Virus record (IMG/VR): IMGVR_UViG_3300028549_000279
Source of the DNA: a virus
Length of the DNA stretch: 49,232 nucleotides
Reading direction: 5' to 3' (one strand)
Shown: one piece after another, positions 1-49,232 of the stretch
How positions within the stretch are numbered: the stretch's first letter is position 1
Layout: every line of letters starts with the position of its first letter
Position numbers and translations under genes: made by a program
Notes under the pieces: model-generated
Told to the model about the DNA's origin: nothing
The model's database searches: none
What the model saw: only the letters and a program-made list of their open reading frames with translations

Positions 1-255
1 CAATCATTAGATATTGTACACTTAACAATTGCCTACCACAAGGAGCACCGACCTCTCCTTTCTTAGCAAACCTGGCTATGCAAGGTTGTGATACAGAGAT
101 TACAGCGTACTGCAAAAGACTAGGACTTACCTACACACGCTACGCTGATGATATTTTAATCAGTAGCCCTGTTAAATTTAAAGCAAATGAAGTAGCAGAA
201 GCTATATCTACTATCCTACTACGGAAAAACTTATCTGTTAATCGTGATAAAACAC
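1..255. repeat. Terminal direct repeat; nt 1-255 are identical to nt 48978-49232 (circular closure or terminal redundancy; unique length about 48977 bp)
   Basis: Base-by-base comparison of the first lines (caatcattagatattgtacactt...cgtgataaaacac) with the last lines of the window shows an exact match at offset 48977. Confidence 0.95.
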
Positions 256-515
256 GCTTCGGCTCATGTAACGGACGTAATTGGAATCTTGGGTTAATGT
301 ATAACAAAGATGAAGACATAACCGTAGGTTATAGAGCTAAAAAGTTAATGAAAAATAAGTTGCATAATATAGAATCCAGAGGGTATACTAATAAGGAACT
401 TCATCAATTCAGAGGATTACTTAGCTACTACAATGGTATTGAGCCTGCTTATTTTGCACCTTATTTAGAACGTGCTAAAGCATTACCATTACATCCAGAA
501 CCAGAAACAGAATAA
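1..515 (+). CDS. Retron-type reverse transcriptase, C-terminal part (continues 48413..49232 across the junction; codon phase starts at nt 3)
   Basis: The frame is open from nt 3. It contains LPQGAPTSPFLANL (RT motif 4), YTRYADDILIS (YxDD motif 5) and LSVNRDKT (motif 6). It is in phase with the ORF that starts at 48413. Confidence 0.9.
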   Translation, partial: IIRYCTLNNCLPQGAPTSPFLANLAMQGCDTEITAYCKRLGLTYTRYADDILISSPVKFKANEVAEAISTILLRKNLSVNRDKTRFGSCNGRNWNLGLMYNKDEDITVGYRAKKLMKNKLHNIESRGYTNKELHQFRGLLSYYNGIEPAYFAPYLERAKALPLHPEPETE

Positions 516-668
516 TGATACAGTCGCAGATTTATCCAAAACCGCAGCAACATGCTGTCATATAGGATGGCATCTAATTAGGTTAGATGTATTACGTTGT
601 TCAAAAGTTACTATGTACCTCCTCCACATGGAGGCGTACATGATACATGGACTGTATAGGAGAAACAA

Positions 669-824
669 ATGAACCAATCAGAACGAAATCTTTTAGCAAC
701 ACTCAGCTTAACCTTTAGTAAATCTTGGATACAAAGAGCATCTAAACACACTCTAAAACAAGTAAAGGCTCAGTTGGTAGAAATTATTAATCTAATCAAC
801 CAAATATTGGAGGAAACCAAATGA
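669..824 (+). CDS. Hypothetical small protein (51 aa; MNQSERNLLATLSL...)
   Basis: ATG at 669 is preceded by AGGAG. The stop TGA overlaps the ATG of the next gene (ATGA at 821-824). It is below the ORF-track length cutoff. Confidence 0.5.
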   Translation: MNQSERNLLATLSLTFSKSWIQRASKHTLKQVKAQLVEIINLINQILEETK

Positions 825-1246
825 AGAAACAAGACCTAAGAGAACTGTTGGTTAATGGAAGTACTGTAGTTACTGCAGACCATGACATCTATATGGTAGT
901 GTACAGCGACCTTTTTGAAACTAATCTATTAATTTCCACAGAATCTGGAAACTACCTTGAAGTAGGTGTTGTAACAGAAGATATGTACGTACATGAAAGT
1001 AAAGTTCCAGATTCTAAGATAGTATTAGTCTTCCCTAAAGAAGCAGCAATAATCGAAAAAGATATAGTACGCATCAAAAAAGATGCAGTACCAACCTACG
1101 ATATACGCAATGAAATATCTGAAATAAGTGCGTGTACAGTGTGTGCTAAACAAAACTGTGATAGACGTAAAGAGCTAGAAACAACTGATAAAGATAGAAA
1201 TGCTGAGATGCTTTTAAAATTACTCAGCGCATTAGTAAGAGAATAA
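821..1246 (+). CDS. Hypothetical protein (141 aa) between the RT and the structured element
   Basis: GGAGGA lies 7 nt upstream of the ATG, which is translationally coupled to the 669 ORF. No motif recognised apart from a CxxCxxxxC cluster near the C-terminus. Confidence 0.6.
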   Translation: MKKQDLRELLVNGSTVVTADHDIYMVVYSDLFETNLLISTESGNYLEVGVVTEDMYVHESKVPDSKIVLVFPKEAAIIEKDIVRIKKDAVPTYDIRNEISEISACTVCAKQNCDRRKELETTDKDRNAEMLLKLLSALVRE

Positions 1247-1260
1247 GTTTCGCCATATGT

Positions 1261-1495
1261 TACGCAATAGCATATCGTCATTCAGTTTAGATTTATCTAA
1301 GCCATGACCAAGCTAACTAAGTTAGCTTGTACAACAACGTGAGTACAGATGTTTATTGCCTCCTGCAGTTAACAGGTAACCTGGAGCTGCTGGAGATGAT
1401 ATTCATACTGGAAAACCGTCCTCTATCATCTCCAGCAGCTCCAGGTTACCTGTTAACTGCAGGAGGCAAACACACACGGATAATTGTATTGCGTA
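1261..1495 (+). ncRNA. Candidate retron-like msr/msd noncoding RNA (hypothesis)
   Basis: TACGCAATA (1261-1269) and TATTGCGTA (1487-1495) form a 9-nt inverted repeat, and G1270 sits in an A-G-C context right after the 5' repeat. Two short hairpins (1285-1302, 1309-1329) are followed by a perfect 45-bp stem (1356-1469). It lies on the same strand as the RT and about 750 nt downstream of it. Confidence 0.35.
1356..1469. repeat. Perfect 45-bp inverted repeat with a 24-nt spacer (long hairpin/cruciform)
   Basis: Arm 1356-1400 (ttgcctcctgcagttaacaggtaacctggagctgctggagatgat) is the exact reverse complement of 1425-1469. The loop is 1401-1424. No T-run follows on either strand. Confidence 0.97.
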
Positions 1496-1524
1496 TTGAC
1501 ACAACTTTAAAAACAGAATACTAT
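1496..1524 (+). promoter_or_regulatory. Sigma70-like promoter for the replication-gene block
   Basis: TTGACA (1496-1501), a 17-nt spacer, then TACTAT (1519-1524). It sits about 20 nt upstream of the GGAGG/ATG of the 1544 gene. Confidence 0.45.
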
Positions 1525-1543
1525 GATAGTTGGAGGTAATTGC

Positions 1544-1957
1544 ATGACAGAATATGAGCGCATACGCCTATACGAAATAGTGTTTTGTAACTTCATCATA
1601 GAGTTAATGAAAACAAACTCTAATCCAATTAAACTATATGATTATATAGAAGCAACCTGTGGATTAATCGACGGTAACAAAACAATAGCAAACAGCGTAT
1701 TACAAACCATCTTTAGCAACGATAGGCAGTACATGCCTACAAAGGAAGAATACCTCTATCTTTTAGTACGTACTAATCTACCTGTGAAGAAAGCATGTGC
1801 ACGTGGACACATCTCTATGTCAACTTATTACTACTATAAGAATCTAACAATGTGTATACGTCCACGATTTAAACCAGCACAAACTGATTTGATTATAAAT
1901 TTAATCAATCATATGCTATCTGTAACAGACCTAATCGAAAGGGGAATACTTGAATGA
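1544..1957 (+). CDS. Hypothetical protein, possible HTH DNA-binding protein (137 aa)
   Basis: GGAGGT lies 7 nt upstream of ATG 1544; the track start at 1523 falls inside the -10 box. PVKKACARGHISMSTYYYY resembles an HTH segment, but this is weak. Confidence 0.55.
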   Translation: MTEYERIRLYEIVFCNFIIELMKTNSNPIKLYDYIEATCGLIDGNKTIANSVLQTIFSNDRQYMPTKEEYLYLLVRTNLPVKKACARGHISMSTYYYYKNLTMCIRPRFKPAQTDLIINLINHMLSVTDLIERGILE

Positions 1958-2367
1958 ACATTCCGTTTACATCGCACACCTTACGGTATTGTCAAGACCA
2001 ATGGAACTTACTGCCAGCTGAACAACGTATTACATTATCACAATACGAATTAGCATTAATGACAGACATTGATGAACCAGATATCTGGCTACAATTTCTT
2101 AGAGAGCCTCGTGTGTCTGAAAAGATACGAGAAGAACTACAAGTATATAAAGAATCACAACAGCGTAAATTGATTGCACGTGCAACTACACACGATAAAT
2201 CAATAGGAACTGCACAGATGATTAATGCTTTAGGTAAATCAATGGAAGATAACGCAGGAAAAAGTGGTGATGTTATTATTTATTCCTACGTGCCTATGAA
2301 CTTACGTGAAGCAAATGCACCAAACGCAACTGCAGAAACCACAGACATCTTTGAGACAGGAGAATAA
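1954..2367 (+). CDS. Hypothetical protein (137 aa)
   Basis: The start overlaps the previous stop (ATGA) and an AAGGGG RBS is present. No motif recognised. Confidence 0.6.
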   Translation: MNIPFTSHTLRYCQDQWNLLPAEQRITLSQYELALMTDIDEPDIWLQFLREPRVSEKIREELQVYKESQQRKLIARATTHDKSIGTAQMINALGKSMEDNAGKSGDVIIYSYVPMNLREANAPNATAETTDIFETGE

Positions 2368-2370
2368 CAA

Positions 2371-2589
2371 ATGCCTAGTTTGTATCTTGATAGAGAGTGG
2401 GCGTTTGAAAAGGTCTGTCCAGTATGCGGCAAGCGTTTTTATATTACGCCCGATTGGGTTTATAAAACAACTGTACGAATTAAACCAAGACAGTATGCAC
2501 TGAAATATCAGTGCTCTTATTCTTGCTACAAGGTTATGAAACCAGAGGATAAAGGAGGTGCACACGATGTCACAGGAAGTGAAGCGTGA
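2371..2589 (+). CDS. Small zinc-ribbon-like protein (72 aa)
   Basis: An AGGAGA RBS is present, and the protein carries CPVCGK...CSYSC cysteine pairs. Confidence 0.55.
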   Translation: MPSLYLDREWAFEKVCPVCGKRFYITPDWVYKTTVRIKPRQYALKYQCSYSCYKVMKPEDKGGAHDVTGSEA

Positions 2590-2758
2590 ATATGTAGATT
2601 ACTTAGAACGACTGCAAATGTGTGGTATTAATAAAGATAAATCTTTATTAGAACTGCACCAAACAGCACTAGCAAAAGAAATCGCACTATCATATGGAGT
2701 GTCAGAAGATGAATACAATAGCCTCAGTACAGCCCTTGCTGAACTACAACCAGCTTAG
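2567..2758 (+). CDS. Hypothetical small protein (63 aa)
   Basis: AAGGAGG lies 8 nt upstream of ATG 2567; the track's GTG at 2558 lies inside the RBS. Confidence 0.45.
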   Translation: MSQEVKREYVDYLERLQMCGINKDKSLLELHQTALAKEIALSYGVSEDEYNSLSTALAELQPA

Positions 2759-4109
2759 AGATTACCAACAACATAATGTAGATTTTATAATGCAACGTAA
2801 AACGGTCGGAGTATTTAGCCAGCAAAGAACTGGTAAGACTCCGACTGTTTGCGTTGCTCTAAATGAACTAGACTGTACCAGAGTAGTTATTGTATGCCCT
2901 GCATCATTACGATTAGCATGGCGCGATGAATGGCACAGATGGACTGGTGGTACAGCAAGTCTTGAAACTAATCCAGAAGTAATTGCAAAACAAATATACA
3001 CTCCAGAAATTACAGCTATAATCTGTAGTTACGAGAGAGTACGAGGACGTGGTAAAAATGACGATACCTTTATCAAAGCCTTGATAAAAGCTAAACCAGA
3101 TGCCGTTGTTTTAGATGAAGCACATCGTATGAAAAATAGAAAAAGCCTAACTTATCTAGCATTAAAAAAGCTAAATAAGATTCCTATTAGGATAGCTATG
3201 ACTGGTACACCAGCACCTAATAAACCTTGGGATGTGTGGACTATTCTTAATTGGTTAGCCCCTACAGTATATAGTTCTTACTGGAGATTTATTGATACTT
3301 ACTTTACAACAGAAGAAAAGTATGTAGGACGTGATGTGCACAGCTCACCAGTAAACTACATCCCTGGTATGGAAGAAGTATTACAACTCAACCTTAGCAT
3401 ATACTGTGTACAAGATAAGCGTAAAGATGTTATGCAATGGTTAGGAGAAGAACCAGAGCCTACGATAATCCGCTTAGAGTGTCACCCCAAACAAAGAGAA
3501 GCTATTAATTCGATGATGGATTATTACAGCTATAAGAATATTGTTACAAAGTCAGACTTAGACAATATGACTAGAGTTAGGCAGTTATGCAGTGACCCTA
3601 AAATTCTAGGAATAAATATTACAAGTCCTAAAATAATATGGGTGAAAGAATATTTAAAAGATTATCCAAGCCAATCTATATTAATTTTTAGTCACTCTAA
3701 AAAGTTTCTATTTAATCTTATGGATGAACTGTACGGTATAAGACGTGGAATAATATGCGGAGATGTACCCCAAGAACAAAGAGAAACTATCAAAGCACGC
3801 TTCCAAGATGGTACAATAAAAGTTCTTTTACTACAAATACAAGCCGCAAAAGAGGGATTGACTTTAGACCAAGCTGATGTTAGCATCTTCTTAGACGCCT
3901 ATCCACCAGCTGCAGATTACGCGCAAGCTAAAGACAGAATGGTAGCCACAGTTCCAGAGAGGGCTAAACCAAAAATGATAATCCATACCATGATGGCAGA
4001 CACTTACGATGAACAATTATTCAATCTCGTAGACCATAACATCGCAGTGACCGCTGTTGTGAATGATTATAAATCATATCTTAATAAAAGGAGGCAACAA
4101 AATGGCTAA
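2709..4109 (+). CDS. SNF2/Rad54-family (SF2) helicase
   Basis: Motifs seen: SQQRTGKTPT (motif I), VLDEAHRMKN (DEAH, motif II), MTGTPAPNK (motif III), LLLQIQAAKEGLTLDQA (V) and QAKDR (VI). The start is ambiguous; ATG 2709 has GGAG 8 nt upstream, and 2694 is also possible. Confidence 0.85.
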   Translation: MNTIASVQPLLNYNQLRDYQQHNVDFIMQRKTVGVFSQQRTGKTPTVCVALNELDCTRVVIVCPASLRLAWRDEWHRWTGGTASLETNPEVIAKQIYTPEITAIICSYERVRGRGKNDDTFIKALIKAKPDAVVLDEAHRMKNRKSLTYLALKKLNKIPIRIAMTGTPAPNKPWDVWTILNWLAPTVYSSYWRFIDTYFTTEEKYVGRDVHSSPVNYIPGMEEVLQLNLSIYCVQDKRKDVMQWLGEEPEPTIIRLECHPKQREAINSMMDYYSYKNIVTKSDLDNMTRVRQLCSDPKILGINITSPKIIWVKEYLKDYPSQSILIFSHSKKFLFNLMDELYGIRRGIICGDVPQEQRETIKARFQDGTIKVLLLQIQAAKEGLTLDQADVSIFLDAYPPAADYAQAKDRMVATVPERAKPKMIIHTMMADTYDEQLFNLVDHNIAVTAVVNDYKSYLNKRRQQNG

Positions 4110-5070
4110 TCAAAACATGGCTAGTGTACTGGATTTTAGAAATTCCACACGCCAGCAATCCAAAGCCAGCATCTTAATCGAGGGGCTATCTGGACGAGGT
4201 AAGTCTGGACTTGCGCTGTTATTAGCGCGTGCATTTGCATCGGGCTGGGATAAAGTCTACGCGATTGACACAGAGAATAAGTCGTTAGATTTATTTGATG
4301 GGTTGAAAATGAGTTCTGGTTCAGACTGTAAGAGTTTTAAAAAGGTAGACTTACTACCTGCGCATGGGTACGCCCCATCAAACTATCTGTTATGCAAAGA
4401 CAATGCAATCAAAGCAGGTGGTGAAGTAATTATTAATGACAGCATCACTCACATGTGGCAGCAACAAGGTGGCGTGCTAGACCTGGTAGCAAAAGCACAG
4501 GCTAACAACAGCCGTCTTAACAACTATACAGCATGGGGCGCAGATGAAGTTAAAGCGGAGAAACAGGCAATCTACGCTACGCTCAGAGATGCACGCATCC
4601 ATGTAATCAGCACCGTCCGAGTGAAAGAGAAGTTTGAGATGGTTCCAGGAGCTACTGGTAAACTAGAATTAAACTCTCTTGGTGAACAGGAAATGCAAAT
4701 GCCTGACCTTAAATATGAACCCGATTTAGTTCTGCAAGCCATTAGACCAGGCGCAATGAACGGAACCCCACCACGTGCACGTGTGGTTAAATCCAGATAT
4801 GCTGTGTTACAAGAGGGTGAGACTTATGAATTCAATGAAGTCATTATCCAGACTCTTGTAGATTATCTGAAAGAGGGCGTAGACCCACAGGAATTGTTGG
4901 AAAAACAGCGTGTCAATTACATCGAAACTATTCAGAGTATTCTGGATAAAGATGTAAGCAAAAGAACCATGTTCCCTATGTTGAAAGAACAGCAGGGACA
5001 CAAAGAAACCAAGTTAACCGATATGCCATTAGATGTATTACAAACACTACTTGGCATACTACTAGCGTAG
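4102..5070 (+). CDS. AAA_24/Sak4-like RecA-fold ATPase
   Basis: AAGGAGG RBS before ATG 4102. Walker A is GLSGRGKSG and Walker B-like is VIINDSITHMW. It sits directly before a DUF669-like gene, as in many Firmicutes phage replication modules. Confidence 0.75.
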   Translation: MANQNMASVLDFRNSTRQQSKASILIEGLSGRGKSGLALLLARAFASGWDKVYAIDTENKSLDLFDGLKMSSGSDCKSFKKVDLLPAHGYAPSNYLLCKDNAIKAGGEVIINDSITHMWQQQGGVLDLVAKAQANNSRLNNYTAWGADEVKAEKQAIYATLRDARIHVISTVRVKEKFEMVPGATGKLELNSLGEQEMQMPDLKYEPDLVLQAIRPGAMNGTPPRARVVKSRYAVLQEGETYEFNEVIIQTLVDYLKEGVDPQELLEKQRVNYIETIQSILDKDVSKRTMFPMLKEQQGHKETKLTDMPLDVLQTLLGILLA

Positions 5071-5081
5071 GAGGAATTACT

Positions 5082-5645
5082 ATGTCAATCAATTTCGACC
5101 AGTTACCGACCGAAAATCCATTTGCAGCAACAGCACCTGGTATCTACAAAGCTAAAATCATTGAAGCATCTATGACAAAAAACAAAACAGATGCTTCTAA
5201 ACCACCTTACCTCAACATGAAATATGCTTTAACAAAAGCAGATGGCACAAGTGGTGGTACGCTATATGATACATTGTCAGAATCAGATAGCTCAGTAGTA
5301 CAGTATAAGATTGGACGCTTTCTATTAGCGTGTAACATCCCTCTTGTGGGAGTAATGGAACTATCAGACATTGCTAAACTTGTACTGAACAAAGAAATTG
5401 TAGTTGATATAACACAAAACTACAAAGACCAAAAAGAGGGTAAGCCAGCCAGAGGACAGGTAGACTTATTCTCACACGAAGCATACTACCCTGTTGACCA
5501 ATTCGCAGAAGTGTACGCTCTTGTGAATGCAGGTTCTGGTGAAGAAGTACAAGTACCTAAAGCTACTGGGAAAGAAGACTTTATGAATATCCCAGATGCA
5601 ACGGAGGGTGCTGACGGAGCACCTGCAGGAACAGTGGAGTACTAA
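5082..5645 (+). CDS. DUF669-like protein (putative ssDNA-binding)
   Basis: The N-terminal pattern FDQLP...APGIYKAKIIEA...YLNMKYAL...GGTLYD is typical of the DUF669 family, and the gene is syntenic with the AAA_24 ATPase. Confidence 0.55.
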   Translation: MSINFDQLPTENPFAATAPGIYKAKIIEASMTKNKTDASKPPYLNMKYALTKADGTSGGTLYDTLSESDSSVVQYKIGRFLLACNIPLVGVMELSDIAKLVLNKEIVVDITQNYKDQKEGKPARGQVDLFSHEAYYPVDQFAEVYALVNAGSGEEVQVPKATGKEDFMNIPDATEGADGAPAGTVEY

Positions 5646-5651
5646 TCCTTA

Positions 5652-8432
5652 ATGGGATTCTTTGAATACTACTTCAAGACAGACAGTGAGTACGGAGAGG
5701 AAATGGCAGTACCATGTCCGTTTCCTCACCACACTTCCACAGGTGCAGAATACTTTGAAACAAATCCGTCAGCGCATGTCAACGTGAAGAACCGTATCTT
5801 TCACTGTAAAGTGTGTAACAAAGGACATTCTGAGAAATCATTCATCAGCGAAATTTATGGTTGTACTTATGGTGATGCAGCTCGTATCACAAAAGTATTC
5901 AACAATGATGAAACTCTACAGCAATGGCAAGAGTACACACATATGAATGAAGCAGGGTATCAACTTGCAGAGTCTCTTGGAATTACAAGAGCAATCATTG
6001 ATGAACTGCATGTATCTTCACAGGTTGAGGGCACCTTAGCCTTTCCTGTGTTTATGAATAACAAATTAATCGACATCAGAACATACACTCCAGGAGGAAC
6101 CCCTAAAGTAAAAAGTAGACCAGGGTGCTTATCTGGAGAAATTATTCCGCTAGACCTTTGGCAACAATCAGTTCTGTCCAGAACAACCTTGATATGTGCA
6201 GGAGAGAAAGACATGGCAACGACACGCAGCCATGGCTTTAATGCTATCACAATCACAGGGGGAGAAATGGCACTACCATTCTCACCAGTGTTCTTTAAAG
6301 GCAGGGACGTTGTAGTTCTATACGACAACGACGATGCTGGAAAATTAGGAGCAGCCCGATTAGCCACTTACCTTTTGGAATATTGTCACAGTGTTAAAGT
6401 TTGTACTAACTTCCACTCTATCTGCAAAGAAGAAAAGGAAGACATGACGGACTTCTGGAATAAGTACAACAGTACCAGAGAACAACTAATACAGTTTATG
6501 AATGACACTCCTTACTTTACACCTGCGCAAGCAGTGGAGCAGAGTACATTACCTTTGTTATCTTTGCAAGAAGCGACTGACCCCAAGTACATAGGCAAAA
6601 TGCTACGTACTAATATCCAGGTGGTAGCAGTTTCAGACGTACAGTACGTAGTACCAACCACAGTAACTGGGGAAAAGATAAAGGACGCAGGTAAAGACGA
6701 CTCCATGTACATAGGGGAAGTAAGAGATTGGGAACTTAAAGACAATAATGTACAAGACATATTGCACCTTATGGATAATGGATTTAAGGAAGAAGATATC
6801 ATTAACAATTTAAAAATGCTAATGAAAATCCCAATCAAAGAACGTTACATCAAAATCTCTAAACCTTTTAAGGACGTAGTGTACAAAGGATATGTCACAG
6901 ATATGTTTGAATCTTTATCTGTGGACTCAATGCCTATGGAGTACGCAGCCTATTGTCTAGGTACTAGATTAGAATCTGGTAAAAAATATCTATGTACTTA
7001 CAAACTGGTTCCGCATCCGTACAAAGGACAAACACTTATCATGCTGATTACCAGTGCAATCCCAGCTAATGATAGTGTGAGCAACTTCAAAATTACAGAA
7101 GAAGCAAAGCAACATCTTACCATCTTCCAACAAGTAGAGGGCACAACAGCACAAAAGATTAACAGCATGGTGCAACGTGTCAAAGGATTGTTAGGGTATG
7201 ATGGCAATGATACTCTGATTGAACTGATTGATTTAGCATACCATACGGTATTAGCTTTCAACTTTGGGCAGTTCAAGAATGTACGTGGCTACCTAGACAC
7301 TCTGATTGTAGGAGAATCTAGGGTAGGTAAATCCAGTACAGCAGATGCGCTAAGGAGCACCTACCAATTAGGAACATTCACATCGTTGGCTGGAAACTCA
7401 GCTACAATTCCTGGGTTAATTGGTGGTTCAAATAAAACTGCAGGAGGACAGATGCAGACAAAAGCTGGACTGATACCTCAGAATCATAAAGGTTTAATTA
7501 TCTTTGAGGAGTTCGGCAAATGTAATAGCAACTTAGTATCAGAACTTACTGACATCCGTAGTAGCAACGAGGTACGAATTACGCGTGTGAGTGGAGTGCT
7601 CTGTTTACCAGCTATGGTGCGTATGATTTCACTATCGAATGTTAAGACCTTTGGTAATGAGATTAAGTCCATAGCATCCTACCCCAATGGATTGTCTGTA
7701 ATCACAGACTTGGTACAGACTGCAGAAGATATTGCCAGGTACGATTTATTGTGTGTACTGGGTGATAGAGGTAATACACAGATAGACCCATTCTGGCAAC
7801 CTGCTACACCTTACCCAACAGAAGCATATCAAACGCGTGTACGATGGGTGTGGTCAAGAAAGCCAGAACAAATATTGATAACAGATGAAGTTGCACATCA
7901 TCTAATCAACCAAGCCAATGCACTAAATGCCGAGTATGATTGTCATATAAAGATATTTGGTACAGAAGCCTGGAAGAAACTCTGTAGAGTAGCAATAGCT
8001 GTAGCTGGATACTTAGTATCTACTGATGAAACTTATCAGAATATCATCGTACAGAAAGAACATGTAGACTATGCAGTAGCTTTGTTCATACGCTTATATG
8101 ACAACCACGTGTTTAGATTGCGTGAGTATGTAGCCAATGAACGTAAGTACAATAACATAGATGATGATGGTATTCGTATGCTACAAGAACTCTACATCAA
8201 AGTACCAGCATTGTTGCTTATACTAGAACAAGAATCACGTCCTAATAGAAACAGTCTGATGGCTGCAGTAGGGTTAGACCAGAACCAATACAATGGATTT
8301 ATGTCTACACTAATCCGCGGTTCATTTGTAAAACTATCTGGTGCAGATATACTACCAACAGAACGGTTTAGATTAGGAATGTCACGGATTGACCGTGGAG
8401 GAATACTAAGGAGGCTAGGAGAAAATGCTTAA
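5652..8432 (+). CDS. Bifunctional DnaG-type primase (Zn finger + TOPRIM) / MCM-like AAA+ helicase
   Basis: CPFPHH...HCKVCNKGH is a zinc finger. ICAGEKDM...ITGGE...LYDNDDAGKLGA is a TOPRIM domain. VGESRVGKSS (Walker A), GNSATIPGLIGG...KAGLIPQNHKGLIIFEEFGKC and ARYDLL match the MCM pattern (GLTA...GALVLAD.G.C.IDEFDKM...SRFDL). Confidence 0.85.
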   Translation: MGFFEYYFKTDSEYGEEMAVPCPFPHHTSTGAEYFETNPSAHVNVKNRIFHCKVCNKGHSEKSFISEIYGCTYGDAARITKVFNNDETLQQWQEYTHMNEAGYQLAESLGITRAIIDELHVSSQVEGTLAFPVFMNNKLIDIRTYTPGGTPKVKSRPGCLSGEIIPLDLWQQSVLSRTTLICAGEKDMATTRSHGFNAITITGGEMALPFSPVFFKGRDVVVLYDNDDAGKLGAARLATYLLEYCHSVKVCTNFHSICKEEKEDMTDFWNKYNSTREQLIQFMNDTPYFTPAQAVEQSTLPLLSLQEATDPKYIGKMLRTNIQVVAVSDVQYVVPTTVTGEKIKDAGKDDSMYIGEVRDWELKDNNVQDILHLMDNGFKEEDIINNLKMLMKIPIKERYIKISKPFKDVVYKGYVTDMFESLSVDSMPMEYAAYCLGTRLESGKKYLCTYKLVPHPYKGQTLIMLITSAIPANDSVSNFKITEEAKQHLTIFQQVEGTTAQKINSMVQRVKGLLGYDGNDTLIELIDLAYHTVLAFNFGQFKNVRGYLDTLIVGESRVGKSSTADALRSTYQLGTFTSLAGNSATIPGLIGGSNKTAGGQMQTKAGLIPQNHKGLIIFEEFGKCNSNLVSELTDIRSSNEVRITRVSGVLCLPAMVRMISLSNVKTFGNEIKSIASYPNGLSVITDLVQTAEDIARYDLLCVLGDRGNTQIDPFWQPATPYPTEAYQTRVRWVWSRKPEQILITDEVAHHLINQANALNAEYDCHIKIFGTEAWKKLCRVAIAVAGYLVSTDETYQNIIVQKEHVDYAVALFIRLYDNHVFRLREYVANERKYNNIDDDGIRMLQELYIKVPALLLILEQESRPNRNSLMAAVGLDQNQYNGFMSTLIRGSFVKLSGADILPTERFRLGMSRIDRGGILRRLGENA

Positions 8433-10626
8433 TTGGACTCATGTAGATGTCGTAACGAAACAAGATGTAATCGACATGACAGGGGAGTTCTTTGCTGATG
8501 AAGCTAATATCATAGCATCTGGATTTGATACAGAAACTACAGGTCTGCATATCATATATGACAGACCTTTTCTGTACCAATTTGGCTGGTGTACTGCAGA
8601 CCATGGGCACACTTACGCAGTAGACTTAGAACTCACCCCAGAACTAGCACGACAAACTATTACTATCTGGCAAGTGTACGCATCCAGAACACCTATCTAT
8701 CTAGGGCATAATGTGAAGTTTGATTTACATATGGTAATGAATATAGGAATACCTTACAAGTACCCTAACATTTCAGACAACATGTCATGGATAAGACTTG
8801 GAAGTGACGCAATACCAGAACGTAAAGGTGGAGTTCCTTTAGGATTAAAGAAATTTGCAACAAGATACATCTCTAAAGATGCTGCTGAACTTGACCATGC
8901 AGTACAAGAAGAACGAACTGCAATCAGCACAGCATTAAATAATAAATTAAAGAAACGTTTAGGGTGGACTAAGAAAAAAATAGATGAATTTTTTAAAGAT
9001 AAATTAAACACTGCTGATGATTTACCACCAAGAGAACGAGCAGCGTACAGCGAGTGGTATTCTTTAGAACTGCCTCTGTGGTTACAAGGTAAAATTAAAG
9101 CAGCAGTTACCTCAGATGATATTCCTTATAACAAAGTTAACCGTAAAGTACTTACACATTATGGTCATTTTGATATTGTATGGTTACTTGAAGCATTCTT
9201 AATGATGCAGCGCGTGGTTACAGTAAGAGGGAATCTAGATGCCATTAAGATAGAGAATGATAATATCTATCCACTACTACGTATGGAACGAGTAGGATTT
9301 AAAACAGATTATAATTATCTTATCAGTGCGCAACAAAAAATGAAGACCTACCTTAGAGAGCGCAGAAAAGATTTATGTGCTATGGCAGGGGTACAAATAA
9401 AGTCCAGTCAAAACGAAGTTATACTTAAATTATTAAACACCAAATTTAATGTGCAAGTAGAGACTACAGAAGCAGAAGCTCTAAGTAGAATCTGTAGTGA
9501 TTTAAAACATGAAGACGCAGGACATCCTGCTGTAGCTTTCATAGAAACTCTACAAGAACTACGCACTCTGGAGAAATGGTACAGCACATACATCATGCGT
9601 TTCATATCCAACTTCAAACAAGAAGATGGAAAACTGTACACCTCTATTAATCCGTCTGGTACAGTAAGTGGTAGAGTTACCTCAGACTTTCAACAATTCC
9701 CCAAAGATGCTATCTCTACTATTGATGGGGAAGAATTATTTGAACCACGTAAGATGGTACTGGCAGAAGACGGAGACTTTGATTCTATTGTTTACTTAGA
9801 TTATTCGCAAATAGAATTAAGACTCCAAGCATTCTATACCATACTAGTAGGAACACCAGACATTAACCTTTGTCGCGCGTACATGCCTTACAAATGCCAC
9901 ACGCACATAGCTGGTGTAATAAAACACTATGAGTACATGGATACCTGGTGTAAAGCACATGCATATGATTTGGAATGGTACTACGATGAAGAACCAGACA
10001 AACATTGGGAAGCATTGGATGTACACGGAGCTACTACTAAGATAGCATTTCAAATTGATGAAACAGATGAACGCTTTCATGCATTGCGGTACAAAGGTAA
10101 GCGTGTAAACTTCGCTAAGAATTATGGTGCAACCTTTAATAAGATTAAAGAAATGTTTCCAGAGTATGATGATGCAACAATACATAGAATAGATGATGCA
10201 TATTATATTGCATTTCCTGGCGTAAAAGCGTATCATCAATATTGTTATAACATGGCGAATATCAAAGCCTACCTTTCCAATATGTTTGGTGTGAAATACT
10301 ACAATGCATCTGGACACAATCTAATCAACATGTTGGTACAAGGAACTGGAGCATACTTTTTAAAACTAAAAGTATTTGCAGTAGATAAGTATCTAAGAGA
10401 CAATGGATACAAATCAGTTATGATGATGCAGATTCACGATGAACTACAATTTAAACATCATAAAGATGACCCTTTGGAAATCTTTTTTGAAATCAAAAAA
10501 ATAATGGAGGAATGGGATGAAACGTATGTTCCTATTGTGGCAGATATGGAAGTCACTACAACAACATGGGCGAACAAGTACGAAGTAAATTCCCTGGAGG
10601 AATTCTATGGAAGCACCAGTCATTAG
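8425..10626 (+). CDS. Family A DNA polymerase with 3'-5' exonuclease domain
   Basis: Exo motifs are GFDTETTGL, GHNVKFDLH and YGHFDIVWLL. Pol motifs are A (YLDYSQIELR), B (RYKGKRVNFAKNYG) and C (QIHDELQF). Confidence 0.95.
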   Translation: MLNWTHVDVVTKQDVIDMTGEFFADEANIIASGFDTETTGLHIIYDRPFLYQFGWCTADHGHTYAVDLELTPELARQTITIWQVYASRTPIYLGHNVKFDLHMVMNIGIPYKYPNISDNMSWIRLGSDAIPERKGGVPLGLKKFATRYISKDAAELDHAVQEERTAISTALNNKLKKRLGWTKKKIDEFFKDKLNTADDLPPRERAAYSEWYSLELPLWLQGKIKAAVTSDDIPYNKVNRKVLTHYGHFDIVWLLEAFLMMQRVVTVRGNLDAIKIENDNIYPLLRMERVGFKTDYNYLISAQQKMKTYLRERRKDLCAMAGVQIKSSQNEVILKLLNTKFNVQVETTEAEALSRICSDLKHEDAGHPAVAFIETLQELRTLEKWYSTYIMRFISNFKQEDGKLYTSINPSGTVSGRVTSDFQQFPKDAISTIDGEELFEPRKMVLAEDGDFDSIVYLDYSQIELRLQAFYTILVGTPDINLCRAYMPYKCHTHIAGVIKHYEYMDTWCKAHAYDLEWYYDEEPDKHWEALDVHGATTKIAFQIDETDERFHALRYKGKRVNFAKNYGATFNKIKEMFPEYDDATIHRIDDAYYIAFPGVKAYHQYCYNMANIKAYLSNMFGVKYYNASGHNLINMLVQGTGAYFLKLKVFAVDKYLRDNGYKSVMMMQIHDELQFKHHKDDPLEIFFEIKKIMEEWDETYVPIVADMEVTTTTWANKYEVNSLEEFYGSTSH

Positions 10627-11251
10627 ACCAGAAGATTTAAGTTATAGATACACCCTTGGAATTGACCCATCTGGTGCCTTTGTGGAAGATGGCAAAGGTA
10701 CAACTGGATGGTGTATCATGGATAACTTAACAAGAACAATAATTGAAATAGGTTGTGTGTCAGCTAGAAACTATCAATCGAATCATGAGTATTGGGAAGC
10801 ACATCTGACTTTAATAAAACGTATTATGAAAAAGTATGCGTTTCAATTTGCAGTTAGTATAGAAAATTACATTCTATACGAAAAAAATGCACAATCACAA
10901 GTAAATAGTACACTAGAAACAGTACAGGTCATTGCTATTATTAAACAATACTGTTGGCAAAACTCAATAAAATATGCTATACGTCCAGCAGTCTTTGTTA
11001 AGAAAAGATTCAGCAATGAAATTCTAGCTTACCATAATGTAATCTACATGGTAGGCACTACATGTTATACGAAATGTAGACCAGAAGCTGCACTACTAAC
11101 ACATGAACTTGATGCAATCAGACACGCAATGTTCTTTGCTACTTTTGAAAATAGGAGGAAAGAAGATGAAGAAAATAATACTAAGTATTGTCATATTGAT
11201 AGTCGCATTAACCATGTCCAAAACAGAGTCTACCTTTGCGAAGATGGCTGA
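10607..11251 (+). CDS. RuvC-like Holliday junction resolvase
   Basis: LGIDPSG, VSIENY and HELDAIRHA carry the acidic residues of a RuvC/RNase H fold. The 3' end overlaps the next gene by 86 nt. Confidence 0.65.
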   Translation: MEAPVIRPEDLSYRYTLGIDPSGAFVEDGKGTTGWCIMDNLTRTIIEIGCVSARNYQSNHEYWEAHLTLIKRIMKKYAFQFAVSIENYILYEKNAQSQVNSTLETVQVIAIIKQYCWQNSIKYAIRPAVFVKKRFSNEILAYHNVIYMVGTTCYTKCRPEAALLTHELDAIRHAMFFATFENRRKEDEENNTKYCHIDSRINHVQNRVYLCEDG

Positions 11252-11555
11252 TTCACCACTCATTGCAATGAAGTTAACTGGGTACTACCAAGGAGTTGTT
11301 TGTAAGGATGGTACTGTGCCCATCACAGGGCTTACCTGCGCGTCTAAAGACGAATGGTTAGGTTATACTGCAATCGTATGGGAACGGCTTCCTAATGGTG
11401 CACAGGGCAAGCTCATAGGGTTCTATGAATGTCACGATACAGGCGGAGCTGAGGTATCTTCTGGTAGAAACTTAGATATAAGGTGTGATACAGAAGCAGA
11501 TTGCTACGCCATAACACAGCCAGTATATGTACAGTACGTATTCGCGGAGGGATAA
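11166..11555 (+). CDS. Secreted 3D-domain (RlpA/MltA-like DPBB) protein
   Basis: AGGAGG RBS. The N-terminal signal/TM segment is MKKIILSIVILIVALTMS. LTGYYQG...ECHDTGGAEVSSGRNLDIRCD matches the 3D-domain pattern (aTaY...DTGGai.g..iDi). Confidence 0.55.
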   Translation: MKKIILSIVILIVALTMSKTESTFAKMADSPLIAMKLTGYYQGVVCKDGTVPITGLTCASKDEWLGYTAIVWERLPNGAQGKLIGFYECHDTGGAEVSSGRNLDIRCDTEADCYAITQPVYVQYVFAEG

Positions 11556-11556
11556 C

Positions 11557-12288
11557 ATGAACGATAAAGATATTTTAAAAAAGGGACAGCTTCAAATAGT
11601 TTGTGAAGACGCATATTCTTTAGCAAAGAATGACCCTAATGCATTTTCAATGTTAAGGCGTAATGGATTTGGGGCATCAGACAATTCAGTATTTTTAGGA
11701 TTGAACAAATGGACTAAGATTGAAGAACTAATAGCACAGAAACAAGCTACAGAAATTACTCCAGAAGAAAAACTGATTGGAGAAAAACCTGTTGTACGCA
11801 AAGGCTCAGACTTAGAACCTCTAATACTACAAAAGTTTGCAGAATTTTCTGGCATGGAAGTGTATAAACCAAATGCGATGTACTCTTTTGTAGAACATCC
11901 ATGGCTTACAATTAACTATGATGGTGTGTTAGACTTTGGTGATGATGTTTTAATTCCTGTTGAAGCTAAGTTTGTTAGTACATATGCAGACAAATACTGG
12001 GATACTCTAAAAGCTATCCCTCACATTGGCGCAGGGAACCCTGTATTCATGGCAGGACATAACCCAGTGGATGTTATGGAAGCTACAGCAAAACAATATG
12101 GTATACCTGGATATTATTATTCTCAATTACAGCAACAACTAATGGGACTTAATGCTCCATTCGGGTATATGGCTGCATTATTTGATAAGACTTGGGAATT
12201 AAAAGTCTTTAAAATATTTGCAGAACCGTATACAAAGAATCAAATCCTTACGGTCGGTAAGGAAATCTGGGATAAGGTAGGTAAATAA
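11557..12288 (+). CDS. YqaJ/lambda-exonuclease-like PD-(D/E)xK recombination exonuclease
   Basis: GGAGGG RBS before ATG 11557. RRNGFGASDNSVFLGLNKW is the YqaJ N-terminal motif, and PVEAKFV is an ExK motif. Confidence 0.7.
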   Translation: MNDKDILKKGQLQIVCEDAYSLAKNDPNAFSMLRRNGFGASDNSVFLGLNKWTKIEELIAQKQATEITPEEKLIGEKPVVRKGSDLEPLILQKFAEFSGMEVYKPNAMYSFVEHPWLTINYDGVLDFGDDVLIPVEAKFVSTYADKYWDTLKAIPHIGAGNPVFMAGHNPVDVMEATAKQYGIPGYYYSQLQQQLMGLNAPFGYMAALFDKTWELKVFKIFAEPYTKNQILTVGKEIWDKVGK

Positions 12289-12290
12289 TT

Positions 12291-12563
12291 ATGATGAAAT
12301 TAAGTGACACAACAGACATGATGTTAAACACAGAATATAAAGAAAGATTTAAAGCAGAATATTATCAATTACGCATTAGGTTTTATGCGTTAAAAGCAAT
12401 GCTGGATAGTTGGGATGCAGGCACATTAAATTTTAAACCAACATGCCCTAGAAAAATGTACAATAAGCAAGTTGACGCCATGATTGCTTATATAATGGTG
12501 TTAGAAGACAGAGCAAAATTAGAGGGCATACCGTTAGACCCAAGTACTAACAATGTAAAATAG
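12291..12563 (+). CDS. Hypothetical protein (90 aa); last gene of the plus-strand arm
   Basis: The ORF begins with ATGATG 2 nt after the previous stop and is followed by the convergent terminator. Confidence 0.55.
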   Translation: MMKLSDTTDMMLNTEYKERFKAEYYQLRIRFYALKAMLDSWDAGTLNFKPTCPRKMYNKQVDAMIAYIMVLEDRAKLEGIPLDPSTNNVK

Positions 12564-12571
12564 ACGAAAAG

Positions 12572-12600
12572 AGAAGCAGCTAAAAGCTGCTTCTTCTTGT
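12572..12600. terminator. Bidirectional rho-independent terminator at the convergence of the two arms
   Basis: agaagcagct/agctgcttct forms a 10-bp stem (12572-12581 / 12585-12594). T-rich runs follow on both strands. It overlaps the stop codon of the giant ORF. Confidence 0.6.
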
Positions 12601-15600
12601 TTGGTATTTCATTTTGTTCTTGATTTCATTTCTACGTAACCTTGTGATAGAAGCATTACTATAGGAATTCCATGCATTACTACGTATTGTCATACGTGAT
12701 AACCCATACTTAGCGTACATCTCTCGGTACATATTCTTACGATTGCTGTGCGCTACATTTCTGTATGAGGCAGGTAGCCCACTTGCCATACCCAAAACGG
12801 TACGTGTGCGGTTATATCCCAGGGTTATCTTTTGTGTAGTCTGCGCACCAAACTTATGCCCACGTCTTGAATTGGTTGCTGAGTATGTTCTACCAAAGCT
12901 CCGCTTGTTCTTGAAAGGTTTTCTTTGTTTTTTAAACCGTGCTTTATAGTTATTTACAAATCTTCGATTCGGTCTACGTACACGTCTAGGTTTCTTCAAA
13001 CCTTTCACATTGATTATCTTAGCACCACCACTAGGTGTGGCTAGAGAAAGGTAAGCTCCCTCTTTTATCATGTTCATTATCGTTGCTTTATCGTATCCTT
13101 GTGCTTTCAAGTATGCATACGTTCTACTGTACGCACCTTTCTCAAACTTGATATAGTCTGGTAAGCTGTCATAAAATGCTTTGAATGCTGCATCTTTATC
13201 TGTCTTCATCTTGTCTATATCTTTCTGAGAATACAGTACTAACTTACCATTTGCATCTACATCCACATAATTTTTCAACATGTAAGATTTTGCATCTTCG
13301 TAAGACATTCCCTCTTTGTCCATTAAGTGTCTCAAGATACGTTTGTACGCACCTTTTTCATACTTAATGTAGTCTGGAAGTTTAGCAAAGTACGCTTGAA
13401 ACTCAGCAATTTCTTCTGGAGTTAATGCTCCCCACTTCTGAACTCCTTTTGATTTAAGACCTCTACAATCTATTAGTCTGCCATCTACTGTAAGATATGC
13501 GCCATCTTTTATCATGGCTTTAGCTTCCTCACTGCTTGCTCCATTCTTAGTGAGCCAACTAATTGTTCTACTGAATGCACCTTTTTCGTACTTGATATAC
13601 TCTGGTAAATTGTTGTAGTACGTCTTAAATTCTGTACTACTTGTTGCTTCTTTAGCTGCATTCTCTGCGTCAGTGTACGTAACTGCTTTACCTTTTGGGT
13701 CTACATAGAAATGATTAGCTGTGATATAATCTCTAGCCTGGTCTATGTCTGCAACAATTCCATTGCCTATAAGATATGCAATTGTTCTAGTGGATGCACC
13801 TGGTTCATACTGCATCCAGTCTGGAAGTCCATTCATATATTCAATGTACTCTGTGTTTAACGATGAAGTTAATTCATCAGCCTGTGTTTGTGTCAGGTAG
13901 CGTACATCACCTTGTTCATCAATGTACGGATTCTGTGTGGACATAAGATTCCACATCTGTTCAACTGTATACCCTTGTGCTTTGTACCATGCTTTCAACT
14001 GTGCGTACTGTCCATCTTCATATTTAATATAGTCTGGAAGCATGTCATATTTCTTTAAGAAAGCAAGGTTACGAATTCTATCATCTACTTCTTCGATATT
14101 TGTTGCACCCAGCCATACCCTCTGAATGAGCCTAATGGCTTCATCTGCGGTGTAACCTTTATCAACCAAGGATTCTAAGGCTGCGTTGATTTCATCGTCC
14201 TTATACTGGTATTCCTGTGGTCTGGGAGTGCCGAACATCCAACTAAGAATGTGCCCAACTTCTTCTTCCTCATACCCCATCTTTGTATATAACCCATAGT
14301 AATCTACATACGTCTCTGGGTTTTTAGTGAAGAAGCTAGGTACAGCTGAAATACCAAATACATATCTGTGTGTCTTTTTGTATTCATCTGTTTGTTCATA
14401 CCAGTTTGTACCTACAGGTCTGTCCATGTAACTTTGTTTATCACTAACTGTACCAACTACACTAGGCATTACCATACCGAGAACATCAAACAATGACTCA
14501 GATAATCTGTAGCCGTATTCGTTTTGTAACTGTGGATTAGTATTGATAGCCTGGAGGTCAGCTACACTAAGGTTTCCAGTTTTTAAATGTGTCATAGCTA
14601 AGTTTACCAGTCCTCCTAAGAGTGGTACTAAATCAAAGAGGTCATAGTAATTCTCACGTAACACTTCATCCCAGTCTGCACCCTCACCCATTAACATATA
14701 TGGTATTACTTTTTGTAATAGTGTTGAGATAGGTGCGTAAATATTATCTGCAAAGATGCTAGGCACTTGTCCAGATAACAATTCTGGGATTGCCATAAAC
14801 ACACTCTGCACCATACTAAGTGCATCTACAAAAGTGTTACCAGCTTTCAGTACATGATTCTTACCTAGTGCTATATTACCACCGTTCTCAGAGTAAAGTG
14901 ATGGGACACCTGTGTAGGCGTTAATTACACTACTGAGAAATCCAGGGTCTTCTGTATCTTCTTTGTTATCCTGGTAGTTTAATTCTCCACTTGCAATCTT
15001 TTCACGCAGTGCAATATTCCTATTCATCAGCATGAGTTCTTCTGAATCGTATTCAAGCTGTGCAGCTCTGCCGTATTTTGTCATGGTTCTAATTGCATTA
15101 AATCTATTAGGTGCATCGAACATCCAGAATGCTGTGTTGTAAATCTTAAATGTGCTAAATGGAAACAGAGTTTCTATAATATCCATACCTAAACTACGAT
15201 TTGAATAGTCAAACTGTGAAGCGATTACTTCCTGGTTAGCTCTATTCATAGACATACCAAACTTATCTGCGTAATACATAGCCATTCCTGTACGAGTTAC
15301 ATCTTCTGCAGCACTAAACTGTGCTTTGTTGAAGTTTAAGTATCCACTAAGGGCTTTCCCTGCAAGTGGAATACGCTGAATCATCTCCATAGCCATATCA
15401 TTGGAGGGGATGTAGTAGATATACAGTTTAGAAAGTATCTCTACTTGCTCTGTAGTGTATAGTTTAGAGAGTTCTAATGCTTTACGAACTTCTTCTTTGA
15501 TGATAGCAGCTTCTTTTTTTACTTCGTGTGCGTGTTTGTTGAACACCTTTTGGTAAATCTTTTGTGCTGACTCTACTTCCTCATACAATACGTGTGATAT

Positions 15601-18600
15601 CTCACCAGCATCATCTAACACGGGACGTGGAGTGAATAGCGCACGCTCATGTTCTGGAATAAGTCCAACTAATTTACGTGATTGATTCTCTTTCATGTAG
15701 TCAATAGCTCCAGAAAAACCAGCTGCAGACGATTCTTTGTGTGCAAACAGCTGTGCAAAAGTATCAAAGTCAAGTTCTTTTAACTTAGCTGGGTTGTCAC
15801 GGTATTTATAAAAGTATTCGTGCACAATATCTCCAGTAACATTTCCATATTCTTCTAGCATATCTGCGTAGATTTCACCATATCTGTTGTTCATTTCTGT
15901 AGCATTGCCCATGTATTTGAATAATGCTACATCTCCTGCAGCTGCATATGCATTCATACCAGAACCTGCACGGTTTCTAAGTGCTGCACCAAATGGAACG
16001 CCAAACAGCCAGCCTAAACTACGTGTACTTCTAACACGTTGTGACCAGAGATTGTACATTTCCATCATGTGCACACGCGTGTCAGTTGCATTTTCTGCAC
16101 GCCAGTTTAATGTTTCACCTTTTGCAAATGCTTTCATCTGCATCAGCACTTCATTAGGTGTACAGATAACACGTGGGTCATTCATAGCATTAATAAAATC
16201 TCCATGGCTGTCTAACTTAATCTGTTTAATCTCCCAGATTTGTTCTCCATGTTTATTGGTTGCTATCTCACCTTTGTGTAATACATAACCATTGTTGATA
16301 AGAGAACGATTAACACTTCTAAAATCTGGCGCAATGTTACTAGCTTCAATCATGTGTCTTAAACTCTGTGTAGGGTTATCATACAGCGCAAAGTAATCTG
16401 TAGTAGCTTCTAAGTTATTACGCACATGATGAATACCTGCACCAATGTTACTAAGTACATTATCTGTGTAGTATGGATTTACCTTTTTAAAATCTGTTGA
16501 ATCTCCAATAATACTACACATAAAGGAATCATCAAACCATCTAAATCCAGAGCCAGAGTTTATAAGCCCAAGGTCTAGGTGGGCTTCTTGTGGGAACATT
16601 TCATAAATAGCATTAACAGCATCCTGTGTAATTACGTCACCAGTAGAAAAGTAATAATCAGCAGGCATGTACTTAGAAAGTTCATCTGTTAATTTTGTGT
16701 ATGCTTTGTGTGTGCGTGCTTCTTCAACAACATGCTGATAAAATTCTGCATCACTCATGTACAAACTAGCTGTCGCACTGCGTTTATAAATAGCTTTGAT
16801 AGCGCTTAACTTATCAAAAGGAATATTAGGATTTGCATTTGCACGTACTATGGCAGCTTTATATTCTGATATACCGTCTTCTAGCATCTTCTGTATACCG
16901 TGTTGGTGGTTCAAGTACCCACTAGGCACTACGGCTTTATCATAAGTTCTAAGGAATGTGTTAAGCTCAGAGCCTCTGAGTCCAGACATATCTTTGTATA
17001 TCTTTAGTACATTATCTTCGTAGCGTACAATAAGTTCGGTCTGTTCTTTTAATTCATCCAGCTTTTTATATAACAGATTAGTCATTCTACTATCATTGAA
17101 TATCTCTGCACGTGGATTAATAATAAGAGCATTCTTACAATTACGGATAACATGTGCTGTAAAGTCTGCGTTATTTAATGATAATACATTCATGGCTACG
17201 GTCTGCTTATGATTTTTAGAGAATGAACCAACCATACGTTTGTACTCACTAAACTGTTTACTATAAGTATTATTTTGTATAGCATTGAATACAGGGTTGT
17301 CATCGTGTATAGAATAATGTTCTGCCCGTGGTGCGTAAGAAGTAATACTATCAACGAAGTCCTTGAACGGAGTGTTCACTGTAGCAAATAAAGTACCTTT
17401 GATTCGTTCTTTAGGAGATAACATTCTGTTATCTTCATACAAACTATCTAATGTGGCAAGATATCCATCGAAAGAGTGCATCTGCTCTGCAAGCGTATCT
17501 AGTAATTCCATGTCAGCTGAGAATTCATTAGCCTGCGCAACTGGGCTTGCGTACCTTGATGCAACGATTTTAGCACGTGCACCGTCATAAACTACAGTTC
17601 TGCCTTTAGCACTTAATAAATCAGTAGCTTCTTGCACAAGAGAATCTACGCTGTATATTTTTGATTGTATATCTGCATCTAAACTAGCAACTAATTTAGA
17701 TGGAATACTTCTACGTAAATCAGCGCACACTGCGTAAAGTTGTACTTTATCCATACCTGTAATGTTTAATGCTTTTAATGCAAACAATTTATCATCATTG
17801 CCTGGAGTTTTCTGTGCAAATTTTTCAAACAGTTCTAAAAATATATTTGCGTAATCATGGTAGTCTTGTTCTGGGATTACTTCTGCTAACTCTGGGTATG
17901 CTACTTCATTGTACGTACGTTCAAGGTTAACAAGTAAACGCTGTACGGCTGAGTGATTAGGAGCGTAATCTGGAGCTACCTTAGCTAAATCAAACCACGC
18001 TTTCATGTGTACCATGTTAATGTCTGTAATTAAATTATAATTGAAATCATGTCCGATATTCTCACGTATTAAATTCATACAGTTTAATCTTACAGGCTTT
18101 ATCTTGTTACCAGACTCAGCTTCAACTAATTTACGTAGCGCATATTCATCTATGAATACACCATTTAAACCATCCATAGCTTCTGTGTTTGCATGGATAG
18201 AATTTCTATATGCCATTCTTAAATTCTTTAACTGTTCCTGTGCTGTATCTAATAATCCTGTTGGGAGCACCATGCCTTGTTGTAGTATTGGGCGTGCGCT
18301 GTCCATCTCTCTAATTAAGATTCCTATTGCGCCATCAATACCGTCTTCTGGAGAGGATACTAAACCAGCAACTGCTATATCATGCAGTGTGTTCTGCCCA
18401 ACACCGTGTTCTATTGCGTGTTCCATGGTATCTCTAAGTGCTGCTACTGTTTCTTTAGGGACAACTGGGATATGGTTTTCATGTCTGATAACATTGGCTA
18501 TGTCAATCATCATTGTTTCATGTACGTCCATAACGTGTCTACGTACCAGTAACTCTAAGTATCTATCCTGGTTATTACCCATAGTAGAGTTATTAAATCC

Positions 18601-21600
18601 AATGAAACGTAACTGTTTGCCCTCTTTACCAGCTTTAGTTTTAAGTGTGTACATATAATCATCAACCATACGTAAGTATTCATCTTCATCAACACCTGCG
18701 TGTGTATTAACAACTTGATTATACTGTGCAAGTGCGTCTTCAAATGAAACACCGTACACAGATTCAGTACTACCTTTAACAGCAAAAGGAATATCTGAAT
18801 TTCTAAATGTGCTGAGTTCTCCATCGACTTTGAATGAAAGCATAAAAGGAATCGTGTGTTTGTTTGTCATGGATGCACTGTACACAACATCTATATACTT
18901 ATCATCTGCATCTTCCAGTACTTCTATGATTCCTTTTTGGTTCACATCTGCTAAGAGTTCTTCAATCTTAGCAACATTCTGTGTAGTATCAACTGTGTTA
19001 CATCCTTTGCGCCATAGTTTAACACCGTCACCGTTAGGTGTTTGCATATGGTGTGTACCCATAATAAAATCTACAGCATTATCTACGACTGTATCTGTAA
19101 TCTTATCTGCTACACGTGAAATAGCACCAGGGGAGTTATAGTTCAGTTCATTGAATGCACGGTTGATATATTTAGCATTGCCAGCAATCGCATCTAAGAA
19201 CCCTGTGATAAACACTTTATCAACACCCTTGCTATCTAGTGCAAGTACTGATTTAAAAAGTTCTGTGTGGTTAGCGTATTCACACAATTTAACATACACA
19301 GTATTTAATGCGTGCACATATTCTTTATGCTCCTCTTTACCAGCCAGTACATACCCAGCTTCCCAAAGAGTATCATAACTAACCCCTTTATAATCAAGGA
19401 GTTCTGTAGTGTACTTCTGTAAATCTGGATTGTTAATATAAGCTGCTGATTTAGATAGTTTATCTAAATCAATACGGTACAACCTACTCAGACGTTCTGT
19501 ATCTAATGAACCATCTGCTGTCAAACAATCTTCAACACCATGCTTTAATGTTTCTAATACTTTGTCTGGTGTGATAGGAACGTTAGTCTGCTGTGTAAGA
19601 TTTGTTGCAATGGTTGTACATAAGTCACGCAGGTTGTTCTGAGTAAAGTCTGGCATATCTTCAAATGTATTTACTTCATCCTTAATAGGATTATGGTAAT
19701 TTGCCAGGGCTGTGTTGATACGCTGTGTCTCTATCTTATCTAGGTATGAATTAGTAAGTGCGTGTATTTTTATGTTGGACTCAGACAACTTTCTAAATGC
19801 ATCTTCTACTAACTTTCTACGTTCAGTAGAAACAGACATATACATAGCAGAAGTAAACGTATCAAACAATGTAGTAAGATTAGCGTGCGCTTCTTTAAAT
19901 ATAGCTGCTGTTTGTTGTTTAGACATAGTATTAAAATCATCTATTATAGAGTTGTATAGTGTCTTGTATTCCCCTACCATTCTGTTATAAGATGCTTTTA
20001 ATCCAGCTCCATTACCCTCATATGTAAATGTGAGCATTCTATAAGGAACATCAGTTAACGAGGACTGTATAACTGTGTGTGCTTTATCAGTGACATCTTT
20101 AAGCTCTTTCATTTTAGAGATACGTCCATCTGCACGCAGGATAACATATTTCTTTTGTAACTGTCTAAGCCTAGCGATAGCTGCATTATCAAACGTAGTC
20201 TTGTACAGCTCAATATTCTGTGTCATAAGTTTCAGATACTCTGGGAAACTCTGTACGTGCGCAAAGCTAGTTCCTTTAGTGAGGTCTGCGCAGTATTTAT
20301 CAAGTGCAGCTATTGTATTATCAGCTGATTTACCAGAACTCATAATACTCTGAAACGCAGTAAGCTCTATATTACTCTGGCGTTTTGCAATACCAGCAAC
20401 TACACTAGAAGTGTATTCATCTAGTATTTTGTTATCTAAAAGATGTGCTACACTATTTACTTCTTTAGAAACTAATTCTGCAGCAGCACCAAGCTGTATA
20501 GTGAGCACACTTTTAGACCCTCCAATAGCAAGTTCATTGGAAAGTTTATTACTGATACGCTCTGTAACACTGCCTATAATTTTTGCATTGGCAGGATTAA
20601 CAGCTGCTACAGTTGTAACAAGGTTTCTAATTCCTCTGAGTGTATCCCTAGCTAGTATAGGTGGAACTGATACGGCAAATAACATACTGTCTATTTTATT
20701 TAACACCTTTGGAACTGTTGATAAAGATGCTATAACTTTATAACTAGTTCCTAATGAAGTAGGTAAGTTATCTGCAGCCTTTGCAGCTGCTGTAGTGAGT
20801 GCAAGTTTTTGAGATTTGTGCGCATCCATAAATTTAAGTGCACTATTTTTAGGAACACTTTCTAAATGCTTTGCATATGTGAGTGGGTTTCTTGAAACAG
20901 AACTTTTGATTCCTTGCATAGCTTTCTTTAAGAACACATCCTGCAGTTGTTCCCCTTGCACTATAGCTGCGCTTATAATTTGTTTTGCATATTTAGAGAC
21001 AGCTAACTCAGATGCATCAATACCAGCGTCTGTCCAAGTAGCTCTAAGTACATCTTCTAACTTATTAACTGCTGTAGTTTGTCCAGAAGCTGCTACTTTA
21101 ATTCCTGCATTAACCCAGGTTGCTGGGTCAAACATAATCTCTAAAGCAAGCTGTGTAACAAACCCACTAGCTCCCATAGTTTCATCGCTTCTCCAAAGCA
21201 TATCATATTCATAAGATGGAGTTGTACCATTAGCACCCCAAGCATCCATCCAAGCGTTAACACCCATTCTGTCTGCTACAGTTAATTCCCCATGATTTGT
21301 TTTCGCATCTTCATATAACTTTTTTAAATTGATGTTATTCTTTAAGTTCTCTTTAAGAACCACTTCATCATTAGCCATATTAATACCTACAGCAAAAGGC
21401 TTCACTAAGTAATTACTAATATCAAAAGTTTCTGCAAGATTTACAAATACATTATTTAACATGATACCTGCAGCAGTACCTAGTAGGTTAGTGAACGCAG
21501 GAACACGCGCAGCTATAAAAGACTCTGTGGATATAGCAACCTGTTTTTGTGTGTCTGACAGGTTATCATATTTAGGGTCTTTATATTTTTCAATGATTTC

Positions 21601-22992
21601 ATTAGAAGCAAGTTTAGTAATATCTCCAGCTTCTTCCCAGTGGTCTGTTAAATAATTATATGGCTTTACTACAGACTGTGCAAACACAGAAAGTATATCT
21701 GTGATAACATTAGTGCCATTATCAACATCAAAAGCAGACCGAGATATTTGACGCACTAAAGCATCTTTAAAAGAATTGACTTGTTCAGCACTGTACATAT
21801 CGGACATGTAAATATCATTCTCTTTAGATTTCTTTTTAGCATTCTCAAATGTAATTGCTGCATCATTAATCTGTTTAAGATACGCTTCGTTAGGTAGTAT
21901 ATTGATGTTACCATCTTGTACGCGCCCCTCATACTGATTTAGGAGCGTGCGCTCGATTTTAGAAAGTCTATCGACATTTGTTCCAGGAATATTTCCAGCC
22001 TGTGCACGAGCCTTTAGAGTCTCGTAGAAAGCATATTCATCTGCACGCATTCCTTTAGCGTTTAATCTTTTGTTAGCTTCATCATATTTGCCTAACCATT
22101 TAGAGTATGCTTCTTTGTATGTGTTTGCACTATCATCATACATACCAGACACTACCTGTCTACGAGCAACTAAGGTCTGGTATTTATCATAGTCTTCTTG
22201 CTGTAATGTAAGTCCGTCCTCAGTTTGAATAGCAGTCTTTTGAATATTATCAAGTTCTTTATCCAGAGCTTCTATCTCTGTGATATAGTTCTTTGCTTTA
22301 TCTTCAAAATAACTACTACATGTATCCATGAGAATACCATATCTGGAAGTATCATCTTTTGCATCAGCATATTCATCATCTGGTTTAGCGTATTTATACA
22401 ACGAGAAAGAGCCATCCTTATTAGGGATAGCTATAACAACCTTATCTATATTAGAAATTCCACTGAGTCTTTCCTTTCCTATCGTTGGAAATTCTGAATC
22501 AGCATACCGTGTATTCTCTGTGAGTGCATCCCCATCATCTAAAAACCAAGTCTGGAGTGTGTTGTTATTTGCTGCATCCTGTATTCGTTTCTGTGCATCT
22601 GCAGTCACAGTGTTCACTTTAAACTTTGTGTTGTTGGACATGTTTGTTGGTGGTGTGTACACAGGTGCGATGTCTGGTTTAGTTACAGGAGTGTGTGCAG
22701 GCACACCTTGTACAGTTGTTTCTTTCTTAACTTTATTAATACCATCTTCAATATCAAGACGGTCTGTAAATACTCTGTGTTCAGCTGTTTCTAAGAAAGG
22801 ATTAGACTGTACTACTTGTTTCTTGCGCAATACTTTCTGCTCAATAGGGTCTGCTTGTTTGAACTGCTTAACCTTTTTTGCTGCTTGCTCTGCTTTGTAT
22901 TTATTAGAATAAGGTAAAACAGAGATAGCGTCCTTTTTAGGGACGCTACTTTTTGTTGCAAAAAGATTTGGCGTAGTCTTTTTACCACTCAT
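12580..22992 (-). CDS. Giant virion-associated protein (3470 aa); putative internal/ejection protein, function unknown
   Basis: A single uninterrupted ORF with an AGGAGA RBS, and the last gene of the late operon. It has C-terminal tandem repeats and a basic tail. I recognised no enzymatic motif. Confidence 0.9.
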   Translation of the reverse strand: MSGKKTTPNLFATKSSVPKKDAISVLPYSNKYKAEQAAKKVKQFKQADPIEQKVLRKKQVVQSNPFLETAEHRVFTDRLDIEDGINKVKKETTVQGVPAHTPVTKPDIAPVYTPPTNMSNNTKFKVNTVTADAQKRIQDAANNNTLQTWFLDDGDALTENTRYADSEFPTIGKERLSGISNIDKVVIAIPNKDGSFSLYKYAKPDDEYADAKDDTSRYGILMDTCSSYFEDKAKNYITEIEALDKELDNIQKTAIQTEDGLTLQQEDYDKYQTLVARRQVVSGMYDDSANTYKEAYSKWLGKYDEANKRLNAKGMRADEYAFYETLKARAQAGNIPGTNVDRLSKIERTLLNQYEGRVQDGNINILPNEAYLKQINDAAITFENAKKKSKENDIYMSDMYSAEQVNSFKDALVRQISRSAFDVDNGTNVITDILSVFAQSVVKPYNYLTDHWEEAGDITKLASNEIIEKYKDPKYDNLSDTQKQVAISTESFIAARVPAFTNLLGTAAGIMLNNVFVNLAETFDISNYLVKPFAVGINMANDEVVLKENLKNNINLKKLYEDAKTNHGELTVADRMGVNAWMDAWGANGTTPSYEYDMLWRSDETMGASGFVTQLALEIMFDPATWVNAGIKVAASGQTTAVNKLEDVLRATWTDAGIDASELAVSKYAKQIISAAIVQGEQLQDVFLKKAMQGIKSSVSRNPLTYAKHLESVPKNSALKFMDAHKSQKLALTTAAAKAADNLPTSLGTSYKVIASLSTVPKVLNKIDSMLFAVSVPPILARDTLRGIRNLVTTVAAVNPANAKIIGSVTERISNKLSNELAIGGSKSVLTIQLGAAAELVSKEVNSVAHLLDNKILDEYTSSVVAGIAKRQSNIELTAFQSIMSSGKSADNTIAALDKYCADLTKGTSFAHVQSFPEYLKLMTQNIELYKTTFDNAAIARLRQLQKKYVILRADGRISKMKELKDVTDKAHTVIQSSLTDVPYRMLTFTYEGNGAGLKASYNRMVGEYKTLYNSIIDDFNTMSKQQTAAIFKEAHANLTTLFDTFTSAMYMSVSTERRKLVEDAFRKLSESNIKIHALTNSYLDKIETQRINTALANYHNPIKDEVNTFEDMPDFTQNNLRDLCTTIATNLTQQTNVPITPDKVLETLKHGVEDCLTADGSLDTERLSRLYRIDLDKLSKSAAYINNPDLQKYTTELLDYKGVSYDTLWEAGYVLAGKEEHKEYVHALNTVYVKLCEYANHTELFKSVLALDSKGVDKVFITGFLDAIAGNAKYINRAFNELNYNSPGAISRVADKITDTVVDNAVDFIMGTHHMQTPNGDGVKLWRKGCNTVDTTQNVAKIEELLADVNQKGIIEVLEDADDKYIDVVYSASMTNKHTIPFMLSFKVDGELSTFRNSDIPFAVKGSTESVYGVSFEDALAQYNQVVNTHAGVDEDEYLRMVDDYMYTLKTKAGKEGKQLRFIGFNNSTMGNNQDRYLELLVRRHVMDVHETMMIDIANVIRHENHIPVVPKETVAALRDTMEHAIEHGVGQNTLHDIAVAGLVSSPEDGIDGAIGILIREMDSARPILQQGMVLPTGLLDTAQEQLKNLRMAYRNSIHANTEAMDGLNGVFIDEYALRKLVEAESGNKIKPVRLNCMNLIRENIGHDFNYNLITDINMVHMKAWFDLAKVAPDYAPNHSAVQRLLVNLERTYNEVAYPELAEVIPEQDYHDYANIFLELFEKFAQKTPGNDDKLFALKALNITGMDKVQLYAVCADLRRSIPSKLVASLDADIQSKIYSVDSLVQEATDLLSAKGRTVVYDGARAKIVASRYASPVAQANEFSADMELLDTLAEQMHSFDGYLATLDSLYEDNRMLSPKERIKGTLFATVNTPFKDFVDSITSYAPRAEHYSIHDDNPVFNAIQNNTYSKQFSEYKRMVGSFSKNHKQTVAMNVLSLNNADFTAHVIRNCKNALIINPRAEIFNDSRMTNLLYKKLDELKEQTELIVRYEDNVLKIYKDMSGLRGSELNTFLRTYDKAVVPSGYLNHQHGIQKMLEDGISEYKAAIVRANANPNIPFDKLSAIKAIYKRSATASLYMSDAEFYQHVVEEARTHKAYTKLTDELSKYMPADYYFSTGDVITQDAVNAIYEMFPQEAHLDLGLINSGSGFRWFDDSFMCSIIGDSTDFKKVNPYYTDNVLSNIGAGIHHVRNNLEATTDYFALYDNPTQSLRHMIEASNIAPDFRSVNRSLINNGYVLHKGEIATNKHGEQIWEIKQIKLDSHGDFINAMNDPRVICTPNEVLMQMKAFAKGETLNWRAENATDTRVHMMEMYNLWSQRVRSTRSLGWLFGVPFGAALRNRAGSGMNAYAAAGDVALFKYMGNATEMNNRYGEIYADMLEEYGNVTGDIVHEYFYKYRDNPAKLKELDFDTFAQLFAHKESSAAGFSGAIDYMKENQSRKLVGLIPEHERALFTPRPVLDDAGEISHVLYEEVESAQKIYQKVFNKHAHEVKKEAAIIKEEVRKALELSKLYTTEQVEILSKLYIYYIPSNDMAMEMIQRIPLAGKALSGYLNFNKAQFSAAEDVTRTGMAMYYADKFGMSMNRANQEVIASQFDYSNRSLGMDIIETLFPFSTFKIYNTAFWMFDAPNRFNAIRTMTKYGRAAQLEYDSEELMLMNRNIALREKIASGELNYQDNKEDTEDPGFLSSVINAYTGVPSLYSENGGNIALGKNHVLKAGNTFVDALSMVQSVFMAIPELLSGQVPSIFADNIYAPISTLLQKVIPYMLMGEGADWDEVLRENYYDLFDLVPLLGGLVNLAMTHLKTGNLSVADLQAINTNPQLQNEYGYRLSESLFDVLGMVMPSVVGTVSDKQSYMDRPVGTNWYEQTDEYKKTHRYVFGISAVPSFFTKNPETYVDYYGLYTKMGYEEEEVGHILSWMFGTPRPQEYQYKDDEINAALESLVDKGYTADEAIRLIQRVWLGATNIEEVDDRIRNLAFLKKYDMLPDYIKYEDGQYAQLKAWYKAQGYTVEQMWNLMSTQNPYIDEQGDVRYLTQTQADELTSSLNTEYIEYMNGLPDWMQYEPGASTRTIAYLIGNGIVADIDQARDYITANHFYVDPKGKAVTYTDAENAAKEATSSTEFKTYYNNLPEYIKYEKGAFSRTISWLTKNGASSEEAKAMIKDGAYLTVDGRLIDCRGLKSKGVQKWGALTPEEIAEFQAYFAKLPDYIKYEKGAYKRILRHLMDKEGMSYEDAKSYMLKNYVDVDANGKLVLYSQKDIDKMKTDKDAAFKAFYDSLPDYIKFEKGAYSRTYAYLKAQGYDKATIMNMIKEGAYLSLATPSGGAKIINVKGLKKPRRVRRPNRRFVNNYKARFKKQRKPFKNKRSFGRTYSATNSRRGHKFGAQTTQKITLGYNRTRTVLGMASGLPASYRNVAHSNRKNMYREMYAKYGLSRMTIRSNAWNSYSNASITRLRRNEIKNKMKYQTRRSSF
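12997..14040 (-). repeat. Five tandem in-frame repeats of about 56-76 aa (216-228 nt) within the giant ORF
   Basis: Each unit starts LPDYIKYE(D/K)G, LPDWMQYEPG, LPEYIKYEKG or LPDYIKFEKG. This is followed by an A(Y/F)SRT..(Y/W)L...G....A..(M/Y)I segment and a D..G(K/R/D)(L/A/V) segment. It corresponds to aa 2985-3332. Confidence 0.9.
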
Positions 22993-23003
22993 AAATTTTC
23001 TCC

Positions 23004-23822
23004 TTAGCTGCTTTTTACTGCGTAACTCCCACCATAGTTTACTGTGGATTTGGAATTAGCTGCTGCATATTTCTGAGCCTCTGCTGCTGCCAATGCAGAT
23101 TGTATCTGTGCTATAGATGCTTGGTTGTTGTTGTATACTCCAGAGCCACTGCTTACTATATTACTAAACAGATTACTATCTGCTGTGTATTTGTTAGCCT
23201 GGTACCCTGCGTTATCAGTATTGATACCTTGGTTATACGCAAGTTCAGCTGTCTTTGATTGTATCTGGTCATTGTACAATTGGTGTGAAAGACTACCAAT
23301 CTGACTAGAGATTTCATTGCTGTACGCAAGTGCGTTCTTAGCATCCTCTTTAAGTTGTGCTGCGTAAGTAGAGCCAACTAATTGTTTATCTGCGGTAAAC
23401 TTATTAGCTTGTTCAGAAGCTAACTGAGAGTTTCCTAAGATTGTGGATAACTGGTTTGCAGCTTGAATCCCTTTGTTTGCTCCAGAAGCTATTGCTGATG
23501 CATTCTGCTGTCTGATTGTATCAAGTCCTGTGTCTTGTGCTGCAGCCATAGCTCTGTAGTATGAAGACTCTGCAGCAGTTTGAGAATTCATATTAGTCTG
23601 GTATGCATCTTTAGAAGCTGCTGTGTATATTTTTTCTATCTCGTCCCTGTCATAAGTGAAGTTAACACCGAGTAATGCTTCAAGGTCTGCTGCGCTACTA
23701 ATCTTAGCATCTGTTACCCCTGTGTGTGTTGGTTGTGCATAGGAATCTTTTGCGGTACCTATAGCGTTCTTTATTTCAGCCAAGATACTGGATAAGGATT
23801 GATTTTCATTTGTTAATCCCAT
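23004..23822 (-). CDS. Low-complexity A/Q/N/S-rich structural protein (272 aa), possible internal virion protein
   Basis: GGAGG RBS. It lies between the endolysin and the giant ORF and is predicted to be helical or coiled and compositionally biased. Confidence 0.65.
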   Translation of the reverse strand: MGLTNENQSLSSILAEIKNAIGTAKDSYAQPTHTGVTDAKISSAADLEALLGVNFTYDRDEIEKIYTAASKDAYQTNMNSQTAAESSYYRAMAAAQDTGLDTIRQQNASAIASGANKGIQAANQLSTILGNSQLASEQANKFTADKQLVGSTYAAQLKEDAKNALAYSNEISSQIGSLSHQLYNDQIQSKTAELAYNQGINTDNAGYQANKYTADSNLFSNIVSSGSGVYNNNQASIAQIQSALAAAEAQKYAAANSKSTVNYGGSYAVKSS

Positions 23823-23825
23823 AGG

Positions 23826-24713
23826 TTAATCCCTCCTCCCAGTTAATAGGTACTTCCACATTGTTCCTTTCGCTGTAACTTCTTCATCTGCCTTACTATA
23901 TCTTAGCACCTGGATTTGATATTTGTCAACAGCTACTGCTGTCAACTCTCCAAAATCTCTGTCTGGTACACCGTCGTACACTCCAATGTACGTTAAGTAT
24001 TTTTGCAAAGGGAGTACTAATGGGTGCTCTCTATTAATACGTGAACTAAGGGTTACAGTTTTTTTGAGTGCAGCTTCTGCTGTTTTAGTTTTAGTGATGG
24101 CACAAACATCAGATACAAATTCCTCATGACTATACTTTGTTGACACAGAAGTATAAGGAACATTCACAGAATCAAGTACTGTATTATGTGCGATAATCCC
24201 TATATGGCAGATTCGTTTAGAATTCTTAAAGAATATAACATCAGCAGCTCTACAGCTTTCAAACGTCTGTGGCGAGGAATGGTTAGATAAGAATCTATTG
24301 TAAGATGTAGGAGTGTAAGCACTCCAACCTCCAAGTAATTCTCTAGCGCGCTCAATTCCTAATGCCTGGCAGAATACAAAATCTACAAACATGTCGCACC
24401 ATGCTACACCGTTTGTGTAGGGCGCGCCTATATTCTTCTTCAACCATTCTGAGAAGTAAGTGTAGTTGTTGTACCCTGCGTTAGCGTACATATCTTCTAA
24501 CTGTTTCTTAGATTTCTTTTCGAGATAAGACACCCACTTCGCAGCTTCTGCCATAACTTTTGCAGCTTCACCAGGAAGCCAGTTAGGACGTACAATATGT
24601 GCTACGTTCTTGAATCCATAGATGTACTTCTTCTTAGCAACACAACCACCATTCGCTACGAGTGTACTACCTCCAGAGGTATTACCCTCTATTGTGTATA
24701 TCATATGTGTCAT
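23826..24713 (-). CDS. Endolysin: CHAP/NlpC-P60-like cysteine peptidase plus C-terminal PG_binding_1 domain
   Basis: GVAWCDMFVDF is the catalytic Cys context and ICHIGIIAHN the His context. LQKYLTYIGVYDGVPDRDFGELTAVAVDKYQ is a peptidoglycan-binding repeat. The gene is adjacent to the holin. Confidence 0.8.
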   Translation of the reverse strand: MTHMIYTIEGNTSGGSTLVANGGCVAKKKYIYGFKNVAHIVRPNWLPGEAAKVMAEAAKWVSYLEKKSKKQLEDMYANAGYNNYTYFSEWLKKNIGAPYTNGVAWCDMFVDFVFCQALGIERARELLGGWSAYTPTSYNRFLSNHSSPQTFESCRAADVIFFKNSKRICHIGIIAHNTVLDSVNVPYTSVSTKYSHEEFVSDVCAITKTKTAEAALKKTVTLSSRINREHPLVLPLQKYLTYIGVYDGVPDRDFGELTAVAVDKYQIQVLRYSKADEEVTAKGTMWKYLLTGRRD

Positions 24714-24724
24714 ATTATACTCCT

Positions 24725-24937
24725 TTACAGTGTTTTCTTATACTGTGCATTACTGATTCCAAGCAACACACCGAGGAAGATATCAAGAGCAGCTGCTGTG
24801 CTGACAATCTCTGCACCGTATGGCAATCCCCAAATAGTTGCGAGAGCGCCATAAAACGCACCGAAGCCTGGTAATGCATACTGCGCAACGTATACCAGAG
24901 TGTCGTATGTCTTATTAGTTAATAATAGTTTCATCAT
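24725..24937 (-). CDS. Holin (phi-LC3/Phage_holin_1-like, 70 aa)
   Basis: KTYDTLVYVAQYALPGFGAFYGALATIWGLPYG...FLGVLLGIS matches the Gram-positive phage holin pattern. It sits immediately upstream of the endolysin. Confidence 0.75.
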   Translation of the reverse strand: MMKLLLTNKTYDTLVYVAQYALPGFGAFYGALATIWGLPYGAEIVSTAAALDIFLGVLLGISNAQYKKTL

Positions 24938-25277
24938 GTTTTTCTTCCTCCGCTGGTTGATATTTTTGTAATGATTTGAGTTCTTCTACTAAGTCTGGGA
25001 TGGTGCCATTTCCGTCTAATCCCTCATATGCTTTAAATAATTTGTTAATATTATCCACTTCATAGATAGGAATCCATTTTAAATCAACAACATATTTATT
25101 ATATGCATGAATTATCTGTGCACGTAACAATGCCTGCTGCCCAATTTTCAATGCTTGGAATTCGGATGTAGTCTTCATCACCCTACATTTCATTCTGTTA
25201 AGACTATATGAGAGTGCCAGTACTACACCACTCAATACTACTTCAAATGCATGTTGGAATATAAGTTGTAAAATCAT
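24915..25277 (-). CDS. Membrane-anchored protein (120 aa), possible holin partner
   Basis: AAGGAGA RBS. It has an N-terminal hydrophobic segment (VVLSGVVLALSY) and overlaps the holin start by 23 nt. Confidence 0.5.
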   Translation of the reverse strand: MILQLIFQHAFEVVLSGVVLALSYSLNRMKCRVMKTTSEFQALKIGQQALLRAQIIHAYNKYVVDLKWIPIYEVDNINKLFKAYEGLDGNGTIPDLVEELKSLQKYQPAEEEKHDETIIN

Positions 25278-25328
25278 CGAGTAATATTCTCCTTTATTTT
25301 AGAAATTATTTAGTGATTAAACACTAAT

Positions 25329-25721
25329 TTAAATTGTTTTTGAAACTGAAACAGCCGTGCCACTCCAATATCTACCGTCCGAAGTAAATGAACTAAGTTT
25401 TAAAAGGTCACCAACATTTAAAGTTAAATCTACAATTAACTGACCACCATTTATGGTAGCGCCTACCAATGTTCCATTCAAATATATGCTTCCATATCCA
25501 CCAGCATTAGTTACACCAGTATGCCCACATATGCATACTTTATATTTTCCGGCTTTTAATATTGTTAAAACATCTCCACTTCTAGTAACATAATCATTAT
25601 CAATAAATAATTCACTTATCCACCCTGCTGTTAACGTTGCACTTTGTCCACCTATAGAAGCTAAACCTGCGCTGTATATAAGCTGGTTTTTTCCTGCCAC
25701 TTTCCATTCAGAATATGCCAT
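25329..25721 (-). CDS. Hypothetical tail/fibre-associated protein (130 aa)
   Basis: An RBS is present and the gene sits in the tail block. No motif recognised. Confidence 0.55.
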   Translation of the reverse strand: MAYSEWKVAGKNQLIYSAGLASIGGQSATLTAGWISELFIDNDYVTRSGDVLTILKAGKYKVCICGHTGVTNAGGYGSIYLNGTLVGATINGGQLIVDLTLNVGDLLKLSSFTSDGRYWSGTAVSVSKTI

Positions 25722-25735
25722 AATCTCACCTCTTT

Positions 25736-26254
25736 CTATAATGGATAACGGTAATATAGTTCGCCGTCAACAATATCAAATTGAATGCCATTTAAATTAG
25801 TGTTTATCGTGTCTAATGCATCATCCATAGCCTTAACCATTCCCATTGTAGGAAGCATAATATAGTTAGTGCCATCATAGATTAATTCTACAACATCACC
25901 TGCTACCCACTGTACGGTAGATTCAGTAGTTCCAAAGGCTTTGATTAATTTTGCACCTGTCGAGTTAATATTCATTGTAGGCGCTGCCGCTGTATTTTCA
26001 TAAGTGAACTTAATCATTGCCCTGCCACCTGTTTGCAGAGAATAACCAGATAGCGTCGCTACTTTTGCTACGGTTGCTGCTTCTGTCGCGCACGTTGCAT
26101 AATGATTAATATTTGCAGAACCATTGAAAGACATCCCATTAATAGACCTTGCTGTTGCTAAGGTAGTTGCTTTTGAAGCGGAGGTACTTCCAGACACTAG
26201 AGCTGCTATGTCGGTTTGATTTTGTGCTATTTGTGATAATTTTACAGCTGGCAT
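25736..26254 (-). CDS. Tail fibre protein (172 aa)
   Basis: ATARSINGMSFNGSANI resembles the common tail-fibre motif (R.I.G..FdGSaNI). AAGGAGG RBS. Confidence 0.6.
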   Translation of the reverse strand: MPAVKLSQIAQNQTDIAALVSGSTSASKATTLATARSINGMSFNGSANINHYATCATEAATVAKVATLSGYSLQTGGRAMIKFTYENTAAAPTMNINSTGAKLIKAFGTTESTVQWVAGDVVELIYDGTNYIMLPTMGMVKAMDDALDTINTNLNGIQFDIVDGELYYRYPL

Positions 26255-26255
26255 A

Positions 26256-27290
26256 TTAAGCCTCCTTTACTATCCAATGAATGTATGGTTCTAAAGTAGC
26301 TGCACCTGTTTCATCTTCATACTTGATTTCCCAACCAGTGTGTGATGCTTCAAGTGCCTTTAATCTATTGTTGATAGTTACACTAATCTTATCAAACAAA
26401 TCTGATATTGTGACAATCTCAATATTTGTCATAGCTGTTAACTGTGTAAGAACTGCTGTTAATTCTGTAGCAGAGTAAGTAGCTGAACTAGAATCCACTC
26501 TGAAAATAACTGCATAGTTATTATTAACTGCATCATCAATAGCATTCTGCACAACAGTACTAAGTGCTGTATTAGCGGTGTCTATTAAAATTGTTTTTAT
26601 AGCACCAGCGTCGAAGTTATCTGAGTCTACTAAACCTGCGGTTGCTTTGATTCCGTATTCCCATAAAGATTCTACTGCCAATTCCACAGTACTTGTAGCT
26701 GAACCTCCTGGGTACATCATAACTTTTTCAGCCCCTAACAACGCGTTAGTTGTTAAGTATGTTCTGATGTTGTTTAATGTTGCAACAACCGTGCCATCTG
26801 CAAGAGGAGCACTTGTCCAACCATGTGGAACAACATCAAACCCTGCAGTTTTTGCTACTTGTAAATCAGCAAGACTTGTATACGCACCAGTTGACCCGAT
26901 TAATCCTGGGTAAGCTGATAGGCACCCAACAACGCCTTTACTAGCAAGTAGAGTTCTAAATCCGTTGGCTGATGTTGTTGGTGCTTCATCAATGAATACA
27001 AAAGTGGGCTGTTGTAATTTAGCACTTGTCTTATTTGTAACAGATGCAGCCATGGAAGCAATTGCTTCCTGGACTGTCTCTGTGATTGCTTGTGCAATAA
27101 CTTCTTGATTAAGATTCACTAACGCGTCTGGGATTCCTGTAGTGCTAAGGTAATCTAACCAGGATGCATTATAATCTCCTTGTGAAACAAGTAAATTTAA
27201 AATAGAATTAAACTCCTCTGGAGTTACTAACTCTAATGACTTATATTCAAAAACTTTCTTTATAAATTTAGGTATCCAAGTAGTAGCCAT
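26256..27290 (-). CDS. Tail-associated protein (344 aa)
   Basis: The start is set at MATTW (27290) because AGGAGGG lies 6 nt upstream; the track's longer start includes the RBS. Function unknown. Confidence 0.6.
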   Translation of the reverse strand: MATTWIPKFIKKVFEYKSLELVTPEEFNSILNLLVSQGDYNASWLDYLSTTGIPDALVNLNQEVIAQAITETVQEAIASMAASVTNKTSAKLQQPTFVFIDEAPTTSANGFRTLLASKGVVGCLSAYPGLIGSTGAYTSLADLQVAKTAGFDVVPHGWTSAPLADGTVVATLNNIRTYLTTNALLGAEKVMMYPGGSATSTVELAVESLWEYGIKATAGLVDSDNFDAGAIKTILIDTANTALSTVVQNAIDDAVNNNYAVIFRVDSSSATYSATELTAVLTQLTAMTNIEIVTISDLFDKISVTINNRLKALEASHTGWEIKYEDETGAATLEPYIHWIVKEA

Positions 27291-27344
27291 TTGAAGCCCT
27301 CCTATCATTATTAGTGTACTTCCTAGAAGTACTACCGTCAATAA

Positions 27345-29795
27345 TTATCGTGAAAATAGTGTTCTGTAAATCCAACTCATGTGTAATAATTCATAGGGAA
27401 CTTCATTTGTACTAAGGATTCTAACAGCACCACCGTATCCTTTGGCAGACATGCGGTACCGAATCTTAAATACATTTATGTCTGGGAATACTGAACCATC
27501 TAACTGCCATGCTCCTAATTGTGTAAGGCTAGGAGTTTCTAAAGAATCGGCTAGGATGCGTTCTACAAACACAACTCCATAGTTAGGGTCTGTCTTATCT
27601 GTTATCTGTGAAACCACATGTTCATACATAGGCACAACTTCCACATCATCTGTAACAAAAGCAGTATGGAAATTGAGCTGTCCTTGCTGTAACATATTCA
27701 CAGAGAACTGAACCTCTCTGAACCGTTTCTTCATTTCAATGTCATAATCTCTGTACCCTGTATCAAGATATTGAAAGTTACCAAACCCATGTCGTGCTGC
27801 ATTATTTAGAGGAATGGCATCCAACACAAACGCATCATTGAACTGAATATAACTTGTGTACACTCTGTAATCGTGGTACCACAAATGTGCAAAGATACTC
27901 TTGCTTGTAACCGTTGGCTTGTACACTACCATTCTATAAGGACTGGCTTCCCATGCATAGGTAGTCCATGCTCGAAGTACTGTATCATAATTAAATGATA
28001 AATCAAAATAGTACTCTACAGTTTTACGTGCGCCTGTAACAAGTGTTGTTTTAAATTTATAAGTATTACGCACCTGTGTGTCATCTAAATAACTGTGTGT
28101 GTCCATGAGTTCTATATTATAATCATCGTCTGACTCCGTGTAATGCAGGTTGTACACGCTGTTTAAAATATCTTTGCAGGAGTCTTCAAAATTATCAAAG
28201 ATTTGTTCAACGGAGCGTGTAACTGGTGCAATCTGCATCTCTCCAGTAATGGACGCTGTATTAGGGACAACCATGTAATAGTAGTTACCAGATTTGAAGT
28301 ACACCATATTCTGCACAGTGAACACAGAAGCGATATCTGACTCACGCATGTTAAGACGTTCTTGTACGCATGTCGTTGTGTAGGACAACCCGTCTGGGTT
28401 TAAGACCAGTTTGTACAGAGAACTTTTTGTAAACACTAACAGGTTGGTCATATATGGTACGCACACTATGATATCATCACTAAATATCTCACTGTTATTT
28501 GGGTAAGGCATATACCCTGGGTCATTTATTTCGGATACAAACAAAGTACCTTTGGCTCCTTGCACTCCCCATAAAACGATACGCTGCTGCCAATAACACA
28601 TACCTCTAGCTGTGCCTAGATTAAATTTTGCTGGTGTTGCATTTAACATAGAGCTTGCATTATTACTTGTAAGATAATAAGACGCTAAAGTAATAACCTG
28701 TGTAGGAGACAGGTGTGCATCCTTAGTCATCAGTGCTTGTAGTGTTGTGCTTGCATCCCATGAAGCATCCTGTGAAATGATAGCTGTCTTTTTATAACAC
28801 TTTACAATCACAGAGAATGATGTGAATGTAGGGGAATATGTGAACGATACTTCGTCACCAGGGGTGTACTCTAAGGAATCACGTACCTTATGGATTACTA
28901 CTGCATCCACACTGGTGTCCAGGTTCTGAATCTCAAACTGAAACAGATATTTATCTGTTATGTCTGACTCTGGGTATTTATAAAACACTTTAAACACGAT
29001 AGGAGTACCAGGTCTTGCAGTGAGTAATAACTCACCTTGTTCTGAGTAAGGCACGATACCAGTTAGTACTGGATTTCCTGTGGCTCCAAGACTTGTGTTA
29101 GCAAAAGTATAAGGATTAGTCTTCCACATATTGTACCCATAATTAATAGCCTGTGCAGGCTGTACCTCAGTAGACGTAACTTTGCTTACCTCCCAGGTAA
29201 TTTCTGTACGGGCTTCATTAAATTTAGCTTTAATACTTCCAAGGTAACTTTCAGTAGCATCTTGTACAAGTACATAAGTGTTTGCTTCAAGAGATGCTGA
29301 GATACCTACACGTGGGTGTGGTTCTGCAATCAACATTCCATGTGCTTCATATGCTGCTGGTTTCATTAACAGTTTGCGTGATGCAGTGTCACCAACGTAA
29401 ACAGCGTTTAAATAACTACCATACTCAACAACCAGATTAGCACCAGCACATATAAACAGCCCATTAGCATCAGTAGCACCAATGAGTGAATAAGAACAAA
29501 GTTCAGCATTAGAAGAATCAAAGTAATCTACATACATAGCACCAGAGTGGTGCACACAGTAATCTTTATTTGTTTCTGCAACAACTTGTTCTGATACTTT
29601 ATCCATAACCAGGCATAGCCCTCCTCTGGGAGCAAGGGCTTCACCACCATTCTTTATATTAAAGTTTACCATAGTTTTTGCAAACCCAGACATATGAGGT
29701 GCATTGGTATATTTCATACCACTGGCAAACCCTGTCTCAGTTGTGATATATTTGGTGCGTTCTGCACCAGCTTTATAAGGACGTGTCATTGCCAT
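27345..29795 (-). CDS. Large tail structural protein (816 aa)
   Basis: AGGAGG RBS. Size and position in the tail block support the call; no catalytic motif recognised. Confidence 0.65.
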   Translation of the reverse strand: MAMTRPYKAGAERTKYITTETGFASGMKYTNAPHMSGFAKTMVNFNIKNGGEALAPRGGLCLVMDKVSEQVVAETNKDYCVHHSGAMYVDYFDSSNAELCSYSLIGATDANGLFICAGANLVVEYGSYLNAVYVGDTASRKLLMKPAAYEAHGMLIAEPHPRVGISASLEANTYVLVQDATESYLGSIKAKFNEARTEITWEVSKVTSTEVQPAQAINYGYNMWKTNPYTFANTSLGATGNPVLTGIVPYSEQGELLLTARPGTPIVFKVFYKYPESDITDKYLFQFEIQNLDTSVDAVVIHKVRDSLEYTPGDEVSFTYSPTFTSFSVIVKCYKKTAIISQDASWDASTTLQALMTKDAHLSPTQVITLASYYLTSNNASSMLNATPAKFNLGTARGMCYWQQRIVLWGVQGAKGTLFVSEINDPGYMPYPNNSEIFSDDIIVCVPYMTNLLVFTKSSLYKLVLNPDGLSYTTTCVQERLNMRESDIASVFTVQNMVYFKSGNYYYMVVPNTASITGEMQIAPVTRSVEQIFDNFEDSCKDILNSVYNLHYTESDDDYNIELMDTHSYLDDTQVRNTYKFKTTLVTGARKTVEYYFDLSFNYDTVLRAWTTYAWEASPYRMVVYKPTVTSKSIFAHLWYHDYRVYTSYIQFNDAFVLDAIPLNNAARHGFGNFQYLDTGYRDYDIEMKKRFREVQFSVNMLQQGQLNFHTAFVTDDVEVVPMYEHVVSQITDKTDPNYGVVFVERILADSLETPSLTQLGAWQLDGSVFPDINVFKIRYRMSAKGYGGAVRILSTNEVPYELLHMSWIYRTLFSR

Positions 29796-29805
29796 GCGCT
29801 ACCTC

Positions 29806-30909
29806 CTAGTAATGCAAATATAAATCAGCCGTAGTATTGCCCGAACCATCTTTGTTATCCACATAACAACCACTCAGCTTTCCTAACACTTCTTCTACGG
29901 CACCTTGTATATTAATAGCATCTAATCCTGCTATAGTAGTAGGAATAAGCAGAGCTGGAGTGTTGTGCGCATTAGATTCTAAAATTAAAGAATGTTCATA
30001 TGCTGCTTTACCTTTGTCTCCATAATATGCAGTAGCTGCAGTTTCACCAAGAGCTAACGATTTTGAAATCTCTGTGTACTGTGTACCTGTCCAACGATAG
30101 GTAAGATTTGCAGTAGTGTCCACATAGATTTTATTTTCTTCACCAGTTACAGGAAACGCTGCAGTATTAATAAATTCTAACACATCGTCTACATAAGATG
30201 GAAGTTGGTTCGTAGGCACAAGTCCTGCCACTAAGTCTGCTTTCAGTGCAAGAGCTGCTGCTTCTGCAATTGAAATTGGTTTATCTGCGTCAGCTGTGTT
30301 ATCAACAAGCGGAAGTCCCACTTCCGTTTTTGTAACCTGGTGTGGATTACCAACAACAACTAAGGAATGTTCATATCCTAGCTTGCCTCTGTCTCCACGA
30401 TATGCGGTGTCTTCTGTTTCACCAAGCCCTAAACCATATGAACTAAGAAACGTTTCGTACATTGCGGTTATCTCAGAATACATCTGCTCTATAAATCCAT
30501 TAATGCGTGAAGTTGCGTCTAAATAACTAAGGGTCTGTTCTGTGTTAAGTGCAGTTAAATCTTTATTAGTATTTGATATATCAGCTGAGTTCTGTGCGGA
30601 ATTTCTAGCAGCTTCTGCTGCAGCAACGACACCACTCACGGTAGCAGCTAGAGTAGCAAGTCCGTTCACTTGCCCTTGGAAATAAGTCTGATAAGCCTGC
30701 ACTAATTCTGTTTCTAAAGCATCTAAATCTTTAGAGATACCATCACTAGTTACAGGGTTAGTACTACCCTTAGTGGCGTGTGAGTCAAATGTAAGTGCGC
30801 TCTGCTTTGCATTCCAAGTTGCTTTTTCTAAATCCGTAACTCCATATGTCTGTGGTGTTGGTGTTACTGGATTGATTGGTTCTTCTATCATACCGTTATC
30901 CCAGTTCAT
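29806..30909 (-). CDS. Tail fibre / appendage protein (367 aa)
   Basis: VGLPLVDNTADADKPISIAEAAALALKADL and KIYVDTTANLTYRWTGTQYTEIS are motifs widely seen in phage fibres. An internal duplication is present: LGETEDTAYRGDRGKLGYEHSL and LGETAATAYYGDKGKAAYEHSL. Confidence 0.7.
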   Translation of the reverse strand: MNWDNGMIEEPINPVTPTPQTYGVTDLEKATWNAKQSALTFDSHATKGSTNPVTSDGISKDLDALETELVQAYQTYFQGQVNGLATLAATVSGVVAAAEAARNSAQNSADISNTNKDLTALNTEQTLSYLDATSRINGFIEQMYSEITAMYETFLSSYGLGLGETEDTAYRGDRGKLGYEHSLVVVGNPHQVTKTEVGLPLVDNTADADKPISIAEAAALALKADLVAGLVPTNQLPSYVDDVLEFINTAAFPVTGEENKIYVDTTANLTYRWTGTQYTEISKSLALGETAATAYYGDKGKAAYEHSLILESNAHNTPALLIPTTIAGLDAINIQGAVEEVLGKLSGCYVDNKDGSGNTTADLYLHY

Positions 30910-30918
30910 AGTCCCCTC

Positions 30919-31356
30919 CTATATTGTTCCAGAATCAAACACAAGCCCACGGTATCCTAAAGTATCATTAGACAATGGTGCTACAATAGACCCTTGTTCT
31001 GAATTTGCTTGATACTGTGCAGGAATGTCATAGAGCATATCTCTCAACATTGTAAACTTACCATTCTCAAAATCTACTTGGTATTGTATAGCAGTCTGAG
31101 CACCCTCCTCGTCTGTTACATAGAAGTGCCAAGCTGCACCAGGTATTACAACTGTTCTGATATACCTATCTGGAAAATAATTATACACTGCTTCTGGAGC
31201 AGCAACATCCAGGTCAGAAAACACTGGATAGATTGTATTCATTTTATCATTTATAGCATCAATGGCTGCATCCAGGTGTGGTAACATCTCACTCATTGTG
31301 AGTGTCTCACCTGCAAGAGCTTCATTGAAAAGTTTCTTTATCTTAGTAAGTAACAT
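30919..31356 (-). CDS. Head-tail adaptor/connector-like protein (145 aa)
   Basis: The start is set at MLLTKIKKLF, with GGAGG 7 nt upstream. The call rests on its position after the capsid genes. Confidence 0.5.
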   Translation of the reverse strand: MLLTKIKKLFNEALAGETLTMSEMLPHLDAAIDAINDKMNTIYPVFSDLDVAAPEAVYNYFPDRYIRTVVIPGAAWHFYVTDEEGAQTAIQYQVDFENGKFTMLRDMLYDIPAQYQANSEQGSIVAPLSNDTLGYRGLVFDSGTI

Positions 31357-31371
31357 ATTATACCTCCACAA

Positions 31372-31398
31372 TAAAACAGGACGGTTTGCACCGTCCTG
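31372..31398 (-). terminator. Rho-independent terminator (minus strand) after the 126-aa gene
   Basis: On the minus strand, caggacgg-tgcaaa-ccgtcctg (8-bp GC-rich stem) is followed by TTTTATT. Confidence 0.7.
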
Positions 31399-31407
31399 GT
31401 AAGTGTA

Positions 31408-31788
31408 CTAGGCTCTTGTAATCAGACCTTTTTCACCTGCGTAGGTTTCACTGTTCTGTTGTACATTTGCCATGCCTCTACGAATTCTCTCTTGTTCATC
31501 TACCATCGCGATTCTTTCATGGAAGACTGATGCAAAAGTTTCGGGGATGCTGTACTGTTGCCCGTCTAACGGAACATAAACTGCTACACCGTTGATGATG
31601 ATAGGCATCATATTACCGAAAAACGGTCTATACATAGGTGAACCCTGTACTACTGCTTTTGCTTCTTGCTGATAAGCTGCGGCAACTGTCTTTTTGTTAG
31701 CTTCAAGTTCCTGCACCTTTTGATTAAGTTTTGCATTTAACGCAGTAGTATCAACTACTGTATTAGGTTTAGCGTTGTTTGCTGCCAT
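31408..31788 (-). CDS. Hypothetical head protein (126 aa), possible decoration protein
   Basis: GGAGG RBS. It lies inside the promoter-to-terminator cassette shared with the scaffold and major capsid genes. Confidence 0.6.
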   Translation of the reverse strand: MAANNAKPNTVVDTTALNAKLNQKVQELEANKKTVAAAYQQEAKAVVQGSPMYRPFFGNMMPIIINGVAVYVPLDGQQYSIPETFASVFHERIAMVDEQERIRRGMANVQQNSETYAGEKGLITRA

Positions 31789-31825
31789 AATTCTATTCCT
31801 CCCAAGGGGTTAGCCCCCACACAGC

Positions 31826-33061
31826 CTATACGTTAAGCTGTGTAGGAACATTGATGTAATCCACAATCGCTTCTGTTCTAACAGATGCAAACCCTACTGA
31901 GTTGATTTTGAAACCGATGGACTGTCTCTGGTCGATAGGGTCAAGTACACCAGTCGAACCAAGAGGTTTCACGTACATCTTTGCGTCCTGTTCTCCCTGC
32001 ATACCTGTACGAACAAGTGCCTCTTTTCCTAAGATAAGAGTATGCTGTACTTTGAGCGCCTGGTATCCAGATGCTACGAGAGACTGAGCTGCTGCATCGT
32101 AGTCTGTATGTGCTGGGATATAAGATGCATCAAATCCTGTACGAGAGTCTTTTACATAACCAGCTGCGATTGCTGCTGCAGCGGCTGTAGCTTCAACTTC
32201 TTTGAACTCAATGTAAGTTGTACCATCGTTAGCAAGCGTGTAACCTGCAGTTGCAGTTGCAGCTGATGTAACTACTTTGTACTCAATAAAGTAGTACTTA
32301 CCATCTGCTTTCTTGTACGAAATGGTTGTAGGACAATTCATAACTTCATAAAACTCAAATCCGAACAATGGGATTAAGGTTGCGTTATCGTAGATACCTG
32401 CTGTAGTCTGGTTGATTTTCATGTAGTTCTGTACATATTCATCATCCAGCATATCATAAACAAGTTCTGGGGAAACGATAACGTGGAACTTACCATTGCT
32501 TCTTGGTTTGATAAGTGTCTTCTTTAAAGATAAGCCAATGAGTCTTAGGTCAGCGATGCTTGGTTTTGACCAAGGACGTAACAGACTCTGGTTTAAAGCA
32601 AGTCCTGCGAAGAACTTCTGAGCTACCATGAGCATAGCTTTCTGAGCAAGCAAGTCGAGTGTTTCTACTGCTACGATAGAATACTCTTTTGAGTAGTGTG
32701 CCACAACTGGGTCAACTACTTTAAAGTCTACCTTATCAGTGAATTCCATGTACCTACCATACTGGTCTGCCTGTACTTCGTATTTTTCAACGGAGCCTTT
32801 ATCAGAGATAGGTGGTACACCCTCTGCTAACGGAACTGTGTGCGCCTGTAAAGGTGCCCATCTACGAACCATAAGTTTGTCTGCTTTTTCCTGGATTGGC
32901 ATTTCATCAGCATATCTGTAATAGGTATACTGCACTGCGTCCAGACGAATTGTATCTAACAGCTGTTTGCTGTAGAATACTTCTGGTGCGATAACACCTG
33001 CACCATGATTGTTCACGTAATTGACTGCTGCATTAATGTCAGCTGTTGAATTAAGAAACAT
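31826..33061 (-). CDS. Major capsid protein (411 aa)
   Basis: The gene follows portal and scaffold, has a GAGGAGG RBS, is of typical HK97-fold MCP size, and lies in a high-expression cassette. Confidence 0.75.
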   Translation of the reverse strand: MFLNSTADINAAVNYVNNHGAGVIAPEVFYSKQLLDTIRLDAVQYTYYRYADEMPIQEKADKLMVRRWAPLQAHTVPLAEGVPPISDKGSVEKYEVQADQYGRYMEFTDKVDFKVVDPVVAHYSKEYSIVAVETLDLLAQKAMLMVAQKFFAGLALNQSLLRPWSKPSIADLRLIGLSLKKTLIKPRSNGKFHVIVSPELVYDMLDDEYVQNYMKINQTTAGIYDNATLIPLFGFEFYEVMNCPTTISYKKADGKYYFIEYKVVTSAATATAGYTLANDGTTYIEFKEVEATAAAAAIAAGYVKDSRTGFDASYIPAHTDYDAAAQSLVASGYQALKVQHTLILGKEALVRTGMQGEQDAKMYVKPLGSTGVLDPIDQRQSIGFKINSVGFASVRTEAIVDYINVPTQLNV

Positions 33062-33092
33062 ATGTTATCCTCCTCATTTGCGTTGTATATTG

Positions 33093-33914
33093 TTAGTTCA
33101 ACTTAACACTATCTAAAATAGCGTTGAGTCCTGCTACTGTAGTGACTTTCTGTTCTGAGTTACCACCACCAGCACCTTGTATGCTGCCTGGGTTAGAACT
33201 CGATTGGTCTGCCGCACCACTCTTTTTCAGTGCTTCTTGCACTGCTGCCTCTATACGTTTGTTTACGATGTCATTGAAATGTAATGATTGATACTCATTT
33301 ACCAAATCCACTTTGTCAGTGAATGGGTTGATTCCTTTTTGGTCTAACTCTAAAGCAAATGCTTTAAGTTCTGTTTCGTTAATACCAAACTGGGTCATTA
33401 CATTTTGGAATCCTATTGATGCAGCAGCTTGAAACTGTTGCATTTTGTAAGCATCGCTGTCAGCTCTGAGTGCTTCGACCTCTTTTAAAAGTTCGACTGG
33501 CACATTCTGTTTCTGCGCTAGTTTTGTAATTGCATCTTCGTTTAACTTTGCGAGTAATTCATTTGGGTCTTTGTATTCAATTCCTGCTGCGCCTGCCACC
33601 TTTCCTAAGATAGCCTGCATGTCAGAAATTTGCTTACGCATCTGTCCAAATGCAAAATTAGTTTTTGTTGCAGAATCTGCTTCACCTGCTGGTGGTACAG
33701 TTTCTGTGTTTGCGCCATCTGTTGCTGCGCCTGTGTTAGCACCTGCTGTTGCGTCTGTACCTGCTGGCGGTGTTGCTTGTCCAGAAGTATCAGTGCCTGT
33801 GCCTGTGTCCATACCTGCAAGAAGTGTGTCTAAGGAACTTGCAGCGGATTCTGTAACTGCGCCATCCCCCTCTACTGCTGAATATGGGATAACTATAATT
33901 CTCTGATTTACCAT
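33093..33914 (-). CDS. Scaffolding protein (273 aa)
   Basis: It sits between portal and MCP. It has an A/G/T-rich disordered N-terminus followed by a charged helical C-terminal half. Confidence 0.65.
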   Translation of the reverse strand: MVNQRIIVIPYSAVEGDGAVTESAASSLDTLLAGMDTGTGTDTSGQATPPAGTDATAGANTGAATDGANTETVPPAGEADSATKTNFAFGQMRKQISDMQAILGKVAGAAGIEYKDPNELLAKLNEDAITKLAQKQNVPVELLKEVEALRADSDAYKMQQFQAAASIGFQNVMTQFGINETELKAFALELDQKGINPFTDKVDLVNEYQSLHFNDIVNKRIEAAVQEALKKSGAADQSSSNPGSIQGAGGGNSEQKVTTVAGLNAILDSVKLN

Positions 33915-34001
33915 ACTACCGTTCTCCTTTTCATATTAGTGCGGCGTCACTAATAATATACACGCATTTAAGGTTGCGGAACCTATGTATTTCTATTTAT
34001 A

Positions 34002-34031
34002 ACTATACACACGTATGTTCCCTACCGTCAA
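34002..34031 (-). promoter_or_regulatory. Sigma70-like promoter (minus strand) driving scaffold and MCP
   Basis: On the minus strand: TTGACG (34031-34026), an 18-nt spacer, then TATAGT (34007-34002). Confidence 0.5.
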
Positions 34032-34042
34032 GTGTTTACAAC

Positions 34043-34074
34043 AAAAAAGACGCACAATTTTTAAATTGTACGCC
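34043..34074 (-). terminator. Rho-independent terminator (minus strand) after the portal gene
   Basis: On the minus strand, ggcgtacaattt/aaattgtgcgtc forms a 12-bp stem whose two G-U pairs are valid only on the minus strand. TTTTTT follows. Confidence 0.6.
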
Positions 34075-34124
34075 TTTTCATATAATACAGGAAGAACACC
34101 AATGTCTACTAACAATGTAACATG

Positions 34125-35930
34125 TTATACCATGCCTGTCAAGCCACCCTGTTGCATCTGCTGTATCTGTTCCTGTGGTGCTTTATCTCCATCACCATCT
34201 GGTTTACTCTGTCTAGCCATTGTATCAGCAGTAACTGCGATTGCTTCATCTGGGTTTACACCGTTTGAAGTAAGTGCTGCGTACTCTGTAACTGCTTGTG
34301 CTACTAGTGTTGTCCAGTTCTGAGTACGCTGTATGCCCATTCTTTCTTGCATGTACTCACGCATTGGTAAGTCTTGCATCATCAACCATTCTTCTGGTGT
34401 GATAAGTTCTACTTCAATGCCTGCTCCCTGGTACTGCATCTGCATTTCCATCAAGTGATTAGCAACTGCCTCTATTCTAGATTTATTCTTAGGAAGTTCT
34501 GAGGAAATCATTAACTCATAACTAAACACAGTGTCATTTGAAATATTAGGGAAATCGACTTCTTCGGTCTTCCATGCTAAAGTTCGTGGATTCTTTACAA
34601 AGTATTTCCGTTTGATTGCACTGTGTGTAATGTAATTGCTTATGATAAGCTGGGTCAAACGTTTTGAATAGGACTCATAGTTGATAACCTTTGGAGCATC
34701 TATCATAGTAACCTGGTCTAGCATACTATTGATACCACCAGTAGTTAGAACGGAACCTGTGTCACGCCCTGTGTACCTGCCATCTACTCCAGATACTGTC
34801 TGCACATCATTTGCAAGAAGTGCCATTTCCGAAGTAGCTTGCTGTGTTGCAGTAGGGAAACTATGATAGTGTACAGCTTTTGACGCATCACCCTGCACTA
34901 CGAATGTACGGTCTGCATCATTACCATGCTTAGTAAATGTAGCAACGTTGATTCCAGACTGCCCACTAACGAATCTAGGTGGACGTTGGTTCTTATACTC
35001 AGAAGTAAGTATCAGACTGGACATAATGTTGTACGCCAGGGAGTTCTGAAATATCTTAGCTGGTTCTGAGGTGCCAATCAAATCATCTGCTGGAAGATTA
35101 CAGTACAACTCTGCAAATGGGAATGTACTTGGCTTAATATCCTGCTTCACATACAGTGGAGTTTTGTTATTGAGCAGATGAATCTCATGTATCTTGTTGT
35201 CATTGTCTCTAACCCAGTAAGTCATAACTGCATAGTAGTCTTTCTTGTTGGCTGCAGTAGGTGATACATGGTCTGTTAAATTAACAGCCATACTGTCTGA
35301 ACTAGAATTGCTGCCACCCTCATTTATATATTCTGTGAACGCTTCTTTGTAAATAGGCGTACTTTTTAATACAGATGCATGGTAGTAATCCCATATGACA
35401 CAGAAAGACGCAGTATCTAAGTCAACTGCGAATGGGTCACGCATAAATCGCAGTGGATTTATGTTTTTCAACTTAGCTTCACCCTTATGGAACGCGTCAC
35501 CAGAGCCACGGACAATATTATTGTTCCAACCTACCTGTGTAACACCATAATTTAGTAATGCTGCACGCTCTCCTGCTTGCATTTGATATGTTGCAACATT
35601 AAGCTCTGCCCAAATCGCATCAAGTGCAATATTTAACTGCCCAACAATCTCTTTGTCTGCGCTGGAGGTAGGAATTAGTGATGCTGACTTACCTACAGTG
35701 TACACGGACGCTAAAATATTGTTCTTAACATACGAAACATGGTTGGTATCTGGTAAAATCTGGTACGCTGGGAACTTTGCACGCACAGCGTCCCATAATC
35801 TACCTCGGTCTACAGCATCTAGCTTAACTGCACGCTTGTGGGCAGCTGAATACTCAGTCTGTGCCACCTTAAACTTCTCATTCAGCTGTGAAACCTCTAC
35901 ACCTTGTGGTAATTTCACTGTATCAGCCAT
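34125..35930 (-). CDS. Portal protein (601 aa)
   Basis: Size and position immediately downstream of TerL (with one small ORF between) support the call. AGGAGG RBS. Confidence 0.7.
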   Translation of the reverse strand: MADTVKLPQGVEVSQLNEKFKVAQTEYSAAHKRAVKLDAVDRGRLWDAVRAKFPAYQILPDTNHVSYVKNNILASVYTVGKSASLIPTSSADKEIVGQLNIALDAIWAELNVATYQMQAGERAALLNYGVTQVGWNNNIVRGSGDAFHKGEAKLKNINPLRFMRDPFAVDLDTASFCVIWDYYHASVLKSTPIYKEAFTEYINEGGSNSSSDSMAVNLTDHVSPTAANKKDYYAVMTYWVRDNDNKIHEIHLLNNKTPLYVKQDIKPSTFPFAELYCNLPADDLIGTSEPAKIFQNSLAYNIMSSLILTSEYKNQRPPRFVSGQSGINVATFTKHGNDADRTFVVQGDASKAVHYHSFPTATQQATSEMALLANDVQTVSGVDGRYTGRDTGSVLTTGGINSMLDQVTMIDAPKVINYESYSKRLTQLIISNYITHSAIKRKYFVKNPRTLAWKTEEVDFPNISNDTVFSYELMISSELPKNKSRIEAVANHLMEMQMQYQGAGIEVELITPEEWLMMQDLPMREYMQERMGIQRTQNWTTLVAQAVTEYAALTSNGVNPDEAIAVTADTMARQSKPDGDGDKAPQEQIQQMQQGGLTGMV

Positions 35931-36159
35931 TATTTTCTCCTCCTAATCCGTCCCAGTCACCGTTTAGTAGTGAAATAACGTCTGCAACTGTAGGAATATC
36001 CTTATTTTTCTGTAGTTCTTTCTCATATTGTTCTTGTATTGCAGCAACGTCTGGCATTTCTGGTTGCTTCCCTCTCATTTCCTGGATGTGCACAGCTGTA
36101 AAACATACAGCAAGAACACTACCAAAGAAAAATAACCCAAGTATCAATGCAGTTCCCAT
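35923..36159 (-). CDS. Small membrane protein (78 aa)
   Basis: The start is set at MGTALILGLFFFGSVLAV, with GAGAGGA upstream and the ATG 1 nt after the TerL stop. It has one TM helix and overlaps the portal start. Confidence 0.45.
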   Translation of the reverse strand: MGTALILGLFFFGSVLAVCFTAVHIQEMRGKQPEMPDVAAIQEQYEKELQKNKDIPTVADVISLLNGDWDGLGGENNG

Positions 36160-36160
36160 T

Positions 36161-37753
36161 CTACCATTCCTCTCTTTCATAAACATCATACACGTGTGTG
36201 TTATCCTGCAACTGCGGAGGTACCCAACTAGCTGCTCCAGTCGTAAGGTTATCTAAATCCCTACCGTATCGGTCATAAGAACCATAACATAATTTAGATG
36301 GGTCAGCTGGCAGTGCCATACAAATCCATTCTAAAGGATTGATACGATGATTGTTCTTATCCATAGGTTTATCTTGTGCTTTAGAAGTATCACCAATCTT
36401 CTTAGGTGGGAACTTGTACTCTCTAAGTTCTTCTATCAGTGTATTACAGCAGTCCATGATTTGCAACTTACCACTTTCTAAGTAAGTGTTGGTGCGGAAT
36501 ACACGCGCATCTACATTGACATGTCCAGGGATAAAGTTAATTCCGTAATCAATGAAGTGGTCATACAGAGTTTTCTTATTATAGTCACGCTTTGCTCCAG
36601 ACTTAGGGTCAAGTATAGGTGGACAATAATACCCACCGACTGGAATATCACCAGTCTCCTGGAAAAATAGCTTTGACAATTCTTCAATGTTCTTGTTGTT
36701 CGTGCTGATTTCTTTATAGATATATAATACACCATTCTTCTCGTCAATGGCTCCGAACAAATAAACGAAATCATCTGACAGTCCATAATCTGCTGCAACG
36801 ATTCTTCTCCAGTCATTAGGAATGTCAAAGGTTGTGCATATACAGGTTCCTGCTGAGGGGTATACTAAACCCTCTGCGTAACTAAATGAGGAAAATATGT
36901 AACGGTTAATCCACCAGGTTGGTTTATTCTTACACACCTGCTCAATAAATCCGTGTGGTAGGAAAACGTTACAATCGGTACTGGCAATGTGTGAACTGAT
37001 AGCAGGGTCTTTTGCACTAGGTGGCACATTAATATCTTCCATGATTCTACCGTGCTTATAAATATCCTGGCTCATGTACAGTACTTCTGTCTTAATCCAC
37101 CCAGAGTCGGGGTTGGATTCGATGATTCCTTTTAGCCAGTTCTCTTTTATAAGTGGCACGCTTAGTCCATTCTCCAGAGTTTCATAGAGTATCTTTCCAG
37201 TTTCATCTGTCTCTGGAATGGCTGCTGCCATGTTTCTTAAACGAGTCTTCAACTGTGTGAATGCTTCTGGTTTAACCTCAGATGCTTCTATGATGATGAA
37301 CATTGTTAAGTTGTAAGAACGTAACTTATCAACATCATCTAAAGGTCGATACATAATTCTAGCTCCGTTCACGAAATCAATGTAAGACTTCTGTGTGTTA
37401 ACAGAGCGTACTAATGCTGCTGGTATGTCTGCCTCAATGTCACGCTTAATAGTCTGCTCATACTGTGAAGAAACATTTGCTCCAATCAGAATGTTAGCGT
37501 TAGGGGTGAGGAAGATATGTTTGTAGAGTTCCTGTCTGGAAGTAAGTGTCTTACCCGTTCCGTACCCACCGAAGTTTCCGATGTATAAGTGGTAGTCTTC
37601 GTGTACAGATTCCTGGTGAGGCTGCGGTACGTAAGTATTAATGTACGCGTTGCATCTAGTACACTCTACGAAGAATTCAGAATCTGCCTCGTTTATAGCT
37701 GTACTCTTTTTAGTAGGACTGCCACAACGAGGGCAGACTGAGAAATCTTTCAT
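36161..37753 (-). CDS. terL: Terminase large subunit
   Basis: N-terminal zinc ribbon CPRCGS...CTRCNA. Walker A is GNFGGYGTGKTL and Walker B is MFIIIEASEV. The C-terminal half is nuclease-sized. Confidence 0.9.
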   Translation of the reverse strand: MKDFSVCPRCGSPTKKSTAINEADSEFFVECTRCNAYINTYVPQPHQESVHEDYHLYIGNFGGYGTGKTLTSRQELYKHIFLTPNANILIGANVSSQYEQTIKRDIEADIPAALVRSVNTQKSYIDFVNGARIMYRPLDDVDKLRSYNLTMFIIIEASEVKPEAFTQLKTRLRNMAAAIPETDETGKILYETLENGLSVPLIKENWLKGIIESNPDSGWIKTEVLYMSQDIYKHGRIMEDINVPPSAKDPAISSHIASTDCNVFLPHGFIEQVCKNKPTWWINRYIFSSFSYAEGLVYPSAGTCICTTFDIPNDWRRIVAADYGLSDDFVYLFGAIDEKNGVLYIYKEISTNNKNIEELSKLFFQETGDIPVGGYYCPPILDPKSGAKRDYNKKTLYDHFIDYGINFIPGHVNVDARVFRTNTYLESGKLQIMDCCNTLIEELREYKFPPKKIGDTSKAQDKPMDKNNHRINPLEWICMALPADPSKLCYGSYDRYGRDLDNLTTGAASWVPPQLQDNTHVYDVYEREEW

Positions 37754-37914
37754 AAGGTACCCTCCTGGTCTGGGACAAGCTGAACAAATTCTGGGGAGTG
37801 AACTTCCTTTTGGTTGTTGCTATAGAGAAGTTCAAGCTGCCCCCCAGGGTAAATGGTTGTGATGATTGCCTGCTCTCCAGAAATATCTATGACTGGTGCG
37901 CCAATCTGAAACAT
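37750..37914 (-). CDS. Hypothetical small protein (54 aa; MFQIGAPVIDISGE...)
   Basis: GGAGGA lies 6 nt upstream of the ATG (37914). The stop overlaps the TerL start (ATGA). Below the ORF-track cutoff. Confidence 0.5.
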   Translation of the reverse strand: MFQIGAPVIDISGEQAIITTIYPGGQLELLYSNNQKEVHSPEFVQLVPDQEGTL

Positions 37915-37916
37915 GT

Positions 37917-38276
37917 TTATTCCTCCGTAGGATTAGGTTCTGTTTTTAAGCTGTGTACCTTAGCTGCTTCAAAGTCGATGATTCTATTTTCTACTTCCAT
38001 AATGGCTTGTTCAGAAATCTCTGGACGTCCAGCCATCTCTGGGAAAGCATTCTCTAAGCATTTGCTAAAGGACAGGTTGAGTGCATCAAACAAGTCACGC
38101 TCCATATTCTCTGGTGAAAGGGTTGGGTCTTCTGATTCTGGCAGACTTCTGATATTGTTGATGACTTGCTGAGTCATGCCTGTCAGAGCTGAACACATCA
38201 TATCAGCGATGTGAGGAACTGGGATTGATTGATTAGCGAATGCAGAATCTTCTGTGATAACGACGATTGGTTTCAT
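37917..38276 (-). CDS. Hypothetical protein (119 aa); first gene of the late arm (small terminase candidate by position only)
   Basis: The start is set at MKPIVVITED, with AAAGGAGAA upstream. The track's longer start (38342) would include the promoter. Confidence 0.55.
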   Translation of the reverse strand: MKPIVVITEDSAFANQSIPVPHIADMMCSALTGMTQQVINNIRSLPESEDPTLSPENMERDLFDALNLSFSKCLENAFPEMAGRPEISEQAIMEVENRIIDFEAAKVHSLKTEPNPTEE

Positions 38277-38313
38277 ATTAGTTCTCCTTTGTGGTTGGTT
38301 GATTGATAGGTTA

Positions 38314-38342
38314 AGTATAACGGATTGTAGGAATGTTGACAA
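38314..38342 (-). promoter_or_regulatory. Sigma70-like promoter (minus strand) for the late/structural arm
   Basis: On the minus strand: TTGTCA (38342-38337), a 17-nt spacer, then TATACT (38319-38314). It lies about 38 nt upstream of ATG 38276. Confidence 0.5.
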
Positions 38343-38390
38343 GGGGGTTTAGGAATATTATTAGGGGAAATAAAACGTAAGTTATTAGAG

Positions 38391-38410
38391 CAAAACAAAC
38401 AAACAAACAA
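38391..38410. repeat. (CAAA)n microsatellite
   Basis: The sequence is caaaacaaacaaacaaacaa. Confidence 0.9.
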
Positions 38411-38416
38411 TAACTC

Positions 38417-38459
38417 TTTATATTATATATAATATATACTAATATATAGTAATTTAAAA
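38417..38459. repeat. Near-pure A/T tract 1 (TATA-type low complexity)
   Basis: The sequence tttatattatatataatatatactaatatatagtaatttaaaa contains only one C and one G. Confidence 0.9.
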
Positions 38460-38467
38460 CCCACCCC
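38453..38467 (+). promoter_or_regulatory. C-rich box copy c (TTTAAAACCCACCCC)
   Basis: It shares TTTAA-(N0-2)-CCCACCCC with the boxes at 43465 and 48379. No ORF follows this copy. Confidence 0.4.
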
Positions 38468-38751
38468 TACCTATCGCAACACTACCTTTTACGTAGCCAA
38501 CTCTCTCTCCACTACTGGTCATCATACTATAACATTTAATTTTCATTCACCTAACAGCGTAGCAAGTGGGTGTCTCATTGTGCCTCGCCCCTGTCGGCTC
38601 GGGTAATCTCACTTGAATTGTCATATACTTTAGAACAATTTAAACATTAGCTTCATTATTACGTATTAGTTAATTGTCAGACAGCTTGACTTATTATCAT
38701 ATGATTTGAGACAGGGTATGAATGAACACACTTTTTTAGTTTTTAAATATT

Positions 38752-38773
38752 GTATACGGTTCCATATACAGAA
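38752..38773. repeat. 22-mer repeat, copy 1 (gtatacggTTccatatacagaa)
   Basis: It is identical to 38999-39020 except for the central TT/AA, so the core GGTTCC is the reverse complement of GGAACC. Confidence 0.9.
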
Positions 38774-38850
38774 CACCCCTTTACCCCCTATTCCCTACTA
38801 TCCCACTAGGATATAATAGTCTGTCTTCTTTCCTTATTGTCTTACTATTC

Positions 38851-38906
38851 TTTTTATATTATATATTATTTATATATTATATTATAGTATATTATATATT
38901 ATTATA
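38851..38906. repeat. Near-pure A/T tract 2 (56 nt, candidate DNA-unwinding element)
   Basis: The sequence tttttatattatatattatttatatattatattatagtatattatatattattata contains a single G. Confidence 0.9.
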
Positions 38907-38946
38907 CATATATCTAAACTAAATAAGCTAATAAGGAAATATAGAG

Positions 38947-38962
38947 ATAGATATATATCTAT
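38947..38962. repeat. Perfect 16-bp palindrome ATAGATATATATCTAT
   Basis: It was checked to be self-reverse-complementary. Confidence 0.9.
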
Positions 38963-38998
38963 ATAACAAGGAAGAAATAGAGAGCAAAAGAGAGTAGC

Positions 38999-39020
38999 GT
39001 ATACGGAACCATATACAGAA
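38999..39020. repeat. 22-mer repeat, copy 2 (gtatacggAAccatatacagaa)
   Basis: See copy 1. The two copies bracket A/T tract 2 and the palindrome. Confidence 0.9.
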
Positions 39021-39059
39021 TTAAAAAAATAAATAAATTCATTTTCCAAAAACAGGGCA

Positions 39060-39093
39060 GTGTTCGATTAGTGTTCGGGAACATTTGTTCGAT
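39060..39093. repeat. Three TGTTCG(A/G) direct repeats
   Basis: gTGTTCGAT (39060), gTGTTCGGG (39071) and tTGTTCGAT (39085), spaced 11 and 14 nt apart. Confidence 0.8.
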
Positions 39094-39288
39094 ATAAATA
39101 AGTTATCTCATTTGTCACACTATTCCAACACACAAAAGATAGTAGGCTACATTGCTTCCACAACTCAGCACCATAAGCACTCAGCTATATCACATCTCAC
39201 ATATCCATCGCCCCAGACCCAAAACCCAAGACAGGGCACACTGAACCAGCTATCCACAACCATACTTAATAATCTATAATAAGTATGA

Positions 39289-39336
39289 TGTGTTTGTGAG
39301 TATAACAAGAACTATATAAAATATAGTGTGTTTGTG
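39289..39336. repeat. Two TGTGTTTGTG direct repeats 38 nt apart
   Basis: The copies lie at 39289-39298 and 39327-39336, each followed by (t)agta. Confidence 0.8.
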
Positions 39337-39440
39337 TAGTACCAGTGGAGATGATGATTGATTGGCAACATTGTTTCCACTGTCCCCTAAACACAACACT
39401 AGGTCAAAACATTAATTTCCTAGTACTTTCATACGGGTAT

Positions 39441-39737
39441 ATCTGACATCGTGTCAGATGAACCCTTGCTTATGCAAACCAGACTGAGGCACGTCTCGTC
39501 TCACGCCTCGCTATTTCGGGTGCGGGTGTCTAACACATCCATGTGTTAGCCAGCCTACTTGCGACGTGTGCGTGCTAAGGCTTGTGCATCTCTGTAAACG
39601 AGATGCCTAATACCAAGCCTAAGCGTGCACATTGTATCGCCCCTTGTAAACAACAACTTCGTCAAGGGTACAATATTCAGGCAAGACATCACCGCGACAC
39701 GAGCACGATACTTCTTAATGTGGTATTAAGAAGTATC
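39441..39737 (+). ncRNA. Candidate structured noncoding RNA (family unknown)
   Basis: A GC-rich island in AT-rich DNA holds five hairpins: 39441-39459 (8 bp, 3-nt loop), 39530-39549, 39568-39630, 39641-39668 and 39707-39737. The third has 16-bp outer and 7-bp inner stems with two G-U pairs valid only on the plus strand. The fifth is a 13-bp perfect stem followed by TGATTGTTGATTG. No ORF with an RBS is present. Confidence 0.3.
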
Positions 39738-39815
39738 TGATTGTTGATTGAATATTGTATAACAATTTTATAAACGCACATAAAACAAAAGCGTGCATAA
39801 AATTCTTACAAGCCC

Positions 39816-39844
39816 TTGACTTTGTTTTCGGGGCGATGTTTTAT
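39816..39844 (+). promoter_or_regulatory. Possible early promoter (plus strand)
   Basis: TTGACT (39816-39821), a 17-nt spacer, then TTTTAT (39839-39844). The -10 box is weak. Confidence 0.3.
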
Positions 39845-39962
39845 ATGTATAGTTTTTTAAATTAGCTTCCTTAGAACCACTGCTAAGTAAATAACTATAT
39901 GTAACTATTAATTTAATTTAAGTAACTATTAACTTAACTCACAGAAAGAAATAGGTAGAAAC

Positions 39963-40421
39963 ATGGATTACACAGCATTAGAAAAAGAAGTAAGTACAGC
40001 AACAATCGAAGACGCAATCAACAACGCATCTGAAACAAACACAGGTCTAGGACTTTGGACTGGAGAGAAATCAGTTAAACTCACTAACGTAGAACTATTC
40101 ACCACTGACAAAGGCGTTAAGTACTTCCGCTTATTCTTCATGGATTCCGCAGGAGTTCCTATGCCATCACAGTTCGCAGACCAAATGGGAAACATTGCCA
40201 TCCGTCACGACCAGTTCCTTAACAATTTTGTACCGAGCATGAAGTTCATACACACGATGCCAAGTACAGCAACAGCTATGGATGTCATTAAGTTACTAGA
40301 GACAGAGTTCCATACATTTTACTTTATCACTAAGTCTTCCATGAAACCATGGGGCATGTCGATGTTCACTGTAATTGACTACAAGCTGACATCTGAAAGA
40401 GTAAGGGGTGTGCAAGCATGA
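39963..40421 (+). CDS. Hypothetical early protein (152 aa)
   Basis: It is the first ORF of the plus arm and is coupled to the next gene (ATGA overlap). Confidence 0.6.
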   Translation: MDYTALEKEVSTATIEDAINNASETNTGLGLWTGEKSVKLTNVELFTTDKGVKYFRLFFMDSAGVPMPSQFADQMGNIAIRHDQFLNNFVPSMKFIHTMPSTATAMDVIKLLETEFHTFYFITKSSMKPWGMSMFTVIDYKLTSERVRGVQA

Positions 40422-40879
40422 AGAAAGTCAACATTCTCTCCCCCTCCGAGTACAAAATAAAAGCTGATACACTTGAAGAATTAAAACAAATACAATTTGA
40501 GATTTCCCAGTTAAACTGGGAGACTCTCAACTGTATCTGGAATCAAGCACAGAATGTAACACAGCTTGATGAACTGCTTACACAAGCAATTGAACATTTC
40601 AATTTTCAAGAAGATGAATCAGCTGAAAGATTAGGACATGCTTTCCAATATGATATAAGAAATCCTGGAAAGTTTTGTTACTCTTTCAACAGTGTACAAT
40701 CTGAAAAGTATACAGAACATATTGAAGTATACAAACCATCTGTTCTAACAAAGTTCAGAGAGTTAACTCAATTACTTGCTTATAACATGTTTGGGATTGA
40801 GAAAGACTGGACAGAATCTGAATCACTTGTACTTCCATTAAGCGCATGTGACTTAGGTATTCAGCTCTACTGTCAATAA
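40418..40879 (+). CDS. Hypothetical early protein (153 aa)
   Basis: An AAGGGG RBS is present and a strong terminator follows. Confidence 0.65.
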   Translation: MKKVNILSPSEYKIKADTLEELKQIQFEISQLNWETLNCIWNQAQNVTQLDELLTQAIEHFNFQEDESAERLGHAFQYDIRNPGKFCYSFNSVQSEKYTEHIEVYKPSVLTKFRELTQLLAYNMFGIEKDWTESESLVLPLSACDLGIQLYCQ

Positions 40880-40883
40880 AAAC

Positions 40884-40912
40884 AAGACCTGGCTAACCCC
40901 AGGTCTTTTTTT
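40884..40912 (+). terminator. Rho-independent terminator
   Basis: aagacctgg-ctaacc-ccaggtctt (9-bp stem) is followed by TTTTTTT. Confidence 0.85.
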
Positions 40913-40957
40913 ATACTACGTAACGGACGTTACATAAATATAAGTTGTTGGCAAGTT

Positions 40958-41111
40958 GAGTGTGTAGTAAGAACCAACCCCACGAGCATAGTGCCGCTTG
41001 TGTGTTTTGGATCTTACTACACGCTCCCTTGTTGCCCTGCTTTCTATTTAAAAATAATCTACGCGCTTCACAAGGACTGCGCAGAGTTGAAACAAAAAGA
41101 TGTTTCACTCT
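40958..41111 (+). other. Hairpin-rich noncoding segment (possible small RNA or leader)
   Basis: A 15-bp stem (40958-40972 / 41012-41026, one G-U) encloses a 7-bp inner stem. A second hairpin lies at 41083-41111 (11 bp, one bulge). The ORFs called here lack an RBS. Confidence 0.35.
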
Positions 41112-41168
41112 TGCTCCATCCCCTAAACAATTCTACTCACTACTCTTACTCACCGAACCCTAAGAGCT

Positions 41169-41200
41169 AGGTCAAGTACAAGGTCAAGAACCAGGTCAAG
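41169..41200. repeat. Three AGGTCAAG iterons with an exact 12-bp period
   Basis: AGGTCAAG occurs at 41169, 41181 and 41193. A fourth CTAGGTCAA lies at 39399-39407. The iterons are followed by a (T)CGCTCGC mini-repeat at 41206-41228. Confidence 0.85.
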
Positions 41201-41382
41201 GGATTACGCTCGCTTCGCTCGCGCTCTCAGTGCCAGGTACACACTACCTTTTACCTACACCACAACATAGACAACATTACTACCCACGCACAGCATGAAG
41301 TAGTTTACTGTAATATAGATAACAACGTCCCCCACGCCGCCTCACGTCAAAATTTTAGGGGCACCCACCTAAGGAGATAAAC

Positions 41383-41634
41383 ATGGCAAAGAAACACACG
41401 TTCAGCAAACCTTATGACAACCTAAAAGAATTAAAGACACATCTTAACATCATATATGGTACAGATATCTTTAAAGACTGTGCTGATATGAACATCTTAT
41501 GGGCTAAAAGTGATGTGCCTGTACCACCTTTGGTATACTACACATTAGGATATATTGAGTACTTTGCGTACCAATATGATGAAGAAAAAGAAATAATAAC
41601 ATTATGGATAGATTCTCCTAATGTTAAAAAATAA
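41383..41634 (+). CDS. Hypothetical early protein (83 aa)
   Basis: An AAGGAGA RBS is present. Confidence 0.6.
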   Translation: MAKKHTFSKPYDNLKELKTHLNIIYGTDIFKDCADMNILWAKSDVPVPPLVYYTLGYIEYFAYQYDEEKEIITLWIDSPNVKK

Positions 41635-41646
41635 GGAGGTTTTGTG

Positions 41647-41796
41647 ATGAAGTTTAAATTATTCAAAAAGAAATCTAAACCAGAAAACAAAGTCAATCCA
41701 GAATCAGTAAGACGTGAAATGTGTATCAGAACAGTAGAAGCTGGTATCTGTCCACATGCTTGTGAAATATGTGCCTGGGGAATCTTTCATAAATAA
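41647..41796 (+). CDS. Hypothetical Cys-rich small protein (49 aa; MKFKLFKKKSKPEN...CPHACEICAWG)
   Basis: AAGGAGG lies 8 nt upstream. Below the ORF-track cutoff. Confidence 0.45.
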   Translation: MKFKLFKKKSKPENKVNPESVRREMCIRTVEAGICPHACEICAWGIFHK

Positions 41797-41808
41797 GGAG
41801 GTTGTTAC

Positions 41809-42090
41809 ATGTATAACTTAAAAATAAAAGAAATGCCTACTAAAAGTGGTTATTACTTGTGTATTGTAGAAGTAGAACTAACTTATAAAACACATGAATA
41901 CACACCAATGATATTAAAATACAACACACCAGCTATTGATGCGTTTTCTGATGGCTTCTATGACCCTGCTTACTATGGTGGAGAAGACTCATTAGCAGAT
42001 ATAGGAACAATCATAGCATGGCAGCCTATCGAACCATTCTCACCAGACCCTATAGAATACGTACCTTTTGGAATAGCAACTAAATACTGA
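41809..42090 (+). CDS. Hypothetical early protein (93 aa)
   Basis: An AAGGAGG RBS is present. Confidence 0.6.
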   Translation: MYNLKIKEMPTKSGYYLCIVEVELTYKTHEYTPMILKYNTPAIDAFSDGFYDPAYYGGEDSLADIGTIIAWQPIEPFSPDPIEYVPFGIATKY

Positions 42091-42136
42091 TAAATAATAA
42101 CAAAACTATAAACCTAATATCGAAAGGAATCACACA

Positions 42137-42505
42137 ATGCAGAAATTCATAAAGTTTTATCATAACTACAATAAAGTAGCTTTAGTAGTGTATTTAATAG
42201 TAATAGCGTATATGTACTTTGCTAAAGAACCATTACGAATATTCTGGATAGTAGCAATAGTAATAAGCATTATAATAAACATACTGTTACTACTGTGTAT
42301 CTTATTAGATGCACGCACTTCAACTAAAAAGATAATCAAAATTGAATCAAAAACAAAGCCATATGATAACTCCCCAGCATTTATGGAGTTCTTAAACAAA
42401 CTACCAGCATCAACATTAGATTTGATGTATACCATAGACAAACATGGTAATGAACACAGAGCTACCTTTACTGTTGAAGATGGTAAGATAACTGATATGA
42501 AATGA
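42137..42505 (+). CDS. Small membrane protein (122 aa, two TM helices)
   Basis: The hydrophobic segments are VALVVYLIVIAYMYF and IFWIVAIVISIIINILLLLCILL. Confidence 0.6.
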   Translation: MQKFIKFYHNYNKVALVVYLIVIAYMYFAKEPLRIFWIVAIVISIIINILLLLCILLDARTSTKKIIKIESKTKPYDNSPAFMEFLNKLPASTLDLMYTIDKHGNEHRATFTVEDGKITDMK

Positions 42506-42514
42506 GGTGAATAA

Positions 42515-42946
42515 ATGTACTCAAAAGTAATAAGGTATGGTAGACATGAACTAAAAGGGAAACATTGCTACCTCTGTATCCAACCTATGCAGCTCCAAGC
42601 AAATCTAAAAGGTTTAGTAATTCCAACTGAAACAAGAAACATATTAGCCTGGGCAGATATTTATCCTAACAAAGATGTAGAAAATACAACCTTTGCTAGA
42701 CTCTCTGAGTTCCCAGTAGGTGCTGGGTTTGTAGAGCTTGTGAAACAAAAACCCTGGGATAAGTTACCAAAAGGACAAGAAATTCTAGTAAAGAATACTT
42801 TAGAAGAACCTTGGAAGTTAGGACATTTTTCATTCTTCTACCAAACAGGACCAACCAGTAAGACTTACGTAACAGAACACAAAGTACCTAAATCTTTTAA
42901 GTATTGGAACTATGCTTTACAAGTAAATGTAATGGAGGTGAAGTAA
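42515..42946 (+). CDS. Hypothetical early protein (143 aa), paralogue of the next gene
   Basis: It shares the C-terminal pattern KG.xILV(K/R)...W...F...Y(W/R)YAL.V with the 42946 ORF. Confidence 0.6.
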   Translation: MYSKVIRYGRHELKGKHCYLCIQPMQLQANLKGLVIPTETRNILAWADIYPNKDVENTTFARLSEFPVGAGFVELVKQKPWDKLPKGQEILVKNTLEEPWKLGHFSFFYQTGPTSKTYVTEHKVPKSFKYWNYALQVNVMEVK

Positions 42947-43380
42947 TGAAAGATGTAATCGCAATAAAAAATACACGTGCTAGCGATTTACAACCTGGTA
43001 AATTATATGTATGTAAGAATAGTAACTCCAGAGCATTGTATATGAAAGATGATAGATTTAAACAAAGCCATTACATAAAATCAATAGATAACAATCCTTA
43101 CAGCACACGTAGAAGAATAGATTATAAAACAATAGAGATTTGTGAAAGAAATGAATATCTATTTGTAGAAGTTCTACCAAGTACTCTTTTCGGTACTATG
43201 AAAAAAGGAACTCCAATCTTAGTAAGAGCTAGAAATAATATGGCATGGGTAGAAAAAGAATTTGCTGACTTTGACTACGATAAGAATGATGTATTTAGAG
43301 TTCATGTCCTAGACCCAGACAAATCTACACCTACTGCTGGGTACAGATACGCGCTGGCAGTTAGAACAATTACATTCTAG
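42946..43380 (+). CDS. Hypothetical early protein (144 aa), paralogue of the previous gene
   Basis: The start is set at ATG 42946 with GGAGGTG upstream; it overlaps the previous stop by 1 nt. Confidence 0.6.
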   Translation: MKDVIAIKNTRASDLQPGKLYVCKNSNSRALYMKDDRFKQSHYIKSIDNNPYSTRRRIDYKTIEICERNEYLFVEVLPSTLFGTMKKGTPILVRARNNMAWVEKEFADFDYDKNDVFRVHVLDPDKSTPTAGYRYALAVRTITF

Positions 43381-43403
43381 TCAACATTATTTCCACAATG
43401 TAC

Positions 43404-43433
43404 TAGACAAAGTGTCAACCTTTAGGGTATAAT
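43404..43433 (+). promoter_or_regulatory. Sigma70-like promoter upstream of the HNH gene
   Basis: TAGACA (43404-43409), an 18-nt spacer, then TATAAT (43428-43433). Confidence 0.5.
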
Positions 43434-43464
43434 TAAGGTACTTCATATCACCTGGTATGAAAAA

Positions 43465-43479
43465 TTTAACCCCACCCCC
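43465..43479 (+). promoter_or_regulatory. C-rich box copy b (TTTAACCCCACCCCC) in the HNH leader
   Basis: It lies immediately 5' of the GGAGG of the HNH gene. The leader also shares TTAAG(G)TAC...CATAT with the RT leader. Confidence 0.4.
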
Positions 43480-43490
43480 TGGAGGTGCCT

Positions 43491-43991
43491 ATGAGAAATT
43501 ATAAAGATTGTAATTGTGTTCCAATTAAAGGATATGAATCAGACTATGACATCTATGATAATGGTCAGATACTTTCAAAATTAACAGATATGTGGTTAAA
43601 ACCATCTATAGATACAAAAGGATATTTGAAAGTTGTGCTACATTGTGACGGAGCATACAAAACATTTAGAGTACACGTACTTGTTGCACAACACTTTATC
43701 CCTAACCCAGATATGTTACCAGTTGTAAATCATATTGATGGTGTTAAAACTAATCCAGATGTAAGTAATCTGGAATGGGTAACTTACTCAGAAAATACTC
43801 AACACGCTCACGACACTAACTTAATTACTAAAACAAGTAATAAGGTTGTTGTGAGAGGTGATGGTAAAGAATACAAATCACTTACAGAAGCAGCAGCTGA
43901 TAACGGAGTTACAAAATCAGCAATAAGTAAAGTGTTGCATGGTGTAAGGAAGTCAGCAGGTGGTCAAACCTGGACAGAGAAATCGGTGTAA
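43491..43991 (+). CDS. HNH_3-family homing endonuclease with a NUMOD-like HTH tail
   Basis: NHIDGVKTNPDVSNLEWVTYSENTQHA is the HNH motif. YKSLTEAAADNGVTKSAISKVL is NUMOD1-like. The gene is free-standing with its own promoter. Confidence 0.85.
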   Translation: MRNYKDCNCVPIKGYESDYDIYDNGQILSKLTDMWLKPSIDTKGYLKVVLHCDGAYKTFRVHVLVAQHFIPNPDMLPVVNHIDGVKTNPDVSNLEWVTYSENTQHAHDTNLITKTSNKVVVRGDGKEYKSLTEAAADNGVTKSAISKVLHGVRKSAGGQTWTEKSV

Positions 43992-44045
43992 ACGCATGAG
44001 CGTTAACATAAAAACTATTAATCAGATTCCATAGGAGGAACAACA

Positions 44046-44417
44046 ATGAGAGTAAAATTCGAAAACAACAGTTTAGTAATCGTAACAGGCATCGCAAAAG
44101 AAGTAATCGAGGGTGGCATCGCAGCTCTTGAAATCAAAGCTACAAAAGACAGACCAGGTTTCAGACTTGCAGTTAGCAAAGATGGTAAAGGTTCAATCGA
44201 CCAGTACGGTATCGTAGCAAATGCTTACATTGGTGGGCAGGCTGCACTTGTTATCCAGACTCCAATCGAAGCAGACCTAGATGCTGTAAAGAAACAGTAT
44301 GGTAAAGTGATTGTTAACGCTGCTCCTTACTTAGCAGAACTTGCTGCACAGGCATCAGCAGAAGTTGCTACAATCGACGCTGTATTTGAAGATGTTGCAC
44401 CAATTACAGCTCAGTAA
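44046..44417 (+). CDS. Hypothetical protein (123 aa)
   Basis: An AGGAGG RBS is present. No motif recognised. Confidence 0.6.
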   Translation: MRVKFENNSLVIVTGIAKEVIEGGIAALEIKATKDRPGFRLAVSKDGKGSIDQYGIVANAYIGGQAALVIQTPIEADLDAVKKQYGKVIVNAAPYLAELAAQASAEVATIDAVFEDVAPITAQ

Positions 44418-44504
44418 CACACCAACCAATGCATCAGAAGTAATGTGGGTAGTCATTTAGGCTGCCCTCAATCTTCAAACACCTAATACACGGAGGAATG
44501 TACA

Positions 44505-44741
44505 ATGATTAATTTAACAATCGGAACAAACACAGAAAGAAAAACAGCAATAGTGGAGCCAGACAGACCACTTAAAGACATCCTTAGAGAGAATGAAATC
44601 AATACCGCAGGTAGTGCACTTCATCTTAATGGAAGTTTGATTGCAGGAGTAGACGCAGACAGTTCATTAGCAGAACTGGGCATTGCAGATGGTTCCTCGG
44701 CAATGTTAATTGCAGTCGTTAAGGCTGACTCAGCAGCTTAA
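44505..44741 (+). CDS. Ubiquitin-like beta-grasp (ThiS/MoaD-like) protein, 78 aa, C-terminus ...KADSAA
   Basis: The pattern MINLTIG....V....PLKDIL......LHLNGSLI......LAELGIADGS.MLIAVVK matches the ThiS/MoaD-type Ubl layout. It is followed by JAB and E1-like genes. Confidence 0.5.
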   Translation: MINLTIGTNTERKTAIVEPDRPLKDILRENEINTAGSALHLNGSLIAGVDADSSLAELGIADGSSAMLIAVVKADSAA

Positions 44742-44758
44742 AGCATGTCCCACTTACG

Positions 44759-44790
44759 AAACGCAGGGGTCACAGCCTGCGTTTTATTTT
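44759..44790 (+). terminator. Rho-independent terminator/attenuator between the Ubl gene and the downstream operon
   Basis: aaacgcagg-ggtcacag-cctgcgttt (9-bp stem) is followed by TTTTATTTT. Confidence 0.7.
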
Positions 44791-44828
44791 GCTCTAAAAT
44801 AACCAATGATTCATAAGGAGGTAATACA

Positions 44829-46715
44829 ATGCCACTATTAGCAAGCAGTAAAGAAGATTTATTAAATCGTATTATAGGATTAACCAGTTTGAATATTCGT
44901 ACAGATTTGTACAGAGCACGTTCTCCTGTAGATTTTGGAGACTTAAATACTATACTACACCTATTAAACGCACCTACCATTAATGAACTTGAAAACTACA
45001 GTGATGATAGACGAAACAACAGCATACCACAGAGAATCCGCAGCATAAGACTTGTATCAAGAACCTTACCACGTGGTACTGATGTACAAGAACTCAATAA
45101 ATTTTTTAGAAACTTCCTACTAGAAAACCTTTTCATGTATGGACTGCCATGCTCATGGATACATAGAAGTACACGCAACAATATGAACTTTGCACAGTAT
45201 AAAGATGATGAATCTTTTGAACTCAACAGTATTGTGCCAGGAATGAGCAGAGAAGCTATGTTAGAAGAAAAAGCACGCCCTAATAGCAGACTGGCTTCTA
45301 TAACAGTACTTAATGATTACAATTGTGGAGCTGCATCTAACACATACTTTAGCACATTAGTAGAGAATGGAATGTTAGAGGCTATGCCAGAGTACATATT
45401 ACCTATGACACAGCATCCTAACCATCGCGTAAAACTCTACAAAGTAATAGCTATCCCAGAAATTCTAGGGATACATGATATGTTCGTATGCACAACAAAC
45501 ACATATAACTCACAGGTTTTATTACAGACATTAGCTGCTGCATTACCTACTATATGTGAAGCTGTACAAGAAGAAATAAAACCTCTTATAGAGGTAGCAA
45601 AAGACAATATGTTACGACAAGTCCCTAACACATCCAATAACATGAGAGACTGGTGCTATGAACACTATGGCGATTACCTTGAAACCATTGAAGAAACAAG
45701 ACGTACAGCTGCTATTAACACATTAATAACACAAATGTCTTCTGGAGCTCTTGCAAATATAGAACAAAAAATCGCAAATGTAAACGATATAATCAATGAT
45801 TATTATTCAGCATTACGAGATAGTTATAAACTGTTAGAAGTGGCACAAATAGAGCACCTCAAACTAATTACAGGCAGTGGCACAGAAAAAATAGAAGAAT
45901 TCAAAAACTTCTTAATTGCATCTTCAAACACCTACACAAATTATGAGGTGCGCAATGACGGAGACGGCAACATTAGATTCTCCTTGCTAGTCAACACACC
46001 TTTATTATATTGGGATGAAGCACAATACAAAATGCTACGTGAATCTACACGTGATAACAGAGTAACCTTATTAGGTAGTGCGCACAAACAATACTTCGAT
46101 GATATTCTTTTAAATAAAGCTATAATCTTAAATATGGAATCTGGGGTATCATTCAATTTAAGTGTAACAAACCCAGGTGTTTCATACGCAGATATAGCTG
46201 ATAGACAAATAAGTACAAATGATAGAAAAGGAATGTCTAATCCACATCACAGATACCATCAATGTTTTGGTAATAACAAAATGCCGATACACAATGCTAT
46301 AAGAGAGCAAGACTATGTAACATTAATCTGTCAAGCAGCTGCAGCAGTAGCAGGTATTAATATATCGGATGGAACTGTAATGGGTAAATTCTTTGATACA
46401 GGCAGAGACTTATCTGAATTGAAATATGCAAAGATACTTACAGTAGTAGCTACAAAAGAACGTATCTCTCCTAATGAGTACTTCCAACGCATCAAAACAG
46501 TAGGTAATAAAAGTATTACAGAATGGTTAGCAGTACAAAGTGCAACTCTGACTACACCTGTTGGAACAATACCAACAGAACTTCCTATTGAAGACCAAGG
46601 TGAGTTCACAATGCCAACAGCAGTTCCACATCAAGACATAGCAGATGCAGTTACACAAGCAATGGAATTTATAGATGAATTTGAAGACACTGAAAATAAT
46701 GGTGACCCATTCTAA
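44829..46715 (+). CDS. Large protein of unknown function (628 aa) in the Ubl/JAB/E1 cluster
   Basis: AAGGAGG RBS. The next gene starts 12 nt after its stop. No canonical motif; NPHHRYHQCFG is a possible Cys active-site context. Confidence 0.8.
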   Translation: MPLLASSKEDLLNRIIGLTSLNIRTDLYRARSPVDFGDLNTILHLLNAPTINELENYSDDRRNNSIPQRIRSIRLVSRTLPRGTDVQELNKFFRNFLLENLFMYGLPCSWIHRSTRNNMNFAQYKDDESFELNSIVPGMSREAMLEEKARPNSRLASITVLNDYNCGAASNTYFSTLVENGMLEAMPEYILPMTQHPNHRVKLYKVIAIPEILGIHDMFVCTTNTYNSQVLLQTLAAALPTICEAVQEEIKPLIEVAKDNMLRQVPNTSNNMRDWCYEHYGDYLETIEETRRTAAINTLITQMSSGALANIEQKIANVNDIINDYYSALRDSYKLLEVAQIEHLKLITGSGTEKIEEFKNFLIASSNTYTNYEVRNDGDGNIRFSLLVNTPLLYWDEAQYKMLRESTRDNRVTLLGSAHKQYFDDILLNKAIILNMESGVSFNLSVTNPGVSYADIADRQISTNDRKGMSNPHHRYHQCFGNNKMPIHNAIREQDYVTLICQAAAAVAGINISDGTVMGKFFDTGRDLSELKYAKILTVVATKERISPNEYFQRIKTVGNKSITEWLAVQSATLTTPVGTIPTELPIEDQGEFTMPTAVPHQDIADAVTQAMEFIDEFEDTENNGDPF

Positions 46716-46727
46716 GGAGGATAACAA

Positions 46728-47597
46728 ATGCGACCAATCAAACTAACAACCACTAAGGTAGAAGAAATTGTCCAAGCAATACGCCAAGACTTATTAAACA
46801 ATAAGTTTAGTAAAGAACAGATTACTGTTAATTTCAGCTTAAAGAAAACAAATGAAGAAACACCTAATGCTACTGTAATCTTTACAGAATTAGCTGCTAA
46901 GAAAATGGATGCACTTGTACAGAAATGTACAGAAGAAGTAGGCTGGCATGGAACTGTAACAAAGGTAGGTTCACAGTACACCATAGAAGATATCTTAGTA
47001 TTTCCTCAGTATGTCACTGGTGCTACAGTAACTCCAGATGAAACAGAATACGCGCTCTGGATGGGCAGCCTGGATAATGAAACATTCAACAAGGTACGTT
47101 TCCATGGACATAGCCATGTTAACATGGGAGTAACACCCTCTGGTGTAGATACAACATTCCAGGCAAACATATTAAACAATCTTAATTCATTCTATATCTT
47201 TGGTATCTTCAATAAAAAAGATGCCAACTGGATGACAATCTTCGATGTAGAAGATAATATTATCTACGATGATAATGATATTAACCTGGTATACATGGGA
47301 CAAGAAGTTCAAGACTGGGCTACAGAAGTTATCAAAGAAAACGTTAAGAAAAAAGTATATGCAGCAGCTGTAACAACAGGAGCTTCTCAATTTGGCGCAA
47401 ACGCATATAACGGACAATATGGTGGGTACTATGATAGAGCAGGAGCAGCAGCTACACAACGTGTTGGAGGTGGCACTGACAAGGAAAAAAAGTCAGTAAC
47501 AGAAAGCATAATGGAAGACACGGAAACAGCAAGCATAGGCGTTGAGGCGCAAATGATTATGGAAGATTATTTTAATCAGATGTATGGAGGTAATTAA
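46728..47597 (+). CDS. JAB/MPN (JAMM) metalloprotease-domain protein
   Basis: CTEEVGWHG provides the upstream Glu, and FHGHSHVNMGVTPSGVD is the HxHx7Sx2D JAMM motif. The C-terminal tail is low-complexity G/A/Y-rich. Confidence 0.75.
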   Translation: MRPIKLTTTKVEEIVQAIRQDLLNNKFSKEQITVNFSLKKTNEETPNATVIFTELAAKKMDALVQKCTEEVGWHGTVTKVGSQYTIEDILVFPQYVTGATVTPDETEYALWMGSLDNETFNKVRFHGHSHVNMGVTPSGVDTTFQANILNNLNSFYIFGIFNKKDANWMTIFDVEDNIIYDDNDINLVYMGQEVQDWATEVIKENVKKKVYAAAVTTGASQFGANAYNGQYGGYYDRAGAAATQRVGGGTDKEKKSVTESIMEDTETASIGVEAQMIMEDYFNQMYGGN

Positions 47598-47599
47598 AT

Positions 47600-48292
47600 A
47601 TGGACAGGTCTAAAGTAATGGACTTCTTTGATGCAGCTGAGGTTCAAATGAAAATAAATGTTATAGGCTGTGGAGCAATAGGCTCTCATGTATGTGAGGA
47701 ATTAGCACGGTTAGGATTCCAGGAAGTACACATCTACGACTTTGATACAGTTTCACCACACAACATTACCAATCAAATGTTCACACATTTTGATATAGGA
47801 GCATCTAAAGTATCTGCCTGCGCAGATGCAATGCACGCCATAAACCCCGATATGGCAGTGTTTCAACATAATGAGGGATTACAACACCCTTATGTCTGCA
47901 ATGGTATTATCATCCTATGTGTTGATAATATCGGACTCCGTAAAGAAATCGTGAAAGCTAACCAGTACAACCCCCACTGCAAAGCAATCGCTGATTTCCG
48001 AATGAGAATGACAGATGCCCAGCACTACTTCGCTAACAAAGAGGTAGCATTTGAGATGGAACAACTGCTCAACAGCATGGACTTCACGCATGAAGAAGCC
48101 AAGGCGTCCACACCAGTTAGTGCATGTGGAGTAGAACTAAGTGTAGTGTACACTGTAAAAGCAATAACAGCTTTCGGTTGCGCTAACATAGTTAAATTCC
48201 TTATGGAAACTAACGACTACAAAACAATGGTTCTAGTTAATATGGAATCATTCATTGTAGATGCTTTCCGAGCAGTGCCTAGACCTAAGTAG
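47600..48292 (+). CDS. ThiF/MoeB/E1-like adenylyltransferase (230 aa)
   Basis: INVIGCGAIGSHVCEELARLG is the GxGxxG Rossmann motif. YDFDTVSPHNITNQMF is the D.D.V...N..(R/N)Q motif. LCVDN is present, and SACG supplies a candidate Cys. Confidence 0.8.
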   Translation: MDRSKVMDFFDAAEVQMKINVIGCGAIGSHVCEELARLGFQEVHIYDFDTVSPHNITNQMFTHFDIGASKVSACADAMHAINPDMAVFQHNEGLQHPYVCNGIIILCVDNIGLRKEIVKANQYNPHCKAIADFRMRMTDAQHYFANKEVAFEMEQLLNSMDFTHEEAKASTPVSACGVELSVVYTVKAITAFGCANIVKFLMETNDYKTMVLVNMESFIVDAFRAVPRPK

Positions 48293-48307
48293 GCAACATT
48301 GAAGCCG

Positions 48308-48344
48308 TAAGGCTACTAATTAGTATTTACTAAAGGTAGCCTTA
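48308..48344 (+). other. Hairpin between the E1-like gene and the RT (possible terminator or processing site)
   Basis: taaggctac/gtagcctta forms a 9-bp stem with an inner 5-bp ttagt/actaa stem. The downstream sequence is tagcatctttt. Confidence 0.4.
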
Positions 48345-48378
48345 TAGCATCTTTTAAGTACCATATGGTTATTTCATT

Positions 48379-48396
48379 TTTAACCCACCCCCACCC
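48379..48396 (+). promoter_or_regulatory. C-rich box copy a (TTTAACCCACCCCCACCC) in the RT leader
   Basis: It lies immediately 5' of the AAGGAGG of the RT gene. Confidence 0.4.
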
Positions 48397-48412
48397 TAAG
48401 GAGGAATACAAT

Positions 48413-49232
48413 ATGTTTTTGAATTACTATTCTAAACCTCGTATTCGTACCACTGGTACGATGGAACAATTACAAAAGGAACTCCAATACAACCAGGGTA
48501 GGATTATTACTAAAACTGTGACCACACCAGGAGTAAACCAAACTACAAGAAATAAAGTAAGAAACACACTTTATAAATTACAAAATAAATTAAGAGAAAC
48601 TAATATTCAATTAGTAAACACTAATATTAGTGCGATGCCATCTATGTACCACCTTGTTAAGATACCAAAGAAAACAGGTGGGTACAGAGAGTTAATGGTA
48701 CCAGATGAAGAACTCAAAGAGTTTCAACGGATTATTTTAGATACTCTGCAGAATAAATTAAAAGTACTACCTCATAATGCGGCTCATGGGTTCACTAAGC
48801 ACAGAAGCTGCTATACAGCAATACAAGTACACCAACAAGCACACGCACGTTGGTTTCTAAAAATGGATATTAAAAACTTCTTTACAAGTGTACATACTGA
48901 ATGGTTATTATCAACACTACAAGAAAATGCTGCAATATGCATAATGAATGCAAGTACAGCACGCAATTTTGAAGACTCAATCATTAGATATTGTACACTT
49001 AACAATTGCCTACCACAAGGAGCACCGACCTCTCCTTTCTTAGCAAACCTGGCTATGCAAGGTTGTGATACAGAGATTACAGCGTACTGCAAAAGACTAG
49101 GACTTACCTACACACGCTACGCTGATGATATTTTAATCAGTAGCCCTGTTAAATTTAAAGCAAATGAAGTAGCAGAAGCTATATCTACTATCCTACTACG
49201 GAAAAACTTATCTGTTAATCGTGATAAAACAC
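48413..49232 (+). CDS. Retron-type reverse transcriptase, N-terminal part (open at the window end; continues at nt 3..515; 359 aa when joined)
   Basis: ATG 48413 has AAGGAGG 8 nt upstream. Motifs seen: KIPKKTGGYRELMVP (RT1), LKEFQRIILDTL (2), HNAAHGFTKHRS (NAxxH, 3), FLKMDIKNFF, LPQGAPTSPFLANL and YTRYADDILIS. It is absent from the ORF track because no stop falls within the window. Confidence 0.9.
   Translation, partial: MFLNYYSKPRIRTTGTMEQLQKELQYNQGRIITKTVTTPGVNQTTRNKVRNTLYKLQNKLRETNIQLVNTNISAMPSMYHLVKIPKKTGGYRELMVPDEELKEFQRIILDTLQNKLKVLPHNAAHGFTKHRSCYTAIQVHQQAHARWFLKMDIKNFFTSVHTEWLLSTLQENAAICIMNASTARNFEDSIIRYCTLNNCLPQGAPTSPFLANLAMQGCDTEITAYCKRLGLTYTRYADDILISSPVKFKANEVAEAISTILLRKNLSVNRDKT

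Follow-up and report, generated by a model that had tools for sequence, protein, structure and literature searches.

The window, that is the whole 49,232-nt stretch of viral DNA analysed here, carries on its + strand a gene for a retron-type reverse transcriptase (RT), whose 5' part lies at 48413..49232 and whose 3' part lies at 1..515. Since the window begins and ends with the same 255 nt (1-255 duplicates 48978-49232), the open reading frame runs on at position 256 and ends with the stop codon at 513-515, giving a protein of 359 aa with a YADD motif. This protein matched Pfam RVT_1 (3.2e-32), and all of its top 25 matches in PADLOC were retron RTs, the best being RT_II-A (1.7e-58, residues 63-341). 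Against the NCBIfam model retron_St85_RT it reached 209.5 bits (6.3e-62), which falls under the curated cut-off of 235, and we therefore regard the RT as a divergent member of the retron clade; the scores for Drt2 and Drt3a were 57-68 bits (1e-15 to 1e-19). The best matches in the PDB were also retron RTs (3.6e-30 to 7e-23), and DRT2 structures followed at 2.4e-6. Retron RTs are marked by the motifs NAxxH in region X and VTG in region Y (PMC7736814). When the protein was aligned to solved retron RTs, region X read AIQVH (clade consensus ALEVH) with the H kept, and region Y read NLG with the G kept, the N, A, V and T of the two motifs being lost. Among 28 homologues, YADD and 52 other columns are invariant, including H156 and G302, and the A of YADD is conserved to at least 90% in the RT homologues. 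Judged by its sequence, the RT is a member of the retron clade of prokaryotic RTs.

A DNA search of GenBank phages returned no useful match, and the best match in the corresponding protein search had 28.6% identity, from which we conclude that a cultured relative is lacking. The search of IMG/VR with the single RT protein gave nothing, and an alignment-based scan was successful. In all, more than 100 homologues are located on contigs of ~48-51 kb with conserved synteny. The RTs of this uncultured phage family are ~345-360 aa long, and the source habitats are rumen, digesters and human gut.

Downstream of the RT gene, and on the same strand, lie two retron-like units, 3 to about 750 nt from the RT stop codon. 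Unit A (518..657) begins 3 nt after the stop codon; it was overlooked in the initial annotation and is recovered by a scan of the whole window. Its fold closes on the 8-nt repeats a1 (ATACAGTC, 518-525) and a2 (GACTGTAT, 650-657), which pair with each other, and between them follow a G directly after a1 (G526), putative msr hairpins at 544-558 and 570-590, a short msd hairpin at 613-641 and the tail GATACATG (642-649). Unit B (1261..1495) has the same layout and is larger. All of its main elements lie where the initial annotation had placed them: the terminal 9-nt inverted repeat, with a1 (TACGCAATA) at 1261-1269 and a2 (TATTGCGTA) at 1487-1495, which pair in the minimum free energy (MFE) fold; the G directly 3' of a1 (G1270); and two short hairpins. 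The first of these (1285-1302; 7 bp including one G-U, 4-nt loop) is nested in a helix formed by 1277-1281 and 1304-1308, and the second (1309-1329) has 9 bp and the loop TAA, with CTAAG at its apex. A linker containing ACAACGT (1334-1340) leads to the long msd hairpin, which had been described as a perfect stem of 45 bp with a 24-nt loop; the stem is indeed present and 100% complementary, but it comprises 46 bp (1356-1401/1424-1469) with 22 nt between the arms, a trivial difference. The tail GGATAATTG (1478-1486) stands just before a2. The spacing was also read correctly, with the 141-aa ORF ending at 1246 and unit B beginning 15 nt on. The segment 1261-1495 had further been called free of ORFs, which holds in so far as we found no support for any gene there, but a purely mechanical 70-aa ORF with a TTG start does run from 1327 to 1539.

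The fold of unit B is far more stable than expected from its composition. The MFE of 1247-1522 is -132 kcal/mol, compared with -58.7 +/- 4.9 kcal/mol in 200 dinucleotide shuffles (z = -15.1); since none of the 200 shuffles was as good, a chance origin of the fold is excluded. Folding this region had been proposed as a check, and the resulting structure closes on a1/a2. The cDNA predicted for unit B reaches -62 kcal/mol with DNA parameters (z = -15.5), and the unit has counterparts in the strains L260 and L263. As to known RNA families, the proposed search with retron covariance models was unproductive: at the gathering score Rfam, including retron msr, gave no match in the whole window, and at E up to 10 it returned generic long-hairpin (miRNA precursor) matches only, far under the thresholds. 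A scan for tRNAs and tmRNA found none. An intrinsic terminator, already doubted in the initial annotation, was rejected as a reading of unit B, with zero terminator-like sites in 400-1700 and no T-run after 1469. A diversity-generating retroelement (DGR), which has near its RT a template and a variable repeat of about 100 nt with A-specific differences, was likewise rejected, the largest direct repeats in 1-3000 being at most 25 nt long and 70-88% identical, and the RT matching retron RTs best, not those of DGRs.

Between units A and B lie two overlapping ORFs on the + strand (669..1246), of 51 aa (669-824) and 141 aa (821-1246), both with GGAG-type ribosome-binding sites. They had no family match in PADLOC, Pfam, NCBIfam or PHROGs and no homologue among 259 related loci, and they are present in the near-identical strain L260; they are lineage-specific cargo, inserted between the units. 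Directly after a2 of unit B, and ahead of a conserved 137-aa ORF, a sigma-70-like promoter match (TTGACA, 17 nt, TACTAT; 10/12, a consensus match only) is located at 1496..1524 on the + strand, and this candidate promoter may or may not belong to the RT-array system. Two small + strand ORFs follow (1544..2367), each of 137 aa (1544-1957 and 1954-2367), which by synteny always follow the array in relatives. The second is found in 69 related loci with 50-61% identity, its homologues being confined to this phage family. Neither ORF had a family match, nor did the homologues of the second have one in Pfam; its AlphaFold model is all-helical (pLDDT 73) and gave no match with E below 1 in the PDB. 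More generally, the ORFs neighbouring the RT matched no effector family in PADLOC, Pfam, NCBIfam or PHROGs. The array lies immediately upstream of the replication module (SNF2 helicase, primase-helicase and PolA), and the phage uses GGAGG ribosome-binding sites. Elsewhere in the window, at 38343-39962, there is a 1.6-kb AT-rich, gene-poor region.

The arrangement recurs in related phages. In relatives with an RT of 39-50% identity, the RT gene is directly followed by 2-4 tandem units with this layout, the arrays starting 0-36 nt after its stop codon, and altogether the order a1, G, msr hairpins, long hairpin and a2 was found in more than 45 units beside homologous RTs. Units with a1 and G also lie downstream of phage RTs that are less closely related (28-39% identity), and the elements accompany the RT in phages of 45 to 120 kb whose backbones are unrelated. 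The order RT, two ORFs and ncRNA, as proposed in the initial annotation, thus has to be revised: in the ancestral order, an array of 2-4 units comes straight after the RT. The units measure either about 100 nt or 205-250 nt and are gained and lost between close relatives; in strain L260, the first msr hairpin of unit A alone is replaced by another hairpin. Near the 3' end, 34 units contain a perfect TATAAT, the conserved form being TATAAT(R)G just 5' of a2. The G after a1 is invariant in all of the 39 aligned units, and the preceding base is A in 38 of them; the A-G-C context that had been pointed out for this G is not conserved, the G alone being invariant.

A scan anchored on the tail is consistent with this picture. 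A perfect 8-nt complement followed by G stood 70-300 nt upstream of 44 among the 1052 ATAAT(N)G sites of the RT strand, compared with 5 among 944 on the opposite strand, and the base after a1 in the anchor-partner pairs was G in 44 cases, A in 10, C in 5 and T in 7. In a generic scan, the candidates in bacterial retron loci were located mainly upstream of the RT (34 vs 11 downstream) and those in phage loci mainly downstream (78 vs 10 upstream). A separate energy-filtered unit scan, which was used only for the upstream/downstream contrast and to which the former scan is preferred, is noisy in G+C-rich bacterial loci and is not strand-specific, because palindromic stems also match on the reverse complement. 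The 120-nt gap between ThiF and the RT in the window showed no retron-like fold.

A relatives-only covariance model (CM R1) ranked the two window units first and second in 98 kb, with a hit on unit B (1257-1364) at 19.2 bits and one on unit A (570-614) at 16.5 bits; the corresponding E values of 0.32 and 0.9 are weak. A short-unit CM cannot span long units, and MAFFT was unable to align the hypervariable stems. An nhmmer search with an HMM of the 5' module found the close clade only and missed the window's own units, so sequence similarity among the units is weak. The initial annotation had named a hairpin without the RT, or an RT without the hairpin, in homologous phages as evidence against its proposal, and we encountered neither. 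Among members of the full-length RT clade with enough downstream sequence, none was without units. A 15-mer of tail plus a2 gave 90 chance matches in IMG/VR, and the only match with an a1+G partner was on an RT-bearing contig, adjoining the RT; a gapped-pattern scan of IMG/VR for units without an RT returned nothing. An SNF2-based search for RT-less sibling phages yielded two close relatives, both of which carry the RT and units.

Covariation in related contigs, which the initial annotation had suggested looking for, was found for a1/a2 and for the msr hairpin. In the latter, 89% of the cells are paired, compared with 60% in shuffles and 28-46% in slid controls, and 117 double-sided changes were counted vs 38 in shuffles. 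All 8 pairs of a1/a2 showed double-sided changes (122 cells, 39 distinct units), whereby the figure of 99.7% paired for a1/a2 is partly circular, because most of the units were picked by complementarity. RNAalifold, applied to 12 short units, recovered both helices unaided, with compensatory change in 17 of 18 pairs. The msd hairpin is maintained by compensatory change as well: of the double changes seen in the five most similar pairs of orthologous units, 26 preserve the pairing and 2 destroy it.

The two parts of the units differ in the strand on which their pairing is optimised. In 34 of 38 units the reverse complement of the msd region has the more stable fold (Wilcoxon 1.4e-6), and the 1x1 mismatches of this region on the + strand are A.C in 13 cases and G.T in one; in the cDNA sense, such an excess of A.C turns into G.T wobble. 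No bias of this kind was seen in the msr part, and the msr hairpin contains 26 G.U and 15 A.C cells on the + strand. These observations support an optimisation of the long msd hairpin in the cDNA sense. In three near-identical strains each stem is perfect and the sequences differ, from which we conclude that the two stem arms evolve in concert. Compensatory changes in long inverted repeats need no selection on RNA or cDNA, as template switching between the arms can produce them at the DNA level, and the three strains point toward such switching. The concerted stem evolution in near-identical strains is a separate puzzle, which concerns the upkeep of long inverted repeats.

Taken together, we consider it likely that 1261-1495 is one of two tandem msr-msd ncRNA templates located directly downstream of a phage-borne retron-clade RT. 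The core of the initial annotation, an msr/msd-like template on the RT strand and downstream of the RT, is thereby supported by the RT clade, the recurrence of the units, their covariation, the cDNA-sense bias and the upstream/downstream scan, all of which are lines of sequence evidence. Points that weigh against it are the incomplete NAxxH and VTG motifs of the RT, its NCBIfam score under the cut-off, the reversed gene order, the missing effector, the weak E values of the CM, the absence of an Rfam match, the circular part of the a1/a2 count and the possible template switching between stem arms. In the mechanism that we propose, the RT gene and the array would be transcribed on the + strand within an early/replication operon, and each unit would fold on its own, with the a1-a2 pairing enclosing the short msr hairpins and the long msd hairpin. 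The RT would bind the msr part, and the invariant G after a1, which is G526 in unit A and G1270 in unit B, would provide the 2'-OH for priming; the RT would then copy the RNA leftwards, beginning with the nucleotide just 5' of a2. With TATAAT(R)G as the start of copying, the cDNA would begin with 5'-C(Y)ATTATA; copying would then pass through the long hairpin and stop before the msr. The expected cDNA would measure some 140-150 nt in unit B, including the 46-bp hairpin, and only about 50 nt in unit A. For the window units we thus infer msDNA, a 2'-5' branch and the priming G. If one RT serves several templates, every infected cell would contain several hairpin DNAs that differ from one another. 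Our best guess, held with low confidence, is that these act as decoys or in counter-defence or manipulate the host in another way, since the stems are hypervariable with the structure kept, no conserved effector is present and the genome looks virulent.

Four other readings of the units have to be weighed, of which the first, itself unlikely, is that they work as reported for the UG27 phage RT arrays, in which case a1/a2 and the G of the present units would serve folding or recognition and not priming. UG27 RT systems with ncRNA arrays were described in gut (pro)phages (bioRxiv 10.64898/2026.09.22.753630, preprint September 2026; first noted in PMC9226505), and the overall picture is the same, with a phage-borne RT beside a variable tandem array of units that have a central hairpin, conserved structure and diverse sequence and that are gained and lost between close relatives. 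A hairpin optimised in the cDNA sense would fit as well, and the two conserved small ORFs after the array could be accessory factors, as UG27 requires the accessory proteins sORF and bORF for cDNA synthesis (bioRxiv 10.64898/2026.09.22.753630). However, UG27 is a UG/Abi class 2 RT with YSDD (bioRxiv 10.64898/2026.09.22.753630), whereas the RT studied here has the active site YADD and, in its scores against protein models and solved structures, resembles retron RTs much more than it does UG/Abi representatives, which is indirect evidence against the protein being a UG27 RT. UG27 units measure 135-167 nt, contain a pseudoknot and carry the motifs AUCN7UANAG at the cDNA start and UUYA at the stop (bioRxiv 10.64898/2026.09.22.753630), in contrast to units of about 100 or 205-250 nt with a1/a2 and an invariant G right after the closing helix, which is a retron signature. 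AUCN7UANAG is absent from the arrays in 12 of 13 loci, locus L008 has two chance-level matches and there is no cluster anywhere; membership in UG27 was rejected on this RNA motif.

The favoured reading of the units as msr-msd templates could be extended to the concerted stems, an extension to which we give rather little credence. The retron RT and its array would then be a generator of diversifying hairpin DNAs, whose stem arms are rewritten together when snap-back cDNA made by the RT, or templating of one arm on the other, finds its way back into the phage genome, so that the stems stay perfect amid fast sequence change, and the hairpin msDNAs would be decoys or inhibitors of host DNA-sensing defences. 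If this were so, phages would be using retrons offensively, and a way for cDNA to return to the genome would be built into the system.

It is improbable, in our view, that the units are structured RNAs of the early operon which are never reverse transcribed, such as RNase III sites, mRNA stabilisers or regulatory RNAs, with a coincidental or purely regulatory adjacency to the RT. Their position inside a co-directional operon between the RT and replication genes would suit such a function, a perfect 46-bp duplex would be an excellent RNase III substrate, and the covariation of a1/a2 and the msr hairpin shows selection on the + strand fold. What this leaves unaccounted for is the minus-sense bias of the msd (34/38; A.C 13 vs G.T 1) with none in the msr, the invariant G after a1, and the apparently strict tie to a retron-type RT that is predicted to be catalytically intact, across very different phage genome sizes.

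We regard it as very improbable that the units act at the DNA level, as extruded or minus-strand single-stranded DNA, be it as hairpins for replication origins or single-strand initiation, as sites of cruciform recombination or as signals for packaging. Their place immediately upstream of the replication module would be in line with this, and tandem repeated hairpins are common at origins; a minus-strand ssDNA hairpin would also fit the minus-sense bias of the long hairpin, and concerted arm evolution is a DNA-level phenomenon. However, a1/a2 span about 100 to 250 nt with several hairpins and an invariant G, a property that is not known from any origin or pac site, G-U pairs are tolerated in the msr hairpin on the + strand (26 G.U vs 15 A.C cells), the elements travel with the RT in unrelated backbones, and the AT-rich region at 38343-39962 is a more usual candidate for an origin. 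Finally, a reading of TATAAT(R)G as a -10 box, and of the units as a promoter/operator array, is hardly credible and was rejected, since the perfect TATAAT in 34 units and GGAGG ribosome-binding sites, which would fit a host with sigma-A-type promoters, are met by a lack of both -35 enrichment (at least 4/6 matches at 16-18 nt in 3 of 34 units vs 14% background) and TG extension (1 of 34), by the fixed register of the box with a2 and not with a downstream gene, and by a1/a2, the G and the hairpins, which this reading leaves unaccounted for.

In the current understanding, a retron is a bacterial defence against phages in which one RT and an effector are combined with a single ncRNA upstream. 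In the present case, a large family of uncultured phages has a conserved retron-clade RT at a syntenic place, with several different putative downstream templates per RT. If msDNA is made from the msr-msd units, retrons would have a phage-side biology (counter-defence, inter-phage competition or replication) outside current models, and surveys restricted to the sequence upstream of RT genes will have missed a class with downstream arrays. A small RT of about 345-360 aa would then naturally service tandem arrays, as a natural counterpart of engineered multitrons, which would be of direct interest for multiplexed ssDNA production.

Compared with canonical retrons (Retron-Eco1/Ec86; the II-A Retron-Sen2/St85; the I-A Ec78/Ec83), the phage RT belongs to the same clade and the ncRNA layout is the same, with a1/a2, a G 3' of a1, short msr hairpins and a long msd hairpin. 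Retron msr stems have up to 10 bp and msd stems 10-50 bp (PMC7736814), which the window units fit. Canonical retrons have both NAxxH and VTG, whereas the phage RT keeps the two in part only. Their ncRNA lies upstream of the RT, an organisation still treated as core in surveys up to May 2026 (10.64898/2026.05.14.725207; PMC6868368), and not downstream as here; they combine one ncRNA per RT with an effector in a tripartite system, in contrast to 2-4 differing ncRNAs and no recognisable effector; and they reside in a chromosomal or prophage defence island, whereas the present module belongs to a complete, apparently virulent tailed-phage genome. Our literature search, which was partial in coverage, found no phage-encoded retrons or downstream retron ncRNA, and within this coverage an array of an RT followed by several templates, conserved across a large uncultured phage group, has not been described for retrons. 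The UG27 phage RT ncRNA arrays are the closest analogue, and together with them the present arrays would show two unrelated phage RT lineages converging on arrays of hairpin-DNA templates. Retronphage phiR73 (Retron-Eco3/Ec73) also has its retron on a phage-like element (PMC6868368), but phiR73 and other prophage-borne retrons are canonical msr-msd-RT cassettes with a single upstream ncRNA, which are accessory genes of temperate or satellite elements, whereas the module described here keeps its syntenic place in the early/replication region throughout a phage family. Several msr-msd copies per genome are known from Retron-Nex1 (Ne160), where they are dispersed with no RT nearby (PMC6868368), and several ncRNAs for one RT are known from engineered 'multitrons' or retron arrays, which are synthetic (PMC10370050). 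Unlike both, the arrays of this phage family are natural, adjacent to the RT and built of diverged units.

The segment 1261-1495, which the initial annotation had proposed as an msr/msd-like element downstream of the retron-type RT gene (48413..515, plus strand), contains all of the features listed for it: a1 TACGCAATA (1261-1269) followed by G1270, two short hairpins (1285-1302 and 1309-1329), a long inverted repeat (1356-1401/1424-1469) and a2 TATTGCGTA (1487-1495). The long stem measures 46 bp, with 100% complementary arms and 22 nt between them. That it is not a terminator was borne out, since no terminator-like site was found near this segment, hereafter unit B. Folded as RNA, 1247-1522 is strongly structured (-132 kcal/mol compared to -58.7 ± 4.9 kcal/mol for shuffled sequences; z = -15.1), and its minimum-energy fold is closed by pairing of a1 with a2. 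A further unit, unit A, which was absent from the initial annotation, is located at 518-657 and consists of a1 ATACAGTC, G526, two msr hairpins, a short msd hairpin and a2 GACTGTAT.

More than 100 homologues of the RT (39-62% identity), many of them on contigs of ~48-51 kb, share a conserved synteny of ThiF, RT, a 580-650-nt gene-free gap, a 137-aa ORF, a 136-aa ORF, SNF2, AAA_24 and an MCM-like primase-helicase. In the related loci L001-L004, L008, L085-L092, L120, L121 and L128, the gap is composed of 2-4 tandem units, the first of which starts 0-36 nt past the RT stop. The order of elements per unit is that of window 1261-1495, i.e. an a1 of 7-9 nt, a G that never varies and mostly precedes AAxA, one or two short hairpins of which the last mostly has an xCTAAGx apex, the linker ACAAYGT, a long imperfect hairpin, which is short in the middle unit, TATAAT(R)G and a2. 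Unit B matches this layout throughout (CAAGCTAAC-TAA-GTTAGCTTG, ACAACGT, GGATAATTG), and next to distant phage RTs (33-39% identity) units begin 1-10 nt past the RT stop. The ORFs 669-824 and 821-1246, which sit between units A and B, have no homologues in 259 related loci; in L084, units 2 and 3 are separated by another, unlike ORF of 158 aa, and in the human-gut locus L259 two ORFs separate the RT from its unit. From these unshared ORFs we conclude that the ancestral order is RT then array, and that the array is a landing place for cargo genes. The position of the ncRNA 3' of the RT in the initial annotation thus holds, but its order of RT, two ORFs and ncRNA is not the ancestral one, since unit A and the relatives place the array directly after the RT. 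On L010, a more distant RT-bearing phage contig, two near-identical imperfect hairpins of ~42 bp (4017-4118 and 4337-4436) lie 320 nt apart 3' of the RT and look like a recently duplicated unit.

The specificity of this layout was assessed in 209 loci (1.18 Mb) by searching for ATAAT(N)G anchors whose perfect 8-nt complement lies 70-300 nt upstream with a G after it. Such a partner was present for 44 of 1052 anchors on the RT strand versus 5 of 944 on the other strand, and the base after a1 was G 44 times versus 5-10 times for each other base. The a1/a2 repeats and the G also occur in units found without the anchor test (window unit A, L004 unit 2, four units of L084, two of L209 and that of L259). 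In a structure-blind MAFFT alignment of the msr hairpin, 89.1% of cells were paired versus 60.4% in shuffles, with 117 versus 38 double-sided changes, a level that none of 500 shuffles attained; slid controls reached 28-46%. The a1/a2 covariation that the initial annotation named as a check is seen as double-sided changes at 8 of 8 pairs, with the caveat that most units were selected by complementarity. For twelve short units, RNAalifold recovered both helices unaided, and 17 of 18 pairs had changed in a compensatory way.

In 34 of 38 units, the reverse complement of the msd part folds more stably than its plus-strand sequence (mean 5.2 kcal/mol, Wilcoxon 1.4e-6). Read on the plus strand, the single mismatches of the msd part are A.C 13 times versus G.T once, which are wobble pairs in the minus sense, and composition (A+C slightly above G+T) is insufficient to explain 13:1; in the msr part a strand bias is absent (15 versus 23). 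This is what a retron predicts, since its msr acts as RNA and its msd becomes cDNA of the opposite sense. A generic search for long hairpins enclosed by a1-G/a2 served as positive control and yielded 34 candidates upstream and 11 downstream of the RT in bacterial retron loci, 7 of these 11 being on phage-like contigs, and 10 upstream versus 78 downstream in phage and metagenome loci. A covariance model trained solely on the 5' modules of relatives and searched against 98 kb ranked unit B first (19.2 bits, E 0.32) and unit A second (16.5 bits, E 0.9), both weak but correctly placed. Unit layout in relatives, covariation, cDNA-sense bias and RT linkage support the msr/msd reading with the amendments described.

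The RT ORF (359 aa) starts at 48413, runs through the terminal repeat to a stop at 513-515 and contains YADD. It matches Pfam RVT_1 (3.2e-32), and its top 25 PADLOC models are all retron RTs (best RT_II-A, 1.7e-58). NCBIfam retron_St85_RT gave 209.5 bits, a score that misses the curated 235 yet greatly exceeds those of Drt2, Drt3a, AbiA and others. The closest solved structures are likewise retron RTs (9n69_E, 3.6e-30, then Ec83, Ec78 and Ec86). Aligned with solved retron RTs, the window RT has AIQVH in place of NAxxH and NLG in place of VTG; the H and the G, described as the most conserved residues (PMC7736814), are invariant across the RT clade. These partly kept motifs with their invariant residues indicate a divergent retron RT.

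Among 46 units, a long perfect stem occurs in unit B alone; the longest perfect run in the others is ≤17 bp, and more distant relatives have imperfect stems. The near-identical strains L260 (93.5% identity) and L263 (95%) show almost no difference from the window in a1, G, msr hairpins, linker, tail and a2. Their stem interiors differ from that of the window at ~12-16 positions per arm, indels included, all mirrored in the opposite arm, and the stems are perfect in all three (46 bp at 1356-1469 in the window, 44 bp at ~1397-1506 in L260, 45 bp at ~39-149 in L263). From this we conclude that the stem arms change in concert. The ordinary candidate behind the mirrored arms is arm-to-arm template switching in DNA replication (quasi-palindrome correction), and an exotic one is snap-back cDNA re-entering the genome. 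Since the arms evolve in concert, compensatory change in long stems need not mean RNA-level selection, which tempers the finding that the long hairpin persists under sequence turnover: in the five closest orthologous pairs, double changes preserve its pairing 26 times and disrupt it twice. Unit A of L260 departs from that of the window essentially in one point, its first msr hairpin having been swapped.

The first and last 255 nt of the window (1-255 and 48978-49232) are identical, from which we conclude that the contig is a complete genome, circularly permuted or terminally redundant, with a unique length of 48,977 nt; the RT gene crosses its junction. It is that of a tailed phage and encodes a primase-helicase, PolA, a RecE-like exonuclease, SNF2, TerL, a portal protein, a major head protein, an endolysin-like protein and a 3470-aa ORF; the ORFs scanned included no integrase. 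The 3470-aa ORF (12580-22992, minus strand) is without a Pfam match and resembles in size the giant virion proteins of N4-like and crAss-like phages. Between the divergent structural (minus) and early (plus) blocks, 1.6 kb of AT-rich, gene-poor sequence (38343-39962), rich in short direct and inverted repeats (e.g. GTATACGGWWCCATATACAGAA twice and a 13-bp perfect hairpin at 39707-39737), represents a more ordinary candidate for an origin or control region. Strong GGAGG-type Shine-Dalgarno sequences (e.g. 48402-48407, 659-663, 1535-1539) fit poorly with a Bacteroidota host, yet L129, a relative contig, had been assigned to a Paludibacteraceae MAG by binning.

Directly 5' of the RT lie a 628-aa ORF (44829-46715), a 289-aa ORF with a JAMM-like HxHx7SxxD motif (HGHSHVNMGVTPSGVD) and no Pfam match (46728-47597), and a ThiF/E1-like ORF (47600-48292). 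The order ~490 aa, ~260-300 aa, ThiF, RT is kept in the rumen relatives L001 and L002 and in L259 (RT 28.6% identity), and the block may be functionally tied to the RT. An HNH homing-endonuclease-like ORF occurs in the early region (43485-43991) and upstream of the RT block in L001 (212-766) and L002 (146-712). The second small ORF after the array (1954-2367) shows 50-61% identity in 69 related loci, compared to 39-47% for the RT itself; its homologues are confined to the window's phage family, structural and family matches were not found, and its product is predicted to be all-helical.

The RT family, the architecture of the units, their covariation, the optimisation in the cDNA sense and the linkage to the RT are established computationally, and the system is most likely a phage-borne retron with its templates in a tandem array downstream of the RT. 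By analogy with retron biochemistry (PMC7736814), the array would be co-transcribed with the RT, priming would occur from the 2'-OH of G1270 and G526, and copying would start at the base 5' of a2, proceed through the hairpin and end before the msr. With DNA parameters, the cDNA predicted for unit B (reverse complement of ~1336-1486) has a folding energy of -62 kcal/mol (z = -15.5), and the predicted unit A product is a small weak hairpin. A promoter reading of TATAAT(R)G was rejected, as both -35 enrichment and a TG extension are absent, and the motif is therefore more likely a fixed template start. No recognisable effector gene was found in the window genome; for the putative hairpin DNAs we propose, with low confidence, a counter-defence or decoy role.

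Retron surveys to 2026 describe an ncRNA upstream of the RT as the core organisation (PMC6868368; 10.64898/2026.05.14.725207, section 16), and a non-exhaustive literature search turned up neither retron ncRNAs placed downstream or in arrays nor virulent-type phages with retrons among their core genes. Precedent in part comes from the retronphage phiR73, from Retron-Nex1 with its dispersed msr-msd copies (PMC6868368) and from synthetic retron arrays (PMC10370050). In function, the nearest analogue is UG27, whose RTs in (pro)phages are accompanied by arrays, first noted in PMC9226505, of ~150-nt units, each reverse transcribed to a hairpin cDNA in a synthesis that requires two accessory proteins (September 2026 preprint, 10.64898/2026.09.22.753630). 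However, UG27 carries YSDD where the window RT has YADD, unit anatomy and motifs also differ, and so, probably, does the RT clade. Overall, the initial observation is confirmed and its reading, as amended, is supported: a probable retron with reversed, multi-template organisation on phage genomes, from which cDNA synthesis is predicted.

What the first reader, a model, noticed from the sequence alone, without database searches (positions are those of the whole stretch)
44505..48292. Phage-encoded ubiquitin-like / JAB / E1-like gene cluster
**Gene content.** Four consecutive plus-strand genes encode:
- A 78-aa protein with a ThiS/MoaD-like beta-grasp pattern.
- A 628-aa protein of unknown function.
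- A JAMM/JAB metalloprotease, with an HGHSHx7Sx2D motif and an upstream EVGWHG.
- A compact ThiF/E1-like adenylating enzyme, with GCGAIGS, YDFDTVSPHNITNQ, CVDN and a candidate Cys in SACG.

The last three are separated by only 12 and 2 nt.

**Comparison with known systems.** Ubl + E1 + JAB (with or without E2) sets are established in bacteria as Bil and as CBASS Cap2/Cap3-type conjugation systems that act against phage. Here the set is carried by the phage itself.

**Unusual details.** No recognisable E2 is present. The Ubl ends in ...KADSAA rather than GG, so JAB processing or C-terminal Ala activation would be needed.

**Possible roles.** These include modification of virion or host proteins, counter-defence against host Ubl systems, or exclusion of competing phages.
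Basis: partly seen in the sequence, partly recalled or inferred. Interest (0 to 1): 0.8.

Follow-up and report, generated by a model that had tools for sequence, protein, structure and literature searches.

The report
Phage retron coupled to ubiquitin-like machinery
The phage's ubiquitin-like protein, JAB protease and E1 enzyme are real, but they are only part of a larger conserved cassette that also carries a retron reverse transcriptase and its non-coding RNA, a pairing I found in no classification or paper I searched.

Summary
The four ORFs and every quoted motif are present as described. Profile evidence supports a ThiF/E1 adenylating enzyme (strong) and a JAMM/JAB metalloprotease (catalytic residues invariant in 16 orthologues; the only PDB hits are Rpn11). 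It also supports a beta-grasp Ubl (best PDB profile hits SAMP2, PF1061, ThiS). Ubl orthologues end in a conserved K-x-D-x-Ala followed by 0-4 variable residues, which indicates precursor trimming.

The 628-aa protein has a confidently folded C-terminal domain with invariant His473 and Cys479. It shows no significant similarity to E2 enzymes or to any solved structure.

The cluster also includes:
- An upstream 123-aa gene (X), fused to the Ubl C-terminus in some relatives.
- A downstream retron-clade reverse transcriptase that spans the circular junction of the contig.
- Retron-type msr-msd ncRNA units with a1/a2 repeats and a branching G.

All six genes occur in the same order in 67 of 97 loci from gut phage contigs and MAGs. 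Flanking genes are mostly unrelated, and RT and E1 have co-diverged.

My best reading is a phage-carried retron whose accessory module is a minimal Ubl-conjugation system. This is a new variant of known kinds. Its target and biological role are unknown.

The parts
43485..43991 (+). HNH/NUMOD homing endonuclease immediately upstream of the cassette. It is a neighbour and possible mobility driver, not a core part.
   Evidence: Pfam matches to HNH_3, I-HmuI_NUMOD-like and NUMOD4. The same kind of gene sits upstream of the cassette in L002 and L098.
44046..44417 (+). Protein X (123 aa), a divergent member of a ~125-145 aa family. The gene lies just upstream of the Ubl, or is fused to the Ubl C-terminus directly after the conserved Ala in other loci. 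It is a candidate substrate or partner of the Ubl.
   Evidence: All-vs-all BLASTP, alignment A5 and an HMM hit in the window and in most loci. No match in Pfam, PHROGs, PADLOC, NCBIfam or PDB.
44505..44741 (+). Ubiquitin-like (beta-grasp) protein precursor, 78 aa. K73, D75 and A77 are invariant. A77 is the inferred mature C-terminus and A78 a removable tail.
   Evidence: The family profile against PDB gives SAMP2 E = 0.003, PF1061 0.004 and ThiS 0.036, plus ubiquilin UBLs and TtuB. Orthologues hit Pfam ThiS and SAMP2.
44758..44785 (+). Terminator-like G+C-rich hairpin with a T run, directly after the Ubl gene. It may attenuate transcription, so that X and Ubl are made in excess over the enzymes (inferred).
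   Evidence: Consensus scan. This is a pattern match only.
44829..46715 (+). 628-aa protein of an orphan family. It has an N-terminal alpha/beta region, an ~80-residue helix and a conserved C-terminal alpha/beta domain (residues ~345-565, nt 45861-46523). H473, C479, G481 and D514 are invariant. It is a candidate thioester-forming transferase or adaptor and is not demonstrably an E2.
   Evidence: 346 family representatives in the 1.84-billion-protein library. Invariant residues. AF2 models have pLDDT 80.6 (full length) and 92.7 (domain). Foldseek, hhalign and Pfam are negative or insignificant.
46728..47597 (+). JAMM/MPN+ (JAB) zinc metalloprotease, 289 aa, with a low-complexity C-terminal tail. 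It is inferred to trim the Ubl precursor and to reverse conjugation.
   Evidence: E70, W73, H128, S129, H130, S138 and D141 are invariant in 16 orthologues. The profile hits only Rpn11 in PDB, in register. Prok-JAB is hit by 4 of 16 orthologues.
47600..48292 (+). Minimal ThiF/MoeB-type E1-like adenylating enzyme, 230 aa, with invariant Cys176 in an invariant MDFTHEEA...SAC segment.
   Evidence: Pfam ThiF 1.6e-21. Best PDB hit MoeB at 2.6e-9, followed by UBA5, NAE1 and Cap2. NCBIfam ThiF, MoeB and SAMP E1 all score below their cut-offs. Conservation.
48413..49232 (+). Retron-clade reverse transcriptase, N-terminal 273 codons. The gene runs off the window end and continues at window position 256.
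   Evidence: The window ends overlap by 255 nt. Pfam RVT_1 3.2e-32, PADLOC RT_II-A 1.7e-58, and NCBIfam retron_St85_RT 209.5 bits against a cut-off of 235. Called as a 359-aa gene in an independent assembly.
1..515 (+). The rest of the same reverse transcriptase gene. Positions 1-255 duplicate 48978-49232, and the stop codon ends at 515. This part contains LPQGAPTSP and the YTRYADD active site.
   Evidence: The YTRYADD, LPQG and D152 motifs are at least 95% conserved in 70 distinct RT orthologues.
518..657 (+). Retron-type ncRNA unit A. It has a1 at 518-525, G526, an msr hairpin with a conserved loop, the GTTGTTCAAAA motif, a short msd hairpin and a2 at 650-657.
   Evidence: Inverted-repeat search. 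A covariance model built only from L002 and L098 units gives its top window hit at 538-622 (21.4 bits, rough E 0.084, next hit 14 bits), with all 8 hairpin pairs formed.
669..1246 (+). Two small ORFs (51 aa and 141 aa) between the two ncRNA units. Their function, and whether they belong to the system, are unknown.
   Evidence: ORF list. The 141-aa gene is also called in the independent assembly.
1261..1495 (+). Retron-type ncRNA unit B. It has a1 at 1261-1269, G1270, two small hairpins, a perfect 46-bp msd-like stem (1356-1401 / 1424-1469) and a2 at 1487-1495.
   Evidence: The RNA fold of 1247-1522 gives -132 kcal/mol, z = -15.1, with 0 of 200 shuffles as stable. Neither covariance model detects it, so it is assigned by architecture only.

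Best explanation
The finding is part of a self-contained cassette of about 6.7 kb carried by a circular ~49-kb tailed-phage genome. The gene order is X, Ubl, a Cys/His protein (p628), a JAMM protease, an E1 and a retron reverse transcriptase, plus retron msr-msd ncRNA.

**Anatomy (shown)**
- A ThiF-type E1 with an intact adenylation site.
- A JAMM protease with a complete catalytic motif.
- A beta-grasp Ubl.
- An RT with an intact YADD site.
- ncRNA units with the a1/a2-plus-G retron architecture.
- All six genes collinear in about 70 loci.

**Proposed mechanism (inferred)**
1. The JAMM protease trims the Ubl precursor just after the invariant Ala77. This removes a 0-4 residue tail or, in fused variants, releases protein X.
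2. The E1 adenylates the exposed Ala carboxylate and may take it onto invariant Cys176.
3. The Ubl is passed to a target, either directly as in E2-less archaeal SAMPylation, or through the invariant Cys479/His473 site of p628 acting as an unconventional E2/E3.
4. The JAMM protease can reverse the modification.
5. X, which is genetically fused to the Ubl in some phages, is the leading candidate for a substrate or adaptor.
6. The retron RT copies the msd into msDNA. As in other retrons, the RT-msDNA complex acts as the sensor or regulator that controls the accessory module, which here is the Ubl conjugation machinery.

**Likely role (inferred).** The most likely role is conflict between mobile elements: excluding competing phages or manipulating the infected cell. 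Every characterised retron, and the characterised bacterial Ubl/E1/JAB conjugation systems (Bil, type II CBASS), act in phage-host conflict.
For: **Component identities**
- E1.
- JAB.
- Ubl.
- RT.

**Precursor processing**
- Among 59 distinct Ubls with K-x-D-x-A, the tail after the Ala is 0 residues in 19, 1 in 17, 2 in 10, 3 in 5 and 4 in 2. Six are fused to X directly after the Ala, and one variant ends in YGG.
- Bil Ubls have a conserved Gly followed by up to 9 variable residues, which the JAB DUB removes (PMC10557695).
- E. cloacae CdnD ends in ...GRFA and was captured as the AMP adduct in the Cap2 E1 site (10.1101/2022.03.31.486616).

**X belongs to the module.** It lies upstream of the Ubl or is fused to it.

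**Retron ncRNA**
- In relatives, the spacer between E1 and RT is typically 280-360 nt.
- The a1 arms differ in sequence between loci, are followed by G, and pair with a2 arms ending 7-28 nt before the RT start codon.
- Cognate spacer ends share at least 8 nt of complementarity in 27 of 44 loci, against 14% for non-cognate pairs (p = 4e-11). In 24 of those 27 the arm is followed by G.
- An msr hairpin covaries at 7 of 7 pairs.
- Window units are supported.

**Linkage**
- 67 of 97 loci have all six genes in the same order, and most of the rest are truncated contigs.
- All 1275 pairs of complete loci share the cassette, but only 12% share any flanking homologue.
- E1 and RT distances correlate at Spearman 0.78 (Mantel 0/999). 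That is at least as strong as E1 with JAB (0.53) or with p628 (0.70).
Against: - Nothing shown here demonstrates conjugation, msDNA synthesis or any phenotype.
- No E2 could be recognised. The p628 domain gives only insignificant E2/UEV matches (TM <= 0.35, E >= 0.3; hhalign probability 0.14).
- The E1 is a minimal 230-aa enzyme with no CYS domain, no CxxC zinc motifs, and Asn58 in place of the canonical Arg of the N-x-x-R-Q motif.
- The Ubl fold rests on marginal profile E-values (0.003-0.04) and not on a structure.
- The window's own ncRNA lies downstream of the RT, not upstream. Unit A scores only 21 bits (rough E 0.08) and no model detects unit B.
- Three loci with enough sequence (L022, L062, L065) lack an RT within 7 kb, so the Ubl module can exist without it.
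- The cassette sits in the early/replication arm of a phage with no recognisable integrase. That is not the usual setting for a defence cargo gene.
- Co-divergence alone would also arise from plain vertical co-inheritance.
Confidence: 0.55

Rival explanations
1. There are two independent accessory systems that merely travel together. One is an E2-less Ubl conjugation or processing system (X, Ubl, p628, JAB, E1), working alone like archaeal SAMPylation or Bil. The other is a separate stand-alone retron next door, with no functional coupling.
For: Three loci with enough sequence lack an RT near the Ubl module (L022, L062, L065). Accessory genes often cluster in phage genomes. The position of the ncRNA relative to the RT differs between clades. 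Stand-alone msr-msd-RT cassettes exist in some retron clades (PMC7736814).
Against: The RT follows E1 on the same strand in about 95% of complete loci. In most loci the ncRNA fills the E1-RT spacer exactly, with a1 starting just after the E1 stop codon. Flanking genes are unrelated in 88% of locus pairs, yet the six genes stay together. The RT co-diverges with E1 more tightly than JAB does.
Confidence: 0.17
2. It is a sulfur-carrier pathway, not protein conjugation. The Ubl would be a ThiS/MoaD/QbsE/CysO-like carrier. The JAB would expose or recycle its C-terminus as QbsD or Mec+ do. The E1 would adenylate it for thiocarboxylate formation. The sulfur would then feed a phage-specific modification, for example of a nucleotide, tRNA or the msDNA.
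For: The closest full-length solved relative of the E1 is MoeB, and its top NCBIfam hits are ThiF and MoeB. ThiS is among the Ubl profile hits. The E1 is single-domain like ThiF and MoeB, and no E2 is detectable. From established knowledge, JAMM plus Ubl plus E1 sulfur pathways with C-terminal trimming do exist: QbsCDE in thioquinolobactin synthesis and CysO/Mec+ in mycobacterial cysteine synthesis.
Against: All NCBIfam ThiF and MoeB scores are far below the family cut-offs (for example 73.9 against 159). The mature terminus is Ala rather than the Gly-Gly found in known sulfur carriers. No protein in the cassette matches any family other than ThiF and RVT_1, so no rhodanese, cysteine desulfurase or sulfur-acceptor enzyme was detected. 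The E1 lacks the CxxC zinc motifs of MoeB and ThiF (read directly from the sequence). Natural Ubl-X fusions cleavable at the Ala resemble ubiquitin-fusion precursors and point to a protein partner.
Confidence: 0.1
3. The mechanism is the same, but the purpose is offensive or housekeeping rather than exclusion of rival elements. The phage would use Ubl conjugation early in infection to inactivate or redirect host proteins, including host defence proteins. The abundant msDNA would serve as a decoy or cofactor for this, or for the phage's own replication.
For: The cassette lies in the plus-strand early/replication arm, directly upstream of the helicase, primase and DNA polymerase genes. The same position is seen in L002 and L098. 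No integrase-like ORF is evident among the large ORFs of the window. The cassette is retained in about 90 distinct phage-like contigs.
Against: All characterised retrons, and the Bil and type II CBASS Ubl systems, are defensive (PMC7736814, PMC10557695). The cassette behaves as a movable accessory unit with unrelated flanks, not as a core replication gene set. It sits next to a homing endonuclease. At least one locus is in a 428-kb contig of a cultured isolate, which suggests a prophage or other resident element.
Confidence: 0.18

Closest known systems
Retrons (RT + msr-msd ncRNA + accessory effector; 13 types in Mestre et al. 2020, PMC7736814)
   Same: The RT falls in the retron clade (PADLOC RT_II-A 1.7e-58; retron_St85_RT 209.5 bits) and has YADD and NAAH motifs. 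The ncRNA has a1/a2 inverted repeats, a G directly after a1, msr hairpins and a long msd stem. The RT is tightly linked to accessory genes on the same strand.
   Different: The accessory module is a five-gene Ubl/E1/JAMM set, which is absent from the 13-type classification: that paper has no mention of ThiF, JAB or ubiquitin. The RT scores below the curated St85 cut-off. The cassette is carried in phage genomes. In the window's clade the ncRNA is downstream of the RT and can occur as tandem arrays of three units. msDNA production is untested.
Bil (BilABCD) bacterial ubiquitination-like antiphage systems
   Same: Both have a Ubl, an E1 and a JAB protease. In both, the Ubl carries a conserved small C-terminal residue followed by a short variable tail, which in Bil the JAB DUB removes before adenylation (PMC10557695).
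   Different: The Bil E1 is multidomain (IAD, AAD and CYS domain), whereas here it is a single 230-aa domain. Bil has a recognisable E2 (BilB/CEHH), and none is found here. The terminus is Gly in Bil and Ala here. Bil is a host defence operon, not a phage gene set, and has no RT or ncRNA.
Type II CBASS Cap2/Cap3
   Same: PADLOC Cap2 (E1-E2) models hit the Rossmann part of the E1. Cap3 is a JAB protease that reverses conjugation. Cap2 activates a C-terminal Ala in E. cloacae CdnD.
   Different: There is no CD-NTase, no E1-E2 fusion and no CBASS effector here. The activated protein is a beta-grasp Ubl, not a cyclase. The matches cover only residues ~16-95 of the E1.
Archaeal SAMPylation (UbaA E1, SAMP1-3, HvJAMM1/PfJAMM1) and Thermus TtuB/TtuC
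   Same: Both have a minimal single-domain E1, a small beta-grasp modifier and a JAMM protease, with no E2 or E3. SAMP2 is the best PDB hit of the Ubl profile, from the JAMM1-SAMP2 complex entry 5lda.
   Different: SAMPs end in Gly-Gly and also act as sulfur carriers. The NCBIfam SAMP-activating E1 model scores only 38.7 bits against a cut-off of 450. SAMPylation has no counterpart of p628, X, the RT or the ncRNA.
QbsC/QbsD/QbsE and CysO/Mec+/MoeZ sulfur-carrier pathways
   Same: Both combine a ThiF/MoeB-like adenylating enzyme, a small beta-grasp carrier and a JAMM protease that trims or unloads the carrier's C-terminus (from established knowledge).
   Different: These carriers expose Gly-Gly and need sulfurtransferase and acceptor enzymes. 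None is detectable in this cassette, and the Ubl here is fused to a protein partner in some loci.

Membership tests
ThiF/MoeB/E1 adenylating enzyme superfamily (230-aa protein) | Match to the ThiF family profile above the curated threshold | tested here: met
   PF00899 scores 77 bits against a cut-off of 28.1, E = 1.6e-21, covering residues 16-212. Top PDB hits are MoeB, UBA5, NAE1 and Cap2.
ThiF/MoeB/E1 adenylating enzyme superfamily (230-aa protein) | Nucleotide-binding GxGxxG loop, ribose-binding acidic residue, phosphate-binding Lys and Mg-binding Asp | tested here: met
   G23, G25, G28, D47/D49, K70 and D109 are invariant in 16 orthologues and align with MoeB.
ThiF/MoeB/E1 adenylating enzyme superfamily (230-aa protein) | Conserved Arg of the N-x-x-R-Q motif, and the CxxC zinc motifs of MoeB/ThiF | tested here: not met
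   The position aligned to the MoeB Arg is an invariant Asn58. The sequence contains no CxxC pairs (read directly). It is therefore a divergent subfamily. All equivalog models (ThiF, MoeB, SAMP E1, PRTRC ThiF) score below their cut-offs.
ThiF/MoeB/E1 adenylating enzyme superfamily (230-aa protein) | Catalytic Cys that forms an acyl-thioester (E1 proper) | tested here: inconclusive
   Cys176 is invariant within an invariant MDFTHEEA...SAC segment downstream of the Mg-binding Asp. Its equivalence to the crossover-loop Cys is inferred, and the chemistry cannot be tested here.
JAMM/MPN+ (JAB) metalloprotease (289-aa protein) | Catalytic signature E...HxHx7Sx2D | tested here: met
   E70, H128, H130, S138 and D141 are invariant in 16 orthologues with 24-40% identity to the window protein. 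They align in register with the Rpn11 catalytic residues.
JAMM/MPN+ (JAB) metalloprotease (289-aa protein) | Significant profile match to a JAB/MPN family | tested here: inconclusive
   The window protein has no Pfam, NCBIfam or PADLOC hit. The family profile hits only Rpn11 chains in PDB at E = 0.01-0.06. Prok-JAB PF14464 is hit by 4 of 16 orthologues, best E = 0.028, below the gathering threshold.
Beta-grasp ubiquitin-like modifier (ThiS/MoaD/SAMP/ubiquitin) (78-aa protein) | Beta-grasp fold | tested here: inconclusive
By sequence profile, the best PDB hits are SAMP2 0.003, PF1061 0.004 and ThiS 0.036, with ubiquilin UBLs and TtuB further down. Orthologues hit Pfam ThiS at 0.0027 and SAMP2 at 0.0072. 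The hits are consistent but marginal.
Beta-grasp ubiquitin-like modifier (ThiS/MoaD/SAMP/ubiquitin) (78-aa protein) | C-terminal Gly-Gly (or Gly) exposed for adenylation | tested here: not met
   The conserved terminus is [N/G/S]-Ala, and only L037 ends in YGG. A small C-terminal Ala is a known E1 substrate in CBASS, so the function may be kept.
Beta-grasp ubiquitin-like modifier (ThiS/MoaD/SAMP/ubiquitin) (78-aa protein) | Encoded next to a cognate E1 and a processing peptidase, with a variable precursor tail | tested here: met
   Synteny across about 80 loci. Tail-length distribution of 0-4 residues, plus fusions.
E2 / UBC-fold conjugating enzyme (C-terminal domain of the 628-aa protein) | UBC fold | tested here: not met
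   The domain model has pLDDT 92.7. The best E2 hits are UbcH7 at E = 0.3, TM 0.26/0.34 and rmsd ~11 A, and nothing reaches E <= 0.001. The order of secondary-structure elements resembles UBC, but that is my reading and not a test.
E2 / UBC-fold conjugating enzyme (C-terminal domain of the 628-aa protein) | Sequence-profile similarity to E2 families, including the HPN...Cys motif | tested here: not met
   No Pfam hit in 46 family members. The motif is NPHH-x4-C, not HPN-x~9-C. It is not filed as an E2.
Retron | Reverse transcriptase of the retron clade with an intact active site | tested here: met
   PADLOC retron RT models score up to 1.7e-58. NCBIfam retron_St85_RT scores 6.3e-62 but 209.5 bits, under the cut-off of 235, while group II intron RT scores only 126.7 bits. 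YTRYADD, LPQG and D152 are at least 95% conserved in 70 orthologues, and NAAH is present.
Retron | Adjacent ncRNA with a1/a2 inverted repeats and a branching G right after a1 | tested here: met
   Relatives: (27/44 cognate against 14% non-cognate; 24/27 followed by G). Window: unit A at 518-657 is supported by an independent covariance model. Unit B at 1261-1495 has z = -15.1 and is assigned by architecture only.
Retron | ncRNA located immediately upstream of the RT gene | tested here: not met
   This holds in most relatives. In the window, L002, L031 and L098 the E1-RT spacer is only 18-120 nt and the units lie downstream of the RT.
Retron | Production of msDNA branched from the msr G | not testable with these tools
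   This needs RT-DNA extraction or sequencing from cells expressing RT plus ncRNA.
Retron | Membership of one of the 13 described retron types, defined by accessory gene | tested here: not met
   The classification paper does not mention ThiF, JAB or ubiquitin at all. PADLOC accessory-protein models do not hit X, Ubl, p628 or JAB.
Bil (BilABCD) / type II CBASS Cap2-Cap3 | Multidomain E1 with a CYS domain plus E2 (Bil), or an E1-E2 fusion with a CD-NTase substrate (CBASS) | tested here: not met
   The E1 is 230 aa with a single domain. The Cap2 models align only to residues ~16-95. No E2 and no CD-NTase are in the cassette.

The most novel reading that the evidence does not exclude
The Ubl machinery may act directly on the retron's own product. 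The E1-activated C-terminal Ala of the Ubl, or of Ubl-X, would be joined to the msDNA/msr nucleic acid or to the RT itself, giving a covalent Ubl-nucleoprotein. The tandem arrays of distinct msr-msd units would then specify different nucleic-acid partners. That would be a direct biochemical link between reverse transcription and ubiquitin-like conjugation. My evidence neither supports nor excludes it beyond the tight genetic linkage.
Probability: 0.06. Interest if true: 0.95.

Novelty: new variant of a known kind. Interest (0 to 1): 0.82.

Why it matters
Retrons and bacterial ubiquitin-like conjugation systems are two actively studied kinds of phage-bacterium conflict machinery. So far they have been treated as unrelated.

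- **A new accessory module.** A cassette in which a retron RT and ncRNA are inherited as one unit with a Ubl, E1, JAMM protease and two orphan proteins would add an accessory module unlike any in the 13-type retron classification.
- **A built-in sensor.** It would give a Ubl system a nucleic-acid sensor of its own.
- **Carried by phages.** About 90 gut phage or prophage contigs carry this machinery themselves.
- **Testable questions.** The system makes several questions open to experiment:
  - Can Ubl conjugation proceed from a C-terminal Ala without a canonical E2?
  - What does the orphan Cys/His domain do?
  - What is protein X?
  - How does msDNA control a multi-enzyme effector?
- **A possible tool.** The tandem arrays of distinct msr-msd units served by one RT may also interest people who use retrons for DNA production.

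Tried and rejected
- **Nucleotide search.** A megablast search of the region against 50,697 phage records found nothing.
- **tblastn of p628.** No phage record matched.
- **Word-indexed homologue search for p628.** It found only 4 close relatives, so the exhaustive HMM search was needed.
- **Single-sequence searches.** JAB, Ubl, p628 and X gave nothing against Pfam, PHROGs, PADLOC or NCBIfam. JAB alone against PDB gave only noise.
- **Structure prediction of the Ubl.** Both prediction jobs went to p628, so the Ubl fold rests on profiles only.
- **E2 hypothesis for p628.** I tested it three ways: Foldseek on the full-length model, Foldseek on the domain model, and hhalign against canonical E2s. 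None supported it. I do not call it an E2.
- **Rfam.** Nothing relevant in 43900-49232.
- **First covariance model.** It was built from the clade with the ncRNA upstream of the RT and found nothing significant in the window. The window's ncRNA belongs to a different sub-architecture, found downstream of the RT.
- **Alignment error.** In a first a1/a2 alignment I mis-registered the window row by one base, then redid it. The 100% pairing is partly built in, because the arms were chosen by an inverted-repeat search. The cognate versus non-cognate test is the fair control.
- **DGR reading of the RT.** I rejected it. The best matches are retron RTs, and the ncRNA has a1/a2 plus G rather than template/variable repeats. 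The msd has no match of 14 nt or more elsewhere in the genome.
- **MccB-like chemistry.** Peptide-nucleotide synthesis that needs a C-terminal Asn is unlikely. The residue before the terminal Ala varies (N, G, S) and the terminal residue is Ala.
- **Promoter scan.** It was uninformative: 15 sites found against 17.6 expected.

Full report
**1. The observation**

The gaps between the last three are 12 and 2 nt. All quoted motifs can be read in the translations. An independent assembly of the same phage has the same gene calls.

The window is a tailed-phage genome. It has a plus-strand arm with helicase, primase and DNA polymerase, and a minus-strand arm with large terminase, portal and major head protein. 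Its first and last 255 nt are identical, so the contig is a circular assembly.

**2. The four proteins**

*E1.* The 230-aa protein is a ThiF/MoeB-type adenylating enzyme.
- Pfam ThiF scores 77 bits against a cut-off of 28.1.
- The best solved relative is MoeB over residues 15-194, followed by UBA5, the NEDD8 E1 and Cap2.
- In 16 orthologues the nucleotide loop, D47/D49, K70 and D109 are invariant. So is a segment MDFTHEEA...SAC containing Cys176.
- It belongs to none of the curated equivalog families.
- It has Asn where MoeB has the conserved Arg, and it has no CxxC zinc motifs.

*JAB.* The 289-aa protein has no hit as a single sequence.
- E70, H128, S129, H130, S138 and D141 are invariant in 16 orthologues that share only 24-40% identity with it.
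- The family profile hits only Rpn11 chains in PDB (E = 0.01), with the catalytic residues in register.
- Prok-JAB is the only Pfam family that several orthologues touch: 4 of 16.

*Ubl.* The 78-aa protein also has no single-sequence hit.
- Its family profile finds SAMP2 (0.003), the SAMP2-like PF1061 (0.004) and ThiS (0.036) as its best PDB hits. Ubiquilin UBL domains and TtuB appear further down, and non-beta-grasp chains are interspersed.
- Individual orthologues hit Pfam ThiS and SAMP2.
- I could not obtain a structure model for it. The fold assignment is consistent but rests on marginal scores.

*p628.* The 628-aa protein belongs to a family with 346 representatives at 50% clustering, mostly about 490 aa. 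The family has no Pfam match.
- Its conserved C-terminal domain has invariant H473, C479, G481 and D514 within a G-x-PNPHH-x-Y-x-NCWGDN motif.
- The domain folds with very high confidence: pLDDT 92.7, pTM 0.88.
- E2 and UEV structures recur among its Foldseek hits, but only at E >= 0.3 and TM <= 0.35.
- Profile-profile comparison with canonical E2s gives nothing.
- The viral structure library returns only one uncharacterised gut-phage relative.
- I therefore do not call it an E2. It is an orphan domain with a conserved Cys/His pair.

**3. Evidence for Ubl precursor processing**

Across the loci there are 59 distinct Ubls with the motif K-x-D-x-A.
- The Ala is followed by 0 residues in 19, 1 in 17, 2 in 10, 3 in 5 and 4 in 2.
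- K73, D75 and A77 are invariant in the 16-sequence alignment.
- Variants without the exact motif still end in ...NA, and one ends in ...YGG.
- In six distinct proteins the Ala is followed directly by a ~125-150 aa domain.

This is the pattern of ubiquitin-type precursors. There is direct precedent. Bil Ubls have a conserved Gly and up to nine variable residues, which the JAB DUB removes before adenylation (PMC10557695). A C-terminal Ala is activated by the Cap2 E1 domain in E. cloacae CBASS.

**4. A fifth gene, X**

The domain fused to the Ubl in those loci is homologous to a ~125-145 aa protein encoded immediately upstream of the Ubl in most other loci. The window's 123-aa ORF at 44046-44417 is a divergent member. 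X has no detectable relatives in PDB, PHROGs, Pfam or NCBIfam. The fusion marks X as a functional partner of the Ubl, either as a substrate or as an adaptor. That reading is an inference.

**5. A sixth gene and an ncRNA: a retron**

*The reverse transcriptase.* The ORF at the very start of the window matches the C-terminal part of the gene that follows E1 in 17 viral loci. Joining the window ends gives a 359-aa protein that starts at 48413, behind an AAGGAGG ribosome-binding site, and ends at 515.
- It is a reverse transcriptase of the retron clade: RVT_1 3.2e-32, PADLOC RT_II-A 1.7e-58, and retron_St85_RT 209.5 bits, just under the cut-off of 235.
- Its YTRYADD, LPQG and catalytic Asp motifs are conserved in 70 distinct orthologues.

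*The ncRNA in relatives.* In most relatives a spacer of 280-360 nt separates E1 from the RT.
- The spacer starts with an arm whose sequence differs from locus to locus. This arm is followed by G and is complementary to an arm that ends 7-28 nt before the RT start codon.
- In a control that avoids picking the arms, cognate spacer ends share at least 8 nt of complementarity in 27 of 44 loci, against 14% of non-cognate pairs (p = 4e-11). In 24 of those 27 the arm is followed by G.
- An internal msr hairpin covaries at all seven pairs.

*The ncRNA in the window's clade.* In the window, L002, L031 and L098 the E1-RT spacer is short and the ncRNA lies downstream of the RT. L098 and L002 each have three tandem units with their own a1/a2 pairs. 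The window has two units.
- Unit A (518-657) is the top hit in the whole window, on both strands, of a covariance model built only from the L002 and L098 units. It scores 21.4 bits against 14 or less for everything else.
- Unit B (1261-1495) has a1 at 1261-1269, G1270, a perfect 46-bp stem and a2 at 1487-1495. Its fold gives z = -15.1. I assigned it by architecture only.

**6. The cassette is one unit**

- HMMs for the six families find all six in the same order on one strand in 67 of 97 loci. Most of the others are truncated contigs, and only three loci with enough sequence lack the RT.
- Among 51 complete loci, all 1275 pairs share the cassette, but only 12% share any flanking homologue within 3.5 kb.
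- Pairwise divergence of E1 and RT correlates at Spearman 0.78 (Mantel 0/999). That is at least as strong as E1 with JAB (0.53) or with p628 (0.70).
- Carriers are IMG/VR viral contigs and gut MAG contigs assigned to Clostridia and Bacteroidales, plus one cultured isolate.
- A homing endonuclease sits just upstream in the window, L002 and L098.

**7. Interpretation**

*What is shown.* The component identities, the precursor pattern, the retron ncRNA architecture and the linkage.

*What is inferred.*
- The order of reactions: JAB trimming after A77, adenylation by E1, possible thioesters on C176 and C479, transfer to a target and reversal by JAB.
- X as a substrate or adaptor.
- RT-msDNA as the sensor or regulator of the Ubl module, by analogy with other retrons.
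- A role in conflict between mobile elements.

*Rivals.*
- Simple co-location of two independent systems.
- A sulfur-carrier pathway of the QbsCDE or CysO/Mec+ type.
- An offensive or replication-linked role rather than exclusion.

A terminator-like hairpin right after the Ubl gene (44758-44785) would fit higher expression of X and Ubl than of the enzymes. It is only a pattern match.

**8. Novelty**

The retron classification paper does not mention ThiF, JAB or ubiquitin. An RT-survey paper does not either. Full-text searches for retron together with Ubl/E1/JAB terms, and for phage-borne retrons, found no description of such a system.

Both halves belong to known kinds. New here are the coupling of the two, the Ala terminus, the absence of a recognisable E2, the orphan proteins X and p628, and the tandem ncRNA arrays. 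I rate it a new variant of a known kind, of high interest.

Noticed in passing
window 12580-22992 (-): A single 3470-aa ORF in the structural arm. It may be a giant virion protein or a virion-packaged polymerase-like protein. I did not examine it.
   Followed up: no
window 43485-43991 (+); also L002 4144-4719 and L098 4228-4737: An HNH/NUMOD (I-HmuI-like) homing endonuclease gene lies just upstream of the cassette (one small ORF intervenes in L002 and L098) in three related phages. It may help the cassette spread between phage genomes.
   Followed up: partly
L098 10089-10790; L002 9792-10464: Tandem arrays of three msr-msd-like units downstream of one RT gene. Each unit has its own a1-G...a2 pair and a different long stem. 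I know of no retron described with such arrays.
   Followed up: partly
L035 11066-12334; L022 14551-15882: Proteins of ~420-440 aa beginning MVY(I/V)ISKD...PLMP lie near the cassette. They look like IscB/RRXRR-HNH-type proteins. One is in the contig of the cultured isolate Clostridiales Family XIII PM5-7.
   Followed up: no
L062 and L065 (E1 at 8001 and 5331): These loci carry a duplicated X-Ubl-X-Ubl arrangement and have no RT within 7 kb. They are the clearest exceptions to the six-gene rule.
   Followed up: no
L037 (Ubl about 2.4 kb upstream of E1 at 8001): One Ubl orthologue ends in ...KAYGG, a canonical Gly-Gly terminus, instead of the family's ...D-N-A.
   Followed up: no
window 1-255 and 48978-49232: An identical 255-nt terminal overlap shows that the contig is a circular assembly. 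Because of it, ORF lists miss the RT gene that crosses the junction.
   Followed up: yes
window 669-824 and 821-1246 (+): Two small ORFs (51 and 141 aa) of unknown function sit between the two ncRNA units. The 141-aa gene is also called in an independent assembly.
   Followed up: no
GenBank PV764601-PV764603, OQ603353, OQ603359 (jumbo Xanthomonas/Erwinia phages): These ~228-kb phages encode a ThiF-like protein 26% identical to the window's E1. It is annotated as 'thiamine biosynthesis protein'. I did not check its gene context.
   Followed up: no
alignment A2 (JAB orthologues): One JAB orthologue gives a weak hit to Pfam Tad3 (Type I Thoeris inhibitor), E = 7e-4. It is probably in the variable C-terminal region.
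   Followed up: no

Follow-up and report, generated by a model that had tools for sequence, protein, structure and literature searches.

A retron-type reverse transcriptase with candidate tandem template RNAs in apparently virulent phages of the gut and rumen

Introduction

Retrons combine a reverse transcriptase (RT) with a contiguous msr-msd non-coding RNA (ncRNA), in which hybridising a1/a2 terminal repeats flank one to three hairpins of the msr and a single long stem of the msd (Mestre et al. 2020, PMC7736814). Reverse transcription is primed by the 2'-OH of a conserved branching G at the 3' end of a1 (PMC7736814). The ncRNA is single and precedes the RT gene; within the protein, the histidine of the NAXXH motif (region X) and the glycine of the VTG motif (region Y) are the most conserved residues (PMC7736814). 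That survey lists neither ThiF nor JAB proteins as retron effectors and has 0 mentions of ThiF (PMC7736814). Retrons are now seen as abortive-infection systems of bacteria and prophages, and their ncRNA is assumed to be upstream and in single copy. Phage-borne examples include Ec67, Ec73 and Ec86 in P2/186/P4-like elements and type VI retrons in P2-like and Mu-like phages (PMC8867640, PMC8541194).

Here we describe an RT locus in the viral genome IMGVR_UViG_3300028549_000279. It has in common with bacterial retrons, in particular with stand-alone (msr-msd)-RT cassettes and type II-A / St85-like RTs, the RT clade, the NAXXH and YADD motifs and the ncRNA architecture. Unlike in bacterial retrons, one to four different ncRNA units stand in tandem behind the RT gene; the RT has an invariant NLG for VTG, a conserved N-terminal extension of ~45 aa and a score below the St85 cutoff; and the locus is near-core in apparently virulent phages rather than resident on bacterial chromosomes. 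In contrast to retron types I-XIII, the RT has neither a fused domain nor a known effector as neighbour. Temperate-phage and prophage retrons likewise place a retron-type RT on a phage genome, but they are sporadic accessories that protect the lysogenic host, ordered msr-msd-RT and equipped with effectors, whereas here we find a lineage-wide cassette in the early/replication arm of phages in which no integrase was found. The inverted gene order, the multiplexed templates, the lack of a known toxin and the apparently virulent carriers set the locus apart from retrons as they are now understood. A preliminary description of this DNA had correctly picked out the retron-type RT, but missed the downstream ncRNAs, the spread through a phage family and the neighbouring cassette of E1-like, JAB and ubiquitin-like (Ubl-like) genes.

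Results and discussion

The RT gene spans the junction of a circular genome

The window (the whole stretch of DNA analysed, 49,232 nt) begins and ends with the same 255 nt: positions 1-255 are an exact duplicate of 48978-49232, leaving a unique circle of 48,977 nt. Joining 48413-49232 to 256-515 yields an uninterrupted ORF of 359 aa, in agreement with the terminal overlap and in-phase product proposed earlier. All motifs quoted from that product are present (KIPKKTGGYRELMVP, HNAAHGFTKHRS, FLKMDIKNFF, LPQGAPTSPFLANL, YTRYADDILIS and LSVNRDKT). The concern that the overlap might be an assembly artefact that breaks the frame is dispelled by an independent assembly, Logan contig L197 (SRR21758068, 22.8 kb), which is 100% identical over 4,950 nt, from window position 45413 through the junction to 1385. 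The RT protein was also called, full length and identical, on three other contigs. Translation from another in-frame ATG, further upstream at 48365, would yield 375 aa (P0001); the start at 48413 is better supported, because AAGGAGG lies 7 nt upstream of it and the orthologues all begin at the equivalent residue (MFLNYYSK / MIYINYLSK). Coordinates of all features are collected in Table 1.

Table 1. Features of the RT locus and its surroundings (window positions)
Feature	Position	Strand	Content and basis
Candidate Ubl p78 (ThiS/MoaD-type beta-grasp), 78 aa	44505..44741	+	orthologue alignment, hhalign, Foldseek
p628, conserved protein of no assigned family, 628 aa (about 490 aa in relatives)	44829..46715	+	tblastn synteny, alignment
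JAMM/MPN+ (JAB) metalloprotease	46728..47597	+	invariant motif, profile to Rpn11, AF2 + Foldseek
E1-like adenylyltransferase, minimal (ThiF/MoeB family), 230 aa	47600..48292	+	Pfam ThiF 1.6e-21; PDB MoeB 2.6e-9
RT gene, 5' part	48413..49232	+	aa 1-273 plus 1 nt; conserved N-terminal extension, RT motifs 1-5, NAAH (aa 122-125), YADD (aa 236-239); ORF + RBS
RT gene, 3' part	256..515	+	thumb / region Y; GRNWNLGLM invariant (48 orthologues); stop TAA 513-515
Candidate ncRNA unit A, short msr-msd-like	518..657	+	a1-G...G-a2 scan, fold, layout of relatives
Unit A, a1	518-525		
Unit A, candidate branching G	526		
Unit A, variable hairpin	533-569		
Unit A, small conserved hairpin	570-590		
Unit A, msd stem-loop	612-642		
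Unit A, G before a2	649		
Unit A, a2	650-657		
Small ORF, 51 aa	669-824	+	between units A and B; insertion specific to this phage
Small ORF, 141 aa	821-1246	+	between units A and B; insertion specific to this phage
Candidate ncRNA unit B, long msr-msd-like	1261..1495	+	inverted repeat, fold, RNAalifold, pair counts
Unit B, a1	1261-1269		
Unit B, candidate branching G	1270		
Unit B, hairpin	1285-1302		
Unit B, small conserved hairpin	1309-1329		loop TAA within CTAAG
Unit B, single-stranded ACAACGT			between small hairpin and msd stem
Unit B, msd stem	1356-1401 / 1424-1469		perfect, 46 bp; 22-nt loop
Unit B, G before a2	1486		in GATAAT-T-G
Unit B, a2	1487-1495		

The RT falls within the retron clade

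Profile and PDB searches identify the 359-aa protein as an intact retron-clade RT. RVT_1 is its only Pfam domain (3.2e-32, aa 84-277), so that the maturase or endonuclease domain reported as missing is indeed missing. All top 25 PADLOC matches are retron RT models, the best being RT_II-A (1.7e-58). Among NCBIfam models the best-scoring retron family, retron St85 (NF038233), gives 209.5 bits, which is less than its curated cutoff of 235, and the protein stays below the cutoff of every other named retron family as well. The top PDB profile matches are all retron RTs (9n69, 3.6e-30; Ec83, 7e-28). The resemblance to Ec86 that had been noted by eye holds in sequence (E = 4.6e-23, residues 51-336), with other retron RTs matching better. 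Megablast against GenBank phages returned no close DNA relative, and the best protein match there is 28.6% identical; the closest relative of the RT is P0002 (62% identity).

Could the RT belong to another class (a group II remnant, a DGR, or a UG/Abi/DRT enzyme), the hairpins beyond it being unrelated terminators, promoters or repeats? We consider this highly improbable. Weaker yet significant matches do exist to group II RTs (TIGR04416, 126.7 bits) and to Drt3a and Drt2, and VTG is not conserved. However, the group II match covers the RT region only and lies far from the model's cutoff of 300, the maturase (X) domain is absent by Pfam, and the UG/Abi models score 68 (Drt3a), 57.5 (Drt2) and 42.4 bits (AbiA), all far under their own cutoffs. 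Retron models lead all others by at least 80 bits. In the PDB comparison, retron RTs (3.6e-30 to 4.6e-23) are separated from group II RTs (about 1e-13) by 17 orders of magnitude in E-value between the best of each. A DGR would carry a template/variable repeat pair, and no direct repeat of at least 30 nt involves the RT neighbourhood. The repeats that this check did return are of low identity and lie inside structural genes. PADLOC, NCBIfam and PDB thus agree with the retron-type class first proposed, rather than with group II, DGR or UG/Abi.

DRT2, DRT9 and other UG/Abi systems have in common with this locus an RT with an adjacent structured ncRNA template and a non-genomic cDNA, the latter being predicted from sequence in our case. 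They differ in the enzyme, as the Drt2 and St85 scores attest, and in the RNA, which here has the retron a1/a2-G layout and not that of a rolling-circle or homopolymer template.

Alignment with retron RTs of known structure places VTG opposite N284-L285-G286, which bears out the replacement by NLG described earlier. N284 and G286 are invariant across the RT family and L285 is at least 90% conserved; of VTG, G alone is retained. Invariant in 48 orthologues are also H125 of the NAAH box, Y236, D238 and D239 of YADD, and N282 and W283; N122 and A124 of the N122-A-A-H125 box are at least 90% conserved.

Two candidate template RNAs follow the RT gene

Downstream of the RT stop lie two msr-msd-like ncRNAs, which we take as the candidate template RNAs of the enzyme (units A and B, Table 1). 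When a1-G...G-a2 candidates from the whole 49-kb window were ranked by folding, unit B came out best and unit A second. The minimum free energy (MFE) fold of unit A has z = -3.5, with 0/200 shuffles as good; that of unit B has z = -18.9. In position and architecture, unit A matches units found in relatives. Both units are predicted to have the defining architecture of a retron ncRNA: a closing helix of a1/a2 repeats, a conserved G behind a1, one or two small msr hairpins, a long msd stem-loop and an unpaired G ahead of a2. In the Ec86 ncRNA, a G immediately follows a1 on the 3' side and an unpaired G stands 5' of a2, and the phage units match this.

The two small ORFs that separate the units have no tblastn match in 86 related loci and no Pfam, PHROG or PADLOC match; both are also on the identical contig L197. 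Rfam gave nothing at gathering thresholds. In E-value mode the long stem attracted only sub-threshold miRNA-precursor models, which we dismissed as not meaningful. A tRNA search was negative.

The RNA layout recurs at a fixed position and covaries

In relatives, arrays of one to four different units stand in tandem after the RT stop. An exact 8-bp a1-G/G-a2 helix occurs within -10 to +19 nt of the RT stop in 37/80 non-identical loci, against a background of 1.5% per bin (binomial P = 3.7e-45). The strict criterion thus detects a unit at the RT stop in only about half of the loci, and a tolerant one in 56%, at a false-positive rate of 18%. When G was not required in the search, a1 was followed by G in 24/33 good helices versus 10/56 poor ones. 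The layout is also present in 27 MAG-derived loci, and more than 70 homologous units have the a1/a2-enclosed architecture. Separate MFE folds gave the same architecture for 21 units from 10 loci and for both window units. In L003 and L007 the spacer between ThiF and the RT is ~10 nt and therefore leaves no room for an ncRNA upstream of the RT.

RNAalifold, applied to a MAFFT alignment of 18 units (unit B and 17 homologous units), recovered the a1/a2 helix along with the small hairpin; 17/18 pairs show compensatory changes. In a controlled count over the same set, 89.8% of the pairs are kept, versus 30-44% with slid partners, and 0/500 shuffles reach the observed value. The a1/a2 part of this signal is biased, since complementarity was the basis on which units were chosen. 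The unbiased parts are the positional test and the small hairpin, which played no role in picking units and shows double changes in 9/9 pairs. Among relatives the structure of the stem is kept and its sequence is not.

These data also bear on the possibility that the hairpins are unrelated to the RT. In the closest clade TATAAT precedes each a2 and could be read as a -10 element, but it is confined to that clade and has no -35 partner, and we rejected it as a promoter. Against unrelated hairpins stand also the start of units at the RT stop far above chance and their loss together with the RT (see below). A further candidate signal, an excess of G:T over A:C mismatches as a mark of selection on the cDNA fold, was significant in a crude count (330 versus 187), not in a strict one (8 versus 3), and was set aside.

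A near-core cassette of a phage lineage, lost as a whole in some members

The orthologue search suggested in the preliminary description found the RT family on more than 570 IMG/VR contigs, almost only of phages, from gut and rumen samples, with conserved neighbours. RT and array are near-core (24/27 members) in a lineage of ~47-51 kb phages, whose hosts are apparently gut and rumen Clostridia. The phage setting with its own PolA and primase-helicase proved right: we found genes for terminase, portal, major capsid protein, PolA, primase-MCM and a RecE-like exonuclease. The same account had called the phage apparently virulent with no integrase nearby. None of the large ORFs yielded an integrase or recombinase domain, so the second part stands; virulence is consistent with this and not proven by it. 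It had also called a retron in such a phage unusual, and in the literature consulted phage retrons indeed appear solely as cargo that temperate phages and prophages carry.

Two lineage members, L219 and L222, lack both RT and array, ThiF abutting p144/p137 there, and L203 lacks the RT; the replication genes are otherwise the same in all three. Because a few members have lost the RT along with the ncRNAs, the two form a separable, non-essential cassette that is gained or lost as one.

The cassette always lies between the Ubl-like/p628/JAB/E1-like genes and the replication genes, at the head of the replication module (SNF2, AAA_24, primase-MCM and PolA genes). This position, and the fact that long inverted repeats are common at origins, would suit a replication function, in which the hairpins are where replication of the phage starts or where a primosome is loaded, or RT-made DNA primes replication. 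We give this very little credence, and the DNA-priming role entertained earlier is disfavoured with it. RT and array (L219, L222) or the RT (L203) can be missing while the replication genes are kept, nothing else in the phage genome is homologous to the msd sequences and could be primed by them, and the stem sequences differ between relatives. Moreover, an origin would leave the a1/a2 repeats, the G and the msr-hairpin covariation unexplained, and the AT-rich, repeat-dense region 38343-39962 between the divergent arms is a better origin candidate than the ncRNA region.

The RT is linked to E1-like, JAB and candidate Ubl genes

Among loci collected by way of JAB, 66/80 have the RT linked to the four-gene cassette, as do 79/86 of those collected by way of the RT; ThiF is directly upstream of the RT in 79/86 and 25/27 loci of two locus sets. 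Within the lineage the E1/JAB cassette is 100% conserved (ThiF in 27/27 members), and in at least 12 loci it occurs without the RT. In the JAB protein, E70 and H128-S-H130-x7-S138-x-x-D141 are invariant, and the profile aligns this motif to Rpn11; its AF2 model (pLDDT 77) matches Rpn11/CSN5/JAMM1 in Foldseek with probability 1.0, E = 6e-9 and TM up to 0.79. p78, which is beside JAB in 58/80 loci, remains a candidate Ubl. Its C-terminus is an invariant ...IAVVKADSA plus one variable residue; it has no Pfam match even at E = 10, hhalign to ThiS is weak (probability 20%), and a Foldseek search with its single-sequence AF2 model (pLDDT 74) gives Ubl proteins for almost all of the top 50 matches, every one of which is weak (E about 0.2).

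p628 has an invariant motif, N471-P-H473...C479-x-G481-x-N483, and no match in Pfam, PHROG, NCBIfam, PADLOC or PDB, where the profile search gave coiled-coil noise. A homologue search returned 4 close relatives only, and contigs L088 and L089, which carry p628 relatives, end before the RT. With so few relatives and nothing above noise in the PDB profile search, reading the NPH...C motif as E2-like was unsupported.

The association of an E1-like and a JAB protein with a nucleotide-polymerising enzyme, and a candidate Ubl whose conserved C-terminus may be trimmed, recall CBASS type II, with its Cap2 (E1-E2) and Cap3 (JAB), and the Bil and Bub operons. Here, in contrast, no E2 domain was detected and ThiF is a minimal E1; the phage JAB matches no Cap3 model, p78 ends in ...DSA-x and not in Gly, and the cassette also exists without the RT. 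The tight E1/JAB linkage could instead mean a protein-directed, defence-like function, which would count against the hairpin role discussed below.

A related reading is that of a phage-borne retron immune or exclusion system with toxin-antitoxin logic, in which the msDNA-RT complex restrains an effector until the msDNA is disturbed by a competing phage or a satellite, whereupon the effector acts. That part would be played by p628, with its invariant Cys, together with the E1-like, JAB and Ubl-like proteins, and the outcome superinfection exclusion rather than counter-defence. The characterised retrons all follow such logic in the literature consulted; the RT is linked to the cassette as counted above; the cassette is dispensable, like accessory defence genes; and among ten neighbours compared with PADLOC the one match is ThiF, to the E1 part of CBASS E1-E2 models. 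In CBASS type II, E1 and JAB pairs regulate a nucleotidyltransferase. We nevertheless judge this reading unlikely. The neighbours match no known retron effector and no PADLOC model beyond the E1 Rossmann region. The E1/JAB cassette is conserved throughout the lineage and also present without the RT, and therefore is not simply the effector of the RT. Abortive infection is hard to square with a phage lacking signs of lysogeny, and known tripartite retrons do not come with arrays of several different ncRNAs.

Predicted products and possible roles

We consider it probable that the locus is a complete phage-carried retron of unusual layout, which would make msDNA hairpins. The NLG in place of VTG, the repeated ncRNA behind the RT and the St85 score under the cutoff speak against this. 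During infection the RT would bind each folded unit, and the 2'-OH of G526 or G1270 would prime cDNA synthesis on a template whose first base lies immediately 5' of the G before a2. The enzyme would copy the msd stem and halt before msr. Two multicopy branched RNA-DNA species are predicted, one with a short DNA hairpin and one with a 46-bp DNA hairpin; the 5' end of unit B msDNA would lie near AATTATCCGTGTG, and lengths of about 130-150 nt (unit B) and about 60-90 nt (unit A) are predicted.

What the hairpins might do is less clear. Because the structure of the stem rather than its sequence is conserved, no known retron toxin is present and the cassette is dispensable, they may act as decoys, sponges or regulators directed at host nucleic-acid-directed defence or repair proteins or at competing phages, a role to which we assign somewhat less than an even chance. 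A sequence-specific decoy, for instance of restriction sites, was tried and rejected: stem 6-mers are modestly enriched (CCTGGA 5x, GGAGGC 7x), and the enrichment is confounded by GC content and relatedness. More speculatively, and on balance doubtfully, a gut and rumen phage family may have turned a retron of its own into an offensive tool, several different hairpins, made in each infection from a fast-evolving array, titrating or misdirecting host DNA-sensing defence or repair proteins. In a more radical variant the hairpins would be coupled to the Ubl/E1/JAB proteins, for example through conjugation of the Ubl to the RT-msDNA complex. Were either true, it would establish a novel, nucleic-acid-based class of anti-defence and a previously unseen way for DNA phages to use reverse transcription.

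The locus suggests that phages themselves, and not bacteria alone, deploy retron-made DNA hairpins. If msDNA is made, phages too exploit reverse-transcribed DNA, and the array would be a natural case of one RT serving several tandem templates. Multiplexed genome editing with retrons could draw directly on such a case, and these Clostridia phages would then offer their compact RT-ncRNA pairs as new editing parts. The linkage to E1-like, JAB and Ubl-like genes points to an unexplored ubiquitin-like pathway in phages. For annotation, retron searches confined to the upstream side of the RT will miss such ncRNAs. The choice of query also matters: IMG/VR scans with a single RT or SNF2 protein gave no matches, and alignment queries were needed to find the family.

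A retron-type reverse transcriptase encoded across the circular junction

The first 255 nt of the window are identical to the last 255 nt, leaving a unique circle of 48,977 nt. The terminal overlap noted in the preliminary description is thus exact, and the 359-aa reverse transcriptase (RT) proposed to be joined across it has an uninterrupted reading frame from the ATG at 48413 to the TAA stop. It had been considered that the overlap might be an assembly artefact. This is excluded: a 22.8-kb Logan contig from an unrelated sequencing run (SRR21758068, locus L197) matches the window at 100% identity along 4,950 nt that begin at 45413, cross the junction and end at 1385, and the junction is therefore genuine. 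The identical full-length RT protein is also called on three further contigs. An RBS-like AAGGAGG lies 7 nt before the ATG. An alternative in-frame ATG upstream, at 48365, would extend the RT by 16 residues; the start at 48413 is better supported, both by the RBS and by the N-termini seen in all orthologues. The 120-nt spacer between ThiF, the gene that precedes RT, and RT contains a 9-bp stem, TAAGGCTAC...GTAGCCTTA, at 48306-48346, followed by a T-rich run, which may be a terminator or attenuator before RT. This spacer is merely ~10 nt long in relatives L003 and L007.

RVT_1 is the sole Pfam domain of the RT (aa 84-277, 3.2e-32). The best 25 of 94 PADLOC matches are all retron RT models, with RT_II-A at the top (1.7e-58), then III-A, I-A and XIII. 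In NCBIfam the retron St85 family scores 209.5 bits, which is below its cutoff of 235 bits, against 126.7 for group II intron RT, 68 for Drt3a and 57.5 for Drt2. The best matches among solved structures are retron RTs, namely 9n69 (3.6e-30), Ec83, Ec78, a St85-family RT and Ec86, whereas group II RTs match only at ~1e-13. Retron models or structures rank first in all three resources, as expected from the initial assignment to the retron type, and the resemblance to the Ec86 RT, previously seen by eye, is recovered at 4.6e-23 over residues 51-336. An alignment of 48 orthologues shows no variation at H125 (NAAH box), at Y236, D238 and D239 (YADD box) or, within the block GRNWNLGLM, at N282, W283, N284 and G286. 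L285 of this block is at least 90% conserved; the block aligns with the retron VTG triplet, upholding the suggested replacement of VTG by NLG. An N-terminal extension of ~45 residues is conserved in the same alignment and specific to the family. From the Pfam, PADLOC, NCBIfam and structure matches and the conserved residues, we assign the RT to a distinct clade of retron-type RTs, outside every named retron family. Some IMG gene calls of the family are already labelled "retron-type reverse transcriptase" and PHROG family 2825, annotated "polymerase", covers the RT; the gene family is therefore present in databases, yet without interpretation.

Putative template RNA units in tandem downstream of the RT gene

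All metagenome relatives fetched retain 380-655 nt of non-coding DNA directly 3' of RT, organized as 2-3 tandem units. Each unit starts with an arm of 8-11 nt (a1) and a G, followed by a variable hairpin and a small hairpin whose loop is CTAAG-like. Next come single-stranded ACAATGT/ACAACGT, a long imperfect hairpin (median 47 pairs), a purine, a G and an arm complementary to a1 (a2). Units A and B are the two best-folding a1-G...G-a2 candidates of the whole window, with both strands scanned (z = -3.5 and z = -18.9 versus shuffles, respectively). Their a1-G/G-a2 geometry is that of Ec86. No Rfam family corresponds to the units. Retron ncRNAs have been defined by terminal repeats that hybridise with each other, together with 1-3 msr hairpins and a single long msd stem (Mestre et al. 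2020, PMC7736814); the units described here share this architecture but lie downstream of the RT and are repeated.

Features of the RT gene, its putative template RNA units and selected neighbouring genes
Feature	Position	Strand	Description
RT ORF	48413-49232 joined to 256-515	+	359 aa; ATG 48413, stop TAA 513-515
Unit A	518-657	+	a1 518-525, G526, small hairpin 570-590, stem-loop 612-642, a2 650-657
Two small ORFs between units A and B	669-1246		51 and 141 aa; good RBS for each
Unit B	1261-1495	+	a1 1261-1269, G1270, small hairpin 1309-1329, G1486, a2 1487-1495
Unit B long stem	1356-1401/1424-1469	+	perfect 46 bp
p78	44505-44741		78 aa
p628	44829-46715		628 aa

The two small ORFs separating units A and B have no counterpart in any related locus and no family match, and look like a moron inserted into the ncRNA array. 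In the closest clade (L001-L009, L014) TATAAT-R-G precedes every a2 and often the first a1 too. The window counterpart, at 1478-1486, reads GATAAT-T-G, and distant relatives lack the motif, having only ...AG before a2. Possible readings are an initiation signal for the RT and a -10 box. The L197 contig ends inside the perfect inverted repeat of unit B; this hairpin evidently breaks short-read assemblies, so metagenome contigs may show fewer ncRNA arrays than exist.

The location of the units was tested in 80 non-identical loci by requiring a perfect 8-bp Watson-Crick helix in which a1 is followed, and a2 preceded, by G. Such a helix starts at -10 to +19 nt from the RT stop codon in 37 of them, against a background of 1.5% per 30-nt bin in upstream coding DNA (binomial test, P = 3.7e-45), with secondary peaks where the second and third units start. 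When a1 was found solely by complementarity to the sequence after the TATAAT anchor, it was followed by G in 24/33 good helices versus 10/56 poor ones. With 18 long units aligned by MAFFT, RNAalifold recovered both the a1/a2 helix and the small hairpin; 17/18 pairs showed compensatory double changes. In a controlled count 89.8% of cells were paired versus 30-44% with partners slid by 1-3 columns, and 16/17 pairs had changes on both sides; none of 500 shuffles reached the observed values. The a1/a2 helix served to select units but the small hairpin did not, and all nine of its pairs covary. A more tolerant criterion places units at the stop codon in 83/147 loci (false-positive rate 18%) and suggests arrays of 1-4 units.

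Association with a phage lineage and an E1/JAB cassette

More than 100 RT orthologues have 39-47% identity, many of them on 45-51 kb contigs. The wider search for metagenomic orthologues and their neighbours, proposed in the preliminary description, returned >570 IMG/VR contigs with RT relatives, some on ~100 kb genomes, and the neighbours are syntenic. Only 27 RT loci were found among the genomes of 185,579 species, each on a phage-sized contig in a MAG, mostly of Clostridia, from gut, rumen or termite. The window is a novel tailed phage, with terminase, portal, major capsid protein (31% identical to that of Paenibacillus podophage API480), PolA, primase-MCM and RecE-like exonuclease. Neither an integrase domain, as anticipated, nor a tRNA was found in the window. 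The syntenic genes 5' of RT encode a 78-aa protein, an unknown protein of ~490-628 aa, a ~270-aa protein and ThiF; the ncRNA array, p144, p137, SNF2, AAA_24, DUF669 and MCM follow on the 3' side.

The phage setting had been called unusual, and the literature examined, including Mestre et al. 2020 (PMC7736814), indeed describes retrons as bacterial systems or temperate phage/prophage cargo, in the order msr-msd-RT with effectors. Our literature search yielded no description of a retron conserved throughout a lineage of apparently virulent phages, of retron ncRNA arrays 3' of RT, or of linkage between an RT and an E1/JAB cassette.

Within this cassette, the 289-aa protein is a JAMM/MPN+ (JAB) metalloprotease in which E70 and H128-S-H130-x7-S138-x-x-D141 are invariant, a motif that its profile aligns with Rpn11, and its AF2 model (pLDDT 77) matches Rpn11, CSN5 and JAMM1 (probability 1.0, TM up to 0.79). 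ThiF is a minimal E1-like adenylyltransferase. The 78-aa p78 is probably a ThiS/MoaD-type Ubl: hhalign gives a weak match to ThiS, and Ubl proteins make up nearly all of the best 50 Foldseek matches to its model (E about 0.2). Identity among its relatives is 58-75%, and the invariant C-terminus ...IAVVKADSA is followed by one variable residue (A/R/K/Q), a pattern that would be expected of a Ubl trimmed before adenylation, although p78 ends in Ala, not Gly-Gly. The p628 protein (~490 aa in relatives) combines an invariant NPH...C.G.N motif with a middle part that is coiled-coil, and has no match in any library or PDB; its gene is always directly upstream of JAB. Viewed from the RT, JAB and ThiF precede it in 79/86 loci, and MAG loci have ThiF in 25/27 and JAB in 21/27. 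Of 80 loci located through the JAB family, 78 have an adjacent ThiF and 66 have RT following. In comparisons with known retron effectors and defence models, the cassette proteins match only CBASS E1-E2 models, over their E1 region. An exclusion system of the classical effector-guarding kind that employs this cassette ranks second among the possible roles and seems doubtful to us.

Separability and possible role of the RT and its RNAs

Using the SNF2 helicase as an independent marker, with the lineage defined by SNF2 at least 34% identical, we found ThiF in 27/27 lineage contigs and RT in 24/27; RT occurs in 0/34 more distant phages. In RT-less L219 and L222, ThiF adjoins p144/p137, and RT and the whole ncRNA array are absent together. 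RT and the ncRNAs are therefore one unit, separable from the E1/JAB cassette and non-essential for replication. The DNA-priming role suggested earlier does not fare well here, and a replication role is unlikely. Another RT-less group (L122, also L123-L137; contigs of ~85-134 kb) has p580-JAB-ThiF. The slot after ThiF (5660-8017 in L122) holds an array of eight small paralogous ORFs (77-105 aa), each ending in ...K(R/K)KNNY(Y/W); the E1/JAB pair may use them as C-terminal-tail substrates.

An intact retron-clade RT and cognate retron-like ncRNAs directly 3' of it are co-inherited. Priming would use the 2'-OH of G526 or G1270, and the RT would copy the msd stem to give two msDNA species during infection. 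The long stems are conserved between relatives in structure, not in sequence; neither msd homology to the remainder of the genome nor DGR repeats were found. We tentatively favour a decoy or regulatory role serving the phage, a reading that we hold as possible rather than probable.

Selection on a DNA versus an RNA fold was assessed by A:C and G:T mismatches in the long stems of 66 units (loci L001-L087). Crude arm alignment gave 330 A:C mismatches on the + strand (G:T in cDNA) versus 187 G:T, and RNA-only helices have the opposite bias (11 A:C versus 19 G:T). A strict count, 8 versus 3, is too small for significance and indicates a trend only. If true, the asymmetry would mean selection on the fold of the DNA product.

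Other features of the phage genome

A single minus-strand ORF of 3,470 aa (12580-22992), located in the structural arm, accounts for 21% of the genome; it is without a Pfam domain and has internal repeats with a period of ~220 nt near 13.1-14.0 kb. Between the divergent gene arms, a 1.6-kb AT-rich non-coding stretch (38343-39962) with many short direct and inverted repeats is likely a regulatory or origin region. The minus strand of 40828-41200 folds strongly (-119 kcal/mol over 353 nt) and contains a 20-bp inverted repeat (40958-41026) and three 12-nt tandem repeats (41162-41200).
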